Shown here: one piece after another, positions 1 to 64,000 of the stretch
How the letters are laid out: each line of letters begins with the position of its first letter
Numbering within the stretch: the first letter of the stretch is position 1
Sequence record: PZ379074.1
DNA: 64,000 nucleotides
Source: a phage
Strand: one strand, 5' to 3'
Notes under the pieces: model-generated
Seen by the model: the letters and a program-made list of their open reading frames with translations, nothing else
Databases searched by the model: none
What the model was told of the DNA's origin: nothing
Made by a program: the position numbers and the translations under genes

Positions 1-93
1 AAGAAATACACATTAATCATTTCCCTTGTCATCATCCTGGGGCTATTATATGTATTGGATATGGCATATTATTTGGCAGGGGTGAGTGGATGA
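1..93 (+). CDS. partial CDS, 3' end only (gene starts upstream of window); hydrophobic C-terminal segment
   Basis: Frame 1 open from base 1 to TGA at 91-93, encoding ...LIISLVIILGLLYVLDMAYYLAGVSG; stop overlaps next ATG (ATGA). Confidence 0.3.
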   Translation, partial: KKYTLIISLVIILGLLYVLDMAYYLAGVSG

Positions 94-380
94 ATATTGT
101 AATTCTTTATGGTGAAAATATCAGCGATGACGACATCGAAGTTGCCGTTGATGTTTACGGTATCGATGAGGTGAAACGTGTTGAAGAAATTAGTGGCGCA
201 AATCTCAATGAGATTGTCAAAGAAGCTGGCTGTCCTTCGGAAGAGATTCTGGTGGTTACTAACGATGACCTGTCTTCTATGGATCATTTGCGCCGCATCT
301 TCACCGATTGCCAATACCTTCATGCTGTTCAATCAGTAAACAAATTGAGAAAGGCATACGCCAACCAATTTCCTTGCTGA
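90..380 (+). CDS. hypothetical protein (96 aa)
   Basis: ORF with GGGGTGAGTGG Shine-Dalgarno-like sequence upstream; first of a co-directional array. Confidence 0.5.
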   Translation: MNIVILYGENISDDDIEVAVDVYGIDEVKRVEEISGANLNEIVKEAGCPSEEILVVTNDDLSSMDHLRRIFTDCQYLHAVQSVNKLRKAYANQFPC

Positions 381-516
381 TAGTTCACCAGTTATATTGC
401 TTTAAATTGAGTTTTACTATATTAATATACAACGCCAGAAATCTGGCGTTTATTTACCGCACCCTGAAAGGATATATCCATGCAACAATATAACAAAGCC
501 GTATCAGGAGGATTAA

Positions 517-2187
517 ATGTCAATTGAACATGACAATCTTCCAGAGGATACAGGTGATGAATTTGGTGCAATCTTTGACGAAATTCAAGACGCTGGTGTT
601 TCAGAAGAGATGCAAGCGGCAGAGCAGCAAGGCACCAGAGCTAAAATCAGCCTCCAGCATAAGGCTGTTGAGAAAGATGCAGAGCGCATGGAATGCTACG
701 GTGAAGAAGACTTGGTTGAAAGAGCACGCTTGCTCGCCTCACTTCAGGTAATCAAGTTCCCTCACTACAAGCCTACCAAAGATGACTTCGTTCTACAGGC
801 AGACCGGACGAGTGACATGAACCGTTATGCGGTTTTCGACGCGTTGTTTGATAAGGGAAGTGGCATTGTTCCATTCCCTCACAAAGATACTTTTCGTGGG
901 CGCTTAGTCGACCATCGCGGCGAAACATTCACTGACCGTACCTTGGAAGTCACAGAGATAGTTGCCGCTGTCGACGCAGCAGGACTGTCTAACCCAAACT
1001 CACGTCAGGTCGCTCAATCCTATAAGGAATGGGCCATGCGTTATCAGCGCGACGACCTGATGGACTTCTTCTACAAGAAGCTTCCTGAATGGGACGGTAC
1101 TGCGCGCATTGAAAAATACCTTATCGAGCTATTCCGACCGTTCGATACAGAGTTAAACCGACAAATCGGTGTGTATTTTTGGCTATCGCTCTACAACCGC
1201 CTGACAAACCCTGGATGTCAAGCGCCAATCTCCATCGCGCTCATCGGCGGCCAGAACGCAGGGAAGAGTTATTTTAGTAAGCTACTTTGCGAAGCTATTA
1301 TGAACGACCGCCACGCAACACCGATTCCGTTGAACTTGGCCGCGCAGAACTTCAACCCGTTCTTGCGAGCTATTACGGGTCGCTCAATTATCGCGAACGT
1401 TGGCGAGATGACAGGCTTTAAAAAGGCTGACATCGAAAACATGAAAGCATTCCTGACTAAGACGGAAGATGACCTGGACTTCAAATTTGAAGATACGCAG
1501 GTGAAACCACGCCAGTGGATTGCTATCATGGACGGCAACGAATACGCAGGCATGCAGCGTGACGACACAGGCAACCGTCGTGTGTACCCTATCTTTGTTG
1601 GCCAACTCGCTGACAAGGACGGGCAACCGAACTGGTCCAAAGACTTCCAAGCTGACCTTTCCACTTTGAAAGAAGACGTTTGGCAGTTGATGGCTGAGTG
1701 TGCTGCGTGGATGGAGAAGCACGGTGAAGCAGGTTACAACGCGTTTGTTGGTGAAACATCTCGCATGCTTACTGAGTTCAGTAAAAACGAAATGGAACGC
1801 GCTCGCGGCGTTATCCGTGATGAGATGGTGGACAACGACCTTGTTGAAGTCGTCATCACCGCGCCTTATGACCGACATCACAGCGGACGCTGGCACATCA
1901 CCAGTGGTGCTATTGCTATGGGATTCAGAGCGAAATGCGGCAAGTCGCCTTTCTCTCGTACCCTTGCGCCGCACATGTCAAAGCTTGGCTTTGAGCCTGC
2001 TACCTATCGCAACCAGCGCGGTTACTTTACGCCGCTGATTAAGAATGAAGCAGGGGAATACATTTCTGATTTGATGACTATCTTAGCGTATCTTATCCGC
2101 GACGAGTCTGACCCTGAAGATATTGAATTCTTGAAGAAGGTTATTGAACGCAAACGTTCTTTAGGAAGAGATAAGGATGAATTCTGA
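517..2187 (+). CDS. P-loop NTPase, primase/helicase-like (VirE/D5-type)
   Basis: 556 aa; Walker A-like GGQNAGKS; strong RBS AGGAGG 7 nt upstream of ATG; family assignment from motif only. Confidence 0.6.
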   Translation: MSIEHDNLPEDTGDEFGAIFDEIQDAGVSEEMQAAEQQGTRAKISLQHKAVEKDAERMECYGEEDLVERARLLASLQVIKFPHYKPTKDDFVLQADRTSDMNRYAVFDALFDKGSGIVPFPHKDTFRGRLVDHRGETFTDRTLEVTEIVAAVDAAGLSNPNSRQVAQSYKEWAMRYQRDDLMDFFYKKLPEWDGTARIEKYLIELFRPFDTELNRQIGVYFWLSLYNRLTNPGCQAPISIALIGGQNAGKSYFSKLLCEAIMNDRHATPIPLNLAAQNFNPFLRAITGRSIIANVGEMTGFKKADIENMKAFLTKTEDDLDFKFEDTQVKPRQWIAIMDGNEYAGMQRDDTGNRRVYPIFVGQLADKDGQPNWSKDFQADLSTLKEDVWQLMAECAAWMEKHGEAGYNAFVGETSRMLTEFSKNEMERARGVIRDEMVDNDLVEVVITAPYDRHHSGRWHITSGAIAMGFRAKCGKSPFSRTLAPHMSKLGFEPATYRNQRGYFTPLIKNEAGEYISDLMTILAYLIRDESDPEDIEFLKKVIERKRSLGRDKDEF

Positions 2188-2834
2188 TGAATAAAGCAAT
2201 CAACATCGCTAAATTCTTTCAACATCTCGGTGAACTGAACAAAGAGAGTGACGTTCACGGAGAAGAAATGAACCGGATGATTTCAACCGTGTTGCGTGGT
2301 TTTGGTTACGATAAGGACTCAATCACCTGTAAGCGCACGAAGCTTGTCGATGAGACATACCTTTACTACGTTGAATTGCGCGTAGGCAAAGATTTGATGA
2401 TCATCGACCCTAAATTGGAAGGGGCGCACTGTTTTGGCGCTCACCCTCGTGCGAGTGAATTCAAGGGTCGCGGTCGCAACCGACTCCAGAAGCTTGATGA
2501 TGCAGGCGACCTGAACATCTCGATGTTCCTCAAAGAGTTCCTTGCACTGCCGAAGGTTGCATCTTCAACGGGCCGTGATGACCTGTGCAAGATTGGATTC
2601 AGAACTAAAGATTTGCGCAATGCGCTACGCAAGAAGGGATTTGTGCCTTCTTATGATAACGTCGCCGCGCTGATGGCTTCCATGGAGGAAGCTGAAGCGA
2701 TGGATAAAGTGCGCGGCTATTTCCTGAATACAGGCTACACAATGTATGAGTGGCACACCAAAGGATTGACGGTCGCCGACTTCATCTATTCATTAGAGCA
2801 GAAGTATGTACGCAATATGCAGGCCACAGGATAA
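2187..2834 (+). CDS. hypothetical protein (215 aa)
   Basis: ATGA start/stop overlap with upstream gene. Confidence 0.55.
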   Translation: MNKAINIAKFFQHLGELNKESDVHGEEMNRMISTVLRGFGYDKDSITCKRTKLVDETYLYYVELRVGKDLMIIDPKLEGAHCFGAHPRASEFKGRGRNRLQKLDDAGDLNISMFLKEFLALPKVASSTGRDDLCKIGFRTKDLRNALRKKGFVPSYDNVAALMASMEEAEAMDKVRGYFLNTGYTMYEWHTKGLTVADFIYSLEQKYVRNMQATG

Positions 2835-2873
2835 TTATCATCAAAATATTTGCTTTTCTGACGAGGTGATATT

Positions 2874-3098
2874 ATGATTAATTTAGACAGGATTGAGTTA
2901 GCACTTAGTACCTTAATCAAATATTACCAGTTTGCTTTTAAGGCTAGTTTATTTGGCTTGTTCAATCCTCATCAAGCAGCAAAGGCGCGAAGCAATGCCA
3001 ACCGCCTGCGCTGCACTGGTATAGTCATCCACGACCGGATATTGACAGAGGGTAGATTCAGCCATGAATACACAAGGGAGAATAACAAAGCAACGTAG
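2874..3098 (+). CDS. hypothetical protein (74 aa)
   Basis: ORF with GAGGTG RBS. Confidence 0.45.
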   Translation: MINLDRIELALSTLIKYYQFAFKASLFGLFNPHQAAKARSNANRLRCTGIVIHDRILTEGRFSHEYTRENNKAT

Positions 3099-3273
3099 GG
3101 CTTTACAAGTCCTCATCCACTACCTGACACGCCTTTATCCTACGGCGCACGAGCAGAATCCATCAACTGGTCACCTGTTTAAGCGCCGTAACCTTTCGTT
3201 GAAAACATTCGCTTTAATCCAATACGACCGATACCTGGACGGGCGCTACTGCGGCCCGAAGGACTCACTATGA
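3064..3273 (+). CDS. hypothetical protein (69 aa)
   Basis: ORF overlapping upstream gene by 35 nt; basic protein. Confidence 0.35.
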   Translation: MNTQGRITKQRRALQVLIHYLTRLYPTAHEQNPSTGHLFKRRNLSLKTFALIQYDRYLDGRYCGPKDSL

Positions 3274-3548
3274 TTTCTACATACAAAGTGTTCTTTGTCA
3301 AGTGCACGTCATCGATTGATGACCAGTTTACTGCTGGAAAGAATTATCCCGTGATTTCTGAGTCAAGACTAGATATAATCTTGAACGATCATGAAATCTA
3401 TGAGCCGATGCCGGCAACTGCGTTTGATGTTATCGGTCACGTTCGGATTAAGACGAATGTTGAAACGATGCACGACCCGTTGTTCAAGAAGCAAATTAAG
3501 AATGCCATGCAAGACTTTTGCGCGGCTATGTTTAAATATTATAAGTGA
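3270..3548 (+). CDS. hypothetical protein (92 aa)
   Basis: ATGA overlap with upstream ORF; AAGGA RBS. Confidence 0.5.
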   Translation: MISTYKVFFVKCTSSIDDQFTAGKNYPVISESRLDIILNDHEIYEPMPATAFDVIGHVRIKTNVETMHDPLFKKQIKNAMQDFCAAMFKYYK

Positions 3549-3555
3549 GTTGAAG

Positions 3556-3777
3556 ATGAGCAAGAAAACTCTTAAGGCTGGGGACCGCATCCGTTGGATG
3601 TCAGGACAGAATATGCGCGCAGGCACCATCCTTGAGCTGGATCAATACCTTACTGATTCGCGCGGTCGCAATCACTATCGCGTTCGAATCGATACGGTAA
3701 AAGAAGATGACAAGTCACTGGTTGGTGAAGTAGTCATCGTTACTCCACGTCAAATTAAGGCGGCTTGTGAAGCATGA
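3556..3777 (+). CDS. hypothetical protein (73 aa)
   Basis: Start moved to internal ATG 3556 just after upstream stop (track ORF 3391..3777). Confidence 0.45.
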   Translation: MSKKTLKAGDRIRWMSGQNMRAGTILELDQYLTDSRGRNHYRVRIDTVKEDDKSLVGEVVIVTPRQIKAACEA

Positions 3778-3929
3778 ATAAATTTCAGTTTAACGATAAC
3801 AAGATTAGTAAAGCGGACGCAATCAAGCAGCTTCGCCGCGTACTTGAAGCCAGCGGCCATACAAAAGAGCGCGCACGCGTCTTAGCCAAAGAACATTATA
3901 AACGTTTTGTGTCACAAATCAGAGGTTAA
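3774..3929 (+). CDS. hypothetical small protein (51 aa)
   Basis: Not in track (<60 aa); ATGA overlap with upstream stop; ends 2 nt before next start. Confidence 0.35.
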   Translation: MNKFQFNDNKISKADAIKQLRRVLEASGHTKERARVLAKEHYKRFVSQIRG

Positions 3930-3931
3930 TT

Positions 3932-4414
3932 ATGATCATCCATCGCCCTTTAATGTTAAGTAAATCAGAAGCCGCAATTATTTTAGCGGCAGCAAGTCAA
4001 TGCGACGTCCCAATGCCATTAAGGATGAAAATAAATACATTTATCGACAACGAGTTTGCAGGTGTTGAGTCATTCAATATCTTACCGCCAACAAAAAGGC
4101 ATGTTGAAAGACTTGTCCATCATCAATCACGTTGCGTAAAAGTTCCTATTAAAACTTATGTTGATAAAAAGCCGCGCCTTAAACCTGTTCCGGCTGATAA
4201 AATAGAAGTCGGTGATGTTATCGTCTGCGTATATTACGGCAGTCAGATTTTCAATGCTGTTGTAGTAAGACGATACAGCATAAACGGCTGCCAATACATG
4301 GAAGTGACAAACGCAAAGAAAGAACCTGGCAGCTTGAACGTGGCTTATGCATTAAGGGAATTCAGCAGCCCTTCTTGCACTCTTTATAAGGTACTCGACC
4401 ATGGCTCATGTTAA
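3932..4414 (+). CDS. hypothetical protein (160 aa)
   Basis: ORF in packed array. Confidence 0.5.
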   Translation: MIIHRPLMLSKSEAAIILAAASQCDVPMPLRMKINTFIDNEFAGVESFNILPPTKRHVERLVHHQSRCVKVPIKTYVDKKPRLKPVPADKIEVGDVIVCVYYGSQIFNAVVVRRYSINGCQYMEVTNAKKEPGSLNVAYALREFSSPSCTLYKVLDHGSC

Positions 4415-4748
4415 AGATGAAACGCTGTATGGCGCAGAGATCAAGAAGCGTGTGCGTGAGATGGCTGAAGGCGGAACATTGCTACCGCCGCGAGTCCGCT
4501 GCGACCACGTGATTGGCGTATCCGGCACGAAGGAGATTGGCGTGTTGGTGAAAGACATTCGCGTTGGGGATGTCATGGTCATCGACCGACAAGCGCGAGT
4601 CGTTATCCAGGTGCAACCGAACGATGATGAAGGCTGTGTCCTATTGAAGCTGAAGAAGCTTTCATCCAGCCCAGCAAAGGCCGTCATCAAGAAGGTCTGG
4701 CCCGAAGGATTACGCAAACTCATTCGTCGACCAGTGGAGAATGTGTAA
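4401..4748 (+). CDS. hypothetical protein (115 aa)
   Basis: ORF overlapping upstream gene by 14 nt. Confidence 0.5.
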   Translation: MAHVKDETLYGAEIKKRVREMAEGGTLLPPRVRCDHVIGVSGTKEIGVLVKDIRVGDVMVIDRQARVVIQVQPNDDEGCVLLKLKKLSSSPAKAVIKKVWPEGLRKLIRRPVENV

Positions 4749-4984
4749 TGGAAGATTATATCAACGCTATGTATATGGCATTCTATGTCGTGCAACTTCC
4801 CAATGGCGCGGTATTTTATGGCGAGTATACCTTTGACGTTCAATATGACGTTTCAGAGCGTACAGTGTTAACAAGGGAGTTGATTGCGGACCTTAAGGGC
4901 GACATCAAGCGCGTCGCGCGGCAGCAGTTCAATTTGGATGACACCGTCATCGTTCGAATTACCGGAATAACAGAGGTGCAATAA
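4748..4984 (+). CDS. hypothetical protein (78 aa)
   Basis: Start overlaps upstream stop. Confidence 0.5.
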   Translation: MEDYINAMYMAFYVVQLPNGAVFYGEYTFDVQYDVSERTVLTRELIADLKGDIKRVARQQFNLDDTVIVRITGITEVQ

Positions 4985-5313
4985 TGACCCGTGATCAGAT
5001 ACTCGCCGCGCATGAGCGTGGATTGATAAAGGAAGTTTGGAAGAAGGCCAATGCCTTTGCTGATTCTTATTACTTCTTAAAGAAGTGCATAAAAGAAAAT
5101 GCAAGAATGGGCAACACGGTATTGACTTTCAATCTTCTATCTTATGGTGATAAGCTTAATGCAATATGCGCTTGTCGTCTCACCAGTATGAAATTTGAGA
5201 GATTGGGTGACGGAGAGTTGACCATCTATCGATTCTCCCACAGGACGGGAGATACAAAGATAACAAGGACGCGTGACCAGATAGAGATTGACCTGCTCCA
5301 CTATGTAAAATGA
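4984..5313 (+). CDS. hypothetical protein (109 aa)
   Basis: ATGA overlap; followed by terminator-like hairpin. Confidence 0.5.
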   Translation: MTRDQILAAHERGLIKEVWKKANAFADSYYFLKKCIKENARMGNTVLTFNLLSYGDKLNAICACRLTSMKFERLGDGELTIYRFSHRTGDTKITRTRDQIEIDLLHYVK

Positions 5314-5319
5314 ATATCA

Positions 5320-5350
5320 AAAAGGTGAGCTGAATGCTTGCCTTTTCTTT
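5320..5350 (+). terminator. rho-independent terminator-like hairpin (copy 1 of duplicated terminator-promoter cassette)
   Basis: AAAGGTGAGC-tgaat-GCTTGCCTTT stem (two G-U pairs) followed by TCTTTT; directly after stop of 4984..5313. Confidence 0.45.
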
Positions 5351-5398
5351 TATCAATACTTATACTCTTTTCATCAAGACTAACAAGTGAGGTGAATT

Positions 5399-5716
5399 AT
5401 GATTTACTTAGGAATGGACGAGGGTGCTTACAAAGACCTTTCAAGGGTGCCAAACGTTAAGTTAGACACAGCTGTACACATCAAGCCTTGGCCAATCGCC
5501 CACCCAGACGTAGTTGTACCAGTCGCTCCTGGCACGCGTTACGTGGCCATTGATGACGACGGAGTCATTCACTGTTATTCGGAAAAACCAAAGTATATAG
5601 AGCAATATCACGGTTGGTTCTTGGACGAGCGTGCAATGGCGCGTTACTGCGGCGAAGTCGGTCTGGAAGGCTGGAGCTTCAAGGCTAGTGAATCGTGTGT
5701 CGAGGTGCAATTATGA
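5399..5716 (+). CDS. hypothetical protein (105 aa)
   Basis: ORF with GTGAGGTG RBS. Confidence 0.5.
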   Translation: MIYLGMDEGAYKDLSRVPNVKLDTAVHIKPWPIAHPDVVVPVAPGTRYVAIDDDGVIHCYSEKPKYIEQYHGWFLDERAMARYCGEVGLEGWSFKASESCVEVQL

Positions 5717-5931
5717 ATGCCGCGCTGGGTAAGTTGTCTTTCAATAAACGCAACGAGCTGCGCATGGTATCGCGCTTTCAACAAACGCATTTATCACTAA
5801 TCAAGATTGCAAACAAGGCCTACTCTCTAAATTGTCCTGAAGAAGAATGGAAAGAATTGAATGAGCGTCGTAAACAATTACAAAAGGCTGCATTCAAGCT
5901 GCAGCAATATGCCATGGAGTATGCAAAATGA
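5713..5931 (+). CDS. hypothetical protein (72 aa)
   Basis: Start moved to ATG 5713 with GAGGTG RBS; ATGA overlap with upstream stop. Confidence 0.45.
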   Translation: MNAALGKLSFNKRNELRMVSRFQQTHLSLIKIANKAYSLNCPEEEWKELNERRKQLQKAAFKLQQYAMEYAK

Positions 5932-6311
5932 GAATGAAGCGTTGCCCTTACTGCCACGATGTAATGCACCTTCCACACGAAGAGTTTGTGCAGCACATGA
6001 CTAACTGTGATAAGAATCCTAATAGCGAAAGCCAACTTGAAGAAAGAATGTTCTTGGTGTCATTCAAAGCTTCTGCTTATGAAGTGCAACATTCTTACGG
6101 CGCACCAAGTACGATTTACTGTCCAACAACATTGAGAAGCGACATCGACTCAATTCAGCTTGCGGCCTGGATTAACGTTAAGGAAGGAATCACGCCGCAC
6201 TTTATTGCGCGCATCCAATCTCAGATTCTACAAATCAAGCGCGAATACAACCGTGACATAACTGAAGTGAAGGTGCTGTCTATCACTCCTATGAATAAGG
6301 AGTTGCCGTGA
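5928..6311 (+). CDS. hypothetical protein with N-terminal Cys/His cluster (127 aa)
   Basis: ATGA overlap; CPYCHDVMH...HMTNC zinc-finger-like cluster. Confidence 0.5.
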   Translation: MRMKRCPYCHDVMHLPHEEFVQHMTNCDKNPNSESQLEERMFLVSFKASAYEVQHSYGAPSTIYCPTTLRSDIDSIQLAAWINVKEGITPHFIARIQSQILQIKREYNRDITEVKVLSITPMNKELP

Positions 6312-6568
6312 ACAAGGGTCCGATGACTAAGTTGGCCGTTGCCGCGCGGAAGCTTCGACAAGCCGTTAATGGGTCGCGGCCCGTGGTGTTAACACTCGAC
6401 GACGCAAAGGCACTGGTAGAGCTACTCGACGAGCACAACCGACGCAAGAATCTGGAGAACACATTACGCTGGCGCGTTACTCCGAAAGGGCGGGAGAGCG
6501 AAAAGAAAGCTTACTTGCGGCGTAAACTAAGGTCGGTCGGCCTTCACGAAGAGGCGAAGAATATTTAA
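6308..6568 (+). CDS. hypothetical basic protein (86 aa)
   Basis: GTG start overlapping upstream stop (alternative ATG at 6323); followed by terminator-like hairpin. Confidence 0.45.
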   Translation: MNKGPMTKLAVAARKLRQAVNGSRPVVLTLDDAKALVELLDEHNRRKNLENTLRWRVTPKGRESEKKAYLRRKLRSVGLHEEAKNI

Positions 6569-6572
6569 TTCA

Positions 6573-6602
6573 AAAAGGTGAGCTATATGCTTGCCTTTTT
6601 AT
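6573..6602 (+). terminator. rho-independent terminator-like hairpin (copy 2 of duplicated cassette)
   Basis: AAAGGTGAGC-tatat-GCTTGCCTTT then TTATTT; same stem as 5320-5350. Confidence 0.45.
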
Positions 6603-6646
6603 TTGCCTGTATTATACTTAGTTCATCAAGCAAAGGAGATTTGATT

Positions 6647-6943
6647 ATGAGTTACGACGAAAGGTTTGGCAGAAGTGGATTGTTCCACGACGCTGTACAC
6701 AAAGACAGCAAAGATGTTGTCTGCGCATTCAAGGTTGATTCTTACGGTACGCTGAAACCTTTTAAGGTCGGCGAAACATACAAGCTGTTTCACGGCTGGT
6801 TGACGCGTCGCAACAACTTGCCTGATATGGAAGTCTGGTGGATAGAATATAAGGGCCAGGCCCATCGCTGCAAGGTTGTAGAGGTGCGCGGCGTCAAATA
6901 CTATCAATCGATTATCAGCGGTTTTGTGTTTAAGGGGATTTAA
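6647..6943 (+). CDS. hypothetical protein (98 aa); FKVGxTY paralog family
   Basis: Start set at ATG 6647 with AAGGAG RBS; shares FKVGETYKLF motif with 8267..8608 product. Confidence 0.5.
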   Translation: MSYDERFGRSGLFHDAVHKDSKDVVCAFKVDSYGTLKPFKVGETYKLFHGWLTRRNNLPDMEVWWIEYKGQAHRCKVVEVRGVKYYQSIISGFVFKGI

Positions 6944-6945
6944 TT

Positions 6946-7251
6946 ATGAGTACCGAAGCGATGAAGAAAAAGATTTTGAACGCTTTGCAAGAAGCTGTGA
7001 ACTGTGGTGCCATTAAAACCTTTACTGAAAGGCAAGTCGGTGAGGTGACGGTGCACGGATTCAATAATAACAAAAACGGAATTGCTGCCATAATGCTGTT
7101 GAAGAACAGCGATGACACATTCATCCTTTACGTCGGCGGATATGAGCTTATCGTTGATGATTTGTTCATCACTTGCGCTGACGGCCTTAACCCAATGTTA
7201 ACGTTCGAGCGGCGCGGCATCCGTGTTGCAACGTTTGGAGGGAAGCTATGA
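6946..7251 (+). CDS. hypothetical protein (101 aa)
   Basis: N-terminal motif LQEAVNCGAIKTF resembles N-terminus of 7758..8267 product. Confidence 0.5.
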   Translation: MSTEAMKKKILNALQEAVNCGAIKTFTERQVGEVTVHGFNNNKNGIAAIMLLKNSDDTFILYVGGYELIVDDLFITCADGLNPMLTFERRGIRVATFGGKL

Positions 7252-7541
7252 GACTAAGTCTAGCGCAAATTCAAACATTGTACCGGATGGAAGACGGAAC
7301 GCCATACATGCTGCGCGGCGACCGCAAGAAGGCTTATGAAAAGCGGCCATCACTGTTTCACGACATCAATGCGCCATCAATCCCTGTCTTATTCCGGTTG
7401 GGCCTTGTTGATTGGGCGGTGCCAGGGGAGAAAGACCCGACGCGCTATTCATCCGTGGTGATGACAAAAGCAGGTCGCGCGGCATTAAAAGAGATTAAAG
7501 AAAATATGGCTGGAGGTAAATATTATGACATCCAATCTTAA
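7248..7541 (+). CDS. hypothetical protein (97 aa)
   Basis: ATGA overlap. Confidence 0.5.
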   Translation: MRLSLAQIQTLYRMEDGTPYMLRGDRKKAYEKRPSLFHDINAPSIPVLFRLGLVDWAVPGEKDPTRYSSVVMTKAGRAALKEIKENMAGGKYYDIQS

Positions 7542-7761
7542 AGCCCGTTTATTATTCATCAAGCCGCATGTGCCGTATAAGATTAGTAAGCGCACCTGGC
7601 TTAACATCTACAACCGCAGCGGCGACCGTTGTTTGTACAAGGCAAAGCGGCGCAAGAAGGTATATTTAAAGGCGGTGATGTCGCAACCCGTCGATGCATT
7701 CAACATCGGCGAAAATGAATTGTCAATCGGCTATCAAATTGAACTCGGAGCAAAGAAATGA
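7525..7761 (+). CDS. hypothetical basic protein (78 aa)
   Basis: ORF overlapping upstream gene by 17 nt. Confidence 0.4.
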   Translation: MTSNLKARLLFIKPHVPYKISKRTWLNIYNRSGDRCLYKAKRRKKVYLKAVMSQPVDAFNIGENELSIGYQIELGAKK

Positions 7762-8267
7762 AAATCGAACAACTCGAAGCAGTATTGGAAATGGCTGTAA
7801 AGGCAGGCGCAATCAAAAGCTATCGTCGCGAGAAGTCAGATAGCGATAAGGTGTTTTGTCGCAACTTCTATATCGTTGGCAACCTTAATGACCACTACAC
7901 CATAGAGTGGTATATCAATATCATGACCCTTAAGTCGCGCACCATGGAGCTTTGGTGTGATGACATTTGTCTTTCTCATAGTCATCCGTGCTATGACGTT
8001 GCGCTTGGATTCTTTTATAAAAGCAACCAACCAATCGCACACATCGGTGAGAGGCATGAGCACTTGAAGGAGAAGCCAATGGCGAGTGACGGCTGGATTG
8101 ATTGGGATGGTGGAGACTTGAATCCAGTCCCAGGTAAGAAGGTGCTTTACGTGCTGCGCGACGGCGCTACAGCAACAAAGCCGATTGCATCAGATGAATT
8201 GCGCTGGGAGAAGATTGACGATGCTTATGCAGCCGACATCATCGCTTATCGGGTCGTGGAGGAATAA
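7758..8267 (+). CDS. hypothetical protein (169 aa) with shared C-terminal NPVPGK...IIAYRVV module
   Basis: ATGA overlap; C-terminal ~55 aa homologous to C-terminus of 9152..9571 product. Confidence 0.55.
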   Translation: MKIEQLEAVLEMAVKAGAIKSYRREKSDSDKVFCRNFYIVGNLNDHYTIEWYINIMTLKSRTMELWCDDICLSHSHPCYDVALGFFYKSNQPIAHIGERHEHLKEKPMASDGWIDWDGGDLNPVPGKKVLYVLRDGATATKPIASDELRWEKIDDAYAADIIAYRVVEE

Positions 8268-8608
8268 TGGAAGAGCAAGAAGGCCGTGAGCTAACGTTCG
8301 ACGAGCAAATGCAAGAGCTTCAGCGCACATCGCCGCTGCGCGGTAAGGTTGTTGACATCGAAGCGAGCGAATCCAACCTCACCCAGTGGCGGCTTAAGTG
8401 CACCAGCACAAGCAAGGATATGTTAAGCTTCAAAGTCGGTCAGACTTATTTGCTTTATGAGGCAAAAGGACTTATTATTGATGGAAAGCAAATTGTCTTT
8501 ACTTTTGTCAACGGCATGAGATGGTTTGTGAAGCGTGATGTCGAGGGCCGTGACATGTTTGTCGCAGGCTTTCCAGAAACAAGATTCCAATTGGAGAAGG
8601 TTAAATGA
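8267..8608 (+). CDS. hypothetical protein (113 aa); FKVGxTY paralog family
   Basis: Shares FKVGQTYLLY motif with 6647..6943 product. Confidence 0.5.
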   Translation: MEEQEGRELTFDEQMQELQRTSPLRGKVVDIEASESNLTQWRLKCTSTSKDMLSFKVGQTYLLYEAKGLIIDGKQIVFTFVNGMRWFVKRDVEGRDMFVAGFPETRFQLEKVK

Positions 8609-8937
8609 AATTGAAATGGTACGTGGACCCTGAGCCGACAGGCCAATACAGGTCATTCCAACGTCGCGGCTGGCCGACTTGTTACAGCGGCAATCCCGAT
8701 AAAGAAGATTGCGAGCTTCTTGCCGCGATAGTAAGTCTTAACCATGACGGCTATGAAGGCCACTACGCGAGAGCAACCAACCTTCGGCTCAAGGTGCGCA
8801 TCCATTTCAAGGTCGCAGGCGAGGACCGCACCGGACTCTCCAAGGAAGAGTTCAGCAGCATCGCTGAAGCAAAGGCATGGCTAAAAGCATTCTACAAGGC
8901 AAATCCTAAATTTTATCCAACTAAGGATGCATCATGA
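8605..8937 (+). CDS. hypothetical protein (110 aa)
   Basis: ATGA overlap. Confidence 0.5.
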   Translation: MKLKWYVDPEPTGQYRSFQRRGWPTCYSGNPDKEDCELLAAIVSLNHDGYEGHYARATNLRLKVRIHFKVAGEDRTGLSKEEFSSIAEAKAWLKAFYKANPKFYPTKDAS

Positions 8938-9155
8938 CCGATAAACAATACGCAGTCGGGCAACGTGACATCGAACAACTCGACGAGGGCGGCTATTATA
9001 CGCGCCACATCTATGCCATGACTCATGAAGGACTTTACAGCAAGTCGGACATCGCCGCTGAATTGGCCCATCGTGACTTGCAGATTGACATGTTGCGTCT
9101 CGCGCTTGAGAAGCAAACGCAGATTGCCATTGAAATTTTGGAGAAGTTAGAATGA
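8934..9155 (+). CDS. hypothetical protein (73 aa)
   Basis: ATGA overlap. Confidence 0.45.
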   Translation: MTDKQYAVGQRDIEQLDEGGYYTRHIYAMTHEGLYSKSDIAAELAHRDLQIDMLRLALEKQTQIAIEILEKLE

Positions 9156-9571
9156 TACAACGTTACGATGTTGATTATTGCACGCAGCACGCTTGCACTT
9201 GCGAAGTTGTAAAGGATAATGAAGGCGGCTACGTTGAATATGAGGACTATGCCGCGCTGGAAGCGAAATATAATGAAGCGCAACGCGAGTTGGCTGCATT
9301 ACGCTCACAGGTCCGTGATGCATCGGCGCTCGTTAAGCAGTTGCACGACGTTGTTGCTACTATAGGCGTGGATGATGATGCGCCGAAGGAGGAAGCGTGG
9401 ACCGTGTGGTTTGGTGGCGCGAATCCGGTGCCTGGGAAGATGGTTGAGTTTGAATTACTCAACGGTTATAAATCAAAAGAAGCCGTGCCAGCAGACAACT
9501 TGAACTGGGGCGAGGTAACAAGTCCGACTGGGGCAAAGATTATTGCTTATCGGGTCGTTAAGGAGGGGTGA
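9152..9571 (+). CDS. hypothetical protein (139 aa) with shared C-terminal NPVPGK...IIAYRVV module
   Basis: ATGA overlap; C-terminal module repeated from 7758..8267 at protein and partly DNA level (gcttatcgggtcgt). Confidence 0.55.
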   Translation: MIQRYDVDYCTQHACTCEVVKDNEGGYVEYEDYAALEAKYNEAQRELAALRSQVRDASALVKQLHDVVATIGVDDDAPKEEAWTVWFGGANPVPGKMVEFELLNGYKSKEAVPADNLNWGEVTSPTGAKIIAYRVVKEG

Positions 9572-10104
9572 TGGGCGGCTTTTGGCGTAAAGCTAAATAC
9601 TCTAAAGACTTGCATTACTTCTTGGATAATGAAGGCATAAGTATATGTGGCAGGTACAGAAGGGATAATGAATCAGCGTCGCAAAGTAATAAGGCTGAAT
9701 GGTTACTCAAGGAAGAGTGCAAAGTTTGCCGCAAACGTTTTTGTGACAAAACCAGCATGACTGATTACATAAAGGAGCTTAGAAAAAGATGCAAAAGCCC
9801 GCAAGAGTTTGCCATAACTCTTTGGGATGATCACCCTGAGTTGAGAAGTGAATGGTTAAAGACTGATGCAATCAATTACATCTTCAAATCGAAATACAGG
9901 ACGACAGCAAGATATAAAATGGATGAAGCAGTAATTCAAAAGGTATTTTCTTATTGGAGGGATACAGTCGATATTGTGAAAATAAAGAAATACCAAAACG
10001 AAGTGCTGCTGGAATTGGAGAGGATTGGCTATAAAGTCACCAATAAAATGATAAAAGAAGAAATAAAAAGGAGAACGGAAAAGGGGTTGATGCCTAAGAT
10101 ATAG
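9568..10104 (+). CDS. hypothetical Lys-rich protein with Cys cluster (178 aa); AT-rich gene
   Basis: ATGA overlap; visibly lower GC than neighbours; C-x-n-CKVC-x-n-C cluster. Confidence 0.5.
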   Translation: MMGGFWRKAKYSKDLHYFLDNEGISICGRYRRDNESASQSNKAEWLLKEECKVCRKRFCDKTSMTDYIKELRKRCKSPQEFAITLWDDHPELRSEWLKTDAINYIFKSKYRTTARYKMDEAVIQKVFSYWRDTVDIVKIKKYQNEVLLELERIGYKVTNKMIKEEIKRRTEKGLMPKI

Positions 10105-10439
10105 TGAATAAACGAACACCGTTTACGTGTTTTGAAGAATGGAATGTGTACAATGGGTCGCTTTATGCGGCCTTTTGTTGTTTGGGTCGTGTTTTGCGAT
10201 GGAATAATTATGAGGTTGTGTTTTATTTATTAATTGTGCGGAAATATTTAGAAATATATTTCATAGGTCGTGTCTATTGGTCCGTGGTGTTTGTTAGGAC
10301 TTATCTATGGATTGAAATTTTAGTGTCGTGAAACGTGGTGTTTGAACACATTTGATACGCGTAAAATACGGCTAAAAATTAAGCGTATCATGGCTGCAGG
10401 CCGCGCCGTTACTGAGTTCCTATTTTCAAAAGTGGTACA

Positions 10440-10800
10440 CCCTTACGGATGATACGTCATGGTTTTTTATCCGTATCAGTGTACAGCCCTTGCCGCGCCT
10501 GGCCTGTACATTAATCTTACGGATGATACGGATAAAACTGGGCACCATTATATATATAATTTGAAAAATTAATTAACTCCATTTTAAAAACATTTAAATT
10601 ATTTTTTTCATATCCTCATACTTATGTTAATTTATATATTTAACGTATCATCCGTAAGATATAAGTAAAAACAAAGACTTGCGGCAATACGGATGATACG
10701 TTATGATACGCTTCGACCAGCCAGCAGCGGCTAAGTCATTGATTTGCATAACAAGCAGCGAAAGGGATGGATTTCTTTTATCCGTATCAAACAGTACACC
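10440..10800. repeat. iteron-like repeat cluster, 13-bp motif TACGGATGATACG / CGTATCATCCGTA, flanking an AT-rich tract
   Basis: Full copies at 10444-10456, 10518-10530, 10688-10700 (+) and 10644-10656 (rc), plus partial copies; AT-rich tract 10545-10640. Confidence 0.7.
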
Positions 10801-10939
10801 ACGCACCACGGTCCGTTATCCATTCAGCACTATGATTTGTGTACGTTTATAGCCATAATGAACATCAATCTGCACTTGAATATAATGTCCATCCATTGTA
10901 TAATTCACACTATTAATTTGCACTATGGGATTTTGCACT

Positions 10940-11413
10940 ATGAGTCAAGATTATGTAGCGATGCCTGAAGACTTTGAAGACCCGCGATTTGCAGAGCACA
11001 ATCAGGCTTTATTCGATGAGTTCATTGACCTTGTTATTCAGGGCCATGACATGCGCGCAGCTTTTGCACTAGTATTTGGAATGGAAGTTGCAACGGATAA
11101 CTACACTGGCCAGCGAATCCTTTGCGCGCAACGCAATCCATACTACAAGATGCGCTTCAAAAAGCGTATGGAAGAGATGCCACTCAAGGATTTGTGGAGC
11201 GTAAAAGGTGCAATTCACAATTTGGTCAAGCTTGTGCGTGATCCAGAAGTCGCGGCGTCAGCCAAACTTAATGCTATTCGTGAACTGAATATCATCTACG
11301 GCATCACGATGATTGATGAAAACGGCAATAGTAAAATGGGCCGTTCCATGGACGATTTCTACAAGGATTTTGGAGAGGCGGCCAAAGAAGGTGAGCAATT
11401 CTCCCGCCACTAG
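10940..11413 (+). CDS. hypothetical protein (157 aa); speculative small-terminase/DNA-binding candidate
   Basis: ORF flanked on both sides by the ATTTGCACTAT array; alternative start ATG 10925; no motif recognised. Confidence 0.5.
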   Translation: MSQDYVAMPEDFEDPRFAEHNQALFDEFIDLVIQGHDMRAAFALVFGMEVATDNYTGQRILCAQRNPYYKMRFKKRMEEMPLKDLWSVKGAIHNLVKLVRDPEVAASAKLNAIRELNIIYGITMIDENGNSKMGRSMDDFYKDFGEAAKEGEQFSRH

Positions 11414-11432
11414 CCAATTTGCACTATAAAAC

Positions 11433-11466
11433 GGCCCTAGAACACATTTTCTCCACTTCTAGGGCC
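11433..11466 (+). other. hairpin downstream of 10940..11413 (weak terminator candidate)
   Basis: GGCCCTAGAA ... TTCTAGGGCC 10-bp inverted repeat with 14-nt loop; no U-tract. Confidence 0.3.
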
Positions 11467-11841
11467 ATCGGTAATACGACGGGGAAGGTTACAACCATAA
11501 ACGCGTTATAAAGTGTATTATTATAAGTCATCTTTTAGTCACTTTCCGTAACAATTTACGACCTTCAACCGTCCAATCGAACGACTCCACCAGCAGATTT
11601 GCACTATAACCTAAGACTACCCGACCTTTCTCGTTATCGACCCGCCAGCAAGTCTCGAATAGCATCTTATTTGCACTATTAACTATCGCCGCAACTCGCG
11701 TAGGATAAGCGCAATTTGCACTATGGTCATAAAGGGATAAGGTGCGACCACTTCCGATGGACAACGTAGCGATGAGAATGAGCGTATTCATAAGCCACCA
11801 ATTTGCACTATGAAAAGCGACCCCGAAGGGCCGCCATTCTA

Positions 11842-12468
11842 TTAGATAATCTGGAAGGTGTAGGACTTGTTGCCGAACTCAAAGTTCAAGCGCCCAGCTT
11901 CCTTAAGCTTCATGCGGAAGCGAATGTGTTTGCTATCCGGCAAGCCCAGCGCGGCGAACGCTACGCGGACCGATTTGAACTCGCCTACACCCTCGACCAT
12001 GACACCGTTACGGGTGAGACGCTTTTGCGCCACTTCCTTATTATCCCAGCTTTTTGCAATACCTTCGCTATTCGAACGGCGATGGGAAGGAGTTCCATTT
12101 TGCACTACGCAATTTGCACTATCGTTTAAACCGCTCTTAACGAAGGCTTCATATTCTTCGTCGGTCATCGCGTCGAGTTCTTCCTGGGTCGGCTCAGCCT
12201 TTTTAACGACCGCACGCGCCTTATGCGTTTTTACATCGCTGGACACTTCCTCGCGCGGCTTCGCGTCGGGAATGGGCGATTCGTTGGACGGCTCATCGAG
12301 CGCGTTTAAGGACTCGATTAACGCGATTACGCGAGTCTCGGCGGTCCGGCGGTCCGCGAATTTCTTAATCGGCTTCGAACCGGAATTTGCATTATAAAAT
12401 GCAACGAGGTCGGCGGTCTTAGTTGCGATAACGTCGCCGCTAGTAGAAAAGCGATTTAAGCTAACCAT
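11842..12468 (-). CDS. hypothetical protein (208 aa); member of TTATTATG-start module
   Basis: Same RBS context AGGAGTTTATTATGG as 12549..12863; 3' third overlaps the ATTTGCACTAT repeats. Confidence 0.45.
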   Translation of the reverse strand: MVSLNRFSTSGDVIATKTADLVAFYNANSGSKPIKKFADRRTAETRVIALIESLNALDEPSNESPIPDAKPREEVSSDVKTHKARAVVKKAEPTQEELDAMTDEEYEAFVKSGLNDSANCVVQNGTPSHRRSNSEGIAKSWDNKEVAQKRLTRNGVMVEGVGEFKSVRVAFAALGLPDSKHIRFRMKLKEAGRLNFEFGNKSYTFQII

Positions 12469-12548
12469 AATAAACTCCTATTTGTTAGGGCGCTAGGCGC
12501 GAAAGAATTTTATTAAAGCGCCGCGCACGACGCTCTAAAAATCCTCTC

Positions 12549-12863
12549 TTACTCTTCGTCGTCTTCGATTAATTCGAGGGCGAAGGCGTAAGCTTTGCTA
12601 TCGTAATTAACTAAAACGGCGAGTTCGAACTCGTTAATAAACGCCGTTTTACCGCATAAATTTAATTCCGCATCGACTTCGAAGAATCCGTTTTCGTCGC
12701 GCTCTAAGCGAGAAGCAGCGAGTTGCTCGATTACCGTCGCGTCGTTAATTTCTTCGCCTAAGCGAACGCCGGAGAATTTAGCGAGAATTTCGCCGTAAGT
12801 AAGCGTAACGCCCTGGACTTCGGCGGTTGCGTTTTCGAGGGTAAAGCGGGTAACGATAGCCAT
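12549..12863 (-). CDS. small highly acidic protein (104 aa)
   Basis: Preceded by sigma70-like promoter, conserved 5'UTR hairpin and AGGAGTTTATTATG start context; ends ...LELIEDDEE. Confidence 0.6.
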   Translation of the reverse strand: MAIVTRFTLENATAEVQGVTLTYGEILAKFSGVRLGEEINDATVIEQLAASRLERDENGFFEVDAELNLCGKTAFINEFELAVLVNYDSKAYAFALELIEDDEE

Positions 12864-12931
12864 AATAAACTCCTAGTTGGGAGAGGCGTTAACGACCTAT
12901 TCGTTAACTCATCCCGTCCCGATATGAGTAC

Positions 12932-12959
12932 ATTATAATATAGTGTAGAAAAAAGTAAA
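12932..12959 (-). promoter_or_regulatory. sigma70-like promoter (TTTACT-16-TATAAT) for 12863<-12549
   Basis: Reverse complement reads cTTTACT(16 nt)TATAAT; whole cassette near-identical to 13403-13430. Confidence 0.55.
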
Positions 12960-13003
12960 GCACTTTTTCGATAAAAATGCGATAAATTATTTTATCTTTT
13001 TTC

Positions 13004-13031
13004 TTTACTTCTTCGTACACTCGCGTATACT
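13004..13031 (+). promoter_or_regulatory. sigma70-like promoter (TTTACT-16-TATACT) for 13088..13390
   Basis: cTTTACTtcttcgtacactcgcgTATACT, back-to-back with divergent promoter at 12932-12959. Confidence 0.55.
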
Positions 13032-13087
13032 TGTTTATATCGAGACGGGCGATGTCCCTTTCTTCTACTAGCATCGGGAGCTTTATT

Positions 13088-13390
13088 ATGACTACTTTAA
13101 TCTCTTCCATCCTTACTTACGACGAAGACCGCTTAACCGTTCGCTCTCTTATCGCCGCCGTTAACGCGGAACTAGAATCTAGCGCCATTAAGGTCCGCGC
13201 GGTCGCCTTCATCGGCCTTTCCTTCGACGATATGAAGTATGCCGAACGTAGCGCTATCCGCTTCGCGAAGACCGACGACGAAGCCGTTACCCTTATCGAG
13301 ACGGTTACGCCGCGCGACGAAGCGTTAATTATCGTCGAGTATATCGACGTAGAAGGCGATAAGGCTTATAAATATTTTATCGCAGAATAA
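13088..13390 (+). CDS. small acidic protein (100 aa)
   Basis: Start set at ATG 13088 within GGGAGCTTTATTATG context (track ORF 13031..13390 starts earlier). Confidence 0.55.
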   Translation: MTTLISSILTYDEDRLTVRSLIAAVNAELESSAIKVRAVAFIGLSFDDMKYAERSAIRFAKTDDEAVTLIETVTPRDEALIIVEYIDVEGDKAYKYFIAE

Positions 13391-13402
13391 CGAAAAAGTG
13401 CT

Positions 13403-13430
13403 TTACTTCTTCGTACACTAAGACTATAAT
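13403..13430 (+). promoter_or_regulatory. sigma70-like promoter (TTTACT-16-TATAAT) for 13498..13788
   Basis: gtgcTTTACTtcttcgtacactaagacTATAATg; followed by hairpin GGTAGCGA-atagg-TCGCTACC and AGGAGATTATTATG. Confidence 0.55.
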
Positions 13431-13497
13431 GTTTTATATCGAGAGGGGATGAGGTAGCGAATAGGTCGCTACCCTCCCGACCAACTAGGAGATTATT

Positions 13498-13788
13498 ATG
13501 ATTACTTTAGCCGCTATCCGTAACGCTCGCGCCGAAACTTCCGAAAACTCTAACGTATTTGGCGAAAAACTTAAAAACGTTTATCTCTTTAACGTAGATG
13601 CGACTATCGAGGAGCTTCATAGTCCTATCGATTTTAGCGAATTTACGGAACTCGAAGAGGAAGATATTTCTACTTTCCGCGTTACTATCGAAGGCAAGGT
13701 TTATTTTGCTACGGAGTTCGGCGGCGAATATCTCGCGGTATCCGAAGGCGAAGGCCGTTACTCTTTCTTTAAAATCGTCTCCTTATAA
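13498..13788 (+). CDS. small acidic protein (96 aa)
   Basis: Own promoter cassette; followed by terminator. Confidence 0.6.
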   Translation: MITLAAIRNARAETSENSNVFGEKLKNVYLFNVDATIEELHSPIDFSEFTELEEEDISTFRVTIEGKVYFATEFGGEYLAVSEGEGRYSFFKIVSL

Positions 13789-13807
13789 TACCCTTCCGTT
13801 ACTAATA

Positions 13808-13833
13808 GGCCGCGCTTAGTCGCGGCTTTTCTT
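13808..13833 (+). terminator. rho-independent terminator
   Basis: GCCGCG-cttagt-CGCGGC followed by TTTTCTT, 20 nt after stop of 13498..13788. Confidence 0.55.
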
Positions 13834-14096
13834 CGTCCCTATCCCGATGCGCGTCTACGCGAAAACTCCTTTATCCTTCCCTTCGTCGTCGCATAATCTT
13901 CTTCGAGATGCTCCTTAGTTCGCATAACAGGTATTACGTTAAATGGAGAACATCGCGTAAGTCCTTGTTTTATATAGACACCTATATCGGACCGTTAGGG
14001 CGGGTCGCGTAAGTCGTTGTTTTATAAAGGCGCAAAACTTTCCCTTCGTTCCGAACTAAAACGAGGAATATGCCGACCCTTCGTCCGAAAATAGTA

Positions 14097-14470
14097 TGCA
14101 TGCGAAATTACATGCATCTAGAATAATCCCCACCGATATTATCCTACACGCAATCATTCGCTTTCGAATCATTATGCTTCATATTATTATGCATCGAATC
14201 ATTCTCTTTCGAATTGTAACGCTGGAAACTGTAACGGCGATTGATTATTGCGTTCGTGTGGTTTTTAGGGCATGGGTCTTTTGGTGCGTTTTGCTACTTG
14301 ATGAAATTTGCGGTACACTAATCAAAATACGACACATTTGGTCCACTAACTTTTCAAAGAAAAAGTCCTAGACAGTACCGTACTATTTTGCACCCACAGG
14401 AAATTTGCAGTACACTCCTGCGCGGCAGGCAAAATAAAGGGCCGCACTAAGCGACCCACTAAGCGACCCA
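14097..14470. repeat. non-coding repeat-rich region (short direct and inverted repeats)
   Basis: ATGCATG...CATGCAT inverted repeat near 14097; AATCATTC(G/T)CTTTCGAAT direct repeats near 14149 and 14201; (G/C)AGTACACT motifs near 14303 and 14400; tandem CACTAAGCGACCCA x2 at about 14445-14472. Confidence 0.5.
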
Positions 14471-14499
14471 CGATTCACGGTTAAAGCAACATCCACCCA

Positions 14500-14880
14500 C
14501 TATTCACTCTTATGGGCATCACCAAAGCCATCCGCAATCTGGCTGATCAATGATTCAATGGACACAGTTTTACCAATTGATCGAGCGGTAATAGCAAGCA
14601 TATTATCAATCAAACCACGATTGACTGCATATGTTCCAGGTTTTGACTCATCTTCAGAACAACCAAAAAGCTGGTCGCGCAGACTTTCAAGAGAACGCTC
14701 AATATTTTCCAACTTCTCTTCTAAATCGGATTGGCGACGTAAAACCCATGTCAAGTCACGGTTGCCAACTTCCAATCCATCAGAATAGCAAGGTGGAGCG
14801 TCAATTTTGATGCTGGAACCAAAAGCAATGCCGCTGCCTTTAGTATGTGTGTGGCTCATAGAATCATTTTTATTTGACAT
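14500..14880 (-). CDS. hypothetical protein (126 aa)
   Basis: Start set at internal ATG (MSNKND...) with AAAGG RBS; track ORF extends to 14946. Confidence 0.45.
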   Translation of the reverse strand: MSNKNDSMSHTHTKGSGIAFGSSIKIDAPPCYSDGLEVGNRDLTWVLRRQSDLEEKLENIERSLESLRDQLFGCSEDESKPGTYAVNRGLIDNMLAITARSIGKTVSIESLISQIADGFGDAHKSE

Positions 14881-14977
14881 ATCATTACCTTTAATATTTG
14901 GGTGATTAATAATAACTATAATAAAGCCGCATGGCGCGCCATTCAAATCGGTTTATTAATTGTAACGATTGGATTCA

Positions 14978-15172
14978 TCAATCGATACCAACTGAGCCGA
15001 TGTGCTGAAAGAATTCTGAATAAACTTCCTTCCAGTACTTGCGCGCAGCTTTCTGGGCTTGCCCTTTGCGCTTGTAGCTTTTACCTTGGAAAATGAAACG
15101 GTCGTTTGCTGCGTTATACTCCACCACACCTTCCAGCCATTGTAAGAATGCTACTGATTCATTTTTATTCAT
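14978..15172 (-). CDS. hypothetical protein (64 aa)
   Basis: ORF in minus-strand block. Confidence 0.4.
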   Translation of the reverse strand: MNKNESVAFLQWLEGVVEYNAANDRFIFQGKSYKRKGQAQKAARKYWKEVYSEFFQHIGSVGID

Positions 15173-15179
15173 GTTAACC

Positions 15180-15575
15180 TCAATATTTTAATAAGAAAGT
15201 ACCCAACCAACTTTCCTCAATCTCGCGGCCAGTAGCCACACGGTCGGTCTTGGCTATGGGTCTGGATTCGCCGCAGGGCAATCCGTCTTGTAGTTGTGTA
15301 CTATTGCCAATTCTCACCAGAACCTTTCCATCAGGGTCGATATAAGCGCGACAACCCATGATTTCGAGTCGTTGTAGACACTGGCGAATCGTTTTCAGCT
15401 TCTCACCGGACCGGATAGAGCGCGGTCGCGACCGCTGACCGTTTTTATTCACTGTACGCTTGAAAACCGGAATATCATTGGTGCGTTGCGGCTTGGGTCG
15501 GTAATAAGCCTCTTCGCCAGGAGTTGCACCTGGTGTCAGTTCGCGCTTAAGCGCCTTTTCAATATCAATGATCAT
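15180..15575 (-). CDS. hypothetical basic protein (131 aa)
   Basis: Start set at internal ATG (MIIDIEK...); track ORF extends to 15647 with Cys-rich leader. Confidence 0.4.
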   Translation of the reverse strand: MIIDIEKALKRELTPGATPGEEAYYRPKPQRTNDIPVFKRTVNKNGQRSRPRSIRSGEKLKTIRQCLQRLEIMGCRAYIDPDGKVLVRIGNSTQLQDGLPCGESRPIAKTDRVATGREIEESWLGTFLLKY

Positions 15576-15668
15576 AATTATGCTGCAGCAGCGTGAATGA
15601 TTGCATAAACAATTCCTAACATGGCGACAACACAAACCGTGCCCCAAAATGCAAAACGTCGTGATTCT

Positions 15669-15956
15669 TTATCCATTGGACCCTTCTCCACTGTTGATAT
15701 TATCCGAAATCAAAGTCGGAATTTCATCTTGAGTCCTTACCTTGTAGTGCGAAGGCATCTTACTTTCCAACAATGCCTGTTCAGCTTCGCCTTTTGTTTC
15801 AAACAAAGGAATGCACCAATCAACTGCATTTCCTTGCTCGTCGCCATTAACAGCTTTCAAGAATACAAGACGCTTGTCTGCAGGGTCGATGCCGCAAATT
15901 AAGTATTTAGGCAGCGCCTTTGCTTTTTGGGCCTTATCAATATCTTCAAATTTCAT
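15669..15956 (-). CDS. hypothetical protein (95 aa)
   Basis: ORF immediately downstream of tail fiber gene, same strand. Confidence 0.45.
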   Translation of the reverse strand: MKFEDIDKAQKAKALPKYLICGIDPADKRLVFLKAVNGDEQGNAVDWCIPLFETKGEAEQALLESKMPSHYKVRTQDEIPTLISDNINSGEGSNG

Positions 15957-16037
15957 AAATCACCTCACTTGTTAACGTATAATGAGTATAACTTAATATC
16001 GCATAAAGTAAAGGCGCTTTTCAGCGCCTTGAGTGAA

Positions 16038-18401
16038 TTATTTCGCTGCTTTTAGCGCGGCTATTTCTGCCTCTAGTGACTCGACCTTTTTCATCAACTC
16101 CTGCACCACGTGCATCGTATCCAAAAGCATAGGTGTGGTGTCAAGTTGCTTTTGCTCAACTTCGACACCTTCACTTGGATAGAATTTAATCGTTTTGACA
16201 TACAACGGGTCAATAGTCTCTGCCTGTTGAGCAATAATCCCTCTTCTCACCCTTTCCTTTTCATCATTGTTGTAGATGAAAGTTACATACTCCAGCAATG
16301 AAAGGTTGCTCCATGCTTTTTCTACCGTTCCTGGTTGTATGTCATGCTTCAAATTCTCATCAGAGATGGCATTCTTCTGAAGAGTGAAGAAACTGTCAGA
16401 GCCTGGAACGGATACTGAAAAGAATACGTCCTCTACGTTAGGCTGGATTTGCATCTTTGTTTGATACTTTGCATCATCATCACCAGAAGCAATCCACGTA
16501 GCTTGCGCAAAACTTCCATTGTTGTTGTGAATCATGCCATGGTGAACAGTAGTTGCGTATCCTGTATTAACAGATTGACTACCACTGATAAGGCTGTTGA
16601 AGCCATAGTTCTGACCAAGACCCTGACGAACCATCGAGAAGGTGCCTGACTTTGATCCTGTTTCAGCCCACGACATTAACGTTCCGTACCGTGCCGCAAA
16701 TCGGTCAGACCATAATAGACCGTCATCAGTCAAGCTGATGTCTTTTTCTTTACCTGCAGTGACGTTTTTTACTGATAACTGGGTGGAATATGACCCACCC
16801 ATCGTTGCTGATGTGTAAACCGTTCCTTGCGCTTCGATGGCAGTTCCAATCTTGTATTCAACGCTTACTTTCCCTGATTCAACTCTCGTTCCGTCTATCG
16901 GTCTGGTGGCGTCACCGTTGATAACACTCCAAGACGTTTTCGCGGCAACAAATCCGCCCGATGCACGAATCACCCAAACGCCGATGAAGTTGCGCGGCAA
17001 AATGTTATCCGAAACGCCATATCTGCCATAAGTGCCATTCGAATAACTTGCCCTAAAGTTCAAGGTGTTTAAACGGCCTGGTGTTGCACCAGTACCGCCT
17101 GGTATCGTTTCACCAGCCCCTTGAGGGTATAAGTCATTGTTTGTGTAAAATGCGCCTCTTACGGCTGTACCGAAAATTTGCGCGTAAGTCCCTTGAGACA
17201 CGCCTGCCGCAGAACCTGCAATGTCTGGCGCAGCCGCTTCATAAATTGTCCCGTCATTGGAAGATGTTCCGCCATCACCTCGCCCAAAAAGCTCCTTGAT
17301 TGATCCTGTCTGAACACCGTTTCTGTCCGGCACACGGAATGTAGTTGTGCCATTACCCAAAGAATATTTACCACGCTTTTGGGCGTCAGCAAGCCAGTCA
17401 GCATCCGCAATAGGTGATAACATTTGCGCGTATGCCCAAAGTTCAGGCCAGTCAGCGCGATTCAGCAATTGTCCGTCTGCAACGACTTCATACGGTTGAA
17501 TATATGCACGACTGTCTCGCAAGTGGAAGTCGCCGACGCCATAGTTCATAACACCGTTCATGCTTGGGCCAACGGTGCCTGTGTTCACTAAGTTCTCAAC
17601 CCAACGCTTGGTTGCAGCATCATAATCGTTTACCGGATCACCAGCAAGCGGAGTCGACCCTTGTGGACGAATATTCAACCAAGCTTGAGCATTGTCTGCT
17701 GATCCTGTGCCGCCCATGGAAGTTGGGACGATGCTTTGATCAGCAACAGGGCCAAATCCAAATGCATCTTTCATTCCTTGAATGGTTGTCTGCCCCGTTC
17801 CGCCATTTACAATTGGAATCGTGCTTTGCGTACTATACATCTGCACCCAATCCGACCAGGATGATGAGCCAGCATTGTATAGCCTTTGGTATATGGCGTT
17901 GATCCAATAAGGCGTATATCTTTGGACGCAACTTTCTCCTGCGACGCCAGTCTTGTAGACTTCAAGAATGCCAGCTTGTGAAACTGGATAGTTCAAAGCC
18001 GATGATGCGCCAGCATTTGCTGATTGATGATATTGGCCAAACCATGAACCAGTCAAAGCATTGAGATTTATTCCGTTAGGAATCTCCCCAAAGTTTCGGA
18101 CGGTGCCCGTCAAAGTCGCGGCAGTAGTTCGAATGGAAAGCATATCGCCAGCCGCCCATGCACGCGCTGCAGTTCCTTCTTGTGCACGCTGCACGGTCAG
18201 AACGTTTCCAACCACGGCTGTTACTGTGACGATTTCGAATTGGAGGCCTGTTGCAGCGTCGACGATTGTCGCCACTACACGCTCGTTTGCGCCCAAGGTC
18301 GGAAAGCCCGACCCTGAGCGAATTGTGATGGTGGTGTCTGAAGTCGTGGTTGGCTGAGCCAGTGCGACCTCAAAGTTGTTTTTGAATATTAGCCTTGGCA
18401 T
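16038..18401 (-). CDS. tail fiber / tailspike with C-terminal intramolecular chaperone (peptidase S74-like) domain
   Basis: 787 aa, Gly/Ser/Thr/Asn-rich body; C-terminus has SDENLK (Ser...Lys, S74-like) and coiled-coil tail. Confidence 0.7.
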   Translation of the reverse strand: MPRLIFKNNFEVALAQPTTTSDTTITIRSGSGFPTLGANERVVATIVDAATGLQFEIVTVTAVVGNVLTVQRAQEGTAARAWAAGDMLSIRTTAATLTGTVRNFGEIPNGINLNALTGSWFGQYHQSANAGASSALNYPVSQAGILEVYKTGVAGESCVQRYTPYWINAIYQRLYNAGSSSWSDWVQMYSTQSTIPIVNGGTGQTTIQGMKDAFGFGPVADQSIVPTSMGGTGSADNAQAWLNIRPQGSTPLAGDPVNDYDAATKRWVENLVNTGTVGPSMNGVMNYGVGDFHLRDSRAYIQPYEVVADGQLLNRADWPELWAYAQMLSPIADADWLADAQKRGKYSLGNGTTTFRVPDRNGVQTGSIKELFGRGDGGTSSNDGTIYEAAAPDIAGSAAGVSQGTYAQIFGTAVRGAFYTNNDLYPQGAGETIPGGTGATPGRLNTLNFRASYSNGTYGRYGVSDNILPRNFIGVWVIRASGGFVAAKTSWSVINGDATRPIDGTRVESGKVSVEYKIGTAIEAQGTVYTSATMGGSYSTQLSVKNVTAGKEKDISLTDDGLLWSDRFAARYGTLMSWAETGSKSGTFSMVRQGLGQNYGFNSLISGSQSVNTGYATTVHHGMIHNNNGSFAQATWIASGDDDAKYQTKMQIQPNVEDVFFSVSVPGSDSFFTLQKNAISDENLKHDIQPGTVEKAWSNLSLLEYVTFIYNNDEKERVRRGIIAQQAETIDPLYVKTIKFYPSEGVEVEQKQLDTTPMLLDTMHVVQELMKKVESLEAEIAALKAAK

Positions 18402-18439
18402 TTTACGGTCCTCGTTTTGTCGACAACCGTATTATAACC

Positions 18440-18781
18440 TTAATTTCTTTTGAGAGGAATATGACGGTTGCTGTCATTATTTGGTTTAATAATGAGCATA
18501 AAAACGATTAGAAAGATGATGGCTGATATACTTAATTCAATCAGCGCGGCTTGAGATATGGATTGATCTTCATGATACTGCTTTTGCATTTCTGCTTTCT
18601 TCTGAGCGCAAACTTCAGGTGATATATAATCGCCTTTTGAGTTTCCATAATAAATCTCGCCATTCTCAGAAATAAGTCTGCCGCAAATATCAGTATCGGC
18701 CTTTGCGCTTGACATCATAATAACGGTGCCGATGATAGCAGCGATAGTCCAGATTAACAGTTGTGATAAAGTGTTGTTCAT
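18440..18781 (-). CDS. small membrane protein (113 aa): N-terminal signal/anchor plus C-terminal TM
   Basis: Start set at internal ATG (MNNTLSQLLIWTIAAIIGTVIMM...); C-terminal hydrophobic segment. Confidence 0.45.
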   Translation of the reverse strand: MNNTLSQLLIWTIAAIIGTVIMMSSAKADTDICGRLISENGEIYYGNSKGDYISPEVCAQKKAEMQKQYHEDQSISQAALIELSISAIIFLIVFMLIIKPNNDSNRHIPLKRN

Positions 18782-18977
18782 GATAACCTCTTTAAATTCC
18801 CTTCCCATTTCGGGAAGGGCGATAATTATTTTACGCGAAAGAATAGGCGCGTGCCACACAGCGAGTCCCAACGGCCTTCGCCATCCCATACCGACCCAAC
18901 GCCAGCGGTGATGACACCAGCAGAATTGGCGGCATTGGCCCAGGCAAGACGTTTCAACTTCCAACTGCACCAACGAT

Positions 18978-19229
18978 TCACAGTTCGTCTCCAGATTGCA
19001 AAATCAGACCTGTATAGAGGATTGCCAGAGCTAAAGGCGCACCGCTGCCAGCCTCTCTATTCTCTTTAATTTGAAGCGTGTCCTTAAGGAATTGCAATTG
19101 AACGTTAAATTCATTTTCAATCCCAAGCACCACGGCCAATTCTTTTACAGAATCTGCATATGCCTTATCTAGCACTTCTTTTGGTACTTTTAAAGTTAAT
19201 TCACTTCCCATTTTCTTTCCACTCCACAA
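18978..19229 (-). CDS. hypothetical protein (83 aa)
   Basis: ORF in minus-strand block. Confidence 0.4.
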   Translation of the reverse strand: MWSGKKMGSELTLKVPKEVLDKAYADSVKELAVVLGIENEFNVQLQFLKDTLQIKENREAGSGAPLALAILYTGLILQSGDEL

Positions 19230-19422
19230 ATGTGCTGCCGCTTGTTTCTCTGTTTAGCAGGTATCTGCCGCGCATTCCATGAAGGCTGAATTCAACCGTC
19301 GATGGATTAGATTTTGAAAGCCACATCGCTTGACCGTCGAATGGACCGCCTACGCATGTATATTTCGCTTTTGGCTCACTCCTTTTGGGACGTTTTGCCC
19401 GCTCTTTGATTGATAGTCTCAT
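19201..19422 (-). CDS. hypothetical basic protein (73 aa)
   Basis: ORF in minus-strand block. Confidence 0.4.
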   Translation of the reverse strand: MRLSIKERAKRPKRSEPKAKYTCVGGPFDGQAMWLSKSNPSTVEFSLHGMRGRYLLNRETSGSTFVEWKENGK

Positions 19423-19637
19423 CAGTCTTCACCTTGAGATTCCAGACAAGTAAGGACAAGCCACGTCATCGGAAGAATCAAAACCAGAGAAATGAGGGAC
19501 CAGATAGACCAGCACAAGATGACAGACTTGAATGTGTGAACGTCGCCAAACGCAGCAGTAAAACAGAATCCCATTACAAATGCAATAGCCGTGGAATGGT
19601 TGTCTATGGCTTTGATGGCGCGGTCGATGAGTTTCAT
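19422..19637 (-). CDS. small two-TM membrane protein (71 aa); holin-like topology
   Basis: Two hydrophobic segments and charged C-terminus (ESQGED); first gene of leftward block. Confidence 0.4.
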   Translation of the reverse strand: MKLIDRAIKAIDNHSTAIAFVMGFCFTAAFGDVHTFKSVILCWSIWSLISLVLILPMTWLVLTCLESQGED

Positions 19638-19719
19638 ATTACCTCCGGTTTTGAGTTAATATGATTATAACGCAGACTTTCAGAAAGGCAAACTTTTTGT
19701 GAATTTTAATCAAAAAAAT

Positions 19720-19738
19720 GGCCAGAAAAAATCTGGCC
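19720..19738. other. GC hairpin between A/T runs in divergent intergenic region
   Basis: GGCCAG-aaaaaat-CTGGCC flanked by A-runs; on minus strand it reads as hairpin plus T-tract. Confidence 0.35.
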
Positions 19739-19815
19739 GAAAAGATCACCCTTTATCCACTACTAAGCTGGAATCATAATTTTACTTGATATAGCTGTCG
19801 CAAGCAAACTATAAT

Positions 19816-21276
19816 ATGAATAAAATATTAACACATAATTGGAAAGTCATGTACCAGTTGAATCCTGCTTTAAGAGAAGTCTGGAAGACGAAGGCGCGAT
19901 ACAAAGTTATATACGGCGGTCGTGCATCTTCCAAATCGCATGATGCCGCTGGTTTTGCTATTTATTTGGCGGCAAACTTTAAATTAAAATTCCTTTGCGT
20001 TCGACAATTCCAGAACAAGATTTCTGAATCAGTATATACGCTATTAAAAGACAAAATAGAAATTTCTGATTTCAAAGACGAGTTCAACTTATTAAAGAAC
20101 TCTATTGAACACAAAAGAACAAAATCTGAATTTTTATTTTACGGTATCGCACGCAACGTTGACGAAATCAAATCAACAGAAGGTGTTGATGTTCTTTGGC
20201 TTGAAGAAGCGCATGCACTGACTGAAGAGCAATGGGACATTATTGAGCCGACAATTCGTAAGGAAGGGTCCGAAATATGGATCATATTTAACCCTGATGA
20301 AGAGGCTGATTTCGTCTACCAGAACTTTGTCATGCGACCGCCGAAAAATGCCATCGTTAAGAAGATTAACTGGCAGGACAATCCATTCTTGTCGCAAACA
20401 ATGCTGGATGTTATCGCTGGCATGTATGAGCGCGACCCGAAAAAGGCAGAACACGTTTATGGCGGAGTGCCGAAGACAGGCGGCGATAAGTCGGTCATCA
20501 ACCGTGCATTCGTCAAAGCCGCGCTAAACCTCCACAAACACCCTACGCTGGGATGGAGCTTGTCAGGGTCTAACCGTATAGGCTTCGACGTGGCGGACGA
20601 CGGCGACGACTTAAACGCCACAGCATTTGTCACAGGCAACGTATTACGTGGCATCAAGACATGGGAAGGTCTGGAAGATGAATTGCTTAAGTCCGCAAGC
20701 GGAGTTTGGAAAGACGCATTGACATTCGGCGCGTCAATTACCTATGACGCCATCGGTGTCGGTGCATTTGCTGGTTCAAAATTTGATGAGCTCAATGAGT
20801 ATGCAATACATGAAAATCCAACATTCCCAAGAATCGAATTTAATGCGTTCAACGCGCAAGGTGCTGTTGATGATCCTGATGACGTTTTCCTTGAGTTACC
20901 ACACGTTGAAATACTCAATAAAGACCATTTCGCAAACATAAAAGCGCAAAAATGGACTGAGATTGCCGAACGATTCAGAAAGACATATGAGTATGCGACA
21001 GGGCAAGCCGCATATCCGACCGATGAGTTGATTTCCATCGACACAGACGGCATTCCAGAACTTGGGATTCCTGCTTGGTCTGCGGAAGAAATTGAGACGT
21101 TTCTTTTTGAGATGTCAGCGCCGCGCAAAGACACGTCTGTTCTTGGTAAGTTCAAAGTTGAATCGAAAAAGGATATGGCAAAGCGTGGAGTTAAATCGCC
21201 TAACAAAGCGGACGCCGCAATCATGGCATTGATGAAACCAATTGTTGCAGCATCCGGCTTCTTCTCTAACCTTTAA
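19816..21276 (+). CDS. terL: terminase large subunit
   Basis: 486 aa; N-terminal ATPase region (GGRASSKSHDAAG; VLWLEEAH); first gene of head module, followed by portal. Confidence 0.75.
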   Translation: MNKILTHNWKVMYQLNPALREVWKTKARYKVIYGGRASSKSHDAAGFAIYLAANFKLKFLCVRQFQNKISESVYTLLKDKIEISDFKDEFNLLKNSIEHKRTKSEFLFYGIARNVDEIKSTEGVDVLWLEEAHALTEEQWDIIEPTIRKEGSEIWIIFNPDEEADFVYQNFVMRPPKNAIVKKINWQDNPFLSQTMLDVIAGMYERDPKKAEHVYGGVPKTGGDKSVINRAFVKAALNLHKHPTLGWSLSGSNRIGFDVADDGDDLNATAFVTGNVLRGIKTWEGLEDELLKSASGVWKDALTFGASITYDAIGVGAFAGSKFDELNEYAIHENPTFPRIEFNAFNAQGAVDDPDDVFLELPHVEILNKDHFANIKAQKWTEIAERFRKTYEYATGQAAYPTDELISIDTDGIPELGIPAWSAEEIETFLFEMSAPRKDTSVLGKFKVESKKDMAKRGVKSPNKADAAIMALMKPIVAASGFFSNL

Positions 21277-21279
21277 CAA

Positions 21280-21519
21280 CTAAAGCATTCCGTGCTGAAG
21301 GTCGAGTTTTCTTGCGGCAAACGACCTGGCACGGAATCGCTTACCCGCCCTTACTGCCTGTCGAATCTTCTTTTGCAAACACTTACGATCAAAATCGTTG
21401 CGGTCGACGGCTTCGAGTAAATCACGACGCAGTGCACCCAGTGTCGACTTTTCGGAGACTTCAACACCCAGCGCGGCTGCAACATCTTTCAAAACATCGA
21501 GTTCGGTTAAAGTTCTCAT
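21280..21519 (-). CDS. hypothetical basic protein (79 aa), opposite strand inside head module
   Basis: Start overlaps stop of 21516..21932. Confidence 0.45.
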   Translation of the reverse strand: MRTLTELDVLKDVAAALGVEVSEKSTLGALRRDLLEAVDRNDFDRKCLQKKIRQAVRAGKRFRARSFAARKLDLQHGML

Positions 21520-21932
21520 TTGATAATCCCTTTGATGTCTGATTCTGCCATAAATATTGGAGTGCCGCCGCCAGGAACAATCGAGCGAGTAACTTTGTCA
21601 AACATATCGTTTTCTTCAACTTGAATACGATAAAATTTATTTTTGGATGAAGATGGGCACAATCCCATAAATTTGCCGATTCCGCGAACGCATTCATCTT
21701 CAAAGTATACTGTTTCACCTTGAATGGAGTCGATATTGTCTACTGGATAGACTTTGCGACCCAACAACCACTCATCCAAAGTCGCCTGCAAGACATTTCG
21801 CGCATCTAAAATCCACGGGTCAATAGTCGCACCTTCGTATCGCGCAGCAGTGGCCTTTGCCAGTTCTTCATATTCGCATACGTTAACGACTTCGCCGTTG
21901 TGTAGGACGACAAATACAATTGTTGTGCTCAT
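21516..21932 (-). CDS. hypothetical protein (138 aa), opposite strand inside head module
   Basis: Minus-strand ORF between terminase and portal with its own AT-rich upstream region. Confidence 0.5.
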   Translation of the reverse strand: MSTTIVFVVLHNGEVVNVCEYEELAKATAARYEGATIDPWILDARNVLQATLDEWLLGRKVYPVDNIDSIQGETVYFEDECVRGIGKFMGLCPSSSKNKFYRIQVEENDMFDKVTRSIVPGGGTPIFMAESDIKGIIK

Positions 21933-22094
21933 TTCAATCTCCTTTCGTTTGGTTAACTAAAATATAACTCAAAATGATACAAAAGCAAAATATTTTATGA
22001 ACTATTTATGATCACCATACATATCATTTGCTTACAAACACATGAATATTTATAATATAGATTGATTCCCTTTCACTGTCAGGTGGCGTTAACA

Positions 22095-24470
22095 ATGAAA
22101 ATTCTTGGCATAAAACTCTGGGAGAAGACGCAACCAGAAGCCGAACCAGCGGAGATGCCGCCAGGCGACCCATTGGCACCGTTTGAACGCCTTGAAAGGC
22201 GCGGCAGCGGTCAACGCTGGGAAAAGACTGAAAGCAATCGACCGACCTTTAAAACGGTTGATGACTTCCCTTTATATGAGCCTGATATTAATGGCGATGG
22301 TGTTGCAATCATAAAAGGTCGTTCAGTCGATTCCGCAACAGTATCCAAAAAGGTTATGGATAATGCCTTAAAGAACATCAGTTCAGAAGGGCAAGTCAAC
22401 CCATACACAGTACCTATTCAACTTCAAAACTGGTATTTGTCACAGTCATTCATCGGCTATCAAGCTTGTGCCATCATCGCACAGCATTGGCTGGTGAACA
22501 AGGCGTGTTCCATGGTAGGTCGCGATGCGGTCCGTAAAGGTTGGGAAGTCAAATCCAGTTCTGAGTCAGAATTGTCAGTACAGGCAAGCGAACGCCTAAA
22601 GCAAATTGATAAAGAATTTAATATCAAAGAGCACTTAGTTGAAGCCGAACGATTCAAAAATATTTTTGGTATCCGCGTCATCATATTTGATGTGCGTAGC
22701 GATGACCCAGAATATTACAGCAAGCCTTTTAACATTGATGGTGTGACAAAGGGGTCTTATAAGGGAATCATTCAGGTTGACCCTTATTGGATGATGCCGT
22801 TTCTGACGTCTGAAAACACAGCAGACCCTGCATCACAGCACTTCTATGACCCAGAATATTGGGTAATCAGCGGACAACGTTATCATCGCAGCCACCTCAT
22901 AATCTTGCGCAACGATGAGCCAGCTGATATTCTCAAGCCGACTTATATTTACGGCGGCATTCCTCTGACTCAGCAGATTTATGAACGCATCTATGCCGCT
23001 GAACGTACCGCTAACGAAGCGCCATTGCTGGCGATGTCCAAGCGTACAACCACGCTGCGGACCGACGTTGACAAGGCGATTGCCAATGAGCGGTCTTTTG
23101 CAGAACGTCTGATGATGTGGATCAAGTACCGCGACAACTATGCAGTTAAAGTGCTTGGCCAAAAAGAAGAGATGGACCAGTTTGACATCAACTTGTCAGA
23201 CTTCGACAGCATCATCATGAACCAGTACCAGCTTGTGGCCGCAATCGCAAAAGTTCCGTCGACCAAACTGCTTGGGACTTCGCCAAAAGGCTTTAACGCC
23301 ACTGGTGAATTCGAGATGGTCAGCTATCACGAAGAGTTGGAAACGTGCCAGCAGCATGACCTGACAAAAATTCTCGACCGCCATTACAAAATCCTTCTCA
23401 AATCAGAAGGGGTGGATGTCGATGTTAAGGTTGCATGGGAACCAGTTGGCTCACTTACTGCTACTCAACTTGCAGAAATCAATGATAAGCGAGCCAACAC
23501 TGGCAAAACTCTTATTGATGCTGGCGTCATTTCTCCTGATGAAGAGCGCGACCGCATCAAAGACGACAAAAACAGCGGCTACAACCGTCTGCCGGAAGAC
23601 GCAGCAGAAGAAACCCCAGGGATGTCTCCAGAGAATATGGCATTGCTTGGCAAGTCTGCTGGTGAAGTCCTGCAAGGTAAGGCCGATATTGAACAGGCGA
23701 AAGCTGATGTCGTTAAGATGGGCGGCCAGTTCTACAGTGAAACAGGCATTATGCCAGAGGGTGCCGCGCGTGGTGAGTTGGCGGAAAACCCTGACAAAGC
23801 GCCTGTCGAAATCAACATGGACGATACCGATGATGAATCAAGCCATCAGGTTGGTGTCCTAACGCAGTTGAAAGAAGGGCTGGAGGGTATTGCGGATTAC
23901 TACCTGAAAGAAGGTCAGGATGTGGATTTTGACCCTCAAAAAGATTCACGGTCGGTGCAACCGTCTACCCTTCCAAGCGTTAAAGGACACGTCGTCAACT
24001 TACGCCACAACGTGGGTAAAATGGACGCAGCATCATTACCTAAGATGAAGTTGCACGGAATGATTCTTGGCATTGAGAATCCGCGAAACAGCATTCGTAG
24101 AGGAAACAGCCTTGACGGTGAATGGGCCGTGAAGATGCCGCACCACTACGGATTCATCAAGGGCACCAAGGGCGCAGACGGTGATGAAGTCGACTGCTTT
24201 GTGGGTCCAAATCTGAAGTCGCCGAAAGTCTTTATCGTGAACCAAAACGATAACTACTCTGGCGAGTTTGATGAACACAAGTGTATGCTTGGATTCGATT
24301 CAGCAGAAGAAGCGAAAGAAGCTTATCAAGCATCATTTGGTAACGGTTGGAACGGATTCGACTCAATCCACGAATTAGATGTGAACTCATTCAAGGAGTG
24401 GTTGAAGGGTGATTGCTCTCAAGCATACGGAGCACTCAATAATCCTACTAATTCACCGAAGCAAGGTTGA
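22095..24470 (+). CDS. portal protein (long form with C-terminal extension)
   Basis: About 790 aa; position right after terL and before MuF-like gene; start set at ATG 22095 with GGTGG RBS. Confidence 0.6.
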   Translation: MKILGIKLWEKTQPEAEPAEMPPGDPLAPFERLERRGSGQRWEKTESNRPTFKTVDDFPLYEPDINGDGVAIIKGRSVDSATVSKKVMDNALKNISSEGQVNPYTVPIQLQNWYLSQSFIGYQACAIIAQHWLVNKACSMVGRDAVRKGWEVKSSSESELSVQASERLKQIDKEFNIKEHLVEAERFKNIFGIRVIIFDVRSDDPEYYSKPFNIDGVTKGSYKGIIQVDPYWMMPFLTSENTADPASQHFYDPEYWVISGQRYHRSHLIILRNDEPADILKPTYIYGGIPLTQQIYERIYAAERTANEAPLLAMSKRTTTLRTDVDKAIANERSFAERLMMWIKYRDNYAVKVLGQKEEMDQFDINLSDFDSIIMNQYQLVAAIAKVPSTKLLGTSPKGFNATGEFEMVSYHEELETCQQHDLTKILDRHYKILLKSEGVDVDVKVAWEPVGSLTATQLAEINDKRANTGKTLIDAGVISPDEERDRIKDDKNSGYNRLPEDAAEETPGMSPENMALLGKSAGEVLQGKADIEQAKADVVKMGGQFYSETGIMPEGAARGELAENPDKAPVEINMDDTDDESSHQVGVLTQLKEGLEGIADYYLKEGQDVDFDPQKDSRSVQPSTLPSVKGHVVNLRHNVGKMDAASLPKMKLHGMILGIENPRNSIRRGNSLDGEWAVKMPHHYGFIKGTKGADGDEVDCFVGPNLKSPKVFIVNQNDNYSGEFDEHKCMLGFDSAEEAKEAYQASFGNGWNGFDSIHELDVNSFKEWLKGDCSQAYGALNNPTNSPKQG

Positions 24471-25323
24471 TATGGCTTTTAAAGCTTCGAAAAAACGTGA
24501 ACGCCGCTCGCCCGATAGAGTCGGGCGCGGCAGTCCGATAATCCCATCAAACGCTATTGCAATGGCCTACCGTCGTGAGATGAAAGGTCTTTGCTATGCG
24601 ATGATTGATGACTATCAGGCAGGAATTTCAGAGTGGCTTGAAAAGAAGCAGGTGCAGAAGTTCTTTGCGCAAGACTCTGCTGATTCAACATTCCAAACTC
24701 TTATGAAACGTCTGCAGCTGAAATGGGCAAAGGCGTTTGCTCGTGTTGGGTCGAAGATTGCCGCTGATTTTATCAAGTCGGTTGAAAAGGGTGCTACTTC
24801 TGCTACATTCGCCAGCCTTAAGTCCGCAGGCATAGAAGCGCCAAAGGCCACATACAACAAATTCGTTGAGAACACTCTTAGAACAAGCGAGACGTTTAAC
24901 ACGACTCTAGTGACTAAGGTCGGCGAGGATATTCACAACAGAGTGTACGAAGCAGTCATGCTTTCGCTGACTTCGCCCGACCCAGCCCAGCAAGGCACGT
25001 CAGGCATTCAGGCGGCGCTGCGAAACGTAAAACACTTCTCTGCAAAGAGAGTCGACTTAATCGCTAAAGACCAGACAAGCAAATTGTATTGCGTTCTAAG
25101 CGATGAAAGGATGCGCCAGAATGGAGTTGAAGAATTTGAATGGGCGCACTCAGGAGCAGGAAAGGAGCCGCGAATCTCTCATGAACATGTCGACGGAATG
25201 AGATTCAAACTTGATGACAAGCGTCTATGGGAAGTGGGCGGAGAGTTGAAGTTCAAAAAGGGTGACATCGGTCCTCCTGGATGGGCGATACACTGCAAGT
25301 GCAGAAAAATACCAATCATTTGA
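24471..25323 (+). CDS. head morphogenesis protein, Mu F-like (minor head protein)
   Basis: Position after portal; C-terminal HEHVDG...CKC motif typical of Mu F/SPP1 gp7-type proteins; start set at ATG 24471. Confidence 0.55.
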
Positions 25324-25330
25324 GGTCATT

Positions 25331-26251
25331 ATGACGATACCAATCAGCACGTTTCCTCTATCTGGACAAACGCCAGTATTGCCTGCTGTATATGCTAACG
25401 GTTTGGCGATTGTTTCGGAATTCACATCCGATAAAAACCTGATTGTTCCATTGAGTCCGCCATTGGCGTCTGGATACAATTCAGTTGGCCAGTTCTTTAT
25501 GATCGGTAATGATGGCGATTCTACCAGCAAGCCGAATCTGACACTTTCAGTTCCCAAAATGAACATAACAGACGTGCAGACTGGTTTAACTGCATCTACG
25601 ATCACCATCGCTTTTGGAGAAGCAGTGATTATAGGCATGGAGTCTGGAGGGTCCAAGAATGCTGTCGCCGTTAAGGTAGTCAAATCCAGCAGCAACCAAT
25701 ACACACTACCAGCGGCAACGGCTTCTGTTCTTGGCGGCGTCAAAATAGGAAGTGGCATAAGCGTTGCAGGTGACGGTACAATTAGTGTGACTCAATACTC
25801 ATTACCGATTGCATCAGCATCAACCTTGGGTGGCATAAAGGTAGGAACGACACTATCAATTGATGGTTCTGGCGTCCTTAATGCTGCTGCAAGCACTGTG
25901 CAGAACGCAAGCAACAGCGTAAGCAATCCTCCGACAACTCTGGTGAATCTGGCAGCCTTAAACCTGCCTGCAGGGAAATGGCTTGTGACAGCAAGTCAGT
26001 TGACTGTCGCGACAGCAGGAGTTCAAGCGAATACCGGAATTACAGTCAAACTGTCAACAAGTAATTCAGATATTACGGATGATGCATTTACAATGTCAGC
26101 TGGCATTCGGGCTGCAGGTCGTTTCGGCGGCAATATCCCAACAAAGATAATTACTCTTGCCGCGCCTGGCAACGTGTATCTAAACTATCAATGCACAGAC
26201 GCATTGACATCTACCGTTTACGGACAGATCACCGCAATTAAGTTGAACTAA
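25331..26251 (+). CDS. fiber-like repeat protein (306 aa)
   Basis: Internal tandem repeats ASVLGGVKIGSGISVAGDGTISV / ASTLGGIKVGTTLSIDGSGVLNA; Ser/Thr/Gly/Ala-rich. Confidence 0.5.
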   Translation: MTIPISTFPLSGQTPVLPAVYANGLAIVSEFTSDKNLIVPLSPPLASGYNSVGQFFMIGNDGDSTSKPNLTLSVPKMNITDVQTGLTASTITIAFGEAVIIGMESGGSKNAVAVKVVKSSSNQYTLPAATASVLGGVKIGSGISVAGDGTISVTQYSLPIASASTLGGIKVGTTLSIDGSGVLNAAASTVQNASNSVSNPPTTLVNLAALNLPAGKWLVTASQLTVATAGVQANTGITVKLSTSNSDITDDAFTMSAGIRAAGRFGGNIPTKIITLAAPGNVYLNYQCTDALTSTVYGQITAIKLN

Positions 26252-26261
26252 AGAGGAAGTT

Positions 26262-26399
26262 ATGCAAAAGATTATTCAGTCACGTTACGTTAAAGTGCGA
26301 AATATTAATTGCAACTCTTTGCTTTCTTGGAAATGGGCTGTTTACGACTCGATGCTGATTGGCGTTTTAGTTGCTGGAGTGCTTTTTAATATTCACTGA
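26262..26399 (+). CDS. small membrane protein (45 aa)
   Basis: Not in track; AAGAGGAAG RBS 4 nt upstream of ATG; C-terminal hydrophobic segment. Confidence 0.4.
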   Translation: MQKIIQSRYVKVRNINCNSLLSWKWAVYDSMLIGVLVAGVLFNIH

Positions 26400-26439
26400 A
26401 TCGCCTGGCAATGGATTGCCGCAGGATTTTACGCGTATA

Positions 26440-26705
26440 ATGACGTATCATCCGTATCAAGTAAGTAGTTGTTTTCAAAAGAATCTTACGGATGATACGG
26501 ATGATACGCGTTGCCGCGATACTTTATAAGAGTTTATAAAAAAATAAAATTATATATCTAATTTAATTTTATTTTTTTATAAACTCTTATATATGAAAAG
26601 TATCCGTATCATCCGTATCATCCGTAGCACACCAGTGATAGCGCGGCTTATACACCGATACGGATAAAAATACACCTCATTTTATCCGTATCATCCGTAT
26701 CACAC
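26440..26705. repeat. iteron-like repeat cluster (TACGGATGATACG / CGTATCATCCGTA, tandem 9-mers) flanking a palindromic AT-rich element
   Basis: Copies at about 26444-26456, 26487-26507 (tandem), 26605-26627 (tandem), 26686-26700; same motif as 10440-10800. Confidence 0.7.
26526..26590. repeat. perfect 26-bp inverted repeat with 13-bp spacer, AT-rich
   Basis: ATAAGAGTTTATAAAAAAATAAAATT (26526-26551) exactly complementary to AATTTTATTTTTTTATAAACTCTTAT (26565-26590). Confidence 0.85.
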
Positions 26706-26811
26706 TAATTAAGGCGCGGCTATATCGGTTGTTATACATATTCAAACCATAATTATTGTTTGCCTAAGTTTTTTTCATTAGATATAATACACAATACTTA
26801 TTTGAGGGTGG

Positions 26812-28230
26812 ATGCGAATGCAAACGGCACGCGAAATTGACAAAAATGGATTCTTGACGATTGTGGGTTGTCCCATTTCGTCATTTGGCATTTTTGATTA
26901 TTCTGCAGGTCAGGTTGGACTTGATGGTGATCCGAATCGCATCGTAAAAGTTTATCGCCCAGAGTCAGCGGTGAAAGACCCCGAAGCGATAGATTCATTC
27001 AAAAATATCCCTTTCATCGACAATCACGAAATGCTTTCTGGATTCGAAGGTGATGAGGATAACACAGCACCCGAAGAGTATGGCGTTGATGGCGTTCTAA
27101 CTGGCAATGTTTATTATGACAAGCCATGGATGCGCGGCGACCTTAAAGTTTTTAGCCGTCGTCTGAAGAAAGCCATCGATTCTGGAAAGGTTGACTTGTC
27201 TTTGGGCTATGACTGTGAATTCATCATACAGTCTGGAGAGTTTGACGGGCAGCCGTATGAAGTGGTACAGACAACTCTTCGCGGCAACCACATTGCTCTC
27301 GTGGACGTTGGTCGAGTACCAGGTGCACGGGTGCTGGATGGTCGTTGCTTTGACCATCTTTGTTTGACGACTGTAACACCATCCAACGAGGATTTAGACA
27401 TGCCAAAACCGTTAAAAGGTAAAGCGCGTGATAATGCTGTTGAACAGCTGAAATCACTGATCCCTGCGCTCGAACAATTTCTGAATGAAGAGAGCACCGA
27501 AGCTGCTCATCAGGACGAAGTTGAAGTGAAAGCAGAAGAGAAGGATTCAACCGAAGAACGTGAAGAAGTGATGGTTGATCCAGAAGTTAAAGCAGAAGCT
27601 GAAGAGACTCCAGAAGGTGAAGAGAAGTTTGAAGTTGAAACTGAATCTCACGCTGGCGGCGAGCTTCCGCAACTGATCAGCCAAATCGAAGCACTTATTG
27701 CAAAACTGAAAGGTGGCGCGGTAGGTGATGAAGAAGAAGTTGAAGCCGAAGTCAAAGACGAAGAAGTTGAAGTCAAGGCTGAAGATGTATCACCTTGCGA
27801 CAAAGCTGAAGATGTGGTTAGCGGCCTGCAAAACAGCAACGTAAAGGGGGCTTCGGTCGAAAAAGATGACAAACCGACAAAAGCGGCGAAAGCGTCGCCA
27901 GGTCCAGCAAAAGGGGAACACTCAATGGCATCTGATTCAGCAGTTGCTGCTTTCTACGCTGATTCTGCTCGTAAGAATAGCCTCTACCAGCGCCTGTCTA
28001 AAGTTGTTGGTGCCTTTGATCATGCAACTATGGACTCCAAGTCCGTAGCGAAATATGGCGCTAAAAAGTTAGGCTTGAAGTGCGTTGATGGTGCTGAGTT
28101 TGACGTGGTGGATAATTATCTGCGCGGCGTTGAACACGGTCAAAAACAGCGTGTAGTCGCAAAACAAAAGGCCGCTGCGGATTCTGCAGCAACTGACGAA
28201 GCATTTGAAGCTTGGTTGAAAGGGGAATAA
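26812..28230 (+). CDS. prohead protease/scaffolding-like protein (acidic coiled-coil middle region)
   Basis: 472 aa; Glu/Lys/Val-rich acidic repeat region; position between portal/MuF and capsid. Confidence 0.5.
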   Translation: MRMQTAREIDKNGFLTIVGCPISSFGIFDYSAGQVGLDGDPNRIVKVYRPESAVKDPEAIDSFKNIPFIDNHEMLSGFEGDEDNTAPEEYGVDGVLTGNVYYDKPWMRGDLKVFSRRLKKAIDSGKVDLSLGYDCEFIIQSGEFDGQPYEVVQTTLRGNHIALVDVGRVPGARVLDGRCFDHLCLTTVTPSNEDLDMPKPLKGKARDNAVEQLKSLIPALEQFLNEESTEAAHQDEVEVKAEEKDSTEEREEVMVDPEVKAEAEETPEGEEKFEVETESHAGGELPQLISQIEALIAKLKGGAVGDEEEVEAEVKDEEVEVKAEDVSPCDKAEDVVSGLQNSNVKGASVEKDDKPTKAAKASPGPAKGEHSMASDSAVAAFYADSARKNSLYQRLSKVVGAFDHATMDSKSVAKYGAKKLGLKCVDGAEFDVVDNYLRGVEHGQKQRVVAKQKAAADSAATDEAFEAWLKGE

Positions 28231-28232
28231 AT

Positions 28233-28850
28233 ATGACTTTCCAAACTAGTGTAGGCCGTCAATATACAACTGGCTTTCCTGGCGACATCGTTCGCGACGG
28301 CCCACAGCGTGGGAAGCCAGGCCGAATTGCCAACGCCAACGAAGGCGCAAACGTAAACGCCATCAGCCGTGTGTTTGGTTTTAAAGCTGACGTATCTTTA
28401 ATGGGTACTGGCCAAACCAAAACCTTGGGAGCGCAGGACTTTGAAGTTGAACTGGGCGGCACCAATTACTACGGCATCCTTGGCAACAGCAAGCGTTACG
28501 CGCTGTATGGCAACTCTACTGGTCCTTTGGGTGCCAGCATGGTTCTGCCTCAATATAGCGAAGGCGAGTTTTACGATATGTGCACAGGCCTCGTAGTTGA
28601 AGTATTCAACCCTGGCACCAGTCCGCAGACGCTGAACTACGGCGACCTGCTTGCTTATGTACCTAAAGGCATTTCCGGCGCGAACAACCCGAATAACTTG
28701 CCTATCGGTGCAATTATCGCCTATACTGGCTCACTGCCAACTGGCATGGTTGCCATCCCAGGCGGTATTGTGATTGACCCGACTGCTATTGCCCTTTCCG
28801 GCCCAAGCGTCCAGTCTTCCACTTATACCATTGTACAATTGACTCGTTAA
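28233..28850 (+). CDS. head-associated structural protein (205 aa)
   Basis: Start set at ATG 28233; Gly/Thr/Asn-rich; sits between scaffold-like gene and capsid gene. Confidence 0.45.
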   Translation: MTFQTSVGRQYTTGFPGDIVRDGPQRGKPGRIANANEGANVNAISRVFGFKADVSLMGTGQTKTLGAQDFEVELGGTNYYGILGNSKRYALYGNSTGPLGASMVLPQYSEGEFYDMCTGLVVEVFNPGTSPQTLNYGDLLAYVPKGISGANNPNNLPIGAIIAYTGSLPTGMVAIPGGIVIDPTAIALSGPSVQSSTYTIVQLTR

Positions 28851-28864
28851 TAGGCAGGTGAATA

Positions 28865-30004
28865 ATGACTCGCATTAGCCAAACACACTCTCGCCTCCCA
28901 GCGAGCAAGGTGCGCCCTTTTGATATGCAATCCGTGACCGACGCGGCTGTTTCCCAGCTTGCTCGTATCGGTATTGTGTTTGATTCCGCGATTGTGCGTG
29001 ATCAGATTGAGCACTTAAACCGTGCAGGCGCTTTCCGCGTAGGTGACGCCGCGTTTACTGCACCGCAGACCACGCCATCAATCCCGACTCCGCTGCAGTT
29101 CCTGCAACAGTGGTTGCCTGGCTTCGTCAAAATCATGACCGCTGCTCGTAAAATTGACGAGCTGGTTGGTATTGACACCGTTGGTCAGTGGGAAGATGCA
29201 GAAATCGTTCAGGGCATCGTTGAACCAGCTGGCACCGCAGTTGAATATGGTGATTTCACCGCTATTCCTCTGGCAAGCTGGAACGTAAACTTTGAGCGAC
29301 GCTCCATCGTTCGCGGTGAAATGGGCATGGCAGTCGGCATGCTGGAAGAAGGTCGCGCGTCTGCGATGCGTCTGAACTCCGCAGAGACCAAGCGCCAGCA
29401 GGCTGCTGTATCTCTGGAAATCATGCGTAACGCAATCGGCTTCTATGGCTGGTACAACGGGAACAACCGCACGTTCGGCTTCCTGAATGATCCAAACCTG
29501 CCAGCGGCGATGACTTCAAACACCACTTCCGGCTGGGCTACTGCGACCTTCCAACAGGTGACTGCAGACATCCGTTTGATGGTTCGTCAAATCCGTGTCA
29601 ACTCTCAGGACCAGATTGATCCAGAGAAGGTTGATATGACTCTGGCGCTGCCGACCAACTCTATTGATTGGCTGTCAAACACCACCGACTTCGGTATTTC
29701 TGTACGTGACTGGATCACCCAAACTTATCCGAAGATGAAGATCAAATCTGCACCGGAACTCAACGGCGCACTTGGCAGTGACCCGACTTTCCTGAACGTG
29801 GCATATCTGTACGCTGATCACATCGATTCTTCAATTGATGGCTCAAGCGACGATGGTTCCGTATTCAGCCAGCTGGTTCAGACTAAGTTCATGACTCTGG
29901 GCGTTGAGAAACGCGCTAAGAGCTACGTTGAAGACTACGCAAACGCAACAGCAGGCGTTCTGCTCAAGCGTCCTTTCGCAGTCGTCCGTATGACTGGAAT
30001 CTAA
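28865..30004 (+). CDS. major capsid protein (putative)
   Basis: 379 aa; position after scaffold; high-expression-type codons; followed by hairpin. Confidence 0.6.
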
Positions 30005-30030
30005 TTGCTGTGATTACACAGTAAAACACA

Positions 30031-30059
30031 TGGGGCGTGGTCGAAAGGCTTCGCCCCAT
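30031..30059 (+). terminator. hairpin downstream of capsid gene (weak terminator or attenuator)
   Basis: TGGGGCG-(loop)-CGCCCCA inverted repeat; no clear U-tract. Confidence 0.35.
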
Positions 30060-30119
30060 ATCAATAGACCTCAAGGGCTGTAGGGGCTTATCTGAGGCTT
30101 ATATAAATAGGACTACAAA

Positions 30120-30584
30120 ATGCCAAAATACATCGTTTCAACTATGTCTATGTCAGTCAACTACACTTTCTATACGGAAGTGAAAGAAAACCCGAATGCA
30201 AAAGCTGGTTCAGGCGCTCTTCCAAATATTCGCAAACAGATTCTGATCAAGGGCGGTGCTGGTCTTACTTCGGCAACTTCCGGCTTTGGTGAAATGGCAA
30301 AAGGCGCTGATGGTGCACCTTTGTGGACTCCTGAAGGAATCGTCACCGTTGTAAGCGATGCTGATTTTGAACATTTAAAAGATCATCACGTATTCAAGCA
30401 GCACCTTGAAAAAGGTCTGGTTAAAGTGGTTAACCACGACATCGTTGGCAATCATAAAGCTGTCGCTAAAGAAGTGCGCGGCATGTCAGATGACCCGTTC
30501 GCACCTATGACGCGTGAGACGGCTGACAAGCGCATCAAGGTTAAATTGAGCGGCGAACAAGAAGATGATTTGTTCCGCGTTTAA
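30120..30584 (+). CDS. hypothetical virion protein (154 aa)
   Basis: ORF in structural module. Confidence 0.5.
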   Translation: MPKYIVSTMSMSVNYTFYTEVKENPNAKAGSGALPNIRKQILIKGGAGLTSATSGFGEMAKGADGAPLWTPEGIVTVVSDADFEHLKDHHVFKQHLEKGLVKVVNHDIVGNHKAVAKEVRGMSDDPFAPMTRETADKRIKVKLSGEQEDDLFRV

Positions 30585-30589
30585 ATAAG

Positions 30590-31054
30590 GTGAATGCCAT
30601 GCCATTAGATTACGAAAAGTTCAGAATAAAATTTCCACAGTTTGCTGATCAGGTAAAATTCCCTGACACAACGCTTCAAGTATTCTATGACATGGCATGT
30701 GAATTTATTGAATCACAAGACAGTCCTTGTCGTGTTTTAAATGGCAGTAAATTGGAGCTGGCATTGGAATATATGACGGCTCATCTTTTATGCATAGCCA
30801 CAGACCAACAGGTGTCTGTGTCTTCTGGAGACGGAGTTGAACAAGGCGGCTTCGTGACTGGCGCAACAATCGGTGACATCACCGTGAATAAGGTAGCGCC
30901 GCCTGCGAGTGATGGTTGGGAATACTGGCTTTCAAGCACTCCTTATGGCATGGCGCTTTGGGCGCTTCTGCAAGCACTAGCTGTCGGCGGCTTGTCGTTT
31001 GGCGGTCTTCCAGAGCGCGAAGGATTCCGTAAAATTGGTGGGGTATTCTGGTGA
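30590..31054 (+). CDS. hypothetical head-tail joining protein (154 aa)
   Basis: ORF in structural module between capsid and tail genes. Confidence 0.45.
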   Translation: MNAMPLDYEKFRIKFPQFADQVKFPDTTLQVFYDMACEFIESQDSPCRVLNGSKLELALEYMTAHLLCIATDQQVSVSSGDGVEQGGFVTGATIGDITVNKVAPPASDGWEYWLSSTPYGMALWALLQALAVGGLSFGGLPEREGFRKIGGVFW

Positions 31055-31437
31055 GGATTCCTGGCGTAAACTTATATCGAGTTGCGACAAAGGTCATCGG
31101 TCGACAACCGATTCAATATTACATGTACAAGGGGCGCGCTCTTGATAAAATGCGCAACTACGTTACCACTTATGAAGAACCAATCACCCTGCTTGCTTCG
31201 GTGCAGGCGGTACTTCGAAATCAATACGTTGAGCTTGGATTAGAGCTTCAAAAGAACTATGTCAAAATCTGGGTAGACAAAGACATTGTTGACCTCGACC
31301 GCGACGCTTCCGGCGACTATTTTGTGTTTGGTGGGAAAACGTATAAGATGGAAGATGAAACGACATGGTTTGACCAAGATGGTTGGACGTCTTGCCTTGC
31401 CGTGGAAGTAAAACAAAGCTTTCCAGTGTCTACTTGA
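31051..31437 (+). CDS. hypothetical structural protein (128 aa)
   Basis: Overlapping start/stop with neighbours. Confidence 0.5.
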   Translation: MRIPGVNLYRVATKVIGRQPIQYYMYKGRALDKMRNYVTTYEEPITLLASVQAVLRNQYVELGLELQKNYVKIWVDKDIVDLDRDASGDYFVFGGKTYKMEDETTWFDQDGWTSCLAVEVKQSFPVST

Positions 31438-31438
31438 G

Positions 31439-32020
31439 GTGTATATGACAGATGTCGACCTGATTGACATGCTGGCAACGCGAATTGAAGAAGGTCTGGC
31501 GGCGTATAGTCGTGCAGACCTTTCTGCTGTTCCGGTCCAGAAAAAGTATCAACCGACTCAACAGGGTATTCCGACTGGTGACCAAATTTGGTTTAACCTT
31601 TTATTCTCAGTTCCGTTTGGATGGTCCATGAGGAAAAGTGAATTTGTCAATGATGAGTCTCAATTTGTAAACGGAAAATTTAAAGATATTGAAGATCAGA
31701 TATACGCAACACGTTTTCAAATCAGCGGCTTATTCCCAGAAGTTCCTGGCAATCCAGAAAAGCCTACTGCTAATGACGTGTTGACTTATTTGGCAAGATT
31801 CATAACTCATAAAGCTAATCTGAGAGATTGGTTTAAAAAGCACCAAGCTTCAGTATATCGAATCGACATGAATAATAATGAAAAGTTTTATGATGACATG
31901 TCTCAATTCGAATCATTCCCTTCTTTTGATTTGGTAATACTTCACAGAAACGCAATTTCAATTGATACTCCTGCAGTGGCAAGAGCTGTTAATAATGATT
32001 TGGGTGACGTTCCGGTGTAA
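31439..32020 (+). CDS. hypothetical structural protein (193 aa)
   Basis: ORF in structural module. Confidence 0.5.
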   Translation: MYMTDVDLIDMLATRIEEGLAAYSRADLSAVPVQKKYQPTQQGIPTGDQIWFNLLFSVPFGWSMRKSEFVNDESQFVNGKFKDIEDQIYATRFQISGLFPEVPGNPEKPTANDVLTYLARFITHKANLRDWFKKHQASVYRIDMNNNEKFYDDMSQFESFPSFDLVILHRNAISIDTPAVARAVNNDLGDVPV

Positions 32021-32021
32021 T

Positions 32022-32507
32022 ATGACAAAATCAAAAATGATAGAAAAACAAATTAAGGCGCTTCAATCTATGAAGGGTCTTACTGTTGAAGCAGGATGGT
32101 TTGATTCCACCAGATACCCTTCAGAAACTGGTGGAGAAGGCATACTGGTGTCAGAAGTCGCGCGACTTAACGAATTTGGTCACATAGCCGTTTTGAACTT
32201 TGGACAAGGCCCAGTCAGGGTGGAAGTGCCACCCAGACCATTCATGAGATATGCCTATGAATTATTCGTTAGTGAGCGCAGTGAAATAGAGAATAAAATT
32301 GCTAAAAAGATTTTTTCCGGTAAAATAGACGCTAGACAGGCATTGGGTCAAATTGGGCTTGCGATGGAAGCAAAGATTGTCGAATCAATTAAAAACGGAC
32401 CGTGGCAACCAAACGCCAGATATACTGTACGTGTGAAGGGATTCGACAAGCCTTTGATTCACACCAGCCTCATGTGGCAATCTGTCAGCAGCCAAGTCAT
32501 TAAATAA
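32022..32507 (+). CDS. hypothetical structural protein (161 aa)
   Basis: Start set at ATG 32022 after upstream stop (track ORF 31962..32507). Confidence 0.45.
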   Translation: MTKSKMIEKQIKALQSMKGLTVEAGWFDSTRYPSETGGEGILVSEVARLNEFGHIAVLNFGQGPVRVEVPPRPFMRYAYELFVSERSEIENKIAKKIFSGKIDARQALGQIGLAMEAKIVESIKNGPWQPNARYTVRVKGFDKPLIHTSLMWQSVSSQVIK

Positions 32508-32519
32508 GAGGACACCGAC

Positions 32520-34058
32520 GTGATCAGTCAATCTCGTTATATTAAAATTGTATCAGGGGTCGGAGCAGGCGCGGCTGTTGCAGTTCGCAAACTGTCTCTT
32601 CGCGTCATGACTTCTAATACAGTTCTGCCGCCTGGCATTGTAGCAGAATTTTCAACGGCTGATGCTGTTGGATCATATTTCGGTTATTCTTCCGAAGAAT
32701 ATAAGCGCGCAGCATTATATTTTGGATTCATCAGCAAGCAAATTAACTCACCTGATTCAATCAGCTTCTCGCGTATTGTTTCAACTGCGATTCCAGCAAT
32801 GGTCATCGGTGATACTGAGCCTAAAGTGCTTGCCACGTTTCAAGCATTCACTGGCGCTATCTTAAGCATCACTTATGATGGCACAGACTACCTGACTGAC
32901 GCAATTAACCTTTCAGCGGCAACAAGCCTGGCAAATGTGGCTGAACTTCTGGAAACGGCAATCAATACTAAATTCGCAGCAGAAGGTGGCACGTCGGTGC
33001 CTGCACTTGCTGATGCAGAAGTGTATTGGAACGCTAATACTCAGCAGTTCACGCTGGAAGCAGCGCCGTCGACCGCTGGTGCAGGCAATCTGTCTATCAA
33101 CGTCACAGGCCAGCCGACCGACCCGTCTCAGGCATTGGGTTGGACCACCACTGGCACCGTAACCGTTGCAGGCCAGGGCGTTTCAAGTCCGGTAGAAGCC
33201 ATCGCGGCATCTGTGGAAATCTCCAACAACTTTGGCTCATTCCTTTTTGCTGGGGCTGACCGAACTCTGGAAGAAATTACCGCTGTGGCAGCGTGGACTC
33301 ATTCGCAGAATAACATGTACATGTATTTATTCTCGACTTCGTTCGCTAATATCGGGTCATACTACACCGCTCTGAAAGGGTACTCAGGCGTTGGCATGAT
33401 GATTCGCGCAACTAACCTTGCCAACGATTACATCGACCAAGCACCTGCTGAAATCCTCGCGGCAACAAACTATAATACTGTGAATGCGACTCAAAACTAC
33501 ATGTATTATCAGTTTGATACTCGCAACGTGACTGTTTCAACTGACTCTCGCGCAGATACTGCTGATCAAAACCGTGCGAACTACATCGGTGCTACTCAGC
33601 AGGCCGGACAAACCTTGGCATTCTTCCAGCGCGGCGTATTGATGGGCGGGTCAACAGCAGCAGTTGATATGAACACTTATGCCAACGAAATGTGGCTCAA
33701 GTCTGCTATCACATCCCAGCTTTTCAGTATGTTCTTGAATCTGGGCCGTGTCCCTGCTAACGAAGAAGGGAAGGCGACTGTACAAGCCATGATTCAGGTT
33801 GCTGTGGATAACGCGAAGGTTAACGGCACCATCTCTGTTGGCAAGGCGCTGACTGAGATTCAGAAACAATACATCACGCAAACTTCCGGTGACAACACTG
33901 CTTGGCGGCAGGTTGAAACTATCGGTTACTGGCTGACTGTAGATTTTGATACTGAAACCACTTCCGATGGGCGCACCGAATACTATGCAACATACACGCT
34001 AATCTACTCTAAAGATGATGCTGTGCGTCGCGTTGAAGGTCGTGACGTTCTTATCTAA
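32520..34058 (+). CDS. tail sheath protein (putative)
   Basis: 512 aa; GTG start; position before duplicated tube-like genes and tape measure. Confidence 0.5.
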   Translation: MISQSRYIKIVSGVGAGAAVAVRKLSLRVMTSNTVLPPGIVAEFSTADAVGSYFGYSSEEYKRAALYFGFISKQINSPDSISFSRIVSTAIPAMVIGDTEPKVLATFQAFTGAILSITYDGTDYLTDAINLSAATSLANVAELLETAINTKFAAEGGTSVPALADAEVYWNANTQQFTLEAAPSTAGAGNLSINVTGQPTDPSQALGWTTTGTVTVAGQGVSSPVEAIAASVEISNNFGSFLFAGADRTLEEITAVAAWTHSQNNMYMYLFSTSFANIGSYYTALKGYSGVGMMIRATNLANDYIDQAPAEILAATNYNTVNATQNYMYYQFDTRNVTVSTDSRADTADQNRANYIGATQQAGQTLAFFQRGVLMGGSTAAVDMNTYANEMWLKSAITSQLFSMFLNLGRVPANEEGKATVQAMIQVAVDNAKVNGTISVGKALTEIQKQYITQTSGDNTAWRQVETIGYWLTVDFDTETTSDGRTEYYATYTLIYSKDDAVRRVEGRDVLI

Positions 34059-34105
34059 ATAATTGCCGCCGTAACTGGCGGCCATCTCTCTGAGAGGAAT
34101 CTGTA

Positions 34106-34573
34106 ATGATTAACGTTTCCGGTTTTGGCGCTTCGATTCGTTTAGTGGCATCAAACACTTTTCCAAATGGTGTAACTCTTTCTGATTTCGCAGATGATGC
34201 TGATCCGATTGACGCGCCTGATCTTCAAATCTCTGAAGCCGCAATGGGGCTTAACGGTGACCTGGTAGTCTGGAACCGTGCCAACCCTCTTGAAGTAGGC
34301 GTCAACATCATCCCTACTTCTGAAAGCGATGTAAACTTAGATGTTCTGGCAGCGGCTAACCGTGTAGGCAAGCGCAAGAACTCTGCGAAAGACGTGATCA
34401 CCCTTATTCTGACCTACCCTTCTGGCATGGTCATCACACTGAACAAGGGAACTTTGACGACTGGTTCAGTGATTCCTGGCATCCAGTCTCAGGGTCGTGT
34501 AAAAACACGTCAATATCGCTTTAAGTTTGAGAACGTAGTCAAAACTGGCGTGAGCAACCAAGAGATTTTATAA
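34106..34573 (+). CDS. tail tube-like protein, paralog 1
   Basis: N-terminus MINVSGFGASIRLVAS and overall pattern homologous to 35524..36021. Confidence 0.5.
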   Translation: MINVSGFGASIRLVASNTFPNGVTLSDFADDADPIDAPDLQISEAAMGLNGDLVVWNRANPLEVGVNIIPTSESDVNLDVLAAANRVGKRKNSAKDVITLILTYPSGMVITLNKGTLTTGSVIPGIQSQGRVKTRQYRFKFENVVKTGVSNQEIL

Positions 34574-34902
34574 TGTATCAAATACCACTTGACAGCGTAC
34601 CTAACCAGAATATCAGCTTTAACGTTGACGGTGCTTATTGGCAGCTGCACATATTCGCCGCAATTGAGCACATGTGCGCAGATGTTTACCGCAATGGCGA
34701 ATTGTTGATTCAGGGGGTACGTTGTTTTGGTGGTATACCAATGGTGCCTTATAAATATCTCATGATTGGGTACGGCAATTTTATTTTTGACAGCACACCC
34801 GATTATGAGAATTTTAACTCTGGCAGCTGTAATTTATATTACATGTCAGAATCTGAGTTGGCTGAATTCCAGAAAACTGCTGAAGCGGAGTTTGCAATTT
34901 GA
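34573..34902 (+). CDS. hypothetical tail protein (109 aa)
   Basis: Start abuts upstream stop. Confidence 0.5.
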   Translation: MYQIPLDSVPNQNISFNVDGAYWQLHIFAAIEHMCADVYRNGELLIQGVRCFGGIPMVPYKYLMIGYGNFIFDSTPDYENFNSGSCNLYYMSESELAEFQKTAEAEFAI

Positions 34903-35255
34903 CAACTCTAACGATTGAAGTTAATGATAACAACGACCTGTTTCTGCCTGATGGAAGAAATTTGAATATTCTGTCAGGAGAAAAGGCCATCGTACAAGTT
35001 ATCAAGGCAGCGCATCAAATGCGACTTGGTGAAGACTTGTACGATGTTGAAAACGGAGTCGATTATTTAGGCACTGTTTTCAAATCGCCCGTTGATGAAG
35101 ACGGTGCGAGAAAGTCGATTGCAGATGCTATTCTGAAGAAAGCAGACGTTGCCGGAATCGACTCATTGACTGTCACCATCCAAAACGGTATTCTTGGATT
35201 CACCGCTGAAGTGGTGACTATTTATGGCGAACGTATAAAGGTGAGTAATCAATAA
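34899..35255 (+). CDS. hypothetical tail protein (118 aa)
   Basis: TTG/ATG start overlapping upstream stop. Confidence 0.45.
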   Translation: MTTLTIEVNDNNDLFLPDGRNLNILSGEKAIVQVIKAAHQMRLGEDLYDVENGVDYLGTVFKSPVDEDGARKSIADAILKKADVAGIDSLTVTIQNGILGFTAEVVTIYGERIKVSNQ

Positions 35256-35521
35256 TGGCACAAGTAATTCATTTTGCTAATGGCGTCATGAAATTTGGCG
35301 AAAAATTTGAAGACGCATCGGAATTATTCAAAAAGACTTCAAACCATGTTGCGGAGAAGAAAGCACAGGTTGAAGAGAAGGCAGTGGAATCGAAAGTTGA
35401 TTTTGATTCAATGAGCGTCTCTGAATTGAAGGCTTATGCAAAGGAACATGAGATTGACATCAAAGGTCTTTCTTATAAGGATGAAATTCTTGCAGCAGTT
35501 AAATCTGCATCTGCGGAGTAA
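35255..35521 (+). CDS. hypothetical protein (88 aa)
   Basis: Start abuts upstream stop. Confidence 0.45.
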   Translation: MAQVIHFANGVMKFGEKFEDASELFKKTSNHVAEKKAQVEEKAVESKVDFDSMSVSELKAYAKEHEIDIKGLSYKDEILAAVKSASAE

Positions 35522-35523
35522 AC

Positions 35524-36021
35524 ATGGTCAATATTAGTGGATTTGGCACAAGCATTAGAATTGTCGCTCTCCAATCTTTTCCTGTTGGGCTGAATATCAG
35601 TTCTTTGTCTGATGACCAGGATTCGCTAATTATTGAGGAAGTTGAATCAGTAGGCTATCAACTTACTTATGACGGCGGCATTTGTATTTATGACAAGGCC
35701 GCCGTCGTTCGCGTATCCATTGCAGTGATCCCAAACACTGAAGACGACATAAATCTAAAGCTTTTGCTTTCCGCTCGTAAAGGCGGATTCAAGTGGCTTC
35801 CTATCCAGGATGTCACATCAATGCTTATTACATATCCTGATGGCGGCAGAGTAGCATTTTCGAACGGGACCATCATCAGCGGTCCGCTTGGCGACTCCAT
35901 TGAGCAATCAGGTCGTCGCAAGACAAACAGATACACATTCGTGTTTGCCAGCTACGGCGGCGCACAGAGCACATCGCAAATTGCAAAAGGCGTGGTGCAG
36001 AGCATATTGGGGTCAATTTAA
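35524..36021 (+). CDS. tail tube-like protein, paralog 2
   Basis: N-terminus MVNISGFGTSIRIVAL; paralog of 34106..34573. Confidence 0.5.
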   Translation: MVNISGFGTSIRIVALQSFPVGLNISSLSDDQDSLIIEEVESVGYQLTYDGGICIYDKAAVVRVSIAVIPNTEDDINLKLLLSARKGGFKWLPIQDVTSMLITYPDGGRVAFSNGTIISGPLGDSIEQSGRRKTNRYTFVFASYGGAQSTSQIAKGVVQSILGSI

Positions 36022-36554
36022 TGGCTATCGATTTATTGTCATATAGTCTTTCAAACAGAAGCTTCAAAATAAGAAGCTTCAACCTTGGGGAAGTGTCAAC
36101 GCTTGGTTGGGCTATTGTTAACGTAAAAATAAGACTCCAAGCAAAGATATTCAAAAACCAAAGGGAAGACGGAAGCTATATCGTCGATGGCAGAGTCAAA
36201 ATGCCTAGAATATTGACTGTGACTGTAATAGCACAGACAAAAAGCGCGTCCGACGCAATCACAAAGATGTTGCAGAATAGGTCCACGATATACACAATAA
36301 ATTCTCGTGGGCTAATCTTTGAACGTATGGTGCTGCAAAATAACAATTTCAGCCAAGATGCTGACAATATAACCTCACAACCCATACAACTGGTCTTCCA
36401 TGAGATATTAACACAGCAGGATGTGTCTATTCAAACAGCGCAAGCAGCCGACTCCACTGTCATTGAGCGCGGCATCGCTTATATAAAAGAGACTACTGCC
36501 AGCGTCACTGGCGTTGCAACAAAGGTGATGAATGGCATCAAGGGGATGTTCTGA
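36021..36554 (+). CDS. hypothetical tail protein (177 aa)
   Basis: Start abuts upstream stop. Confidence 0.5.
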   Translation: MAIDLLSYSLSNRSFKIRSFNLGEVSTLGWAIVNVKIRLQAKIFKNQREDGSYIVDGRVKMPRILTVTVIAQTKSASDAITKMLQNRSTIYTINSRGLIFERMVLQNNNFSQDADNITSQPIQLVFHEILTQQDVSIQTAQAADSTVIERGIAYIKETTASVTGVATKVMNGIKGMF

Positions 36555-37114
36555 TGGACTTTGTTTCGATTCTGCTCTCTGGTCAATCTCTGACCATAAC
36601 GAATGAGTCAACAGGGATTCCTGTATGGACAAAGCTTTCTCCAGTGTCTGCAGAAATAACATCACCAGCAGAAACTACTCAATTTCCACTTGCTGGAACG
36701 GCGATGCAGGTGGTGGAAGTATCAAGCACATCCTCAGTAAGCAATTTACAGGCGGCAAAAGTAATAATGCCAGCGCACATGGCGCTAAACGTAATTTGCA
36801 ATGACCAATCGACTATTGAAAACATAATTAATACATTCGACAATGATGAAGTTACATTTTCAATAACTTCTCGAAGCATAATTGCAAGCAAAATGTCGAT
36901 GTCTGATGTCGAAATAACTCAGTCAGAAGAAAACCTGAATGGAGTCTCAATTGTAATAACATTTGAACAGACGTCATTTAGTATTCAGGGAAGCTTTGAC
37001 CCTAAACAGTCCGCAGATGAATCGTCAAATGGCGTGGCTATTAAAGAGCCAGTCAGTTTGACTACAACTGTGAGTTCGTTATATAATAAAATAAAATCAA
37101 CAGTAGGAATATAA
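36554..37114 (+). CDS. hypothetical tail protein (186 aa)
   Basis: Start abuts upstream stop. Confidence 0.5.
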   Translation: MDFVSILLSGQSLTITNESTGIPVWTKLSPVSAEITSPAETTQFPLAGTAMQVVEVSSTSSVSNLQAAKVIMPAHMALNVICNDQSTIENIINTFDNDEVTFSITSRSIIASKMSMSDVEITQSEENLNGVSIVITFEQTSFSIQGSFDPKQSADESSNGVAIKEPVSLTTTVSSLYNKIKSTVGI

Positions 37115-37115
37115 A

Positions 37116-37532
37116 ATGAAGATCACCAATAAACAAACTGGTCGCAAAGTAGAAATTAAAATCAGCAAAATGACTGCGATGGAAGGTTGGAACATACAGC
37201 GCCGATTCATCGAATTTGCAATGTCAAAAGACCCCGCCTTTCGTTCAGAATACACAATGGAAGTATTAAGCTTTGCGAAGGTTGAACTTGATGTCGGGCA
37301 AGAAATTCCTCTGAGCACTGGCGCACTTATTGACAACCATCTTGGCGACTGGGAAAACTTAAAATTGGTTTTCGAAGCGGTGTTGATGGAAAACGGAATC
37401 AACCCAGAGACTCACGCTGAACGTGAAGGATACTGGGAACAAGCTGGCGGCGAAATGGCTGCAGCATTTATTGGCGAATCGATGCGATTAATCGCGCCAT
37501 TCCTCAGCGGCGAGACTCCAAACAAGGGGTAA
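37116..37532 (+). CDS. tail assembly chaperone candidate (138 aa)
   Basis: Small acidic protein immediately upstream of tape measure gene (positional inference). Confidence 0.4.
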   Translation: MKITNKQTGRKVEIKISKMTAMEGWNIQRRFIEFAMSKDPAFRSEYTMEVLSFAKVELDVGQEIPLSTGALIDNHLGDWENLKLVFEAVLMENGINPETHAEREGYWEQAGGEMAAAFIGESMRLIAPFLSGETPNKG

Positions 37533-37535
37533 ACT

Positions 37536-39716
37536 GTGTCTGACTCATTAGAAAAATTTGTTCTTCAATATACGGTGGACTTGAAAGAGTCCATCAATCG
37601 TCTTGAGCAATTGCAAGATAAGGTTGATCAGACAAACAAAAAGGCAAAGTCCGCTGGTAAAGACTTCACCGGAGCATTCAAAGATGTGTTTGGTGAGCTG
37701 AAGCCTCTCACAGCTGAACTGGGGTCTATTGACGGAATCCTTGCGCGGCTTACTTATCGTTTTGCCGCGCTTGTTCCTGTTGTCGCAGGATTGGCTGTCG
37801 TCGTCAAATCCATTGTTGATGTTCGAAAAGAATATGAAGCGCAAAGGAAGCTGGGATTTGAAGCAGGTCTTTCACCAATCGGAGTGGAACAGCTACAGCG
37901 ACAATTGAATGAAAGTTCAGGTGGCATTCTTGGTGCGCAGGGGTCAAGGGATTTGATCAGCAAGGCTTCTAATCTCGCATTCAACGCGTACACCAACCCC
38001 GATGTGATGAACAAGGACAACTTGCTGCTGAACAAGATGGGGACCAGTCCTTTCAACAGTAACGGCGGCATCAAAGACACAAACCAGCTGCTTGATGAAA
38101 TTGGCACAAAGCTGAGAAGTGTGAATGAGCAGACCGCTCGTGCTATTGGTGCTCTGGCAGGTTTTACCGCCGATGAAGTCCGTGCGCTTCGTGAGCGAAA
38201 TCAATCAGTCAAAGAAAGCACCCGTATAAGCGACGAAGAAACGGCGAAGCTGCAAAGACAGCAGGCTGCGCTTGAAACGATACGAAACAGCATGGGCCAA
38301 ATTCAAGAAGACTGGCGACGCATTGAACTGGTAATCGGCGAGAACGTGATGCCAGCATTCTCGACGCTTGTCAGCAAGACTGCCGATACAGTCGAAGGAT
38401 TCCAGATGATGTTCCAAAGAATGTCTGATGGATGGTCTGAATTTGTCGACAATTTCATCGCTGACTTGAAGCACCCGTTTGATAAACAGGCGGCTGTCAA
38501 CGAGCGCCACGAGCGTGCCGTTGATAGATGGATCACTCAGATGGCCGACGGCGATGTGAAACGCCAGAGGAACCAGGAGCAAAACGCGGCTGAACAACGT
38601 TCTGCGCAAGCACTTTTCACTCGCGACATCAACCTGTTTTCAAGCGCCGTTTCAACCTTTGCTGGTGTTATTGATGAGCGACAAGCGTGGGCTGCATGGG
38701 CTGGTGAGATAGGACGAAGCGCAGGCCAATCCGCAATGCCTGGCACACCAGCACTAAGCACTGGTGCGACCGTAGGCAACAACTTGGGGTCAGGAAATCC
38801 GACTGCATATGACTCAATCTATGAGGAAGCTTCCAAGCGTTATGGAATCCCTGTTGCGATGATGAAGGCTGTCACAGAAGTCGAATCTGGATTCAACCCT
38901 AATGCCGTAAGCGGAGCAGGCGCGACCGGATTGATGCAAATAATGCCTTCCAACTTCAAGGGACTTGGCATCACAGACGGTAACGACCCAAGACAAAACA
39001 TTATGGGCGGCGCTCAACTTCTCAAGGAATATTTAACCGCTGCCAATGGCGATTGGAATCTTGCTCTGACGATGTATCACGGCGGATACGACCGCAGCGG
39101 ATGGGGAAAGAACACCCGTGCGTATCCTGGAAAGGTGATGGCTGCTCTCGACCGACAGGCGAATGGAGAATACGCCACAGGAGCGCCGCAAGGTGCACCA
39201 GTGACTCCAGTCCTTAGCGGTAGCGGAGCAGAAGCACCAAAAGGCAGCTACGCCCCAGTACAGGGCCAATCCCGCCAAACGGTGCAATACAGACAATTGC
39301 AAGAAGCCATTGCAGGATACCTAAACGTGCCAGTTGAGCAGTTGATGCAAGGGCAAGTTAACAAAGGTGATATTGACTTTGCTCAAACTTACCTTAAACT
39401 TGGAACGCAAAGGGATTATATTAAAAACATGCAGCTGGCTTCAACTCCAGGTGTAAGACCGAACATTCAGGCCGAAGCGATGAAGAATGCGCGTCTTGCG
39501 GCATTTCAGCTTGAGGCATTCCAGAAATACGGTGGCGACCTTTCCGCGAATAGTCGACCTGGTGGGCGTGATATTACTATGGGTCAGAAAAACGTTGTCA
39601 TCAACGTTAACGGCGCTCAAGACCCACGAAGCACGGCATTTGAAACAAAACGAGTGCTTGAACAAGATGATATCAACGACATAAACAACCTTACTGCTAC
39701 ACCTTTGAAGTGGTGA
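37536..39716 (+). CDS. tail tape measure protein with lytic transglycosylase (SLT) domain
   Basis: 726 aa; GTG start; coiled-coil N-terminal half; SLT-like motif ...EVESGFNPNAVSGAGATGLMQIMPS... Confidence 0.7.
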   Translation: MSDSLEKFVLQYTVDLKESINRLEQLQDKVDQTNKKAKSAGKDFTGAFKDVFGELKPLTAELGSIDGILARLTYRFAALVPVVAGLAVVVKSIVDVRKEYEAQRKLGFEAGLSPIGVEQLQRQLNESSGGILGAQGSRDLISKASNLAFNAYTNPDVMNKDNLLLNKMGTSPFNSNGGIKDTNQLLDEIGTKLRSVNEQTARAIGALAGFTADEVRALRERNQSVKESTRISDEETAKLQRQQAALETIRNSMGQIQEDWRRIELVIGENVMPAFSTLVSKTADTVEGFQMMFQRMSDGWSEFVDNFIADLKHPFDKQAAVNERHERAVDRWITQMADGDVKRQRNQEQNAAEQRSAQALFTRDINLFSSAVSTFAGVIDERQAWAAWAGEIGRSAGQSAMPGTPALSTGATVGNNLGSGNPTAYDSIYEEASKRYGIPVAMMKAVTEVESGFNPNAVSGAGATGLMQIMPSNFKGLGITDGNDPRQNIMGGAQLLKEYLTAANGDWNLALTMYHGGYDRSGWGKNTRAYPGKVMAALDRQANGEYATGAPQGAPVTPVLSGSGAEAPKGSYAPVQGQSRQTVQYRQLQEAIAGYLNVPVEQLMQGQVNKGDIDFAQTYLKLGTQRDYIKNMQLASTPGVRPNIQAEAMKNARLAAFQLEAFQKYGGDLSANSRPGGRDITMGQKNVVINVNGAQDPRSTAFETKRVLEQDDINDINNLTATPLKW

Positions 39717-39720
39717 TAAT

Positions 39721-40593
39721 TTGAAAAAGAGAATCCTTAAAGTCACCTTATCTATGCCGGATGGCACAAGCCAAGTTCTTGATGAAGGATTGATGCTTAG
39801 ATGTCGAATCAAAAAGGCAGCACTTTCCGTTCAGAATAAGGCTACGATTGAAGTCGCAGGATTGACAGGGTACTTGAGAGAGTACCTGCTTTCCAACTTC
39901 ACGGCATTCAACAAACGCCTGCGTGATCAAGGTCAGTTGGCGGCGAACTACGTTAACGTGACTATTGAAGCTGGATACAGAGAAGGGAGCGTAATCAGCA
40001 GCAACTTGGTATACAAGGGACAGGTGACGACAGTTGAGATCACAGCACCGCCGCCGAATATTGTAATCAGAATCACTTGCTACACCAACCAAATAAACAG
40101 AACGAAGTTCATAACTCAAGCCGCGCCATCCAACCCGACTTTCAAAGAGTTTGTGGAATGGTCTGCAAAACAAATGGACATCGATACTGTTATTTGTGAT
40201 ACGTCGATTAACAATCAGCGCCTTGTGAACCCAGGAAGAACGACATATGTTGCTGCTGCGCTGCTGCTTGAGATCCAGAACTATCAACGCAACTCAATCG
40301 CAGCATACATTGATGACGATACGTTAATTGTTAAGGATAAAGACAAAATTCTAAATCCAGACCAGATTACAGTCATTGAGGAATTTGTCGGAATACCGAT
40401 GTGGAACGAGTGGGGTGCAGACTTCACTTGTATGTATAACGCAGATTTGAAGCTTGCACAAGGTGTTAAATTCAAATCAGTCTTAAACCCAAGCTTGAAC
40501 GACACCACATTCGTCATCATGCAACTTGAATATGATTTAGCAAGTCGTGATGACATATTTACGGTGACGGGCGGCGTTGCACCATCGGCCTAA
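39721..40593 (+). CDS. baseplate/distal tail protein (290 aa)
   Basis: TTG start after GGTG; position after tape measure. Confidence 0.45.
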   Translation: MKKRILKVTLSMPDGTSQVLDEGLMLRCRIKKAALSVQNKATIEVAGLTGYLREYLLSNFTAFNKRLRDQGQLAANYVNVTIEAGYREGSVISSNLVYKGQVTTVEITAPPPNIVIRITCYTNQINRTKFITQAAPSNPTFKEFVEWSAKQMDIDTVICDTSINNQRLVNPGRTTYVAAALLLEIQNYQRNSIAAYIDDDTLIVKDKDKILNPDQITVIEEFVGIPMWNEWGADFTCMYNADLKLAQGVKFKSVLNPSLNDTTFVIMQLEYDLASRDDIFTVTGGVAPSA

Positions 40594-40595
40594 AT

Positions 40596-41117
40596 ATGAG
40601 AAAGAATAAAGTAATTGAGTTGTTTGGAGTTACTTATGAAATACATCAATTCAGCGCAATAGATGCGTTTGAAATGGTTGATGCGATAAGCATATTAACT
40701 CCACTTGAATTATTAAGTGAATGTCATGTTATTAAATATGACGGAACTAAAGTCAGGTTGAATTCTGAGAAGGCCATCAGTGAAGAAGTGAAAAGTGTGC
40801 CAAATCACTTGCCGCCCAACCTTGTATTGAAAGTTCTAATGGAAGCGGTAAAGAAGCACAATTTTGGATTCCTCAGTGATTGGAAAGGCACTAAGATTCC
40901 AAATAGATTCTTGGCTGATGTTCCGACCGTAGAGCCTAATTATCTTGAGCCGATGGTTGCAAGCCTAATAAACAATGGTCTTGCTTCGTTAAAAGAATTG
41001 GAAGAATATTATTCATTGCGTGATGCATTCGCTATGTTTGATGGACTAATAGCAAAATCACTTAATGAAGCCTACTCAAACGAAGCTGCCATTAAAGAAT
41101 CAAAGTCAAATCGCTAA
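40596..41117 (+). CDS. hypothetical baseplate protein (173 aa)
   Basis: ORF in baseplate region. Confidence 0.45.
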   Translation: MRKNKVIELFGVTYEIHQFSAIDAFEMVDAISILTPLELLSECHVIKYDGTKVRLNSEKAISEEVKSVPNHLPPNLVLKVLMEAVKKHNFGFLSDWKGTKIPNRFLADVPTVEPNYLEPMVASLINNGLASLKELEEYYSLRDAFAMFDGLIAKSLNEAYSNEAAIKESKSNR

Positions 41118-41174
41118 AATATTGCTTATAGACTCCTTATAGATTATAATTTGTTGATCAGATATAAGGAGTCT

Positions 41175-41903
41175 ATGATGGCAGAAAAGTTAACCCAACT
41201 TACAAGCCCCAACCAAACTGACAAATCAAGTATGTTTGCCGCGCTGCAGGGAATGCTGGACCGTGGCAAGTATACCACTGACGGCATGATTCCTGCACAA
41301 GTAATATCTTATGACCGCAAACAGAATTTAGCAGTCATAAAGCCTGTTATTCATTTCGTAAGTCTTGATGATAAACCAGTGGAGCGTCAACCACTGGTGT
41401 CAATTCCTGTATTGGCAATCGGCGGCGGCGGCTTCGTAATCAACTTTCCTCTGAAAGAGGGTGATTTGGGCTGGATATTCGCTGGCGACCGCGAGTTGTC
41501 GACATTCCTTGAAGAATTGAAGCCGACCGCGCCTACCAATGGCCGCGTGAAAACTTTCGCTGATGGACTGTTCATACCGGATGTATTTCGAAAATACACT
41601 ATAAGCGGAGAGGATGCAGGCTCAATGGTAATCCAGTCACTCAGCGGCGCTGTCCGCATTGCATTAAGTGATGACTCGATAAACATAACTGCATCGGCTG
41701 GAGTAAATGTGAAAACACCAATAACCACTATCGACCAACAATTGATAGTTAATGGAAAGGCAACGTTCAATGGTGGTATAGAAGGGAAAGAAGGAACGAC
41801 GGCAACGCTTCCGACTGGCACAACAATCGGCGGCACAAATGTATCCACTCACGGTCACATAGGTAACGGACCTGGAAACAGAACTGGGGATATGATAGAA
41901 TGA
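41175..41903 (+). CDS. baseplate protein (242 aa)
   Basis: Start set at ATG 41175 with AAGGAG RBS; position before J-like gene. Confidence 0.45.
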   Translation: MMAEKLTQLTSPNQTDKSSMFAALQGMLDRGKYTTDGMIPAQVISYDRKQNLAVIKPVIHFVSLDDKPVERQPLVSIPVLAIGGGGFVINFPLKEGDLGWIFAGDRELSTFLEELKPTAPTNGRVKTFADGLFIPDVFRKYTISGEDAGSMVIQSLSGAVRIALSDDSINITASAGVNVKTPITTIDQQLIVNGKATFNGGIEGKEGTTATLPTGTTIGGTNVSTHGHIGNGPGNRTGDMIE

Positions 41904-43171
41904 GTGCACAATATTCTTACATAGTAAGCACTGGTGTAATAACCATCGACACAGCCGATTTGCTGGCTGACGTTCAAAGTGAATGGATTGAGTCATTAGG
42001 GGTCGGGCTTGACGTTGATGCCTCGACACCGCAAGGCACCCTAATCGCAACGGAGACTTTGGCAAGAACTTCAGTGATGAAGAACAACGCCGAGCTGGGA
42101 AGTCTCATCAACCCAAATTATTCGTATGGCGTATACCTTGATGCCATCGCGGCATTGCTTGGGATTGAGCGAACTAAAAACATCAGCACGATGCTAAAAG
42201 GAATTACCGCAGAAGGAACGCCGCTGTTGGAAATTCCTGCTGGAAGTTTGCTGACGGATTCAAATGGTACATACTGGTATGTTCTGGAAGACGTTCAAAT
42301 CGCTTCGACTGGCAAGACAAGCAACATGACTCTTGCATCAAAAGAGTATGGCTCATTTACTGTTGCGCCTGATGAAGAGTTTACCGTGGTGCAAGGCTAT
42401 GACGTCATCGGATGGTCAAGAACGTATTCAACATCAGCAACGACAACCGTGCCAGGTACGCAATACATGGGCGACGGAGCGTTAAAGGCCGCTCGCGTTA
42501 AGCGCCTTTACCAGCAGGGAATTGCATCGCTTGGTGCCATTCGCGCTCGTGCCATGTCGGTCGACGGCGTGGAATCGGTGATGGTCGTGGAGAATGACAC
42601 GGGATTGCCTGGAACGGTGCGCGGCATCACCTTTTCAACGCCTAACGGTGTCTGGGTGTGCGCAAGCGGAACGTTCGATAAGCAAGTTTTTGCTGAGACT
42701 ATTTTCAAGGCAAAGATGGGTGGCCAGCCGTGGGACTTTGGTGCTACCAACCAGGGTGATCCAGTCAACTCGCCTGATGGAATAGAAGTTGTCGACGAAG
42801 AATCGCAACTGTCTTATTTCGTAAAGTTCAACACTGCTGTCATATATGACTTGTATGTCGACATTACTGTTGTAAGAGGCACCGCAACCGCCGATGCCGA
42901 ATCTATTATTGCCGCTGTGTTGAATTACGGTAATGGAAATTTTAACGGCGAGCAAGGATATGCAGTGGGTCAATCTCAATCTTCTTTTGAGATTGCTTCA
43001 GCAGTGTCTTGCGAGTATCCAGGTCTGTACATTAAAGATTGCAAAATTGCAGCAGTTCAAAGCGGACAGGCAGCGCCAAATTATCCATCCGATTACGGCA
43101 GCGAGTGGATTGCCAATCCTTGGGATAAGGCTAATACTATGCGCGGCTTCATCAACGTTAAATTTGTGTGA
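41900..43171 (+). CDS. baseplate J-like protein
   Basis: 423 aa; ATGA overlap; position and size fit baseplate wedge J/gp47 family (positional and compositional inference). Confidence 0.45.
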   Translation: MSAQYSYIVSTGVITIDTADLLADVQSEWIESLGVGLDVDASTPQGTLIATETLARTSVMKNNAELGSLINPNYSYGVYLDAIAALLGIERTKNISTMLKGITAEGTPLLEIPAGSLLTDSNGTYWYVLEDVQIASTGKTSNMTLASKEYGSFTVAPDEEFTVVQGYDVIGWSRTYSTSATTTVPGTQYMGDGALKAARVKRLYQQGIASLGAIRARAMSVDGVESVMVVENDTGLPGTVRGITFSTPNGVWVCASGTFDKQVFAETIFKAKMGGQPWDFGATNQGDPVNSPDGIEVVDEESQLSYFVKFNTAVIYDLYVDITVVRGTATADAESIIAAVLNYGNGNFNGEQGYAVGQSQSSFEIASAVSCEYPGLYIKDCKIAAVQSGQAAPNYPSDYGSEWIANPWDKANTMRGFINVKFV

Positions 43172-43177
43172 GGAACT

Positions 43178-45916
43178 ATGCAAAAGTTTGACACAAACCT
43201 GTTGCAAAACCTTAAGTGGATGCAGAACAATGCGCCAAACATCACATCTTTGGTGCAAAAGAAAAGTGACTGGTATGAAAGATACCAAGATCAGTTTTGG
43301 ACTGACTGGTACAATAACATTTTTAACATTGACACTTGTGATGCAATGGGCATCTATATTTGGTGTGACATCCTATGCATACCAAGGGATTTTGTTGACT
43401 TAAGCAACTATGAGCACAACTGGGCGTTTGGACCCACACGCGACAACTTCGAAGGGCCGGAAAATATCGGCGGCAACTTCTTTGGTGCTGGCGGAAAGGT
43501 TGTGAAAAACATCGAAGAAGCCCGCATCCTTCTGAAGCTTCGTTATCTGACGCTTACAAGTGATGGTCGCATAGAAAGCATCAACCGTATGCTTAAGTGG
43601 ATTTTCAACCGTGGAGAAGATTGGGATTACTCTTCATCGCGCTACGCATATGTTACAGATAATACTCAAGGCGCGGTGTCTTCTTCTGAAGCAACAAACG
43701 GCTCATTCCTTCTGTACGACTGGCAGGGGTCAACTGAGATTCAGCACGATTATAAGCAGATACTTTTAAGCCATGGCAACAATGCCGGACTGACCATCAG
43801 CGGAGTATCAGGCACCGTGTCACGGATGGCGCATCCAGATTGGTACTCATGGGGGAATGGTTCCGGCACAGGCCTTGTCGGTGGCGACACCAGACAGTAC
43901 GGCGGCCCTGATTACTATGGACAGTTGTGTGGCGATTACCCAGGTGAGGCAATAGAGAATTTTGCCAACGCAGTAAGGGTCGTCAAGACGGCTTCAAGCG
44001 GTGAGCCTGTGTATTCTTTGGCTAATAATCCAAGCGCACAGTCAATTGCCCTTCCTTCGCAGGCTGGCGTTAACGTTTGCTATAGCTTCTACATAAAGGT
44101 GCTTTCTGAAAACGTCGCTTCTGTTTCTGTTACAGAGAATAGTGATGCATCGAGCAATGGAAAGCTGTTTGACCCCGTCACTGGCCAGTTCAACTTGGAC
44201 CCGTCATTGAGCTATTTCATCAAAGGCAAATTCGATGGAGTAAGAAGGGAATCAAACCGTGGTGGCATAAAAGCAATTGGCGGCGATTGGTATCGAATCT
44301 GGATTGTAGAACAAACTGCGAACGCGACAGCTGGGGTAAACACAAGCTTTTCAATAGAGTTGAAGGCGACTGCCGCTGGATCAACTCAGACTCGTGAATT
44401 GCCTGAAGGGTCTGATGCACTTCTTTTTGGATACTCGATTTGCGTCTGCGACCCTGTTCAGAATCCAAATGGACCTGAGCCTTATTTCTATGGGACTCAA
44501 AATCCTCCTGCAGATGGAACGGCAATCCTGTCTGTTACGGCAGGAACGCTCAACAACATATCTTGCGCAAACGGTCCGTTGACCACAAGGGATGGCGTGG
44601 TAGGTGAATCATTCATGCAGCCTGGTTCATCGCTTGCATACTCTGGTTCAATCGGCGGCTACCCGTACCCAGGAAACGCAACATTGATTGCAGAGACAGA
44701 TGGAATCAGACGCTCATGGAACGTTAGCAGGCTTGATGGAGTACCGCCGCCGCCGACCGCTGACTATTACATGGAATATGTCATCGGGCCTTATTTCGCC
44801 AACAACTTATCCGACAACTTTAAGACGCTAGTTGGCGACAGGAATGAAGGATTCTTGCCAGCAAATGCCGGAATACGTTGGCAGCTTTACCAAGAAGTCG
44901 CAGACTTATCTGATATTGATTTGACCGTCAGCAACATAACAGACACGCGAGTAGGATTCGAAACGGAAGGTGTCGCATGGATTAACACTGACGGCATCAT
45001 CAGAGTTGGCGGCATAAACGAGTGGCCGTTGAACAACTTCAAAGGTGTTATACGACAGCTTGAATCTTTGAAAGGTGTGAACCAAGTTATCGACGGCGCA
45101 CTTGTCAACGACTATTCAATCTCAAAAGCATCAAGAGATGATTTTGGTCGTGAAATCCCACGTGCCGCGATCACAAACTACTGGCGATACACACAGCCCA
45201 ATGACGGCACATCTTTTGGAAATATCGTCAAGGACGGAGATAACACGGTAACGGCGACGCCAATCAGCGGTGTGCCCAACCAGTTCCCATCATTCAAGCT
45301 TTCCGCTACAATAGGGACTGTGCCAGCGTCCGGCTATGCACGTGCTGTACTTGCTACTAAATACACTGGCAACCTGACTGGTCCTTTGTCATTTATCGCA
45401 ATAGTTAAAAACAACACGGTAAACGGTCAAAAACTTTTCGTAACCGTACCGGATGGTATGGGCGGCTATATCCCTAAATTCTACAGCATAGGCGCAGGTG
45501 ATTTGCAACGTATCGAAATTGACCTTGCCGCTGAGATTGTTGCAGGAACGACTTGGGATGGTTCGACAGGTGGAATCAGCATTGGTTTGATATCAGGGAA
45601 GGATTTGCCGACCGAAGTTGGTACGACTCTTGAACTTGATATTTTAAGCTTGATGCTTGTTTCTGGTAATACGATGAATGCGCTTGCGATTTCAACAAGC
45701 GAAGACTTTGCAAAGAAAACTGCAACTTCTATATACATCAAAAACCCAGGGTCACTGGCGACTGGAGTTCAATTGATAGCTTCGAATGGGGATGTTGTAG
45801 CGACAGTAAACTTTCCAAGAAGTGCTGCTGGCGGTTATGTTTCAAGCATGAATATAACTGACTTAACTGGTGATTGGGCATCAACCCTTTTATCAAAAAT
45901 TAAATACATCGTGTAG
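43178..45916 (+). CDS. large baseplate wedge / tail fiber protein (912 aa)
   Basis: Trp/Asn-rich N-terminal domain, long Gly/Ser/Thr/Asn-rich body; directly upstream of fiber gene. Confidence 0.55.
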   Translation: MQKFDTNLLQNLKWMQNNAPNITSLVQKKSDWYERYQDQFWTDWYNNIFNIDTCDAMGIYIWCDILCIPRDFVDLSNYEHNWAFGPTRDNFEGPENIGGNFFGAGGKVVKNIEEARILLKLRYLTLTSDGRIESINRMLKWIFNRGEDWDYSSSRYAYVTDNTQGAVSSSEATNGSFLLYDWQGSTEIQHDYKQILLSHGNNAGLTISGVSGTVSRMAHPDWYSWGNGSGTGLVGGDTRQYGGPDYYGQLCGDYPGEAIENFANAVRVVKTASSGEPVYSLANNPSAQSIALPSQAGVNVCYSFYIKVLSENVASVSVTENSDASSNGKLFDPVTGQFNLDPSLSYFIKGKFDGVRRESNRGGIKAIGGDWYRIWIVEQTANATAGVNTSFSIELKATAAGSTQTRELPEGSDALLFGYSICVCDPVQNPNGPEPYFYGTQNPPADGTAILSVTAGTLNNISCANGPLTTRDGVVGESFMQPGSSLAYSGSIGGYPYPGNATLIAETDGIRRSWNVSRLDGVPPPPTADYYMEYVIGPYFANNLSDNFKTLVGDRNEGFLPANAGIRWQLYQEVADLSDIDLTVSNITDTRVGFETEGVAWINTDGIIRVGGINEWPLNNFKGVIRQLESLKGVNQVIDGALVNDYSISKASRDDFGREIPRAAITNYWRYTQPNDGTSFGNIVKDGDNTVTATPISGVPNQFPSFKLSATIGTVPASGYARAVLATKYTGNLTGPLSFIAIVKNNTVNGQKLFVTVPDGMGGYIPKFYSIGAGDLQRIEIDLAAEIVAGTTWDGSTGGISIGLISGKDLPTEVGTTLELDILSLMLVSGNTMNALAISTSEDFAKKTATSIYIKNPGSLATGVQLIASNGDVVATVNFPRSAAGGYVSSMNITDLTGDWASTLLSKIKYIV

Positions 45917-45926
45917 AGGAACGGCA

Positions 45927-47714
45927 ATGCCAACACTTATTAACAGACCTTTCGCGCAAAGCGGTGATGTATCCGTGGTGCCGGATGCAAGCCCAAGCGG
46001 TTATGTAAACTTCCAGCGCGGCTACACCCCTGACTATGCGCTTGCTCTGGAGGCTGGAAACGTCGCCGCGAAAGCTGTTGAGCGCGAATCGATGAACTGG
46101 TTGCTGAATTTGATCACAGACAACCTTATGTTTATTCAAGATCATGGCGCTCAACAATATTTCTCTTCTGACTTGAAGCCTGATGGATACCCGAAAAATG
46201 CCATCGTTGTCAGCAACTCTGGAACGCCTTCAGCACCTGAGTGGCGCATCTTTCAGAGCGTGGTCGACGGCAACACAAGCGCCGTACCAGCTAACGGAGA
46301 AACGGAATCTTGGCAGGAATTAACACTGCCCAGCGAAGCGCGAAAATACATTCCGATGCCTGCTGGCGGCGATGCGCAAAACCCGTACTTTGTTCGCGGA
46401 TTGATTTCAAGTTTTGTGGACTTCGATAACATCACGACATCCACAACTATCGTCATTCAATCCGATGCCGTCGCCGCTCTGTGCTCTAACATCCCGAATG
46501 CGGTTGGCGCAACGAAGGTTGCAGGTCGACTGCAGGCCTGCGCTTGGCAGGTCGATGCGCAAACCTTTGCCTTGCAGCAATATACATCAATGAATGGCTA
46601 TTTGTTTACTCGCTCTTATACTTCTGGTGCTTGGAGTGCTTGGATTCAAAATGCCACTGTTCAAGATGTGCAAATTGGAACGCCGAATCTTGCATCAGGT
46701 AAAGGTGCGCAAGATATAATTCTCACCGTTCCAGCAGGGTATTCATGGCCTCCGTCAGCAGGTAGTCGCCTGACAATCGTCAATGATGTAACGACTACCG
46801 GACCTGTCACCGTGACCATTGGTGTAAACAAAGTTGCCGTTCTTGGATTCGACGGCGGCGAGTTGCCAGCTGGCGCTATCGTAGGATTGCTGCCATTCAC
46901 CATCATTTATGACGGAACTGTTTGGCGTCTCCTTCAGGCGTTTGGCGCGGCGCAAATCGGCGTTGATGCTACTGAGCCGCAACAGTTTGTTACAAAGCGC
47001 CAACTCGATGCTTTGGCTGCGAAGTTGATCACTATGGGTGATGTGTTCGAAGTCGGTGAGACTCGATTCCTCACCAACGGGACCAACCCGAATACTAAAC
47101 TGGGCGCTTACGGCCAGGTATGGACACGACTGCCTGATAACATGGTGATTCGCACGTCCGGCGCTGCACGAAACGGTCTTGATACAGGCGGAGCAGACTC
47201 TGTTACCCTTACCGCCGCCATGCTTCCTCTCCACAATCACAGCGTGAACATTACCACGCGACAAAGTGGTCCATGGTCCAATACCACTGGAGACGCAGGC
47301 AACCACAACCACACAGGCGATACCAGTCAAAACGGCGCTCACGTGCACGGAATGGACACGGCAGGCAACCACCACCATGACAGTAGCTGGGGTGAAGCCA
47401 ATACTAGCGATGCGCGGTACGGCGTTTATGATGGGACACACAACAACTTCGGAAGTCGCAAAGGCGGCGACTGGGATAACTACAAATACAATACGTCAAC
47501 TAATGGCAACCACGTTCATAATATTCAATCTTCTGGATCACACACCCATGGGTTGAATATAAATTACGCTGGCAATCACAGCCACAGCTATACCCTTCCC
47601 GCTCACACTCACGATGTGGTCGGTAACACTGGCAATGCAGGGCAGTCGGTGCCAACGGCTGTTGCGACTTTGCCGCGATACGTTGTTTTGAATGGCTGGT
47701 ACAGAAGCGCATAA
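45927..47714 (+). CDS. tail fiber protein with His-rich HxH region
   Basis: N-terminus PTLINRPFAQSGDVSVVPDASPSGYVNFQRGYTPDY; C-terminal region with many HxH motifs (NHNHTGD, HVHGMD, NHHHD, HTHGLN, HSHSY, HTHDV). Confidence 0.7.
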   Translation: MPTLINRPFAQSGDVSVVPDASPSGYVNFQRGYTPDYALALEAGNVAAKAVERESMNWLLNLITDNLMFIQDHGAQQYFSSDLKPDGYPKNAIVVSNSGTPSAPEWRIFQSVVDGNTSAVPANGETESWQELTLPSEARKYIPMPAGGDAQNPYFVRGLISSFVDFDNITTSTTIVIQSDAVAALCSNIPNAVGATKVAGRLQACAWQVDAQTFALQQYTSMNGYLFTRSYTSGAWSAWIQNATVQDVQIGTPNLASGKGAQDIILTVPAGYSWPPSAGSRLTIVNDVTTTGPVTVTIGVNKVAVLGFDGGELPAGAIVGLLPFTIIYDGTVWRLLQAFGAAQIGVDATEPQQFVTKRQLDALAAKLITMGDVFEVGETRFLTNGTNPNTKLGAYGQVWTRLPDNMVIRTSGAARNGLDTGGADSVTLTAAMLPLHNHSVNITTRQSGPWSNTTGDAGNHNHTGDTSQNGAHVHGMDTAGNHHHDSSWGEANTSDARYGVYDGTHNNFGSRKGGDWDNYKYNTSTNGNHVHNIQSSGSHTHGLNINYAGNHSHSYTLPAHTHDVVGNTGNAGQSVPTAVATLPRYVVLNGWYRSA

Positions 47715-47722
47715 GGTGATTT

Positions 47723-48367
47723 ATGATTAATGCAAACGTAATATCTAAAGGGACAGGATGCAGCACGGATATTGCAGAAAATTGGGTGGACCCTTTCAAG
47801 CAGGCTTGTGAGCACTACGGAATAAAAAGCAAGAATGCCATTGCAGCATTCCTTGCAAACGTAGGAGTAGAGACGGGCGGCTTGAAGACCTTTGTGGAAA
47901 ATCTCAACTACTCTGCACAGGGACTTGCCAATACATGGCCTAGTCGTTACAGCGTCAACGGTCGTGCTGGAAGCGCCCCGAACTCATTGGCCCTGTCGAT
48001 TGCCCGTAAACCTGTGGAAATCGCCAATAATACATATGCAAACCGCATGGGCAACGGTTCAGTAGCATCTGGCGACGGTTGGAAGTACCGTGGCCGTGGT
48101 GCCATTCAGCTGACTGGAAAGGCCAACTATGCGGAATATACGCGTCAATCAGGCTATGATGCATTGAACAATCCTGATATTCTGACTGAACCAAAATACA
48201 TTGCTGACAGCGCGGCATGGTTCTTTAAGAATAGCGGCTGTATTCCTCTTGCGGATGCAGGAAATTTTGATTCAACCGTTAAGCGGATTAACGGGGCCGC
48301 GCCGAACGCGGCAAACCACGGTGAGTTGCGAAGAAAGCGTTACAAAGATGCACTAGCAGTTATGTAA
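47723..48367 (+). CDS. endolysin, glycoside hydrolase family 19-like
   Basis: 214 aa; GH19-type signature YRGRGAIQLTGKANY; last gene of plus-strand late block. Confidence 0.8.
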   Translation: MINANVISKGTGCSTDIAENWVDPFKQACEHYGIKSKNAIAAFLANVGVETGGLKTFVENLNYSAQGLANTWPSRYSVNGRAGSAPNSLALSIARKPVEIANNTYANRMGNGSVASGDGWKYRGRGAIQLTGKANYAEYTRQSGYDALNNPDILTEPKYIADSAAWFFKNSGCIPLADAGNFDSTVKRINGAAPNAANHGELRRKRYKDALAVM

Positions 48368-48368
48368 G

Positions 48369-48396
48369 AAAAAGGCCCATATGGGCCTTTGTTTAT
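48369..48396. terminator. bidirectional rho-independent terminator between convergent genes
   Basis: Perfect palindrome AAAGGCCCATATGGGCCTTT flanked by A-run and T-run. Confidence 0.6.
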
Positions 48397-48623
48397 TTTA
48401 CGGCTTCAACCTGGACGGGCGGAGCGGAACTTGTATCAATGTCTGGTAAGTCGAAATAATACCCCGCCATACCAATTGCACCCACAATCGCGGCCCGTGC
48501 CACCTTGTTGCTAATTGACTCCCCAATAAGCTTTACCAACAGGGACAAGATTTGAGACGTCAAAGCCTTTTTCAGCCTTTTGTTTTCTTCCAAATCTTTC
48601 TGCATAACTACCACCCATGTCAA
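48393..48623 (-). CDS. hypothetical small protein (76 aa) with one hydrophobic segment
   Basis: Start overlaps stop of upstream gene; AAIVGAIGMAGYYF segment. Confidence 0.4.
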   Translation of the reverse strand: MTWVVVMQKDLEENKRLKKALTSQILSLLVKLIGESISNKVARAAIVGAIGMAGYYFDLPDIDTSSAPPVQVEAVK

Positions 48624-49162
48624 CGCACTTCCTGTGTCTTAACATTACCTGAAGCATCTCTCAAGGGCAGTGGATAGTAGGCCATTTGGTAGTCTGATAC
48701 GCCTTCAATGTGATAAAACACGATTACGTCTTTGCTGTTGATGAGCATGTTAACGACATCTGATTTATCTTCTGGAGTGAGTATTAGTGCGCCGCCTGTC
48801 CTGCTGTCTACTGCAACAGGGTATGTCTTGTCGACAAGGCCGCTGTCCAATGTATTATACCTGACAACGATTTCAGGGGCATCAACTTTTACCATTGACA
48901 TTCCGAACACAAACGACACGACTTGGCGACCGCGATCATTCATTACGCACATCTTTTCCTTGTCAAACCTTTCCTTTATCACATCATATTTATTCCAGCA
49001 AAATTCGAACGATTGTCCGTTGTTAAAATATCTCGTTAACACTTTGGCATTACTATTTGGCGGCGTAAACATACTTTCAGCCGCTGCACTTTTGGTGAAG
49101 AACAAGACTGTCAGCATAGCCATGATGGTGATCAAAACAATCTTTAAAGTCTTCGATTTCAT
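48620..49162 (-). CDS. secreted/periplasmic protein (180 aa) with N-terminal signal peptide
   Basis: MKSKTLKIVLITIMAMLTVLFFTKSAAAE signal-like N-terminus. Confidence 0.5.
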   Translation of the reverse strand: MKSKTLKIVLITIMAMLTVLFFTKSAAAESMFTPPNSNAKVLTRYFNNGQSFEFCWNKYDVIKERFDKEKMCVMNDRGRQVVSFVFGMSMVKVDAPEIVVRYNTLDSGLVDKTYPVAVDSRTGGALILTPEDKSDVVNMLINSKDVIVFYHIEGVSDYQMAYYPLPLRDASGNVKTQEVR

Positions 49163-49237
49163 TATAATTCACCTTTTGATTACGAATATTAATAGTATAG
49201 GCCGAAGGTTTTGAAAGTAAATAAGGCGAAAGGTAAA

Positions 49238-49264
49238 TAAAAGAAAAGCCGGAGATTTCCGGCT
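49238..49264 (-). terminator. rho-independent terminator (minus strand) downstream of ligase gene
   Basis: GCCGGA-gattt-TCCGGC stem; on minus strand followed by TTTTCTTTT. Confidence 0.5.
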
Positions 49265-49338
49265 TTATGTATACACTGTATATTAAATTCTATAAAACGA
49301 CGCGATAGATTATCCGCACCAATTATTTATCTAGTGTC

Positions 49339-50301
49339 TTAAAAATACTCCATATCGGTAATATCACGGAAGCATTTATACAAAGCAGAGCGCGGCACAT
49401 CAACAATGCCAAAGTTAAAGAATTTATACGTTAGATATTTATCGCGATAGTTCTCGCGATTCTCCCAAAGCATTTTTCTCTCTGCCATAGGCATTGAACC
49501 AGCGGATACGCGGAAAGGAATCATTTCACCTTGCTCATCCACATATTTTGGATTGACGACTACGAATGAGCCAAGGTATCCTTTCGCAACTAAACCTTCA
49601 GCCTCTTTTGAACGCTTGGTGCGACCCAATTCGTCAATGAATGCTTCGTTGTTGTTCTCCATCATCTCAACGAAGTCTATGATCAGTCCTTCTTCATCGG
49701 TCCACGGCTTGTCCTTCCACACATCACGTGACTTTGGCGTCGCGCGGCCATGCTTGTATTTGCCCGTCCAAGACTTGCCATACAAGCCTTCATAGCCAAG
49801 CTGGTCTGCTTCGATTTGCATCGCCGCGTACTGTTCCATATTTTCGATGTTTCGATATTCGAGAGCGCGAAGGAATGGGCGTCGACCATGGTTGATGAGG
49901 TGCTGATTGACTTCAGCAACTCTAGCGCGATATTTTGCATAACGCTTTTCAAAAGGCAAATCAGGGTTGCTGAAGTCATCAAACACCCACCATGTAAAGT
50001 TAGTGATTGCATCAGTGTTCATGCATGCAGTATAGGCCTGTTGCATGACGTTCTTGTCGTTCGGATTACCGTCAATTAGCTCTCCATCAAGTCCGTGAAT
50101 TAGTTCACCCAAAAAGAGGAACTCTTTTTTGATTTGAACGTTGCGCAACGGCATGCCGGAAGTGCCCATTGGCAAGTTGTCATACGCCATTGCGCGTATG
50201 CCATCGACCTTGAATGACAGTCCGCAAGGCAGCGGAACGTCCTCGCCGCGCTCGATAATCTGCTTACGTTGGCAACCCTTCATTGGTTTTAATGCTGTCA
50301 T
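49339..50301 (-). CDS. ATP-dependent DNA ligase (nucleotidyltransferase)
   Basis: 320 aa; motif I KVDGIR (KxDGxR); size like small phage ATP ligases. Confidence 0.6.
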   Translation of the reverse strand: MTALKPMKGCQRKQIIERGEDVPLPCGLSFKVDGIRAMAYDNLPMGTSGMPLRNVQIKKEFLFLGELIHGLDGELIDGNPNDKNVMQQAYTACMNTDAITNFTWWVFDDFSNPDLPFEKRYAKYRARVAEVNQHLINHGRRPFLRALEYRNIENMEQYAAMQIEADQLGYEGLYGKSWTGKYKHGRATPKSRDVWKDKPWTDEEGLIIDFVEMMENNNEAFIDELGRTKRSKEAEGLVAKGYLGSFVVVNPKYVDEQGEMIPFRVSAGSMPMAERKMLWENRENYRDKYLTYKFFNFGIVDVPRSALYKCFRDITDMEYF

Positions 50302-50303
50302 AA

Positions 50304-50927
50304 TTATTGTCCTGTAACTTCTCTGATCACACGGTCTTCAAGTTCCAGCTTCTTTACCATTTTGCAGGAGTGCTCATAAGCTGGATCAGTAGATTTGATG
50401 AACGTTCCGTTGTACATGACACCTTTGCGGTCCTTGATGTCTTCGTAGGCCGCTTGCGCACAGTCGGATAAGCGAAGGCCATAATCATGAGCTACGCCGG
50501 AAAGGTAATCGACTGCGGCCATGATGGTGACGTCAATATCCATGGTCTGATTCTTAGCAATAGCATCACCAAGCCGTCCAAGGGTCTTTGCCAGGCGAAG
50601 GATGAATGAATGAGGGTGAGCGCCTTTATCAGCACAACCGCCGCCATTAATGTTTTCGATTTCAGTACCGTTTTGCGCCGCCAGGATGGTCAACACAACA
50701 AGACAATCGCCAATGTCGTCCTTGATTGCAGCTTGCAAGTCACAGATGGCCTGCTCTGTATATCCAATTTCAGGGTCGAAGAACACAAGGTCATGGAGTT
50801 GATCAACGTGGTCGGTTAACTCCCCAAACTCGCTGATAAGTTTCGGGTATTGGTCCTTAAGGTCGCAACCTTGGATGATGTTACGGTCAGAAGCCCACTG
50901 GCGAATGTTTGCATAAATCTGTTTCAT
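50304..50927 (-). CDS. MazG-like nucleotide pyrophosphohydrolase (putative)
   Basis: 207 aa; EFGELTDHV-type acidic helix motifs (ExxE...D); weak. Confidence 0.35.
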   Translation of the reverse strand: MKQIYANIRQWASDRNIIQGCDLKDQYPKLISEFGELTDHVDQLHDLVFFDPEIGYTEQAICDLQAAIKDDIGDCLVVLTILAAQNGTEIENINGGGCADKGAHPHSFILRLAKTLGRLGDAIAKNQTMDIDVTIMAAVDYLSGVAHDYGLRLSDCAQAAYEDIKDRKGVMYNGTFIKSTDPAYEHSCKMVKKLELEDRVIREVTGQ

Positions 50928-51443
50928 TTATTTTTCCTTTGATGCATTGAATTGATCGATTTTTATTTTAGCCTGATTATAAGTATCAATCAAGCTATTA
51001 ACTTTCTCTTTTAATCGATTTGTTTCTGCGGCGAACTGAACAAGAAATCTGACATCCTCTTCTGATAGTCCACAGTTTCCTTCTGGGATAGAGAGGCGTC
51101 CAGTGGTCGCAGAGTCGGGCACACTCCTGAGTAACTCACGGGAGCAGCTGAGTTGCTCGCGCAACTTGACATTCCCAGACTTGTAACGAGCAATAGTGTC
51201 ATCAGCAACCAGTTGCGCTTCCTGGCGACCCTTCTCATATGCCGATGCCGATTCAACCTGTAAAGTTGCAATTTGCTCTTCGAGTGCATTTATCTTGTCC
51301 TTACGCTCATTAAGCGATGTCAGATATTGATTATCCTTGGCCAGTGATGCGTTGGTTTGCTGCAGGTCTTCAACGTATGATCCAGCGGCAAACGCGCCAA
51401 CAAGGGCCAGAATCTTCAGGAGCGGTACAATTCTTTCTATCAT
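50928..51443 (-). CDS. i-spanin (Rz-like) candidate: N-terminal TM plus coiled coil
   Basis: 171 aa; TM ILALVGAFAAGSY then coiled-coil region; contains embedded +1-frame lipoprotein ORF. Confidence 0.45.
   Translation of the reverse strand: MIERIVPLLKILALVGAFAAGSYVEDLQQTNASLAKDNQYLTSLNERKDKINALEEQIATLQVESASAYEKGRQEAQLVADDTIARYKSGNVKLREQLSCSRELLRSVPDSATTGRLSIPEGNCGLSEEDVRFLVQFAAETNRLKEKVNSLIDTYNQAKIKIDQFNASKEK
51011..51238 (-). CDS. o-spanin (Rz1-like) candidate embedded within Rz-like gene in another frame
   Basis: Signal MRRVARKRNWLLMTLLLVTSLGMSSC with lipobox-like MSSC; Pro-containing mature region; start set at internal Met. Confidence 0.3.
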   Translation of the reverse strand: MRRVARKRNWLLMTLLLVTSLGMSSCASNSAAPVSYSGVCPTLRPLDASLSQKETVDYQKRMSDFLFSSPQKQID

Positions 51444-51500
51444 GATGCACCAGATAAATAAAAGGCCGCCAATCGGCAGCCTTGTTGATTTGATTGTCGA

Positions 51501-52361
51501 TTAAAACTCTTCTGCGTCGGTCGGAGTTTCGTTTACAGGACCAGCGGCACCGCTTGCTTCTTCCTGCTTGCTGCGGTCGATGTTGACGTTGCCGCCAACT
51601 ACGTCGTTGTGGAATGCTTTGGCGACTTCGTACAGACCTTTGCCCTGCACCAGACCTTCCAGCTCAAACTTCAGAACGGACCAGGTGTTGCCGTCTTTGG
51701 ACTGGGATGCAGTACCCATGCGAACGATGTTCATAAAGGTCGGCGGCGTTTTCAGACCTTGCGGAGTCTGAACTTTCTTCTGCTGCAGAGCGGTCATCAG
51801 CATGCGAGACGGCTTGATCATGGAAGAAGTCAAAGACAGCATTGCGCTACCAAATTCACCCGTTTCTTCGTTCAACAGAATTACGAAGTGGTTACGTGTA
51901 TCTGCGTAGTAAGGAGACTTCTTCTCGTGCACCTTTCCGTTTTCGTCCGGCACGAATACCTTACCGTTGATCTCAACAGCGCGGCCTGCCGCGACTTCTG
52001 CATCAACGTGCTCTTTGGTGAATTCACCTTTAAAGCCTTTATCGTCGGACTCGCGACCGCCCCAAAGGATGAAGGTGCGTTTGAATGCGCAAGGGATGAT
52101 CTGCACGCCTTTCTTGCCGTCATACAACTCACCAGTGACAGTGTTGTACAGCATGCCAGCTTTTGCGCCAGGAACGTGTTTCGGATCATCTTCGTCGACC
52201 ATAGGTGACATCTTCTGCAGGACGACGATAAAAGGAATGGCATACGCATCGGCATCGGCACCTTCAAAACCAGCGCCAAAATCGGTCATGTCGACAAAAT
52301 CAGCCATAGCGGACATCTGGGTGTTTTTCACTGCAACTTCGGTGGTTTCTTTCTTAGACAT
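51501..52361 (-). CDS. ssDNA-binding-like protein (acidic C-terminal tail ending in Phe)
   Basis: 286 aa; C-terminus ...NETPTDAEEF resembles acidic aromatic-tipped tails of SSB/T7 gp2.5-type proteins; replication module. Confidence 0.4.
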   Translation of the reverse strand: MSKKETTEVAVKNTQMSAMADFVDMTDFGAGFEGADADAYAIPFIVVLQKMSPMVDEDDPKHVPGAKAGMLYNTVTGELYDGKKGVQIIPCAFKRTFILWGGRESDDKGFKGEFTKEHVDAEVAAGRAVEINGKVFVPDENGKVHEKKSPYYADTRNHFVILLNEETGEFGSAMLSLTSSMIKPSRMLMTALQQKKVQTPQGLKTPPTFMNIVRMGTASQSKDGNTWSVLKFELEGLVQGKGLYEVAKAFHNDVVGGNVNIDRSKQEEASGAAGPVNETPTDAEEF

Positions 52362-52420
52362 TTGATATTTTCCTATAGTATCAAGTTTCGTGGCAACCTG
52401 ATTTCAAGATAAAGGTTAAA

Positions 52421-52978
52421 TTACTTTTTGCTTTTAGGCAAGGTTATTTTAGCTTCTTTGTATTCAAAAACGCTAATATCTTCACTAACTGGATTGCCCG
52501 CTTCCAGCTGTTCTTTTACAAACGACTTCAGTGTAGCAGAATGAACGCCTTGTTTCAACGTGGCTTCAACACCATCTTCACGCAGCGCGGAAACAATCTC
52601 TTGCGCCTGTTCGATTTCTTCGCGACCGAACTCAGCCGTGACGCTGGACTTGATCAAGCCGCCGTAACCGTTGTTGACAAGCCAATCGAAAACTTTTAAT
52701 TCGTTTTCTTTCTTGATTGAAGCGTTCACCTTGGACTCGACCTTGATTTTGGTCTTGTCCTCAAGCTTGATTTCGGACACGCCAAGCTCATCCATAACGC
52801 CAGGAAGCAGAACAGTTTTGATTTCACTGATTCGCTGCTTTTGCATATCAGCTTCATCTTCAAGCTCTGTCAAAGCTTCTTGGCGTTCTGCCAGTTCAGA
52901 TACTAAGCGCGCAAGGCGCTCTTGAATGCTCTCAGGAGCGACCTGCGGCAAATCATCTTCCCAATTAATATTGCTCAT
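52421..52978 (-). CDS. hypothetical acidic coiled-coil protein (185 aa)
   Basis: ORF in replication module. Confidence 0.5.
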   Translation of the reverse strand: MSNINWEDDLPQVAPESIQERLARLVSELAERQEALTELEDEADMQKQRISEIKTVLLPGVMDELGVSEIKLEDKTKIKVESKVNASIKKENELKVFDWLVNNGYGGLIKSSVTAEFGREEIEQAQEIVSALREDGVEATLKQGVHSATLKSFVKEQLEAGNPVSEDISVFEYKEAKITLPKSKK

Positions 52979-53238
52979 ATTTTACCTTCTTGCATTAGCC
53001 CTTCAACACGGGTCATTTGATAACGTTCAGGCTTCCAAGCCGCCAAAGCCTTCTCAGCGCCTTTCAAGGTTTTATATGCCTTGATGCCAGGCATAATAAC
53101 GGTATTCACCCCAGCACCGTTGCCATAATCAAACTCTTTAACAACGCGGAACATCCCGTCAATTTCTTTGACCAAAAGACGTTTGAAAGCGATTGCACCA
53201 GTAGCTTCATTTTTGTAACGTTCAAGGATGCGTACCAT
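52975..53238 (-). CDS. hypothetical protein (87 aa)
   Basis: Start overlaps upstream stop. Confidence 0.45.
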   Translation of the reverse strand: MVRILERYKNEATGAIAFKRLLVKEIDGMFRVVKEFDYGNGAGVNTVIMPGIKAYKTLKGAEKALAAWKPERYQMTRVEGLMQEGKI

Positions 53239-53312
53239 TTTGTATTCCTCTGTTTCGTTTCGATGAAGTAATTATGACTCATCTTCCGTGACAAGTCAAA
53301 TTATTTTTGATA

Positions 53313-54836
53313 TTAATTCATCTTTTTGCCGTCGAGGATGTGATCAGCAAGCATAGACTTCATACTTAATGAACGCTGAATTTCTTCATCGATGGTATCA
53401 ACACCAATAAAATCAACATACAGCACACTTGATTTGGTGCCGATGCGGTGATTTCGGTCTTCGGATTGTTTGCGCAACTCGTTGTCATAGTTGCAAGAAT
53501 AATAGATTGCCAAGTCGGCGGCGGTAAGCGTGATACCGATTCCTGCCGCTGCAGCGTGACAAACAAGCACTTGCGTCCCACCGTTCTCGACTGTGTTCTT
53601 CTGGAAGTCATCAATCAAGAACTCACGCTGCTCTTTTGACGTCTCACCGTTATATACACCAGTGACCACGCCTTCAGACTCAAGCCAATCCTTAATCTGG
53701 TTCATCTCTTCCTTAAAGATGGCCCAAACAATGAATTTGCGCTCTGGGTCGTCTTCCAGCACCCCTTCCACATAGTCCTTAAAGGCCGTGAATCGTGGGT
53801 TGTCTTCCATGTAGACCATCTCATCATACACCTTAACAAAGCCTGATGTCACCTGCTTCATCTTAGTGCGAGATGCGATCATCTCAAACTTAACGTTTTC
53901 TTCTTCGCCTTTGTACTCCATAAGATAGTTGTACTCATTCTTGAGTTCATCGTAGACATCGCGCTGCTTAGGCGACAACTCGAAGTCGATAAACTTGTAC
54001 ACCTTCTCTGGAAGGTCCGGCAAGTATTCCGCTTTTGTGGCGCGGAAATAGTGCGGTTCCATCAACCGGATAAGCTTGTCAAGGTTTTTGTACATCGGTC
54101 GGCCAAACTGGTCCTTGCGCGGCACTTGCGGAATACCATAACCATTGCCGCCAATTTTCTTGAGAATGGCCTGCATCTCTGGGTCGTGCGCTTCAAGAAG
54201 CACTGTAAATTCAGAGTTGAATGCACGGAATGATTTGGTGCCGAGCAAGCCAGCTTCAAGGAAGTGATACTGCATGTAAATATCAGCAGGCGAGCGCGGC
54301 AGCGGAGTGCCAGAAAGGATTCGACGGGCCTTTGCCAGCCGACCCAATTCCACGACCTTGATGGAGCGTTTTGCTGTGTTATTTTTGATGCGAGTCGATT
54401 CATCAATGATCATCAGGCAGCGGTATTTCTTCAAGACCGACTCGATGTGTTGATAACCTACTGGTGTGTTGACGGTATCGATGTTGAATGAGAAGATGCG
54501 CGCAGGCACTTCGCCTTCAGGGTAGTGATCAGCAAACATCTTCTCCCAAAGCGCTTTGCCCTTTTTAGTCTTCATCTTGTCATTGCCGCGCCAGTAATGC
54601 CCAATCCATTTAATGGAAAGGTGTTCTGGTGCTTCACGACGAATCCAGTTCGAGTGGACACCGTTAGGAGCGATGACAACCATGGCATCAAATGCGCCAG
54701 CGGCGAAGTGTTTTTCAAACTCTGCCAAAGCAGTCCAGGTTTTACCAAGACCCTGTTCCATAAAATAAGCAAAGTATTTTCTGCGGCCTGCTTTATCAAG
54801 CGCCAATAATTGGTGGCGCATTCCTTGTGTTTTCAT
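53313..54836 (-). CDS. SNF2-family helicase
   Basis: 507 aa; motif I GLGKT, motif II DESTRIKN (DExx), C-terminal helicase region. Confidence 0.75.
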   Translation of the reverse strand: MKTQGMRHQLLALDKAGRRKYFAYFMEQGLGKTWTALAEFEKHFAAGAFDAMVVIAPNGVHSNWIRREAPEHLSIKWIGHYWRGNDKMKTKKGKALWEKMFADHYPEGEVPARIFSFNIDTVNTPVGYQHIESVLKKYRCLMIIDESTRIKNNTAKRSIKVVELGRLAKARRILSGTPLPRSPADIYMQYHFLEAGLLGTKSFRAFNSEFTVLLEAHDPEMQAILKKIGGNGYGIPQVPRKDQFGRPMYKNLDKLIRLMEPHYFRATKAEYLPDLPEKVYKFIDFELSPKQRDVYDELKNEYNYLMEYKGEEENVKFEMIASRTKMKQVTSGFVKVYDEMVYMEDNPRFTAFKDYVEGVLEDDPERKFIVWAIFKEEMNQIKDWLESEGVVTGVYNGETSKEQREFLIDDFQKNTVENGGTQVLVCHAAAAGIGITLTAADLAIYYSCNYDNELRKQSEDRNHRIGTKSSVLYVDFIGVDTIDEEIQRSLSMKSMLADHILDGKKMN

Positions 54837-55255
54837 GACAATTCCTCTAAATACTTGATGATGTGATGAATAGTTCCCTTCACGATTATCTCACGTTGAA
54901 CGTCTGCAGTATTATAACGCTTTAATTCAATAGAAGGGTGGACTAAATAAAACATCTTCTCAGAATCAACTTTAAGTAAAACGAATGATGGGTATCGCCA
55001 ATCATTCCAAGACGAAAGAAAGCTGCATTGGCCTTTCTCAAATGCATTTCTGAAAGGTGCAGTGGTGGCCCTTGCAGGCCACGATTCAAAGAACTTCATT
55101 TCAAGCCAAAAGCCGCGCCCTTTCCGGTTGGTGCCGATTACGTCCGGCACACCATCACCCGTCATTGATTCGATTCTTTGAAGCTTCAAGATTGATTCTG
55201 AATGCTTCTTCAAAGGCACGAATATGTATTTCTGTTCACGGTTATTTGTTGCCAT
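54833..55255 (-). CDS. VRR-NUC / PD-(D/E)xK-type nuclease (putative)
   Basis: GVPDVIGTNRKGRGFWLEMK (D...E.K pattern); start set at internal Met; overlaps end of polymerase gene. Confidence 0.45.
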   Translation of the reverse strand: MATNNREQKYIFVPLKKHSESILKLQRIESMTGDGVPDVIGTNRKGRGFWLEMKFFESWPARATTAPFRNAFEKGQCSFLSSWNDWRYPSFVLLKVDSEKMFYLVHPSIELKRYNTADVQREIIVKGTIHHIIKYLEELS

Positions 55256-58139
55256 TTGGATACACCTGTTTGATAACGTCGACGATGAACATGTCAATGC
55301 CTTCAAGTTTGCGGCCTTTCATCAGAAAGAATGCGCCGTTCCCGACGTTCTCTGCAATGTATTTCCCGTATTTCTGGAACTTCTCTGGACGAATCCTGAA
55401 GCGCATTGGCGAGTCGGTCGAATCGTCCTTGCACATAAGGTCAATGAACTGAGTCTCAAGCTTGTTTCCATACTGGTCAAACTCTGCGTAGCGGCCATCA
55501 GCTTGAAGACCCTTTTTAAGTTTGCCGTGCTTTGTATAAATGCCGCGCTCAAGACGTTTACGGATGCGTGTCGCTTCGTTCTCGTCAGCCAGCACTTTCT
55601 TGGTCAACTTGCCGATCACTATTGCACGCTCGTCATCTCCGACTTCCTTCATCTGGCGTATTGAAGCACCGGAAGTAACGCCAATCAGATAGGGGTCATT
55701 ATATGCCCAGCCGAACTTTGTGTGCATTTCGGTAAGGTCGCCGTATTTAACTTCAGCATTGGCCAATGCGTCCTTCTGTTTTTGCGTTAAGGTTCCGGCT
55801 TCACGCGCTTCGATGTACTTCATCGCCTTCACCATGCCATATCCTTTTGCGTTCATGATGCCGCCGATTAGCTTTCCGTTAGCGATGGTCCAGTTCATTG
55901 AAGAGTGATCAGGGTCGATTGGCACATAATCCACGCCTTCCTTCGCAAGTTCACGTAATATAGCAATCGTCTGGTCTTCGTCCTTAGCAGCGCGTAAGCA
56001 AGCAGCGGCAAATTCCAACGGGTAGTGTCGCTTAAGCCACAAGGTCCAGTAGGTCACGACCGCGTATGATACGGAGTGTGACTTGTTAAAGCCCCATGAC
56101 CCGAACGTCGCCATCGCTTGCCAAAGCTTTCTTGCATCCGCTTCCGGTACGCCGTTATTTATTGCGCCTGCAACGAAGTCTTCGCCAAGCTTGTTAAAGT
56201 ATTCCTCACCCTTACGACCTGACATCGCCTTACGTACAGCGGATGTTTTCGCCCAGTCAAATGAACCAATCTCTTTAACCACGGCCATGATTTGCTCTTG
56301 GTAAAGAAACACGCCGTAAGTCTCTTTTAAGTACGGCTCAAGCTGCGGCACGTCGTACTCAATCGGCGCACGTCCTGCCGCGCGTTCAATGTATTTCTGG
56401 GCCATACCGGACGACAACGGGCCAGGTCGGCCAAGTGCTGTCAGGTTATCGATTTTGTTAAAGTTATCAACGTGCACAAAGTTGGTCACTGAGCGTACAG
56501 CGTCGCCTTCAAACTGGAAGATGCCTGACATCTTGTTTTCGTTAAGGATGTCAAGGACGCTTTGGTCATCAAGCTTGATTCCGTACAGCGTTTCAGCATC
56601 TATCACGCCAGTATCAGAAATGATTCCGAGGGTACGAAGACCCAATGCATCAAGCTTCAAAAGGTTAAGGTATTCGCTGTCAGGCTTATCAATTTGCGCA
56701 ATCCCTTCCGCCGTCACCGTACAGTAATCAGAGATTGGGTCATTACACACAATGATTCCCGCTGCGTGAACGCCAGTGTGGGAAGGGTGAATCTCAAGGT
56801 CACCCATGCAACGCGCGGCGTCAGGATATTTCGCCACGAACTCTTGACCCGTAGTCGTTGTTGCAAAGGTATCCTCCAGGCCGTGACCATAACGGGCGTC
56901 ACCGGATGAGTATTCAAGCAGTGCGTTTTTAATGTTGGCCGTTTCGTGATATCCAATGTTGAACTTCTTACCAACCTGCGCCATTACTGAGTTGGCCTTA
57001 AGCGTGTTTATGTTGCCAAGCTTTGCAACGTTCATTTCGCCGTATTTCTCTTTAAGATAATCAAACACCATATAGCGTTTGGTATCTTCAAAGTCGATGT
57101 CGATGTCAGGAAGGTCGGCGCGGCTTACGTCGATGAATCGGGCAAACAGCAGCTTATACGGGATTGGGTCCACTTCCGTGATGCCGAGACAATAGCAAAC
57201 AAGTGAACCAGCCGATGAGCCGCGAGCAGGCCCGACTAGCATTTTTGTTTTTGCGAATCGTACAAGGTCCGCTACCACCAGAAAGTATGAGTCGAAATCT
57301 TTCAGCTGAATCTGGTGAATTTCTTCGTTGAAGCGGTCCTCATATTCCTGAGTCCATTCTTTGATGTGACCTGCTTTTAGACGGTACTCCATCCCCTCGC
57401 GAGCAAGCTTTACCATGTCACCAGCAAGGTGGATAATCGGTGCCTTTCGCAGCTTCAGGTCAAGCCCAACGATTCCGTTTGCAATATCAATCGCATTGAC
57501 CGTTGCCTGATCAAGCTCATCTTCAGTCAAGATTCCTTTAAGCTGTTTGCGCAAGTCTTCAACGTCAACGATGCAATGCGGCTTAACCGTGTCGCGCACT
57601 TCCCACGCATAAGCGAAGTCAACGTGCTCAGGAGAAGGCATGTGATTGTATCCGGTTAAAACCAGCGGCCTTCCACTGCTACGATGAGCCAACGCCTGGC
57701 GCTTTGCCAAAAGGAACGACGATGGGTTGACGTCTATATAGTCGTAGTCCTCTGGCCGCAGCAGTTCCACGGCACCGCCACAGAATTTAACGACGCCATC
57801 GAGCGCCCCGAACTCTGCACGGGTAAGACCACCACGCTGCGTTGCAAGTGTTGTAGCGTTGTAAAAAGATTTTAAGTCAAGGGCCAATATCCAAGCCTTC
57901 GGTTTGAATCCCTTTTTCGGGTCCGCATCAGGGTCGATGATTGGAATCTCCATTCCAAACATAGGCTTAATATCATTTTTCTGGCATTCCTTTTCCCAGC
58001 GAACGTGACCCCATGTGTTGTTATCAACTAATGCCGCGACTTCGCAGCCCAACTCTTTGAGCCGTGCTATAATTTCAGGATGCCGTCCATAAACTTCTTT
58101 GAACGTGTAACCGCTGCGAACTCTCAATTGTGGAAACAT
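55242..58139 (-). CDS. DNA polymerase III alpha (DnaE)-like replicative polymerase
   Basis: 965 aa; N-terminal PHP-like region and long polymerase core; adjacent separate DnaQ-like exonuclease. Confidence 0.75.
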   Translation of the reverse strand: MFPQLRVRSGYTFKEVYGRHPEIIARLKELGCEVAALVDNNTWGHVRWEKECQKNDIKPMFGMEIPIIDPDADPKKGFKPKAWILALDLKSFYNATTLATQRGGLTRAEFGALDGVVKFCGGAVELLRPEDYDYIDVNPSSFLLAKRQALAHRSSGRPLVLTGYNHMPSPEHVDFAYAWEVRDTVKPHCIVDVEDLRKQLKGILTEDELDQATVNAIDIANGIVGLDLKLRKAPIIHLAGDMVKLAREGMEYRLKAGHIKEWTQEYEDRFNEEIHQIQLKDFDSYFLVVADLVRFAKTKMLVGPARGSSAGSLVCYCLGITEVDPIPYKLLFARFIDVSRADLPDIDIDFEDTKRYMVFDYLKEKYGEMNVAKLGNINTLKANSVMAQVGKKFNIGYHETANIKNALLEYSSGDARYGHGLEDTFATTTTGQEFVAKYPDAARCMGDLEIHPSHTGVHAAGIIVCNDPISDYCTVTAEGIAQIDKPDSEYLNLLKLDALGLRTLGIISDTGVIDAETLYGIKLDDQSVLDILNENKMSGIFQFEGDAVRSVTNFVHVDNFNKIDNLTALGRPGPLSSGMAQKYIERAAGRAPIEYDVPQLEPYLKETYGVFLYQEQIMAVVKEIGSFDWAKTSAVRKAMSGRKGEEYFNKLGEDFVAGAINNGVPEADARKLWQAMATFGSWGFNKSHSVSYAVVTYWTLWLKRHYPLEFAAACLRAAKDEDQTIAILRELAKEGVDYVPIDPDHSSMNWTIANGKLIGGIMNAKGYGMVKAMKYIEAREAGTLTQKQKDALANAEVKYGDLTEMHTKFGWAYNDPYLIGVTSGASIRQMKEVGDDERAIVIGKLTKKVLADENEATRIRKRLERGIYTKHGKLKKGLQADGRYAEFDQYGNKLETQFIDLMCKDDSTDSPMRFRIRPEKFQKYGKYIAENVGNGAFFLMKGRKLEGIDMFIVDVIKQVYPNGNK

Positions 58140-58681
58140 TATTTACTCCAGATGTCATATACGCCAATTTGTTGGCAGACTTTGTGCAGTAATATTACGT
58201 CGTCTAATGCACGGTGTTTCTGTTCATATTTTCCGAAATATAATTCATACAGCTCTTGAAGCTTAACTCTTCGGCCAAAAATAGGCAAGGTTTGCTCAAC
58301 TGTACAAATGTTTATTTCTGGAAAATTAACATCATCAAGCGTAAGTCCTTCGCGCTGTAGTGCATAATCAAGAATGTTTTTATCGAACGCATGGTTGTGC
58401 GCGATAGTGGCATCCGTCTTCTTGAAGATTTCTTTTAGCTGCGGGACAAAATTGATGAATGGTGGATTGCACTCAAGGTCTTCATTTGTTAATCCGGTAA
58501 TCTTTGTGATAATTTCTTCAATCACGATTTCAGGATTAATTATGAATTCAAACGTTTCAAGAATCTCTTTGCCGTCTGTCAACAGGCCTGCAAATTCAAT
58601 AGGGCGCGGCTGCATCCCAAGCGGCGCTTTCGGGTGCACGGTCAATCCGGTTGTTTCGAAGTCATAAGGGAGAAATAACAC
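58139..58681 (-). CDS. DnaQ-like 3'-5' exonuclease (DEDDh)
   Basis: 180 aa; Exo I DFETTG, Exo II HNHAFD, Exo III HRALDD; stop overlaps polymerase start. Confidence 0.8.
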   Translation of the reverse strand: MLFLPYDFETTGLTVHPKAPLGMQPRPIEFAGLLTDGKEILETFEFIINPEIVIEEIITKITGLTNEDLECNPPFINFVPQLKEIFKKTDATIAHNHAFDKNILDYALQREGLTLDDVNFPEINICTVEQTLPIFGRRVKLQELYELYFGKYEQKHRALDDVILLHKVCQQIGVYDIWSK

Positions 58682-58735
58682 ATTAGCCTCCTACAAAAAG
58701 GCCGCCCATTAGGACGGCCACAGATTCACGATTCA

Positions 58736-59287
58736 TTATACAGTGTACGGAGTACCGTCTTGATTCAACCGCACGATGAACTTAAGGTCGACACCAATGA
58801 TTTCACGCGTATCAAAGATAACATAGTTGTAACGACGCTGACCAGCAATGTTTGGGTTGGTGTGAGAGTCGGTCACAACTTCCTGCGCAACCTGAATGCC
58901 TTCTTCTTTAAAGAACTTGCGCCATTCAGCAAGTTCAGCGGCAGTCACGTGCATACCAAGATGGCTAACCTGATTGTCGTGCGCATCGATGTATTCGATG
59001 TTTTCGTGAATCCAGTTGCAACCTTTTGTATAGTCAAGAATTTCAAGCTCAAGAGGCTTACCAGCGTCGCCATCGGTGCCGTTGCCAGCCTGATAGTTGA
59101 AGCGCAAGTCAGCTTCGTTGGTGCAATCGCCGCGCTGACCCTTAAAGACATCAGCTTCAAATACGCGACCAGTAGCAACAACGTGATCATGGAACCATTC
59201 TGTCAGGCCGATTTTAGCCAGGAAATTCTGTGCGCGCTGAGCACCTGGAATTGACAGGGCGATTTGTTCAATTTTAAAATGTGGCAT
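58736..59287 (-). CDS. hypothetical protein (183 aa), in nucleotide-metabolism operon
   Basis: ORF co-directional with SDR/HAD/thyX genes; no motif recognised. Confidence 0.5.
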   Translation of the reverse strand: MPHFKIEQIALSIPGAQRAQNFLAKIGLTEWFHDHVVATGRVFEADVFKGQRGDCTNEADLRFNYQAGNGTDGDAGKPLELEILDYTKGCNWIHENIEYIDAHDNQVSHLGMHVTAAELAEWRKFFKEEGIQVAQEVVTDSHTNPNIAGQRRYNYVIFDTREIIGVDLKFIVRLNQDGTPYTV

Positions 59288-59307
59288 TTTGTTTCCTTAA
59301 TTAAATA

Positions 59308-59478
59308 TTATTGATTAATTACTGTGTTGCCTTCGATGGAATAAGTCTCAATGGAACCGACGCGCTCGTGGTTAATCTTTGCGTTTTCGATTCTTATTAC
59401 TTCAAATCCAACACCTTCTTGATCAATCTTCACTTCTGCTACGTCGCCAATCACTTCTACAACAACTTTGATAGTCAT
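59308..59478 (-). CDS. hypothetical small protein (56 aa)
   Basis: Not in track (<60 aa); starts 3 nt after SDR stop. Confidence 0.35.
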   Translation of the reverse strand: MTIKVVVEVIGDVAEVKIDQEGVGFEVIRIENAKINHERVGSIETYSIEGNTVINQ

Positions 59479-59481
59479 GAT

Positions 59482-60165
59482 TTATTTCCCAAATGGAATA
59501 TCAGTACCAGACATAAAGCGCCATGCGCCCGTAATTAAGATATGGCGAATGAAGTCAGCAATTACTTGCGGCTCAGTCTCCAATCCATTCATCAGCGCCT
59601 TTTTCTGGTATTCAGCAGCATACTCAGGAGTCCAGCCGCGAGTCGCACAAACAGCATCTTCAATCTGTTTGGACATGCCAGTACCACGTAACTTATTAGG
59701 ACTAATAGAAAATACCGTGATCCCGTATTTAGGCGTAAGCTCGTGAGCCATCTGCTTGCTAATCATGAGCGCAGCAGCCTTGGAAGCATTATAACACAAG
59801 CTGGACGTCATAGGAATATGCGCAGCGTTGGAAACGATGTTGATCACAAAACCTTTGTTGTCGATAAGACTTTTCAGCGCGGCTTGAGTTGTGTTAACGA
59901 AAGAGAAGGCGTTGGTATGCATAACGCGGTTAAACTCTTCGTAGTTGACATCTTCAAACCAGTTGTTGGAGTTGACTCCAGCACAGTTGATCAAGCCTTC
60001 TACATCATATGGGCTTAAAATTTCTTTCATCTGTTTAGCGTCGCGGACGTCATATCCGTATGCTGAATCGATTCCAAGCACGTTATGACCGTAAGCGCCA
60101 AGGGTGTCAAAAATAGATTTACCAAGACCGGAATTGGAACCTGTTACAACAATTACTTTTTTCAT
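59482..60165 (-). CDS. short-chain dehydrogenase/reductase (SDR) family oxidoreductase
   Basis: 227 aa; cofactor motif TGSNSGLGK (TGxxxGxG); catalytic YNASK (YxxxK). Confidence 0.7.
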   Translation of the reverse strand: MKKVIVVTGSNSGLGKSIFDTLGAYGHNVLGIDSAYGYDVRDAKQMKEILSPYDVEGLINCAGVNSNNWFEDVNYEEFNRVMHTNAFSFVNTTQAALKSLIDNKGFVINIVSNAAHIPMTSSLCYNASKAAALMISKQMAHELTPKYGITVFSISPNKLRGTGMSKQIEDAVCATRGWTPEYAAEYQKKALMNGLETEPQVIADFIRHILITGAWRFMSGTDIPFGK

Positions 60166-60231
60166 TTATTTATCCTTTTTTGGACTTCGTTTCGACGAGA
60201 TAAATATAACTCATCGAAACGCACAAGTAAA

Positions 60232-61104
60232 CTATTTATTGAAATTAATATTGTGGGTGTTGACGAGACGTTCACACATGGCGCTGTAAACACCATCATC
60301 GTGTATAGAGTCTTCGTGCTTCAGGCCGCTGATTGCAAAGCGTGTAAGCTTGACAATCTTAAGCTCGAACAGATGCCACATGTGGTAGTCTTCCGGTGTC
60401 TTCAACGTTACGCCATTAGGGAACAACACCTGCATAACCTGACCTACCATCACAGCGTTATCGCCATAGACAGCGTTGCGCTCACGGAAGGTTGCTGCCA
60501 TTGCATCAAGAATATCGGCGGCAGTTGCCGGAGATTGTTCAACTTCTACATCCTTAGTCTCTTCTTGCCCTGTTGCGCTTGGATCAATTGCTAATTGTTG
60601 CACCACTTCACCTGCTTTGCAAAGATTAAATGTAAAAGCGATTTTATTTTGAGCAACGGAGTTATAATACAATGCTTCATCTTGCATCCGCGCGAGTACG
60701 TCTTGTCGGTCGTCGAATACATTGATGATTCGATAATCGCCGTGCTGCAAAGCGTGCGATAGCCATGCAGATTTCATAATAGTTGATGGACGTTTGTCGC
60801 CATAGTCTCTCATCTTGATTGTAAATTCATCAAAAGGAAAAACATTGTCCAGACGTTCAAAAGTCACTTGTCTGTATTTTTCTGGCCTTGCAGTCCAATA
60901 TTCAACCGCCTCACCGCGAAGAGATGCCGACTCTACTGCTGATGCAATGTGAGGATAGAACTGATCATAACCAATACCGCTGTGATAGTCATCATAGTCT
61001 GACAACGGACCTGCCACCTTGATGCGGTCTAAGCGCCAACGGTCATCAAACAGCGTTCCGTCAAGGTCGAATACGTTTAAGATTTCGCTGTTTTTAATGC
61101 TCAT
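60232..61104 (-). CDS. HAD-superfamily hydrolase-like protein (phosphatase/nucleotidase candidate)
   Basis: 290 aa; N-terminal motif I FDLDGTLFD (DxDGT); stop overlaps thyX start region. Confidence 0.5.
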   Translation of the reverse strand: MSIKNSEILNVFDLDGTLFDDRWRLDRIKVAGPLSDYDDYHSGIGYDQFYPHIASAVESASLRGEAVEYWTARPEKYRQVTFERLDNVFPFDEFTIKMRDYGDKRPSTIMKSAWLSHALQHGDYRIINVFDDRQDVLARMQDEALYYNSVAQNKIAFTFNLCKAGEVVQQLAIDPSATGQEETKDVEVEQSPATAADILDAMAATFRERNAVYGDNAVMVGQVMQVLFPNGVTLKTPEDYHMWHLFELKIVKLTRFAISGLKHEDSIHDDGVYSAMCERLVNTHNINFNK

Positions 61105-61931
61105 CCTTTTGATACTCCATCTTTGGCAACCGGATTATTGGTGATTGGCATTGCATTCCAAAACTGGATGCGTAATTCTTCTTGCTGTGCAGTGGTATCC
61201 ATCCAATCACGATACCAAGGGCAATGGGCCTTGCCATGGCGAGGGAATGCGCACTTGCCCATGCCGATGCATTGCGGCTGTAGTAAAGGATTAGCCCACG
61301 GGTGCACCTTGAGGACTTCAGCTACCATCGCACGGAAAACTTCCTGATACTCGCCTTGAGTGCGCGTGCACAAGCGGTTTGACGCCATCTGTTGCAGCGT
61401 TCGCAAGTTGAACTTTGCCATGATATGCGTTTGCATATTAGAAGGCAACACGGCACGTGCATCTTGAATCTCTGCGCCAGCCGCGCGAAGCTCTTGGTAG
61501 AGGGCGTCAATCGTTGCCATGGCATCATCCCACTTCTCTGCTAAGTATTGCTTTTGAAGTAAAGATTGATGCTCTTCATCAGTTCCAAATGCTTCACAGT
61601 GATCAATCAACTCTGGATTTTGGTGTGAAAATGCCTTCGGACGAATCGCATCAAACGCTGACGACTCCTGAGCGCGGCTTGTTCGTTCTTGATATGCACC
61701 TGTTCGTGTGCGCACCATCTGATGAGTCATATTCTTTGATACATCAGTGATGTCAAAGATATAGTCAACAAAGTCGAAAGGTGACTTTATGGTGTCAAGC
61801 ATGTAGCGCCAGTGCTCTTGCTTCTCTGATTCTGTCATCTCAGAGACTGGCTTACCAGTCATGCGCGTATTCTTTGTTTCCAGCAGAAGGTCAAGTGCAT
61901 CTTGGGTGTATCGAATTAATTCAACTTTCAT
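61101..61931 (-). CDS. thyX: flavin-dependent thymidylate synthase ThyX homolog (RTR variant of the RHR motif)
   Basis: 276 aa; RTRTGAYQERTSR aligns to ThyX RHRxxxxxxxS region; LPSNMQTHIMAKFNLRTLQQMASNR resembles ThyX substrate-loop region. Confidence 0.65.
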   Translation of the reverse strand: MKVELIRYTQDALDLLLETKNTRMTGKPVSEMTESEKQEHWRYMLDTIKSPFDFVDYIFDITDVSKNMTHQMVRTRTGAYQERTSRAQESSAFDAIRPKAFSHQNPELIDHCEAFGTDEEHQSLLQKQYLAEKWDDAMATIDALYQELRAAGAEIQDARAVLPSNMQTHIMAKFNLRTLQQMASNRLCTRTQGEYQEVFRAMVAEVLKVHPWANPLLQPQCIGMGKCAFPRHGKAHCPWYRDWMDTTAQQEELRIQFWNAMPITNNPVAKDGVSKG

Positions 61932-61944
61932 TTTAATTATCCTA

Positions 61945-62391
61945 TTAACGGTAGTTAACTAGTTGCTGATCACCAGAGAAGGTGCAATGATAAACGAATT
62001 GTGCGTTATAAAGCAACTGAAAACTTTTCTTTGGTTCATTATTAGAACTCATTGATGTAAAGATTTCTGCACCAGAACGGTTTTCACCAATCAGGTTGAT
62101 AAAGCCGCCAGTTGAACGAGGCTGAACGAAAGTGAAACGTTGCATCCACGGAGTGCGGTTGGCACCTTTCCCTGTGAATCCTTGAATCTGAATATTCAGG
62201 CCTTCTTGCTCGTTCACACCGATGTAAGTGGTAATTGTTGCGCCAGTCGTTGCTGCGGTCTTGCCGTCCATCGCTTCGCAATCGTAAACAGCGATTGAAT
62301 CGGAAGTACGGACAGCGGCTTCAGTCGCTTCCATATACATGGTTCCGAGAATAGCAGTTGCGGCAAGCGCGATTCCAGTGATTCGTTTCAT
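61945..62391 (-). CDS. secreted protein (148 aa) with signal peptide
   Basis: MKRITGIALAATAILGTMYMEATEAA signal-like N-terminus; lies between FAD oxidoreductase and thyX. Confidence 0.5.
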   Translation of the reverse strand: MKRITGIALAATAILGTMYMEATEAAVRTSDSIAVYDCEAMDGKTAATTGATITTYIGVNEQEGLNIQIQGFTGKGANRTPWMQRFTFVQPRSTGGFINLIGENRSGAEIFTSMSSNNEPKKSFQLLYNAQFVYHCTFSGDQQLVNYR

Positions 62392-62456
62392 TTTCGTTTC
62401 CTCTATGAGTTCTGCTTCAATGATTAAAGTATACGCCCATTGAAGCAGAAAGCAAA

Positions 62457-63452
62457 TTATTTATTAGCAATATAAGCAAATTTTTGATAGTTATTTGCTT
62501 TGATGAGTTTTTCAACTTCAACAAGGTCATGAGCAACGTCATCAAGCAAAATGTTTCGCCAAGTAGCAAATCGACCGACACTAAATACGTTCAAATCCAT
62601 GGTCAGCTGTAGGAGTAGAGCGTGTCGCAAGTCTTTCGGAATGTCGACAATCTTGCCATACTTCTGGTCGACCTTTTCAACTTCTTCGAGAGCGATGTCA
62701 CTCCATGATAGGCCAAAGGCTGTCAATACTTCGTCAACTTCTGCACGCAACTTAATGTCACGGTAACGAGTAATGCCGCCAGCGGCTTCAATTGCGGCTT
62801 CACTTACGCTAACCAAAGGAATTGTTTCAATGATCAGTGTGTCACCAGTGATTGATGCACGGTAAGTTCTGACGGAGTAGTCAGGAAAGTAAATGGTTTG
62901 ATACAGTTCACACTTGCGTTTAATCTTAAAGCGGTAAACACGAATGTTTGCCTTATCGAATGAGAAATCAATCTTTTGATCAATCCCAGCAAGCTTCATC
63001 ATGACTGGAAGCGGCGACGTGTTGATGATTGGCGTCTCGCTATAGCCGCAAAGAGTATCAACAGGAGTATTAAAGAATATGCGGTCACCCAGTTTGTCGA
63101 CAAGCTGATCATAAAAGTCATCAGGCGCAATATAACGCGTTGCAGTTTTAAGCTTCATGATTGAACGGCTGCCAAACTGATTGGTGACCTTCATGGAATA
63201 CATATTGGCAAGGTTGATTGGGCAATGGTCGTGGTAGTAGTTGCCGCGAAAATACACAGCCTTGTCAACTGTCACGGCTTTAAAAGGGATTCCGGTAATA
63301 CGGCTTACTTCTTCGCCGCGAAAGCGTAGCAACGCCTTGTGCTGTGGCGCTCGCTCCCCTGCTTCGTACACAATAGAGTTCGGGAAGTGACACGCGGTAA
63401 TAAGTCCTGCCAAACCGCCGCCGATAATCATTACAGGTTGTTTCATGTTCAT
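62457..63452 (-). CDS. FAD/NAD(P)-binding oxidoreductase
   Basis: 331 aa; N-terminal dinucleotide-binding fingerprint VMIIGGGLAGL (GxGxxG). Confidence 0.6.
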   Translation of the reverse strand: MNMKQPVMIIGGGLAGLITACHFPNSIVYEAGERAPQHKALLRFRGEEVSRITGIPFKAVTVDKAVYFRGNYYHDHCPINLANMYSMKVTNQFGSRSIMKLKTATRYIAPDDFYDQLVDKLGDRIFFNTPVDTLCGYSETPIINTSPLPVMMKLAGIDQKIDFSFDKANIRVYRFKIKRKCELYQTIYFPDYSVRTYRASITGDTLIIETIPLVSVSEAAIEAAGGITRYRDIKLRAEVDEVLTAFGLSWSDIALEEVEKVDQKYGKIVDIPKDLRHALLLQLTMDLNVFSVGRFATWRNILLDDVAHDLVEVEKLIKANNYQKFAYIANK

Positions 63453-63530
63453 TTGTCCTTTGTGGGTGATATGAGAAGTATAATAGCTAAATTATTTTAC
63501 AGCAACAAGTCATTTCTATTTAGTACAGAC

Positions 63531-63560
63531 GAAAAAAGACCCACAACAAGTGTGGGTCAA
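63531..63560 (-). terminator. rho-independent terminator (minus strand) after partial upstream gene
   Basis: GACCCACA-acaa-GTGTGGGTC stem; on minus strand followed by TTTTTTC. Confidence 0.6.
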
Positions 63561-63586
63561 TTACCGCTATATAACCGTCCTACAGG

Positions 63587-64000
63587 TTATTCCGCTTGAT
63601 CACCGTCTTCAGCATCGTCGTTTGATTCAACATCGACAAACTCGATGTGGCCCATCTCTTCCAGCTTGCTCAGGTAGGAGCGAACGGAAGCGCCAAACAG
63701 TTGATCTTTAACTTTTTCGCCCAGCTCATCGATAGACTGTGCCACACCAACTTCGCCTTCTTTGATCGCCGCCAGAACGCGTCCACGGGTGGAGTGCTCC
63801 TGCGGCTGGCTCAGGCCATTGCCAGTGTAGATGAAGTGAGTAGCTTTTGCACGACGCTGACCGTTTGCCTTTTTAGCAGCCTTACGTTCTGCGATGGCTT
63901 TGCGACGTTCTTCAGCTTCTTTCTTACGCTGTTCTTTCTGCTGTTCTGCAGCTTCTTTCGCCGCAATCTTAGCAGCTTCACGCTCTGCCTTGCGTTTCGC
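63587..64000 (-). CDS. partial CDS (C-terminal part; start beyond window end): Lys/Ala/Glu-rich basic repeat region plus acidic C-terminus
   Basis: Open minus-strand frame from window edge to TAA at 63587-63589; ...KRKAERKAAKIAAKEAAEQQKEQRKK...VESNDDAEDGDQAE; high-expression-type codons. Confidence 0.5.
   Translation of the reverse strand, partial: AKRKAEREAAKIAAKEAAEQQKEQRKKEAEERRKAIAERKAAKKANGQRRAKATHFIYTGNGLSQPQEHSTRGRVLAAIKEGEVGVAQSIDELGEKVKDQLFGASVRSYLSKLEEMGHIEFVDVESNDDAEDGDQAE

Follow-up and report, generated by a model that had tools for sequence, protein, structure and literature searches.

Several small proteins encoded side by side in a phage genome appear to share short conserved stretches in different combinations, which raises the question of whether this region is assembled from reused, recombining modules or whether the likenesses have other origins. 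The region lies in a 64-kb stretch of DNA (the whole of what was analysed here, referred to as the window) whose source is a Wifcevirus-like E. coli myovirus. An earlier note, made from the letters alone, had seen in it modular duplication and recombination within an early region of host-interaction proteins under diversifying selection, and all six ORFs concerned were recovered with the same coordinates in an ORF check of the window. In the following, ORFs are denoted by their first position; all features described lie on the + strand.

Organization of the gene block

The stretch from 6647 to 10104 is probably one transcription unit of small accessory genes. Its upstream boundary would be formed by a terminator-like hairpin (AAAAGGTGAGC...GCTTGCCTTTT) with a T-run and, behind it, a promoter-like TTGCCT-16-TATACT (6573..6618). 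A terminator is annotated in the WFC record at the position orthologous to this hairpin, and a near-identical cassette occurs at 5320-5366. Downstream, an intrinsic-terminator-like hairpin with a T-run (10155..10173) would end the unit after the ORF at 9568..10104. Gene size and organization suggest that the block may be early and that its products may serve host interaction; the features that bear on timing are the sigma70-like promoter cassette and the terminators, that is, sequence features only. Literature searches turned up nothing on the expression timing of the block in Wifcevirus or Pbunavirus, nothing on its proteins, and no Wifcevirus transcriptome.

Two reused protein units

Two independent protein units are reused in the block, which we call M and A: 6946 probably consists of A, 7758 of A and M, and 9152 of a hairpin, a coiled coil, and M. 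One relationship is that between the C-termini of 7758..8267 and 9152..9571 (39 % identity over 77 aa, E=2.8e-12 by BLASTP), which bears out the homologous C-terminal module that had been proposed for these two proteins. By BLASTP and profile, copy 1 comprises residues 111-169 of the former (8088..8264; GWIDWDGGDLNPVPGKK...LRW...DIIAYRVVEE) and copy 2 residues 80-139 of the latter (9389..9568; EAWTVWFGGANPVPGKM...LNW...KIIAYRVVKEG), with flank signatures that differ by locus (WI[DE]W...VEE vs WTVW...KEG). Both copies match a profile of about 58 residues over its full length and have all of its invariant residues (W, W, P, W, and Y-R); their scores are 90-94 bits with the genus profile and 66-67 bits with the deep one. 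The matching DNA under the two modules was likewise found, as a repeat of 26 nt with 85 % identity whose arms lie in the C-flanks of module 1 (8238..8263) and module 2 (9539..9564) and contain an exact 14-mer (GCTTATCGGGTCGT). A scan of all six frames revealed no further copies of the module or of the A domain in the 64-kb window.

Unit A occurs, probably, as a stand-alone alpha/beta protein of 101 aa (6946..7251) and, in any case, as residues 1-106 of the 169-aa protein encoded by 7758 (7758..8075), where one helix is followed by a beta-meander. The latter copy corresponds to phrog_21861, which residues 1-104 match end to end (E=4.4e-51, positions 1-104 of 104). That the two N-termini resemble each other had been noticed before; pairwise, the likeness is marginal (42 % over 26 aa, E=0.11 by BLASTP against a 15-protein database), and HMM-to-sequence comparison gives E-values of 0.07-0.2 only. 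Profile-profile comparison, with statistics that derive from shallow alignments, upholds it and lengthens the match to 84 columns (residues 9-100 of 6946 against 5-99 of 7758), with a score of 30.0 and a hhalign probability of 62 %. Column-shuffled controls scored 11.4±2.4 and never above 19.3, so that none of 200 reached the observed value, which lies ~7.7 sd above them, and the remaining early families all scored 13.5 or less against the same profile. These alignment statistics suggest a distant homology between 6946..7251 and the first 106 aa of 7758..8267 that spans nearly the whole of both and not just the N-terminal helix.

Homologues of the two copies differ in range. By tblastn, 6946 was located in 23 records, all of them Wifcevirus-type phages of E. 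coli or Shigella; it has no match in a PHROG scan, and the best Foldseek BFVD matches to the 7758 model, a good number of them unnamed, included no recognizable homologue of it. Phapecoctavirus and Dompiswa phage TSP7_1 have stand-alone homologues of A (97-104 aa); the A domain of 7758 shares 42-47 % identity with its counterparts in phAPEC8, ESCO13, and PsgM04F (tblastn) and superimposes on that of TSP7_1 with a TM of 0.80 (Foldseek).

In the 139-aa protein encoded by 9152, M is preceded by an N-terminal hairpin unit (~residues 1-37, 9152..9262; MIQRYD...GGYVEYEDY) and a putative coiled-coil stalk (~residues 29-69, 9236..9358; DYAALEAKYNEAQRELAALRSQV...). The stalk shows weak Pfam matches to coiled-coil families (DivIC, MbeD, TPR), which suggest this assignment, and the 9152 family as a whole conserves this segment. 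The hairpin unit is found without the module in phi92 gp008, and an alternative variant occurs in Kagunavirus Shashou gp067. Residues 3-51 match phrog_3592 (Lar-like, E=1.8e-4), and Lar-like proteins resemble 9152 in being small, acidic, and phage-encoded; the match takes in the hairpin and no more than the beginning of the coiled coil. Membership of this N-terminus in the Lar restriction-alleviation family was rejected: it has no Pfam Lar_restr_allev match and lacks the zinc-ribbon Cys pairs, no consistent Cys pattern runs through the 9152 family, and the alternative N-terminal variant has no Cys there at all.

A third proposed relationship, the motif FKVG(E/Q)TY common to 6647..6943 and 8267..8608, did not hold up. 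The two segments agree in seven of 12 residues (E=0.079 by BLASTP, 15-protein database), and hhalign assigns a probability of 9 % over 10-14 columns, with a score of 21.2 against 11.5±2.6 for shuffles, one of 200 of which reaches it. Since the pair was chosen by eye among more than 100 possible pairs, this similarity is at chance level. The first of these ORFs (98 aa, with the RBS AAGGAG at 6633) is missing from two of nine relatives and has no match in Pfam or PHROG profile scans, and the second (113 aa) is highly conserved in the genus.

M as a domain family

M, a domain of ~58 aa, is autonomous, acidic, and rich in beta structure. It is conserved at its N-end (W-x2-W-x-G-G-x-N/C-P-V) and C-end (D-I-I-A-Y-R-V-V), which enclose a hypervariable centre of ~30 residues; its mean net charge is about -3 to -4 and its median pI about 5. 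Its autonomy follows from its occurrence as a stand-alone protein and from the confident fold that AlphaFold2 predicts for M alone (pLDDT 91.9, pTM 0.77). The family is large: searches gave 470 word-indexed matches, mostly stand-alone proteins of 56-110 aa without Pfam annotation, and 3,700 representatives at 50 % clustering (E<=1e-3), mostly stand-alone phage or prophage proteins of ~60 aa. Among the 120 hits listed, 68 of 121 module matches have at most 10 residues on either side. A single protein may hold up to five matched stretches (HMMER) and up to four clear tandem copies at a domain E<=1e-5. A MucBP repeat protein (P0357) gave a partial match to the module profile and is probably not a true member.

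In PHROGs, M is scattered over a number of whole-protein families and is nowhere delimited as a single domain. Both window proteins match PHROGs 9174, 16943, and 11995, and 7758 additionally 26870 (E 1e-8 to 5e-4); the long multi-copy proteins match the same set, and the family as a whole spans at least six PHROGs (including 13874 and 27780), all of "unknown function". Scans of all block proteins and module proteins against Pfam, NCBIfam, and PADLOC gave nothing above threshold, sequence searches of the PDB with both proteins and the module profile found no relative, and M showed no significant structural match to solved SH3, Tudor, KOW, or OB small beta-barrels. No informative partner domain emerged when 20 long module proteins were compared with Pfam and 10 with PHROGs.

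Variation and selection in the module centre

Amino-acid identity is high in A and in the C-flank (87 % each) but drops to 44 % in the M centre between them. Within the genus, the centre comes in 14 cassette classes, one of which is common to both loci (15:15); since 12 of the 14 are locus-specific, exchange between the 7758 and 9152 loci is rare. Such a pattern could arise if a surface used in host interaction were under diversifying (positive) selection. In favour of this reading, the centre is far more divergent than the flanks or the fused A domain, the 14 classes all lie inside one genus, and Wifcevirus phages resist most of the defence systems tested without any known protective gene (bioRxiv 10.1101/2024.09.12.612763). 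The substitution rates argue otherwise. Pairwise Nei-Gojobori estimates for nine sequences gave a median dN/dS of 0.24 in the M centre, where measurable, which is near the 0.16-0.22 of the flanks (about 0.16-0.24 in every segment) and not above 1, and dS in the centre was saturated in 18 of 36 pairs. As synonymous sites are thus as diverged as non-synonymous ones, old, deeply diverged alleles appear to have been exchanged rather than recently driven apart by positive selection. The diversifying selection invoked in the earlier note was therefore not borne out, and we regard it as an unlikely cause.

Shuffling and recombination

That the region has been shaped by modular duplication and recombination is real for the two units M and A. 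To judge from the homologues found, A, M, and the hairpin unit circulate separately among unrelated phages, and one and the same N-terminal stalk bears M in one protein (P0191) and DUF551 in another (L024). Inside the genus, M is absent from seven of 53 orthologues of 7758 (some clean truncations, some frameshifted), and seven proteins of the 9152 family contain two tandem copies. Direct evidence comes from a relative (L028/L029) whose sequence switches from window position 8134 to 9391, with the crossover in the N-flank (NPVPG region), and which is without 8267, 8605, 8934, and the N-terminal part of 9152. This is a natural deletion-fusion between two M copies in which four units were lost and a hybrid domain was gained. 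P0019 was considered as a cassette swap between the loci; this was ruled out in favour of a deletion-fusion.

The conserved flanks of M, for example the repeat at 8238-8263/9539-9564, are a likely substrate for recombination between copies. In the genus, units have been gained, lost, tandem-duplicated, and recombined, with the M flanks acting as crossover sites. A simpler history would be vertical paralogy only, that is, an old tandem duplication in the ancestor of the genus followed by divergence in place and no ongoing shuffling. It would suit the finding that both module-bearing genes occupy the same positions in nine of nine relatives examined, as well as the locus-specificity of most cassette classes (12 of 14) and of the flank signatures. 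However, it is quite improbable in view of the separate distribution of the units in unrelated phage groups, the tandem doubling or loss of M within the genus, the sharp identity mosaic (87/44/87 %), the deletion-fusion that joins two copies, and the stalk that bears either M or DUF551.

Possible function

Tentatively, M may be a target-binding "head" whose carriers would be dispensable and would target a host or phage protein in take-over or counter-defence. The head would be displayed singly, in tandem arrays, or on the putative oligomerizing coiled-coil stalk, and the variable centre would tune its specificity; its conserved residues (aromatics, Gly, and Pro) may do no more than define the fold and need not form a binding site. 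A more specific version, in which M gives counter-defence or host-takeover proteins an acidic head for target recognition and the cassettes of 7758 and 9152 are part of the Wifcevirus resistance, is doubtful at present. If it were true, these cassettes would help to explain why Wifcevirus phages so broadly withstand restriction-modification and other defence systems. PADLOC, which models known anti-phage defence, gave no match for window proteins or module proteins.

Alternatively, M could be a nucleic-acid-binding domain in replication or recombination. Elsewhere, M genes lie in nin-like, recombination, and replication accessory regions, where the stand-alone ones neighbour YqaJ, ERF, NinB, NinX, primase-helicase, sliding-clamp, and methyltransferase genes, and M has invariant aromatics and an invariant Arg. 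Despite this setting we hold such a role to be improbable.

Overall reading and relation to known systems

The weakest explanation, that all three similarities are chance or low-complexity sequence, could point to the two pairs that are marginal by BLAST (E about 0.1, 15-protein database) and to the motif at chance level, but it is refuted for two of the three pairs by the E-value of the module pair with its family of 3,700 clusters and by the distance of the A pair from its shuffled controls, and has next to no probability. We favour, with a probability of roughly 70 %, the reading that the block consists of small accessory genes in one probable transcription unit, in which two protein units are reused and recombined.

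Mosaic accessory regions of tailed phages, such as the nin and ea regions of lambdoid phages, evolve modularly and consist of small, dispensable, translationally coupled ORFs. The likeness to these regions includes this composition, presence/absence polymorphism among close relatives, units common to unrelated phages, recombination at short conserved sequences, and the stand-alone M genes that adjoin NinX and NinB in nin-like regions. In contrast to the temperate lambdoid phages, the phage studied here is a virulent Wifcevirus myovirus, and the exchange here extends from whole genes to a sub-genic protein domain whose flanks are conserved. A further parallel is DUF551 (PF04448), a small Trp-rich phage domain that is similar to M in size and genomic niche and adjoins a module gene in one case (L019/L020); its position in the architecture is analogous to that of M, as both are borne on the same N-terminal stalk. 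Homology between the two, suggested by motif likeness and adjacency, was rejected within the sensitivity of the comparison (no Pfam match at E<=1; hhalign probability about 1 % with a weak two-sequence profile).

As domain mosaicism of phage accessory genes is already well known, the phenomenon itself is unsurprising; what the block offers is ordinary phage mosaicism in unusual detail. A large domain family, that of M, has now been delimited that has no curated model or structure; it could become a new Pfam entry and merits structural and functional work. The paralogous domain copies, 1.3 kb apart, provide a clean natural case of recombination substrates. Finally, 7758 and 9152 encode fast-varying and presumably dispensable proteins, which are candidates for testing against defence panels, for which Wifcevirus members are at hand in the BASEL collection.

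Shared modules in the small-gene block

The genes discussed here, named by their start coordinates, are all annotated as 'hypothetical protein' across 6000-10200, and the ORFs described in an earlier note are indeed present where it placed them. Of the three similarities that it proposed among their products, which were ranked clearly by both an all-against-all BLASTP comparison of 15 small block proteins and an all-against-all hhalign comparison of profiles for 17 families, constructed with sequences from nine relatives, two are real. The C-terminal similarity of 7758 and 9152 (39% identity over 77 aa, E=2.8e-12 by BLASTP) is accompanied by matching DNA (8238-8263 versus 9539-9564, 85% identity over 26 nt, with an exact 14-mer inside) and defines a module of ~58 aa encoded at 8088-8264 and 9389-9568. 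For the N-termini of 6946 and 7758, pairwise comparison was marginal (E=0.11) and hhalign with shallow profiles gave a probability of 36%; with stand-alone Phapecoctavirus homologues added to the 7758 profile, this became 62% over 84 columns with a score of 30.0, aligning residues 9-100 of 6946 with residues 5-99 of 7758. Column-shuffled 6946 alignments (n=200) scored 11.4±2.4 (maximum 19.3), the reversed alignment 18.3, and the remaining early families at most 13.5. The similarity thus extends further than had been noted, and 6946 and residues 1-106 of 7758 (the A domain) are most likely full-length distant paralogues. The third proposal, a FKVG(E/Q)TY link between 6647 and 8267, proved to be at chance level, since its hhalign score of 21.2 (probability 9% over 10-14 columns) was attained by one of 200 shuffles (11.5±2.6) for a pair chosen from more than 100.

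Organization of the block

Twenty-nine phage records, every one of Wifcevirus type from E. coli or Shigella (WFC, WFH, Ro157lw, Bas98-101, and others), match 6000-10200 at 87-93% identity but with only 41-89% coverage in several pieces; the region is hence mosaic within the genus. The ATG at 6647 (RBS AAGGAG) is the plausible start for the first gene; an upstream GTG at 6578 falls within a terminator-like hairpin. Two near-identical intergenic cassettes at 5320-5366 and 6573-6618, each comprising a hairpin (AAAAGGTGAGC...GCTTGCCTTTT), a T-run and then TTGCCT-16/17-TATACT, look like repeated terminator-plus-promoter units that would partition this stretch of small genes into separate transcription units. 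One such unit probably comprises ten small, translationally coupled genes from 6647 to 10104, bracketed by the 6573-6618 cassette and a strong terminator-like site at 10155-10173; a terminator annotated at the orthologous position in the WFC record supports the upstream boundary. Presumably these genes are early; a literature search turned up no temporal expression data for Wifcevirus, and nothing on the timing of this block in a transcriptome paper on the related Pbunavirus 14-1. From the terminator at 10155 to the next gene at 10925, ~0.8 kb (10105-10924) of lower GC (0.42) lacks a convincing ORF; within it, at 10859-10904, lie the two sigma70-like matches that ranked highest in the scan. 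The RBS/start regions of 6647 (6633-6657) and 6946 (6932-6956) have a 25-nt repeat in common (84% identity), which could be a gene-boundary recombination site; 6647 is absent from Ro157lw and FEC19, and 6946 from RCIP0319.

Gain, loss and exchange within the genus

The clearest case of shuffling is a genome seen twice, in an NCBI assembly (L028, 66-kb contig) and an independent SRA run (L029), in which the 7758-type gene tracks the window sequence as far as 8134, within the NPVPG flank, then switches to the 9152 module (9391-9447, 9539-9576) and enters the 9568-type gene, with no trace of 8267, 8605, 8934 or the N-terminal part of 9152. This is a deletion-fusion through recombination of the two directly repeated module copies, giving a hybrid module protein, P0019 (L028:4001-4513; L029:792-1304).

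Within Wifcevirus, the module occurs in both positional orthologue sets, 7758-type and 9152-type. It is missing in 7 of 53 orthologues of 7758, some of which are clean proteins of 108-110 aa (e.g. AV128) and others frameshifted (frameshifted modules are seen in P0029, P0047 and P0048), while seven proteins of the 9152 family, whose lengths range from 130 to 231 aa, carry two in tandem. The 7248 orthologue of Bas100 (L007:4250-4542) consists of two overlapping ORFs (70 and 47 aa), probably by frameshift; orthologues of 7248 and 7758 can decay. Block gene order is otherwise conserved, with 6647, 6946, 7248 and 8605 each variably present among ten genomes.

The module flanks are conserved (invariant W3, W6, N12, P13, V14, P15, W40 and Y54-R55-V56-V57) and the ~30-residue centre is hypervariable. 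In an alignment of nine 7758 sequences (the window and eight relatives), the A domain and the C-flank each keep 87% amino-acid identity, against 70% for the linker plus N-flank and 44% for the centre; the corresponding nucleotide values are 88% (A domain), 84% (C-flank), 76% (linker plus N-flank) and 58% (centre). At 62% identity, 14 classes of central cassette can be distinguished: one is shared 15:15 by both loci, one is the P0019 case and 12 are locus-specific. Diversifying selection, as the earlier note had it, is not borne out: median dN/dS is 0.16-0.24 in all 7758 segments, a pattern that does not fit recent positive selection, even if dS saturation (18 of 36 pairs for the module centre) prevents its firm exclusion. 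Rather, these values fit replacement by old, deeply diverged alleles. The note's shuffling of modules does stand, in the form of losses, tandem copies and the deletion-fusion, and the compared sequences directly document the evolutionary mechanism: domains have been fused, duplicated in tandem and lost, and conserved flanks have served as sites of homologous recombination.

Other exchangeable units

Residues 1-104 of 7758 match phrog_21861 over its whole length. Homologues that stand alone, at 97-104 aa, are encoded by Phapecoctavirus phages (42-47% identity) and by Dompiswa phage TSP7_1 (Foldseek TM 0.80, 44% identity). In phi92 gp008 the N-terminal hairpin unit of 9152 is found with no module attached, and Kagunavirus Shashou gp067 carries an alternative N-terminal variant known from the Wifcevirus 9152 family. 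Two or three alternative hairpin sequences are in use in this family, and internally duplicated 'hairpin + DYAALEAKY' units with long linker insertions extend some members (P0055, P0064, P0082, P0127, P0166) to 180-231 aa. Weak Pfam matches to coiled-coil families suggest that residues 29-69 of 9152 form a coiled coil. A Lar-like restriction alleviation assignment (PHROG E=1.8e-4, residues 3-51) was rejected, having neither Pfam support nor a zinc-ribbon Cys pattern.

The 73-aa 8934 unit, absent from the earlier note's list, is evidently a third shuffled unit. It is embedded at varying positions in longer ORFs (130-221 aa) of Bas101 (L003:6194-6685), Bas100 (L007:5553-6218), AV128 (L008:6131-6523) and 4M-7 (L006:4371-4805), the last possibly an artefact of start-codon choice. 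Several 135-150-kb 'Campylobacter phage' records (H60, H61, H67, H120, H182, H183) carry the same units, at identical levels of identity, as Vequintavirus, Phapecoctavirus and Justusliebigvirus phages of E. coli, and their host labels look doubtful.

The module as a domain family

Beyond the genus, tblastn located the module in ~136-kb E. coli phages, and a profile search of a word-indexed database returned 470 module proteins, mostly stand-alone (56-110 aa) and none with a Pfam annotation, from phage/prophage contigs and Herbaspirillum and Sphingomonas genomes. Exhaustive HMMER searching of 1.84 billion representatives yielded 3,700 at E≤1e-3 (292 at E≤1e-10), up to 1,031 aa long and with up to five matched stretches (at most four copies at domain E≤1e-5). 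The family is spread over at least six PHROGs, each of 'unknown function', and matched no Pfam, NCBIfam or PADLOC model or PDB sequence. Copies of the module are on average acidic: their median pI is about 5 and their net charge about -3 to -4. Stand-alone module genes lie in phage and prophage accessory regions, with neighbours including NinX, NinB, YqaJ, ERF, primase-helicase, sliding clamp and MT-A70 methylase; in two cases the gene is directly upstream of a DUF551 gene, to whose product no homology was detected. The module behaves as one among several interchangeable C-terminal heads, since an N-terminal helical unit of ~50 aa (47% identity, E=1e-11) bears it in P0191, whereas in a phage protein related to P0191 (L024:5808-6275) this unit is followed by a Cys-rich segment and DUF551.

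Possible role

Tentatively, at a probability of about 0.3, the module may be the target-binding head of dispensable host-interaction proteins, in 9152 exposed on the predicted coiled-coil stalk. Its autonomy, tandem arrays and display on this putative stalk point in this direction, as do the conserved framework with a variable centre, the acidity, the exchange with another small head domain and the accessory-region location. A role in counter-defence is a candidate worth testing; the present data tie no block gene to the resistance of Wifcevirus phages to most tested defence systems (bioRxiv 10.1101/2024.09.12.612763). The module family is large but uncurated, and the block represents a well-documented case of an already known phenomenon.

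Follow-up and report, generated by a model that had tools for sequence, protein, structure and literature searches.

Packaging sites in which terminase-binding repeats flank the cut are known from phages P1 (pac) and lambda (cosB). The packaging site of SPP1 has its end between flanking repeat arrays (pacL, pacC and pacR), directly 5′ of the small terminase gene (PMC6316719), and T4 has two related 'synapsis' sites, situated kilobases apart in genes 16 and 19 and bracketing the large terminase gene, for which binding by a single packaging protein has been proposed (PMC9958956). The generation of exact kilobase-long terminal repeats by phages was called unknown in the paper describing phage Ro157lw, which cites Casjens and Gilcrease (PMC6454146).

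Origins of the SaPI Rep type contain 6–12 iterons directly after rep, with an AT-rich centre and at least two oppositely pointing iterons on each side (Qiao et al., 2022, PMC9371898). The iterons are penta- or hexanucleotides (5–6 bp), which are read by the C-terminal DNA-binding (winged-helix) domain of the helicase; the AT-rich centre melts, and one helicase hexamer is loaded on each side of it (PMC9371898). Two distant and similar origins, oriL and oriR, each with repeats and an AT-rich unwinding region, are present in SPP1, where one initiator binds both and oriR interrupts the head-gene module (PMC6316719).

We compared with these systems two intergenic clusters of short repeats from a Wifcevirus, an E. 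coli myophage, within a window of 64 kb (the whole stretch of DNA analysed, 64,000 nt of record PZ379074.1). As in a SaPI-type origin, a central AT-rich region is flanked in both clusters by short repeats of opposite direction; unlike it, the host is a virulent 68 kb phage and not a satellite, the repeat unit has 9 bp (it appears in 13-mers, of which some form overlapping tandems) instead of 5–6 bp, and there are two copies per genome, one of which carries the virion end. The two distant copies recall SPP1 oriL and oriR, but the SPP1 repeats are direct, its initiator, the unrelated gp38, depends on a loader as well as on a DnaB-type helicase, and its pac is a separate locus, whereas here one copy is the genome end. 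An end located between repeats and 5′ of a small terminase gene recalls SPP1 pac and the other packaging sites of this type; nevertheless, these are single-copy and have no 100 bp AT-rich dyad at their centre, whereas this phage has an exact 3.7 kb terminal repeat and a conserved uncut second copy. Finally, the T4 sites are short coding-sequence homologies, still putative, without AT core or dyad, in a phage without sequence-specific ends. On balance, we consider it probable that the clusters are two Rep-type origins, one of them being also the genome-end and packaging site.

Two repeat clusters around AT-rich cores

The repeat unit is the 9-mer GATACGGAT, with a period of 9 in tandem copies, often seen as the 13-mer TACGGATGATACG. 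A first-pass annotation had described at least four copies of the 13-mer, with several partial ones, around an AT-rich tract, as well as the same motif family in a second, distant region. Both observations hold: there are four exact copies in 10444–10700 (cluster 1, 10.35–10.81 kb) and six in 26444–26699 (cluster 2), and cluster 1 includes partial copies TTTTATCCGTATCA (10465 and 10776), TGATACGGATAAAA (10524) and TGATACGC (10353, 10384 on the minus strand, and 10704). The parts of cluster 1 are as follows.

10353–10391, no strand: outer degenerate repeats TGATACGCGTAAAAT and inverted AAGCGTATCA (inverted-repeat pairs I5, I6, I17 and I19; TGATACG matches)
10444–10456, plus strand: outer left 13-mer, exact copy, perfect in this phage only
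10465–10478, minus strand: partial repeat TTTTATCCGTATCA (repeat search and inverted-repeat pairs)
10475–10515, no strand: short hairpin TGTACAG...CTGTACA with CTTGCCGCGCC in the loop (pair I15)
10518–10537, plus strand: inner left repeat TACGGATGATACGGATAAAA (invariant columns in alignment A1)
10538–10643, no strand: AT-rich core, presumed unwinding region, which holds the genome end
10644–10656, minus strand: inner right 13-mer, inverted with respect to 10518, exact copy with a C/T polymorphism among relatives
10688–10711, plus strand: outer right repeat and degenerate unit TACGGATGATACGTTATGATACGC, part of a 68 nt module
10776–10789, minus strand: partial repeat TTTTATCCGTATCA, right edge of the cluster (repeat search and inverted-repeat pairs)
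10859–10904, plus strand: two overlapping sigma-70-like promoters 5′ of the small terminase gene (consensus match only)

The core of cluster 1 is 83% AT, versus 54% for the window, and is its most AT-rich 100 bp stretch. To its left lie exact 13-mers at 10444(+) and 10518(+) and the partial copy at 10465(−), and to its right those at 10644(−) and 10688(+) and the partial copy at 10776(−). The cluster folds as a long dyad (z −5.7), with an AT palindrome in the core centred about 10585.5. The two promoter candidates, TGAACA-16-TATAAT and TTGAAT-17-TATAAT, each match 10 of 12 consensus positions.

Conservation differs along the cluster. The outer left copy at 10444 reads TACGTCATGATACG in eight of the ten relatives in alignment A1, whereas the inner left repeat is retained in all ten, even where the sequence leftward has been replaced. 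The left flank of Bas99 is unrelated DNA right up to this repeat, which is itself kept, and we count its survival, as seen in the alignment, as a probable sign of selection. Relatives hardly differ in the half of the cluster that falls within the terminal repeat.

The second cluster and the gene that follows it are arranged thus.

26444–26702, no strand: cluster 2, second copy of the element (repeats around an AT core)
26444–26459(−), 26487–26508(+), 26602–26626(−), 26657–26669(+), 26680–26702(−): repeats of cluster 2
26812–28230, plus strand: head maturation protease gene (annotation of Bas99, JG024 and WTB)

The repeats to the left of this core are exact 13-mers at 26444(−), 26487(+) and 26496(+); those to the right are exact copies at 26605(−), 26614(−) and 26687(−) and a further repeat at 26657(+). 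The core (26523–26601) is 91% AT and the second most AT-rich 100 bp stretch of the window. It contains palindrome arms (26525–26555 and 26561–26591), and the cluster forms a folded dyad of 144 nt (−51 kcal/mol, z −16). The perfect palindrome is private to this phage, its left arm having been recently overwritten here, so that cruciform formation is not a conserved requirement. The cluster itself was found in 29 of 29 GenBank Wifcevirus records, none of which, among those listed, opens at it. The head protease gene lies directly 3′, preceded by a promoter-like TTGCCT-17-TATAAT at 26760–26788.

Both clusters are thus dyad-symmetric, with inverted repeats around the two most AT-rich stretches of the window, and have in common a 68 nt composite module with the same facing relative to the core (blastn of 10644–10711 against the reverse complement of 26433–26499, 78% identity, E 1.7e-7); their inner sequences are different.

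The first-pass annotation had also stated that the motif is found nowhere in coding sequence, and had named a random distribution over the genome as what would refute its proposal. The former is correct for the core, since all ten copies of GATACGGAT in the 64 kb, as well as the five of GATACGGATAAAA, are within the two clusters. A scan of the window for the 13-mer with up to 2 mismatches gave a clustered distribution, with 12 matches versus 0.98 expected, a number reached in 0 of 100 shuffles; only two 2-mismatch matches, at 12009 and 26074, fall outside the clusters, which is chance level. The core is restricted to the same two places in the complete relative Bas99, so there is no third cluster. 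We also scanned IMG/VR for TTACGGATGATACG in search of distant relatives, and discarded this approach: nearly all of the ca. 120 loci were single chance matches, and clustered cores occurred in Wifcevirus contigs only. Rfam and tRNA scans over the whole window gave no match, indicating that the clusters are not a known RNA.

The left end of the virion DNA and the terminal repeat

Three features locate the chromosome end with respect to cluster 1.

10575–10585, plus strand: invariant word AACTCC/ATTTT, with the virion DNA left end between 10580 and 10581 (starts of relatives' records)
10581–14281, no strand: direct terminal repeat of the virion DNA, 3701 bp (placed by homology to relatives)
10940–11413, plus strand: small terminase gene (terS), first gene inside the terminal repeat (homology to PDB 7UXE)

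The independently sequenced records of WFC, Ro157lw, SP13 and Mansfield all start at the ATTTT that corresponds to position 10581, which in the right-hand repeat copy is preceded by ...TTAATTAACTCC. The ends of Ro157lw and Mansfield were called with PhageTerm, and the end of the phage studied here is placed from the records of these relatives. The word AACTCC/ATTTT is unchanged across 10 phages; it occurs just once in the window, and cluster 2 lacks it. The left end is situated ca. 6 bp from the dyad centre of cluster 1 and 360 bp 5′ of the small terminase gene, whose product (TerS) matched PDB 7UXE, the TerS of Pseudomonas phage E217, in a phmmer search (E 6.1e-34, residues 7–152; 41% identity) and is annotated as terminase small subunit in Mansfield. 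Cluster 1 thus shares with pac- or cos-type sites the presence of a virion DNA end inside the site, as located in four relatives, and the adjoining small terminase gene; such sites are, however, single in the genome, whereas here there is a second full copy at 26444–26702.

The right end of the terminal repeat, ...GGGCATGGGTCTTT (14268–14281), is common to Ro157lw, SP13 and the annotated repeat of Mansfield (position 3673), and the WFC record ends 81 bp further, at 14362. Repeats of 3533 bp (Ro157lw), 3673 bp (Mansfield) and 3899 bp (SP13) have the same start and end sequences. Judging from these records, both boundaries are at a fixed sequence and not at a fixed length, which is the T5-like class in PhageTerm terms. 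We asked whether headful packaging from one pac cut, which leaves the left end sharp and the right end fuzzy, might produce an apparent repeat, and rejected this because in three phages repeats of 3533–3899 bp end at the same homologous sequence.

Pfam and PHROGs searches of the genes in the terminal repeat gave no DNA-binding domain. A 208 aa neighbor of terS (11842–12468, minus strand) was considered as a specificity factor and dropped. This product is conserved (phrog_4730) and 36% identical to JG024 gp80. The gene is absent at that position in SMP and WTB, the single-sequence AlphaFold model had too low a pLDDT (40) for use, and the homologs listed were all at least 98% identical.

A candidate initiator helicase and the element in other genera

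A gene near the start of the window could encode the initiator.

517–2187, plus strand: candidate initiator, VapE-like / D5-type SF3 helicase (PF05272; 7PDS homology)

Its product contains Pfam domain PF05272 (E 1.6e-28, residues 189–407), and its closest solved structure is 7PDS, the SaPI1 Rep1-DNA complex (E 4e-11). These matches make it a homolog of SaPI Rep, the family of self-loading initiator helicases; orthologs carry the label 'DNA primase' in relatives. The C-terminal 157 residues showed no detectable sequence match to solved winged-helix domains. Two characteristics of the Rep origins described by Qiao et al. (2022) thus accompany the oppositely pointing repeats of both clusters, namely a Rep-family SF3 (VapE-like) ATPase encoded in the same genome and an AT-rich region near the centre of each array. 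In contrast to those origins, ca. 8.2 kb of small ORFs separate the end of rep (2187) from the first repeat (10353) here. Cumulative GC skew turned only at changes of gene orientation (ca. 12, 21 and 48.4 kb) and is therefore uninformative on the origin. Likewise, Rep and TerS are both 99% conserved within the genus, so co-variation cannot tell them apart.

An equivalent element occurs in Pseudomonas, Serratia and Burkholderia relatives just 3′ of the helicase gene, and each of these has a second copy 5′ of the head protease gene, which is the syntenic anchor of this copy in all four genera. The gene order primase, rep, element is found in JG024, WTB and SMP. JG024 contains the RepB-type primase gene gp74, the Rep ortholog gp76 (45% identity, E 4e-152), which ends at 59007, then the element and terS; in WTB the Rep ortholog likewise comes immediately before the element, and in SMP a single small ORF lies between the two. 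The two copies of JG024 are 77% identical over ca. 330 columns, with blocks present only in the two elements. Those of SMP share a 49 nt block (E 1e-10), the shared blocks taking in the −10 region, and those of WTB a 98 nt block (E 8e-19), the sole non-self match in 26 kb. The positions are syntenic across the four genera despite diverged sequences, and in all of them the element adjoins terS with equally tight linkage. The repeat words are lineage-specific, that of JG024, GGTAATTTGG, being unrelated to GATACGGAT, which is what co-evolution of a phage-encoded DNA-binding protein with its sites would produce.

The putative pac of the Pbunavirus JG024 was placed at position 59,376 (Ipoutcha et al., 2024, PMC10913387). 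We found this position to be inside the homologous element, between the Rep ortholog and terS and ca. 20 bp from the centre of the AT-core dyad. JG024 is nonetheless reported as circularly permuted, with headful packaging, whereas the Wifcevirus relatives have fixed ends at both repeat boundaries.

From the two clusters, the first-pass annotation had proposed one trans-acting factor acting at two sites, be it a replication initiator, a transcription regulator or a partition/packaging protein. The shared repeats, geometry and 68 nt module, and the same two-copy design in three other genera, argue for a common factor. The initiator option gains a candidate, the SaPI-Rep-like helicase, whose gene directly precedes the putative origin in relatives. 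The packaging option was partly right, in that the 'repeat-region boundary' on which cluster 1 was placed is the left end of the virion DNA, just 5′ of terS; which factor binds there is something that we infer.

Origin, packaging site or operator

According to the reading that we favor, the GATACGGAT repeats, flanking a core of ca. 100 bp in opposite directions, would form a replication-origin-type element. The helicase encoded at 517–2187 would be the factor acting at both clusters; it would bind the repeats, and replication would start at the element. Cluster 1 would be, in addition to an origin-like site, the site where terminase, or replication itself, makes the left genome end. That the packaged chromosome starts in the AT core of cluster 1 ties the architecture of an origin to the making of chromosome ends. 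Against this, a genome end at the centre of the element and the tight linkage to terS are the pattern of a terminase recognition site. We initially favored recognition by the small terminase, and this explanation was demoted with the finding of the Rep homolog and of the published description of Rep origins; we now see it as possible, with the balance of evidence against it. The repeats would then be recognition sites of the small terminase or of the terminase holoenzyme, and cluster 1 a classical packaging site, where a TerS ring binds both sides and the large subunit cuts the AT-rich centre, as for SPP1 pacL/pacC/pacR. Cluster 2 would be an uncut pac-like twin, which might pair with cluster 1 as in the synapsis idea for T4 gp16 or, alternatively, would let terminase regulate the transcription of head genes. 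The end next to the dyad centre in four relatives, the proximity of terS in four genera, the JG024 pac position within the homologous element and the near invariance of the half inside the terminal repeat all agree with this, as does the absence from cluster 2 of the cut-site word AACTCCATTTT, which would explain why that copy stays uncut. There are also parallels in SPP1, where TerS binds on either side of the cut and acts as a repressor of its own promoter, and in T4, with putative pac sites in genes 16 and 19. Yet the TerS of E217, 41% identical to that encoded here, had no appreciable DNA binding in vitro (review PMC9611059), a conserved uncut second pac copy is without established precedent, and the layout agrees in detail with what is described for Rep origins, with a Rep homolog encoded directly upstream in relatives. 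The two explanations are not exclusive, because there could be terminase recognition elsewhere within the element.

It is unlikely that the repeats are operator or activator sites of a phage regulator co-controlling two late operons, one with terS and the other with the head protease, scaffold and capsid genes, the genome end being nearby merely because pac sites usually adjoin terS. Each cluster does lie between the end of a plus-strand unit and the sigma-70-like promoter of the next gene, the inclusion of the −10 region in the shared blocks of SMP would fit such control, and promoters of Pbunavirus 14-1 seem to need phage factors (PMC10914365). However, the promoters lie 100–400 bp downstream of the repeats, which are grouped about the AT core instead, the late promoters of terL and portal are without repeat copies, no regulator candidate was found among the neighboring genes by Pfam or PHROGs, and the end at the dyad centre and the JG024 pac inside the element would be two coincidences. 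Still far less credible is that the clusters are non-functional remnants, whether a repeat arisen by chance or a small mobile element with inverted repeats present in two copies. Terminal inverted repeats, the double occurrence and the recently overwritten left arm of the cluster 2 palindrome might point this way; against it stand the syntenic positions in four genera with diverged sequences, the differing inner sequences of the two copies, the retention of the inner repeat across flank replacement, and the lack of further copies in the genome and of clusters in unrelated viral contigs.

Starting from the origin reading, we propose, speculatively and with low confidence, that a replication origin defines the chromosome ends in these phages. 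The AT core of copy 1, bound by Rep and melted, would be the substrate giving the sharp left end: DNA synthesis would start there, or terminase would cut a fork or bubble. If copy 1 fired again on concatemers, it would re-replicate the next 3.7 kb, thereby duplicating the terminal repeat. The same element would be the 'pac' start in headful-packaging Pbunavirus relatives, which would fit the reported absence of DNA binding by the small terminase in vitro. By analogy with what was proposed for SPP1 oriR, the second copy would act as a fork barrier or, otherwise, do the bulk of replication. The left repeat boundary is at the centre of an origin-type dyad element beside the small terminase gene, and close relatives with homologous terminase, helicase and element package by headful instead; fixed-end phages and headful relatives therefore make a natural pair, offering defined sites for mutation, for asking how the start of replication is coupled to the cutting of ends and the duplication of the repeat.

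The analysis also assigns likely functions to features that are mostly unlabelled or mislabelled in the ca. 360 GenBank phage records with this small terminase family: two long intergenic gaps, a gene with the label 'DNA primase' whose product is a Rep-like helicase, and a 'hypothetical protein' corresponding to the small terminase. These records include Pbunaviruses used in phage therapy and genome rebooting, for the design of which the origin and the ends matter.

The short hairpin at 10475–10515 of cluster 1 had a DNA fold of −6.5 kcal/mol (z −2.2), and an analogous hairpin, with loop ACTGCCGCG, is present in the JG024 element.

Two dyad-symmetric repeat elements around AT-rich cores

Two repeat elements, cluster 1 (ca. 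10.35–10.81 kb) and cluster 2 (26444–26702), are taken here to be two copies of a putative Rep-type origin element, the first also being where the left end of the genome is formed. The window shows 90–97 % identity to Wifcevirus phages (WFC, TH32, EC150, Mansfield and Bas98-101), which are myophages of E. coli and Shigella with genomes of ca. 68 kb. Cluster 1 has exact copies of the 13-mer TACGGATGATACG at 10444 (+), 10518 (+), 10644 (-) and 10688 (+), and cluster 2 has six more at 26444–26699. The first-pass annotation had described at least four copies, with partial ones, around an AT-rich tract; this was borne out, as the exact 13-mers are ringed by partial copies and the AT content of 10538–10643 is 83 %, versus a window average of 54 %. 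Of all 100 bp stretches in the window, the cores of the two clusters are the two richest in AT. The genome-wide motif scan agreed as well: allowing up to two mismatches, TACGGATGATACG gave 12 matches versus 0.98 expected, a number reached in none of 100 shuffles, and both the 9-mer core GATACGGAT (10 of 10 copies in 64 kb) and GATACGGATAAAA (5 of 5) were confined to the two clusters. No third cluster was found in the window, and in one complete relative the core 9-mer is restricted to the same two places.

Cluster 1 follows the last of a long series of small + strand early ORFs and precedes ORF 10940–11413. Cluster 2 occupies a long gap between a small ORF, situated after a head-fibre-like gene, and the head maturation protease gene. 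The gene map was transferred from the Bas99 annotation, with these landmarks:

19816–21276, large terminase gene
22062–24470, portal gene
26812–28230, head maturation protease

Each cluster is dyad-symmetric about its own AT core. The arms of cluster 1 (10507–10530 and 10644–10667) are 88 % complementary, with their centre at ca. 10587, and its AT palindrome is centered at ca. 10585.5; in cluster 2, AT-rich arms of 31 nt are enclosed by perfectly inverted double repeats of 22 nt (26487–26508 and 26605–26626). Single-strand folding produced a long hairpin for the regions of both cluster 1 (-22.5 kcal/mol, z -5.7) and cluster 2 (-51 kcal/mol, z -16). The clusters also share a 68 nt module (10644–10711 versus the reverse complement of 26433–26499, 78 % identity), formed by the inner repeat, a spacer of ca. 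30 nt and the outer inverted repeat, which lies next to the AT core and reads outward in both. Considering both clusters, GCCGC is on the + strand left of the center and on the - strand right of it in 8 of 8 cases, and TGCCGC is found exactly at -95 and +95 about position 10586. The 15-mer CTTGCCGCGCCTGGC, in the hairpin loop of cluster 1 (10489–10503), is repeated exactly at 26156–26170, within the coding sequence of the head-fibre-like ORF (25262–26251) and ca. 300 bp upstream of cluster 2; this ORF also contains a copy of the 13-mer with two mismatches, at 26074.

Cluster 2 was found in all 29 Wifcevirus records of GenBank (93–98 % identity), and its repeats did not vary across a 10-phage alignment. 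The perfect palindrome with 31 nt arms (26525–26591) is private to the window. In nine relatives the left arm differs (TATAGGAATTCAAATAAATTAATTTAAAATT), and a perfect cruciform potential is therefore not a conserved requirement. In the window phage a copy of the right arm seems to have replaced the left one, for instance through template switching or repair templated by the hairpin. The sequence of cluster 1 right of the core is nearly invariant among aligned relatives, and the copy farthest to the left, at 10444, has the perfect sequence in the window phage alone. Phage Bas99 carries unrelated DNA left of cluster 1, ending at the inner left repeat, and keeps this repeat, the core and the right half; the retention of inner repeat and core beside a replaced left flank argues for selection on both.

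The left genome end and the terminal repeat

The terminal repeat of WFC is reported to be ca. 3.7 kb (Korf et al., PMC6563267). We placed the left end at 10580/10581, because the WFC record opens with ATTTTAAAAACATTT and the right-hand copy of the repeat has TTAATTAACTCC just before that sequence. The records of Ro157lw (USA), SP13 and Mansfield start at the same base as WFC; PhageTerm was used to call the ends of Ro157lw (repeat of 3533 bp; PMC6454146) and Mansfield (3673 bp; PMC6753283). The sequence spanning the left end, AACTCCATTTT, is invariant in 10 phages, within a variable AT core; it is single-copy in the window and was not found in cluster 2. At the other side, Ro157lw, SP13 and Mansfield all finish at ...GGGCATGGGTCTTT, corresponding to window position 14281. 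Since this boundary is identical in three phages despite repeat lengths of 3533–3899 bp, both ends are sequence-specific and not headful. Placed from the relatives, the repeat is:

10581–14281, direct terminal repeat of 3701 bp, with its left boundary inside cluster 1, ca. 6 bp from the dyad center

The WFC GenBank record ends at 14362, 81 bp past the position shared by the other three phages, which could be due to a difference in method or to real heterogeneity of the right end. The right boundary (14281, viewed in the interval 13950–14420) is situated within a non-coding stretch of ca. 700 bp with four families of direct repeats. The motif RGTACACY has four copies in 64 kb, all on the + strand, two flanking cluster 1 (10434 and 10793) and two just beyond the right boundary (14312 and 14409); this pattern, spotted post hoc, could signal where the right end is cut. 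The terminal repeats of F13 (5047–5256, labeled "transcriptional regulator"), Ro157lw, SP13 and Eco4M-7 contain an extra gene for 69 aa, absent from the window and WFC. A comparison of window 10300–10517 with Bas99 10500–10760 locates the flank-replacement junction exactly at the inner left repeat, and early-gene modules appear to have recombined at this putative origin/terminus boundary.

Paired elements in other phage genera

ORF 10940–11413 (terS), 360 bp from the left end, is clearly homologous to the small terminase of solved structure from Pseudomonas phage E217 (7UXE, E 6.1e-34) and is annotated as such in Mansfield. Its family includes 359 phage records, ca. 300 of them from Pbunavirus, and also phages of Serratia, Burkholderia, Xanthomonas, Pantoea and Aeromonas. 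Most Wifcevirus and Pbunavirus records label it "hypothetical protein", and its PHROG family is of "unknown function". A 208 aa protein of unknown function (phrog_4730; 11842–12468, - strand) adjoins terS on the opposite strand, as it also does in the Pbunavirus JG024 (gp80, 36 % identity), and is not beside terS in Serratia phage SMP or Burkholderia phage WTB.

The genome of JG024 is reported to be circularly permuted, with a pac site proposed at 59,376 from long-read starts and a pac fragment (Ipoutcha et al., PMC10913387). This position is at the edge of an AT-rich tract, and the terS ortholog gp79 (41 % identity) lies ca. 600 bp downstream of it. A gap of 512 bp upstream of the JG024 head protease gene is a paralog of the pac region, with 77 % identity in ca. 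330 columns, and within this genome AAGCCTACTGCCGCG, TTCCTAATTTCCGGTTT and TCCCGTCAAGTT are confined to these two elements. In the gap copy, the 15-mer among these blocks stands in inverted orientation on either side of the core, and the dyad center of the pac-region copy is, as estimated from sequence, ca. 20 bp from the mapped pac position. JG024 has its own repeat word, GGTAATTTGG. Likewise, the region upstream of terS and the gap upstream of the protease share a 49 nt block (86 % identity, E 1e-10) plus colinear blocks in SMP, the 49 nt block being the sole distant match in 24 kb, and a 98 nt block in WTB (82 % identity, E 8e-19), the sole non-self match in 26 kb.

With paralogous pairs in Wifcevirus, JG024, SMP and WTB, the two-copy design is kept in four lineages with different repeat words, as would be expected if the phages encoded a DNA-binding protein that co-evolves with the sites it binds. 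The motif GCGGCW, oriented, appears on the gene-proximal side of the cores 4 times in Wifcevirus, 4 in SMP and 3 in WTB versus 0.6–0.8 expected (in total, 11 versus ca. 2); including its inverse on the other side, 0 of 18 copies are wrongly oriented. In the window it is found at 10681, 10727, 26643 and 26716, its inverted copies being to the left of the cores, and it may be the site for a conserved second factor.

Rep and TerS as candidate binding proteins

TerS is a candidate to act at the repeats, given that terS adjoins the element, that the genome end is located in it and that there are precedents: SPP1 TerS binds pacL and pacR, flanking the cut at pacC, and represses its own promoters (PMC6316719), and putative small-terminase sites exist in genes 16 and 19 of T4 (PMC9958956). 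However, no appreciable binding of the E217 TerS to DNA was seen in vitro (PMC9611059). The second candidate is the Rep-like helicase (517–2187, 556 aa), which contains a VapE-like SF3 helicase domain (E 1.6e-28) and whose best solved relative is the SaPI1 Rep1-DNA complex (7PDS, E 4e-11). It is labeled "DNA primase" in relatives, and the database labels of both this ORF and 10940–11413 are misleading. Rep proteins act both as initiator and as helicase and recognize short iterons through a C-terminal winged helix; their origin, directly downstream of rep, has 6–12 iterons and a central AT-rich region, with at least two oppositely pointing iterons per side, and a hexamer is loaded at either side, two in all (Qiao et al., PMC9371898). 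Clusters 1 and 2 match this geometry, although in the window phage rep and cluster 1 lie ca. 8.2 kb apart, with small ORFs between them, and the repeat unit is 9 bp, instead of 5–6 bp. JG024 has, in this order, gp74 (RepB-type primase), gp75, gp76 (the Rep ortholog; 45 % identity, E 4e-152), the element and terS; in WTB (E 6e-72) the Rep ortholog is likewise the gene directly before the element, and in SMP (E 3e-91) it nearly is. SPP1 has two origins of similar organization, one interrupting the head-gene module (PMC6316719), a precedent for the two copies in the window phage.

The helicase C-terminus had no detectable match to any solved winged helix, and the GC skew of the window was uninformative for an origin. 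Rep and TerS are each 99 % conserved within Wifcevirus, so co-variation does not separate them. Both readings are compatible; the element has several motif classes and could hold sites for both proteins. For these reasons, together with the distance from rep and the 9 bp unit, we describe the element as one that would work like a Rep-type origin and do not assign it to the SaPI family. Singly, iteron origins, pac sites and terminal repeats are all well known; what is new is their combination, a putative duplicated Rep-type origin architecture in virulent myophages with one core marking the chromosome end. In the part of the Wifcevirus and Pbunavirus literature consulted we found no mention of the repeats, the paralogous second copy or a genome end at an origin-type dyad. 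Many contigs of ca. 68 kb with proteins identical to those of the window phage occur in assemblies labeled Escherichia coli or Salmonella (NCBI, ENA and Logan), and therefore Wifcevirus genomes seem often to be carried along when bacteria are sequenced.

Follow-up and report, generated by a model that had tools for sequence, protein, structure and literature searches.

Organisation of the locus

The window analysed here, the whole stretch of 64,000 nucleotides in record PZ379074.1, comes from a Wifcevirus, a myovirus of E. coli with a direct terminal repeat (DTR) of about 3.7 kb. Near the left boundary of the repeat an 11-nucleotide word, ATTTGCACTAT, recurs on one strand in and around terS, the gene for the small terminase subunit. 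The features considered are listed below in window coordinates.

10581: physical left genome end, equal to the left DTR boundary, placed from relatives; sequence ATTTTAAAA...
10876..10904, plus strand: predicted sigma-70-like terS promoter, TTGAAT-17-TATAAT, 10 of 12 consensus matches
10916..10926, plus strand: motif copy 1, ATTTGCACTAT, in the 5' leader predicted for terS; without variation in 10 Wifcevirus genomes
10931..10941, plus strand: motif copy 2, TTTTGCACTAT, one mismatch; its final two bases are the first two of the terS ATG
10940..11413, plus strand: terS, small terminase subunit, 157 aa, homologous to PDB 7UXE
11062..11072, plus strand: motif copy 3, TTTTGCACTAG, degenerate; within terS, where it codes for F-A-L
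11417..11427, plus strand: motif copy 4, exact, 4 nt past the terS stop
11433..11466: terminator hairpin between convergent genes, perfect 10-bp stem GGCCCTAGAA...TTCTAGGGCC
11528..11791, minus strand: conserved ORF of 87 aa whose N-terminus resembles a signal peptide; contains copies 5 to 7
11587..11594, plus strand: complement of E. coli Chi, CCACCAGC, the single exact copy in the window; abuts copy 5
11597..11607, plus strand: motif copy 5, exact, inside the 87-aa ORF
11669..11679, plus strand: motif copy 6, exact, inside the 87-aa ORF; syntenic copy in contig L003
11714..11724, plus strand: motif copy 7, exact, inside the 87-aa ORF; syntenic copy in L003
11801..11811, plus strand: motif copy 8, exact, between the start of the 87-aa ORF and the terminator of the 208-aa gene
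11842..12468, minus strand: 208-aa gene (phrog_4730), convergent with terS; right bound of the array
12098..12122, plus strand: motif copies 9 and 10, TTTTGCACTAC then ATTTGCACTAT, 14 nt apart, in a variable linker of the 208-aa gene
12385..12395, plus strand: motif copy 11, ATTTGCATTAT, degenerate; not conserved in the genus
14304..14330, plus strand: motif-related element, AAATTTGCGGTACACTAATCAAAATAC, adjoining the right DTR boundary
14401-14416: second, partial motif-related copy
19816..21276, plus strand: terL, large terminase subunit (phrog_3717 and phrog_2, E=9e-75)

The 157-aa product of the enclosed gene, which the initial annotation had considered to be of the right size for a small terminase, matched the E217 TerS decamer (7uxe_A) in a phmmer search of the PDB with E=7.3e-34 over residues 3-147, the identity being 42% in the structural alignment. 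An AF2 model of the product (pLDDT 74) gave the same entry as its sole significant Foldseek match in the PDB (E=1.6e-5, probability 1.00), followed by weak matches to the PaP3 and NV1 TerS, and the homologue in phage Mansfield carries the terS annotation. On homology and predicted fold the gene is a bona fide small terminase, located about 8.9 kb from terL. When four diverged clades are aligned, all keep the TATAAT of its predicted promoter unchanged, 36-45 nt 5' of the terS ATG, and in three of these clades motif copies are found between the two.

The convergent arrangement of terS and the 208-aa gene, with the array between them, is kept in all five clades, and the hairpin that separates the two genes is annotated as a terminator in the records of phages WFC and WFH. 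The 208-aa gene is conserved as far as Pbunavirus (41% identity). Its product had no match in Pfam, in the PDB or among profiles; a homology search returned near-identical sequences only and so gave no useful alignment, and the single-sequence AF2 model was unusable (pLDDT 40). The interval 11414-11840, initially described as lacking a convincing ORF, does contain one: the 87-aa ORF on the minus strand, with three motif copies in it, is conserved at the protein level in distant relatives, and alignment with its homologues from L003, L005 and RCIP0319 gave 27 invariant columns. The gp002 product of Pantoea phage Kyle looks like a homologue on visual comparison.

A clustered, one-strand array

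The exact 11-mer occurs seven times in the window, always on the plus strand (starts at 10916, 11417, 11597, 11669, 11714, 11801 and 12112), against 0.08 occurrences expected, and none of 100 shuffled sequences reached seven. The core 9-mer, TTTGCACTA, is the most clustered 9-mer of the window, with ten copies between 10917 and 12121, all on the plus strand, and none in the rest of the 64 kb. The same numbers, seven exact 11-mers and ten core 9-mers on one strand within 1.2 kb, were obtained in TH35, a close relative whose complete genome (69,093 bp) was scanned and had no copy outside the cluster. Hence the clustering beyond chance and the strand bias proposed in the initial annotation are borne out, with one correction: of the eight copies taken as exact, seven are, and the eighth begins at 10931, not at 10932, with one mismatch. 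The dinucleotide CA, said to precede the word often, does so in four of the seven exact copies. The motif-bearing segment was not found in 5,426 E. coli genomes.

Start-to-start spacings along the first eight copies are 15, 131, 355, 180, 72, 45 and 87 bp, with no helical phasing (Rayleigh p=0.31). Outside the 11-mer, neither a -35 nor any other conserved element was found. A search of 10-15 kb against Rfam gave no match at E<=0.1, and convergent transcripts would read the motif differently; an RNA element was accordingly set aside. The DnaA box, the NtrC half-site, the sigma-54 -12 element and the T4 MotA box, compared by eye with the motif, gave partial matches only, with the required partner elements absent, and were likewise rejected.

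Conservation of the array

The three copies within the 208-aa gene (12098, 12112 and 12385) vary in 15 of their 33 columns among ten genomes and are absent from two of them; for copies 9 and 10 alone the figure is 11 of 22 columns, the genomes without them being Ro157lw and RCIP0319. Since these three are not conserved in the genus, the array, which had been drawn as far as 12122, is limited in its conserved form to the eight copies at 10916-11811. Counted from the terS ATG, these occupy positions -24 to +861 in the ten genomes, and only 4 of their 88 columns are variable, whereas 287 of 1832 are so elsewhere (p=0.002). By this measure the eight core copies are under purifying selection at the DNA level. 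Copy 3 is kept at +122 in L003 and in every Wifcevirus genome examined, although its conservation may in part be held by the protein sequence.

Diverged relatives carry the array as well. In contigs L003, L004 and L005 and in Pantoea phage Kyle, terS is surrounded by 8-11 copies of rATYYGCACTAY on a single strand, the invariance of the core in this pooled consensus being in part a product of how the copies were chosen. The flanks have diverged, and TerS identity is 41-68% in the four (by alignment 65% in L003, 48% in L004, 45% in L005 and 41% in Kyle). Across clades the array extends over some 900-1500 bp, and its copies follow one another at irregular distances of 12-600 bp. Copy 8 has aligned counterparts in L003 and L004, and in L003 too one copy ends in the terS ATG.

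The arrays traverse intergenic DNA, terS and minus-strand genes, and the copies of Kyle occupy two codon phases out of three. Copies 5-7 each code for x-S-A-N and do so with the same codons three times (xAT-AGT-GCA-AAT). With copies outside genes, in genes of either strand and in more than one phase, a peptide-repeat artefact is ruled out: what is constrained is the DNA and not a peptide.

The genome end

The records of Mansfield (termini by PhageTerm), WFC and WFH have as their first base the one homologous to window position 10581, with terS at +361 (PMC6753283). The left end given here is transferred from these three independent records of relatives, and it places the beginning of the array 335 bp inside the genome end. 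The DTR of WFC measures 3784 bp and is duplicated exactly in its record; the right boundary falls at 14281 by Mansfield and at 14362 by WFC, next to the motif-related element at 14304-14330. Kyle has a similar element, AATTTCACAGTACACTAATCAGAAT, about 25-50 nt past its right DTR boundary, and fixed DTRs of about 3.6-3.8 kb are common to the array-bearing Wifcevirus and Kyle.

Two further elements lie at the left boundary. An AT-rich tract spans 10548-10640, 270 bp from the array, and the actual cut site is bordered far more closely by a second repeat family, TACGGATGATACG, than by the array. It is to this second family, and not to the GCACTA array, that the GTAATTTGG repeats of Pbunavirus correspond.

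The Chi complement CCACCAGC, single in the window, occurs nine times in Kyle and seven in L004. In this orientation Chi is active for RecBCD coming from the left end, and the oriented complements in the same segment of relatives show that this genome end interacts with RecBCD. The main motif itself was rejected as a form of Chi (5'-GCTGGTGG-3', met from its 3' side), being unrelated to it in sequence.

A candidate recognition array for TerS

The array adjoins and overlaps terS, lies near the physical genome end and is unique in the window and in TH35, as a terminase recognition site would be. The reading that we favour, with a probability of about one half and from sequence comparison, is an oriented and dispersed TerS recognition array of pac or cosB type, whose two leader copies may autoregulate terS. 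Among the roles proposed initially, the packaging array thus gains from the identity of terS, from the 335 bp to the left end and from the way in which the array travels with terS across diverged clades; the broader proposal of sites for a DNA-binding protein is compatible with the data and includes it. Ring-shaped TerS oligomers would bind the rATTTGCACTAT words on either side of terS, the first of which lies 335 bp inward of the left DTR boundary, and would in this way mark phage concatemers and recruit TerL. The latter would cleave at the AT-rich left boundary and package rightwards, the direction in which both the motif and terS transcription point. Bound at the two copies between the -10 box and the ATG, TerS could repress its own synthesis; the position of these copies fits autoregulation and the reported toxicity of E217 TerS overexpression (PMC9611059). 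Both TerS as the binder and every mechanistic step are inferred.

Two correlations bear on this reading, both drawn from few independent lineages. The array seems to track the packaging mode, being present with fixed DTRs and absent from Pbunavirus, reported as circularly permuted headful packagers, and no counterpart of the GCACTA array was found in these relatives, whose TerS, as studied in E217, bound DNA to no appreciable extent (PMC9611059). Furthermore, R65 and D138 are invariant in six TerS of array-bearing phages, and four TerS of array-less ones have S or A in place of R65 and A in place of D138. Against the TerS reading stand the far greater dispersion of the array compared with known pac and cosB sites, the lack of conservation of 3 of the 11 copies, and the behaviour of the only studied homologue, E217 TerS, which showed no appreciable DNA binding in vitro and whose recognition sequence is not known (PMC9611059). 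Moreover, the TACGGATGATACG repeats could be the true terminase signal, and the conserved 208-aa protein could be the binder.

This last point leads to the alternative that another phage or host protein binds the motif for regulation or for nucleoprotein organisation of the terminal repeat, with TerS a mere neighbour; it might act as a roadblock or repressor at the junction of terS and the 208-aa gene, silence early DTR genes, or form a centromere-like or injection-related complex. The place of the array exactly between the two convergent conserved genes, the uncharacterised nature of the 208-aa protein, the operator-like position of copies 1 and 2 downstream of the terS -10 box and the in vitro result with E217 TerS are all in its favour. 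Nevertheless, the search for a binder encoded nearby gave no candidate with a recognisable DNA-binding domain, Pbunavirus, in which the array is missing, conserves the 208-aa protein equally well, operators are usually few and palindromic instead of 8-11 oriented copies running through coding DNA, and the link between array and fixed-end packaging would have no explanation, so that we regard this alternative as unlikely. Direct, oriented repeats with an AT-rich tract 270 bp away and properly oriented Chi complements in the same segment of relatives could also belong to a replication origin, as iterons or another of its cis elements, or could serve recombination-dependent replication at the end of the genome. 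However, the irregularly spaced copies (12-600 bp) are neither tandem nor phased, as regular tandem iterons would be; no initiator gene is adjacent, the nearest replication gene (primase/helicase) being about 9 kb off; the DnaA-box consensus, compared manually, is matched at only 6-7 of 9 positions; and headful relatives have the same replication module and lack the array. A role in replication is for these reasons improbable.

The initial annotation had also considered a phage-specific promoter core. On this reading each copy would be such a core, and the array would drive rightward transcription and possibly pull the DNA into the cell, like the T7 early promoters. CACTAT resembles the -5 to +1 core of T7/SP6-type promoters, all copies are co-oriented near the genome end, and one pair precedes terS. 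Yet the genome has no copies beyond the single 1.2-kb cluster; at least six of them face minus-strand genes or terminators, with no plus-strand ORF before about 13.0 kb; and the 11-mer is accompanied by no conserved -35 or other element. In addition, a conserved sigma-70 -10 box already precedes the copies at terS, and transcription that began downstream of copy 2, which overlaps the ATG, could not express the gene. ORFs of at least 600 aa, the size range covered in full in the search for a matching polymerase or sigma factor, include no RNA polymerase: they match structural protein families or DNA polymerase, except for an unclassified 912-aa product with a weak structural-protein match (phrog_4797). 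The promoter proposal is consequently abandoned as very improbable.

Comparison with known packaging sites

The order of features at the left end (cut site, motif sites, terS, further motif sites) resembles the cosN-cosB-Nu1 and pacL-pacC-pacR layouts. In the lambda genome the cut site, repeated TerS sites (the R3-R2-R1 sites for gpNu1 in cosB) and terS follow in the same order, and the cosB sites are needed for anchoring terminase at the initial cut. The lambda elements, nonetheless, are three 16-bp R sequences within about 120 bp, together with an IHF site, and the ends are cohesive, whereas the phage studied here has no cohesive ends and more numerous and more dispersed sites, mostly located 3' of terS. 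In P1 many very short words within and around a terminase gene also mark a unique packaging site, but there the word is a hexamer, TGATCA/G, whose seven copies form two clusters inside pacA; they are Dam-methylation sites contained in 162 bp, with the cut between the clusters; the word of the array has 9-12 bp and no GATC, and the cut is about 335 bp upstream of its first copy. The pac of SPP1 and SF6 (pacL-pacC-pacR, bound by the TerS G1P) shares short repeated boxes that surround the region of cleavage and terS start and reach into terS, and packaging that runs in the direction of terS transcription (PMC9611059). It differs in that SPP1 pac covers about 270 bp, has few boxes and serves headful packaging, as against 8-11 one-strand copies over 0.9-1.5 kb and exact 3.7-kb DTRs, and sequence comparison detects no relationship between the TerS families.

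T7 and T3 likewise have fixed ends, generated at both boundaries of a repeat that occurs once per concatemer junction, and a recognition element near the left end. In T7, however, the DTR has 160 bp, the pacB signals do not form repeat arrays, and transcription by T7 RNAP and packaging are coupled; here the DTR has 3.7 kb and terS lies inside it. E217 and the other Pbunavirus share with the window a homologous TerS, a primase/helicase followed by a terS convergent with the gene for the 208-aa homologue, and a terS far from terL.

Implications for phages with long terminal repeats

For most solved TerS rings, E217 included, sequence-specific binding in vitro is weak or undetectable and no target sequence is known (PMC9611059). 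None of the papers searched contains TTTGCACTAT in a phage context. The array would provide a short, conserved candidate target for the E217 family of TerS, with the array-bearing DTR phages and their array-less headful relatives as a natural comparison set. It also has practical relevance to the engineering and rebooting of therapeutic Wifcevirus and Pbunavirus phages and to gauging their transduction potential. To our knowledge, little has been worked out on the choice of the two cut sites in phages with kilobase-long exact terminal repeats. We tentatively propose, as a possibility that is still doubtful, that 8-11 oriented TerS sites and the element at the right boundary turn a headful terminase of Pbunavirus type, for which no sequence preference is reported, into a site-specific one that produces exact DTRs of 3.6-3.8 kb, with TerS regulating its own synthesis through the same sites. 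If true, this would be an undescribed architecture of start and stop signals for long-DTR packaging.

Architecture of the repeat array

The 11-mer ATTTGCACTAT is found exactly seven times in the 64-kb window (10916, 11417, 11597, 11669, 11714, 11801 and 12112), on the plus strand every time, against a chance expectation of 0.08 by dinucleotide-preserving shuffle (at least seven copies in 0/100 shuffles). The clustered same-strand array of the initial annotation is thus upheld, with the correction that seven of its eight copies are exact, the eighth starting at 10931 and reading TTTTGCACTAT. Additional degenerate copies lie at 11062, 12098 and 12385. The 9-mer core TTTGCACTA, which ranks first for clustering among the 9-mers of the window, has 10 copies, all on the plus strand and confined to 10917-12121. 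The genome-wide count and strand test that had been proposed could be made on the complete genome of the close relative TH35 (69,093 bp), where 7 exact 11-mers and 10 core 9-mers occupy a single strand of a single 1.2-kb cluster and no copy of either lies outside it.

Features of the array, with copies numbered from left to right, and genes elsewhere in the window
10876-10904: sigma-70-like promoter of terS, TTGAAT-17-TATAAT, upstream of terS
10916 and 10931, plus strand: copies 1 and 2, between the -10 box and the terS start codon
11062, plus strand: copy 3, within terS (10940-11413)
11417, plus strand: copy 4, after the terS stop codon and before the hairpin
11433-11466: perfect hairpin, 3' of copy 4
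11597, 11669 and 11714, plus strand: copies 5-7, within the 87-aa ORF (11528-11791, minus strand)
11801, plus strand: copy 8, between the start of the 87-aa ORF and the terminator of the next minus-strand gene
12098, 12112 and 12385, plus strand: copies 9-11, within the 208-aa gene (11842-12468, minus strand)
517-2187: primase/helicase
19816-21276: large terminase, terL
22062-24470: portal
26812-28230: protease
28865-30004: major capsid protein
55242-58139: DNA polymerase

Copy 2 overlaps the terS ATG, its final two bases being the first two of the codon, and the TATAAT of the terS promoter is unchanged in an alignment of four diverged clades. A MAFFT alignment of the 1.9-kb region from ten Wifcevirus genomes (mean pairwise identity 94.7%) showed that the eight copies from 10916 to 11811 vary in only 4/88 columns, compared with 287/1832 in the rest of the region (Fisher p=0.002). 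The three copies inside the 208-aa gene vary in 15/33 columns and are missing from Ro157lw and RCIP0319; hence the selected array is limited to eight copies, those in and near terS and the 87-aa ORF, and the rightmost ones (12098, 12112 and 12385) are not evolutionarily stable.

Position within the terminal repeat

The window belongs to Wifcevirus, a group of E. coli myoviruses distantly akin to the Pseudomonas Pbunavirus (PB1/E217) group, its kin being WFC, WFH, ECML-117 and Mansfield (90-96% nucleotide identity). Wifceviruses possess a direct terminal repeat (DTR) of about 3.7 kb (PMC6563267; PMC6753283). The Mansfield record was opened at the boundary predicted by PhageTerm, while those of WFC and WFH hold both repeat copies, the WFC repeat being 3784 bp, duplicated exactly. 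In 3/3 of these records the first base is homologous to window 10581 and the homologue of 10940-11413 begins at +361, which places the start of the array 335 bp in from the physical left end and the whole array within the DTR. Unlike the left boundary, identical in the three records, the right one maps to 14281 (Mansfield, PhageTerm-based) or 14362 (WFC), about 80 bp apart. Many Logan/ENA contigs with terS or the 208-aa gene span just 3.3-4.4 kb, for example P0006 (3755 bp, terS at 351-833), as expected if a double-coverage terminal repeat assembles separately; this suggests DTRs of about 3.7 kb, beginning some 350 bp upstream of terS, in these uncultured relatives too.

Beside the right boundary stands a motif-related element, AAATTTGCGGTACACTAATCAAAATAC (14304-14330), with a second partial copy at 14401-14416. 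The window has exactly two occurrences of AAATTTGC[G/A]GTACACT, flanking the WFC-type boundary at 14362 and about 23 nt past the Mansfield-type one at 14281, and none of its four plus-strand RGTACAC words is more than about 215 bp from a DTR boundary. Pantoea phage Kyle has a similar element, AATTTCACAGTACACTAATCAGAAT (L028, about 3629-3653), roughly 25-50 nt past its right DTR boundary. The element looks like an array motif interrupted by 3-4 additional bases. Its placement hints at a related stop, or packaging-termination, signal.

Genes within and beside the array

No Pfam match was obtained for the 157-aa protein encoded at 10940-11413. Its residues 3-147 match PDB 7UXE, the decameric small terminase (TerS) ring of the Pseudomonas Pbunavirus phage E217, with E=7.3e-34, and 7uxe_A is the sole significant structural match of its AlphaFold2 model (pLDDT 74), the PaP3 and NV1 small terminases following as weak matches. 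The gene is therefore terS, a possibility that the initial annotation had raised. The same annotation found no convincing ORF in 11414-11840; this does not hold, since the minus-strand 87-aa ORF, aligned with homologues from contigs whose TerS are 45-65% identical, retains 27 invariant columns, Cys and Trp among them, and is a real protein. Copies 5-7 each encode x-S-A-N with identical codons (xAT-AGT-GCA-AAT), the outcome that a DNA-level constraint over coding sequence would give. These three S-A-N tripeptides appear to be imposed by the DNA motif, and other residues take their place in the most distant homologues. The N-terminus of the protein is hydrophobic, resembling a signal peptide or lipoprotein, and Kyle gp002 looks like a homologue. 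Conservation of the 208-aa protein (phrog_4730) reaches as far as Pbunavirus (41% identity); its N- and C-terminal domains are conserved, and the acidic linker between them is variable. No Pfam or PDB relative was found, and both domains, judged by eye, may recall helix-extended-helix DNA-binding motifs.

Conservation beyond the genus

The strongest evidence in the case is conservation across genera. Three metagenomic contigs (L003, L004 and L005) encode TerS 65%, 48% and 45% identical to that of the window (alignment A6), and the TerS of Kyle (Kylevirus), whose record has an exact DTR of 3603 bp with terS at +357, is 41% identical. All four share a synteny in which terS converges with the 208-aa gene homologue, and each has 8-11 motif copies on the terS strand, about -150 to +1150 from the terS start, in diverged flanks. 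Every TGCACTA word of L003 (8/8) and L004 (9/9), and every degenerate word of L005 (11/11), obeys this placement (binomial p 1e-8 to 1e-11); the 11 copies of Kyle lie at 582-1478. Pooling 49 copies gave the consensus rATYYGCACTAY, in which the way copies were selected accounts in part for the invariant GCACTA core. Two minus-strand genes of Kyle contain seven of its copies, which stand in two codon phases, and in L004 the interval between terS and the 208-aa gene has no called gene; the array is thus a property of the DNA between these genes, whatever is encoded there.

The array is present in phages with known fixed long DTRs (Wifcevirus and Kyle). Pbunaviruses, with genomes described as circularly permuted and terminally redundant (PMC12345254), share the terS/208-aa-gene synteny, with TerS 39-42% identical, and no GCACTA array was found in them or in the Serratia, Burkholderia and Aeromonas relatives examined. 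In alignment A6, R65 (in an xRNPYYK segment) and D138 are invariant in 6/6 TerS from array-bearing phages, whereas in the array-less ones (4/4) R65 becomes S or A and D138 becomes A, making both candidate specificity or contact residues. These correlations of array and TerS residues with packaging mode come from few independent lineages and are only suggestive.

Other repeats near the genome ends

A second family, TACGGATGATACG with the overlapping TGATACGGATAAAA, forms two clusters only (10353-10789 and 26444-26702), each with inverted arms around an AT-rich centre; TACGGATGATACG has 10 exact copies, about 1 being expected. The left end at 10581 is within about 6 bp of the centre of a 24-nt inverted repeat (10507-10530/10644-10667). 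In the second cluster, which lies upstream of the protease/capsid operon, the repeats flank a long AT-rich palindrome (about 26531-26587) on both sides. The family may serve as an origin, as a site for a late-gene regulator, or in the terminase cut signal. L003 has retained ATGATACGT repeats at the corresponding position, and the two-cluster layout is mirrored in Pbunavirus SCUT-S1 (L018/L019), where GTAATTTGG occurs six times on one strand, at 12700-12900 and 58579-58920, upstream of the head-protease gene and of terS. The syntenic position of the array is also occupied elsewhere. Three of the four TTCTAGG words of a 66-kb Pbunavirus genome lie within 70 bp just past the terS stop, with none on the other strand (L018/L019 60065-60140, equal to L006 4073-4150), and may form a mini-array; three direct repeats of about 25 nt, AAAAAATAAGCATGCTTTGTAKRGG, directly 3' of terS in Serratia phage Hera (Myosmarvirus, L008 4009-4150), appear to be another clade-specific set in this slot.

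The complement CCACCAGC of the enterobacterial Chi site GCTGGTGG is crowded on the terS strand a short way in from the left genome end. Kyle has 9 exact copies in its first 2 kb (255-1979) and none there on the opposite strand, L004 has 6 within 2.5 kb of its start (323-1831) and a seventh at 4348, Hera has 4 (L008 3237-4340) and the window has 1 (11587-11594). This orientation would stop RecBCD entering from the left end, which suggests end protection.

Function of the array

The most economical reading, to which we assign a probability of about 0.5, is a pac/cosB-like TerS recognition array, whose binding and cutting steps we infer. Lambda cosN-cosB-Nu1 and SPP1 pacL-pacC-pacR are precedents for a layout of cut site, TerS sites and terS, and the window matches their logic both in the order of its elements, which runs from a putative cut site at 10581 through sites and terS to further sites, and in a motif orientation that agrees with terS transcription. 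Bound to the oriented words, TerS rings would label the concatemer and place TerL to cut at the AT-rich left boundary (10581), from which packaging would run rightwards. By binding leader copies 1-2 TerS could hold down its own expression, in line with the low TerS levels that E217 is reported to need; TerS overexpression lowers the infectivity of that phage (PMC9611059). Against TerS recognition stand the lack of appreciable DNA binding by E217 TerS in vitro (a review from the 7UXE laboratory, PMC9611059), the second repeat family much closer to the left end, and an array much more dispersed than any characterised pac or cosB site (span 0.9-1.5 kb, spacings 12-600 bp), in which no helical phasing of copies was found. 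Moreover, the adjacent 208-aa protein could be the binder.

Sites for another DNA-binding protein, serving regulation or nucleoprotein organisation of the repeat, are hard to tell from TerS sites, and we regard them as a doubtful explanation. Iterons, or another replication or recombination element, are quite improbable: the spacing speaks against them, no initiator is adjacent, and relatives that share the replication module lack the array. The phage-specific promoter core considered in the initial annotation is more improbable still: the motif is nowhere else in the genome, most copies are directed at terminators or at genes of the minus strand, no RNA polymerase is seen among the large ORFs, and the conserved sigma-70 -10 box of terS already lies upstream of the copies. 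A role at the RNA level is unlikely: there is no Rfam match, and the two convergent transcripts would read the word in opposite senses.

Repeated TerS sites beside terS are an already known kind of element; what is unusual here is how the copies are arranged, dispersed and strictly oriented, in a terminal repeat of kilobase length, and the literature search did not find the motif in any phage context. As a lead the array is well supported and testable, and in principle no surprise. For the E217-type family, in which no TerS recognition sequence is known (PMC9611059), it would be the first candidate.
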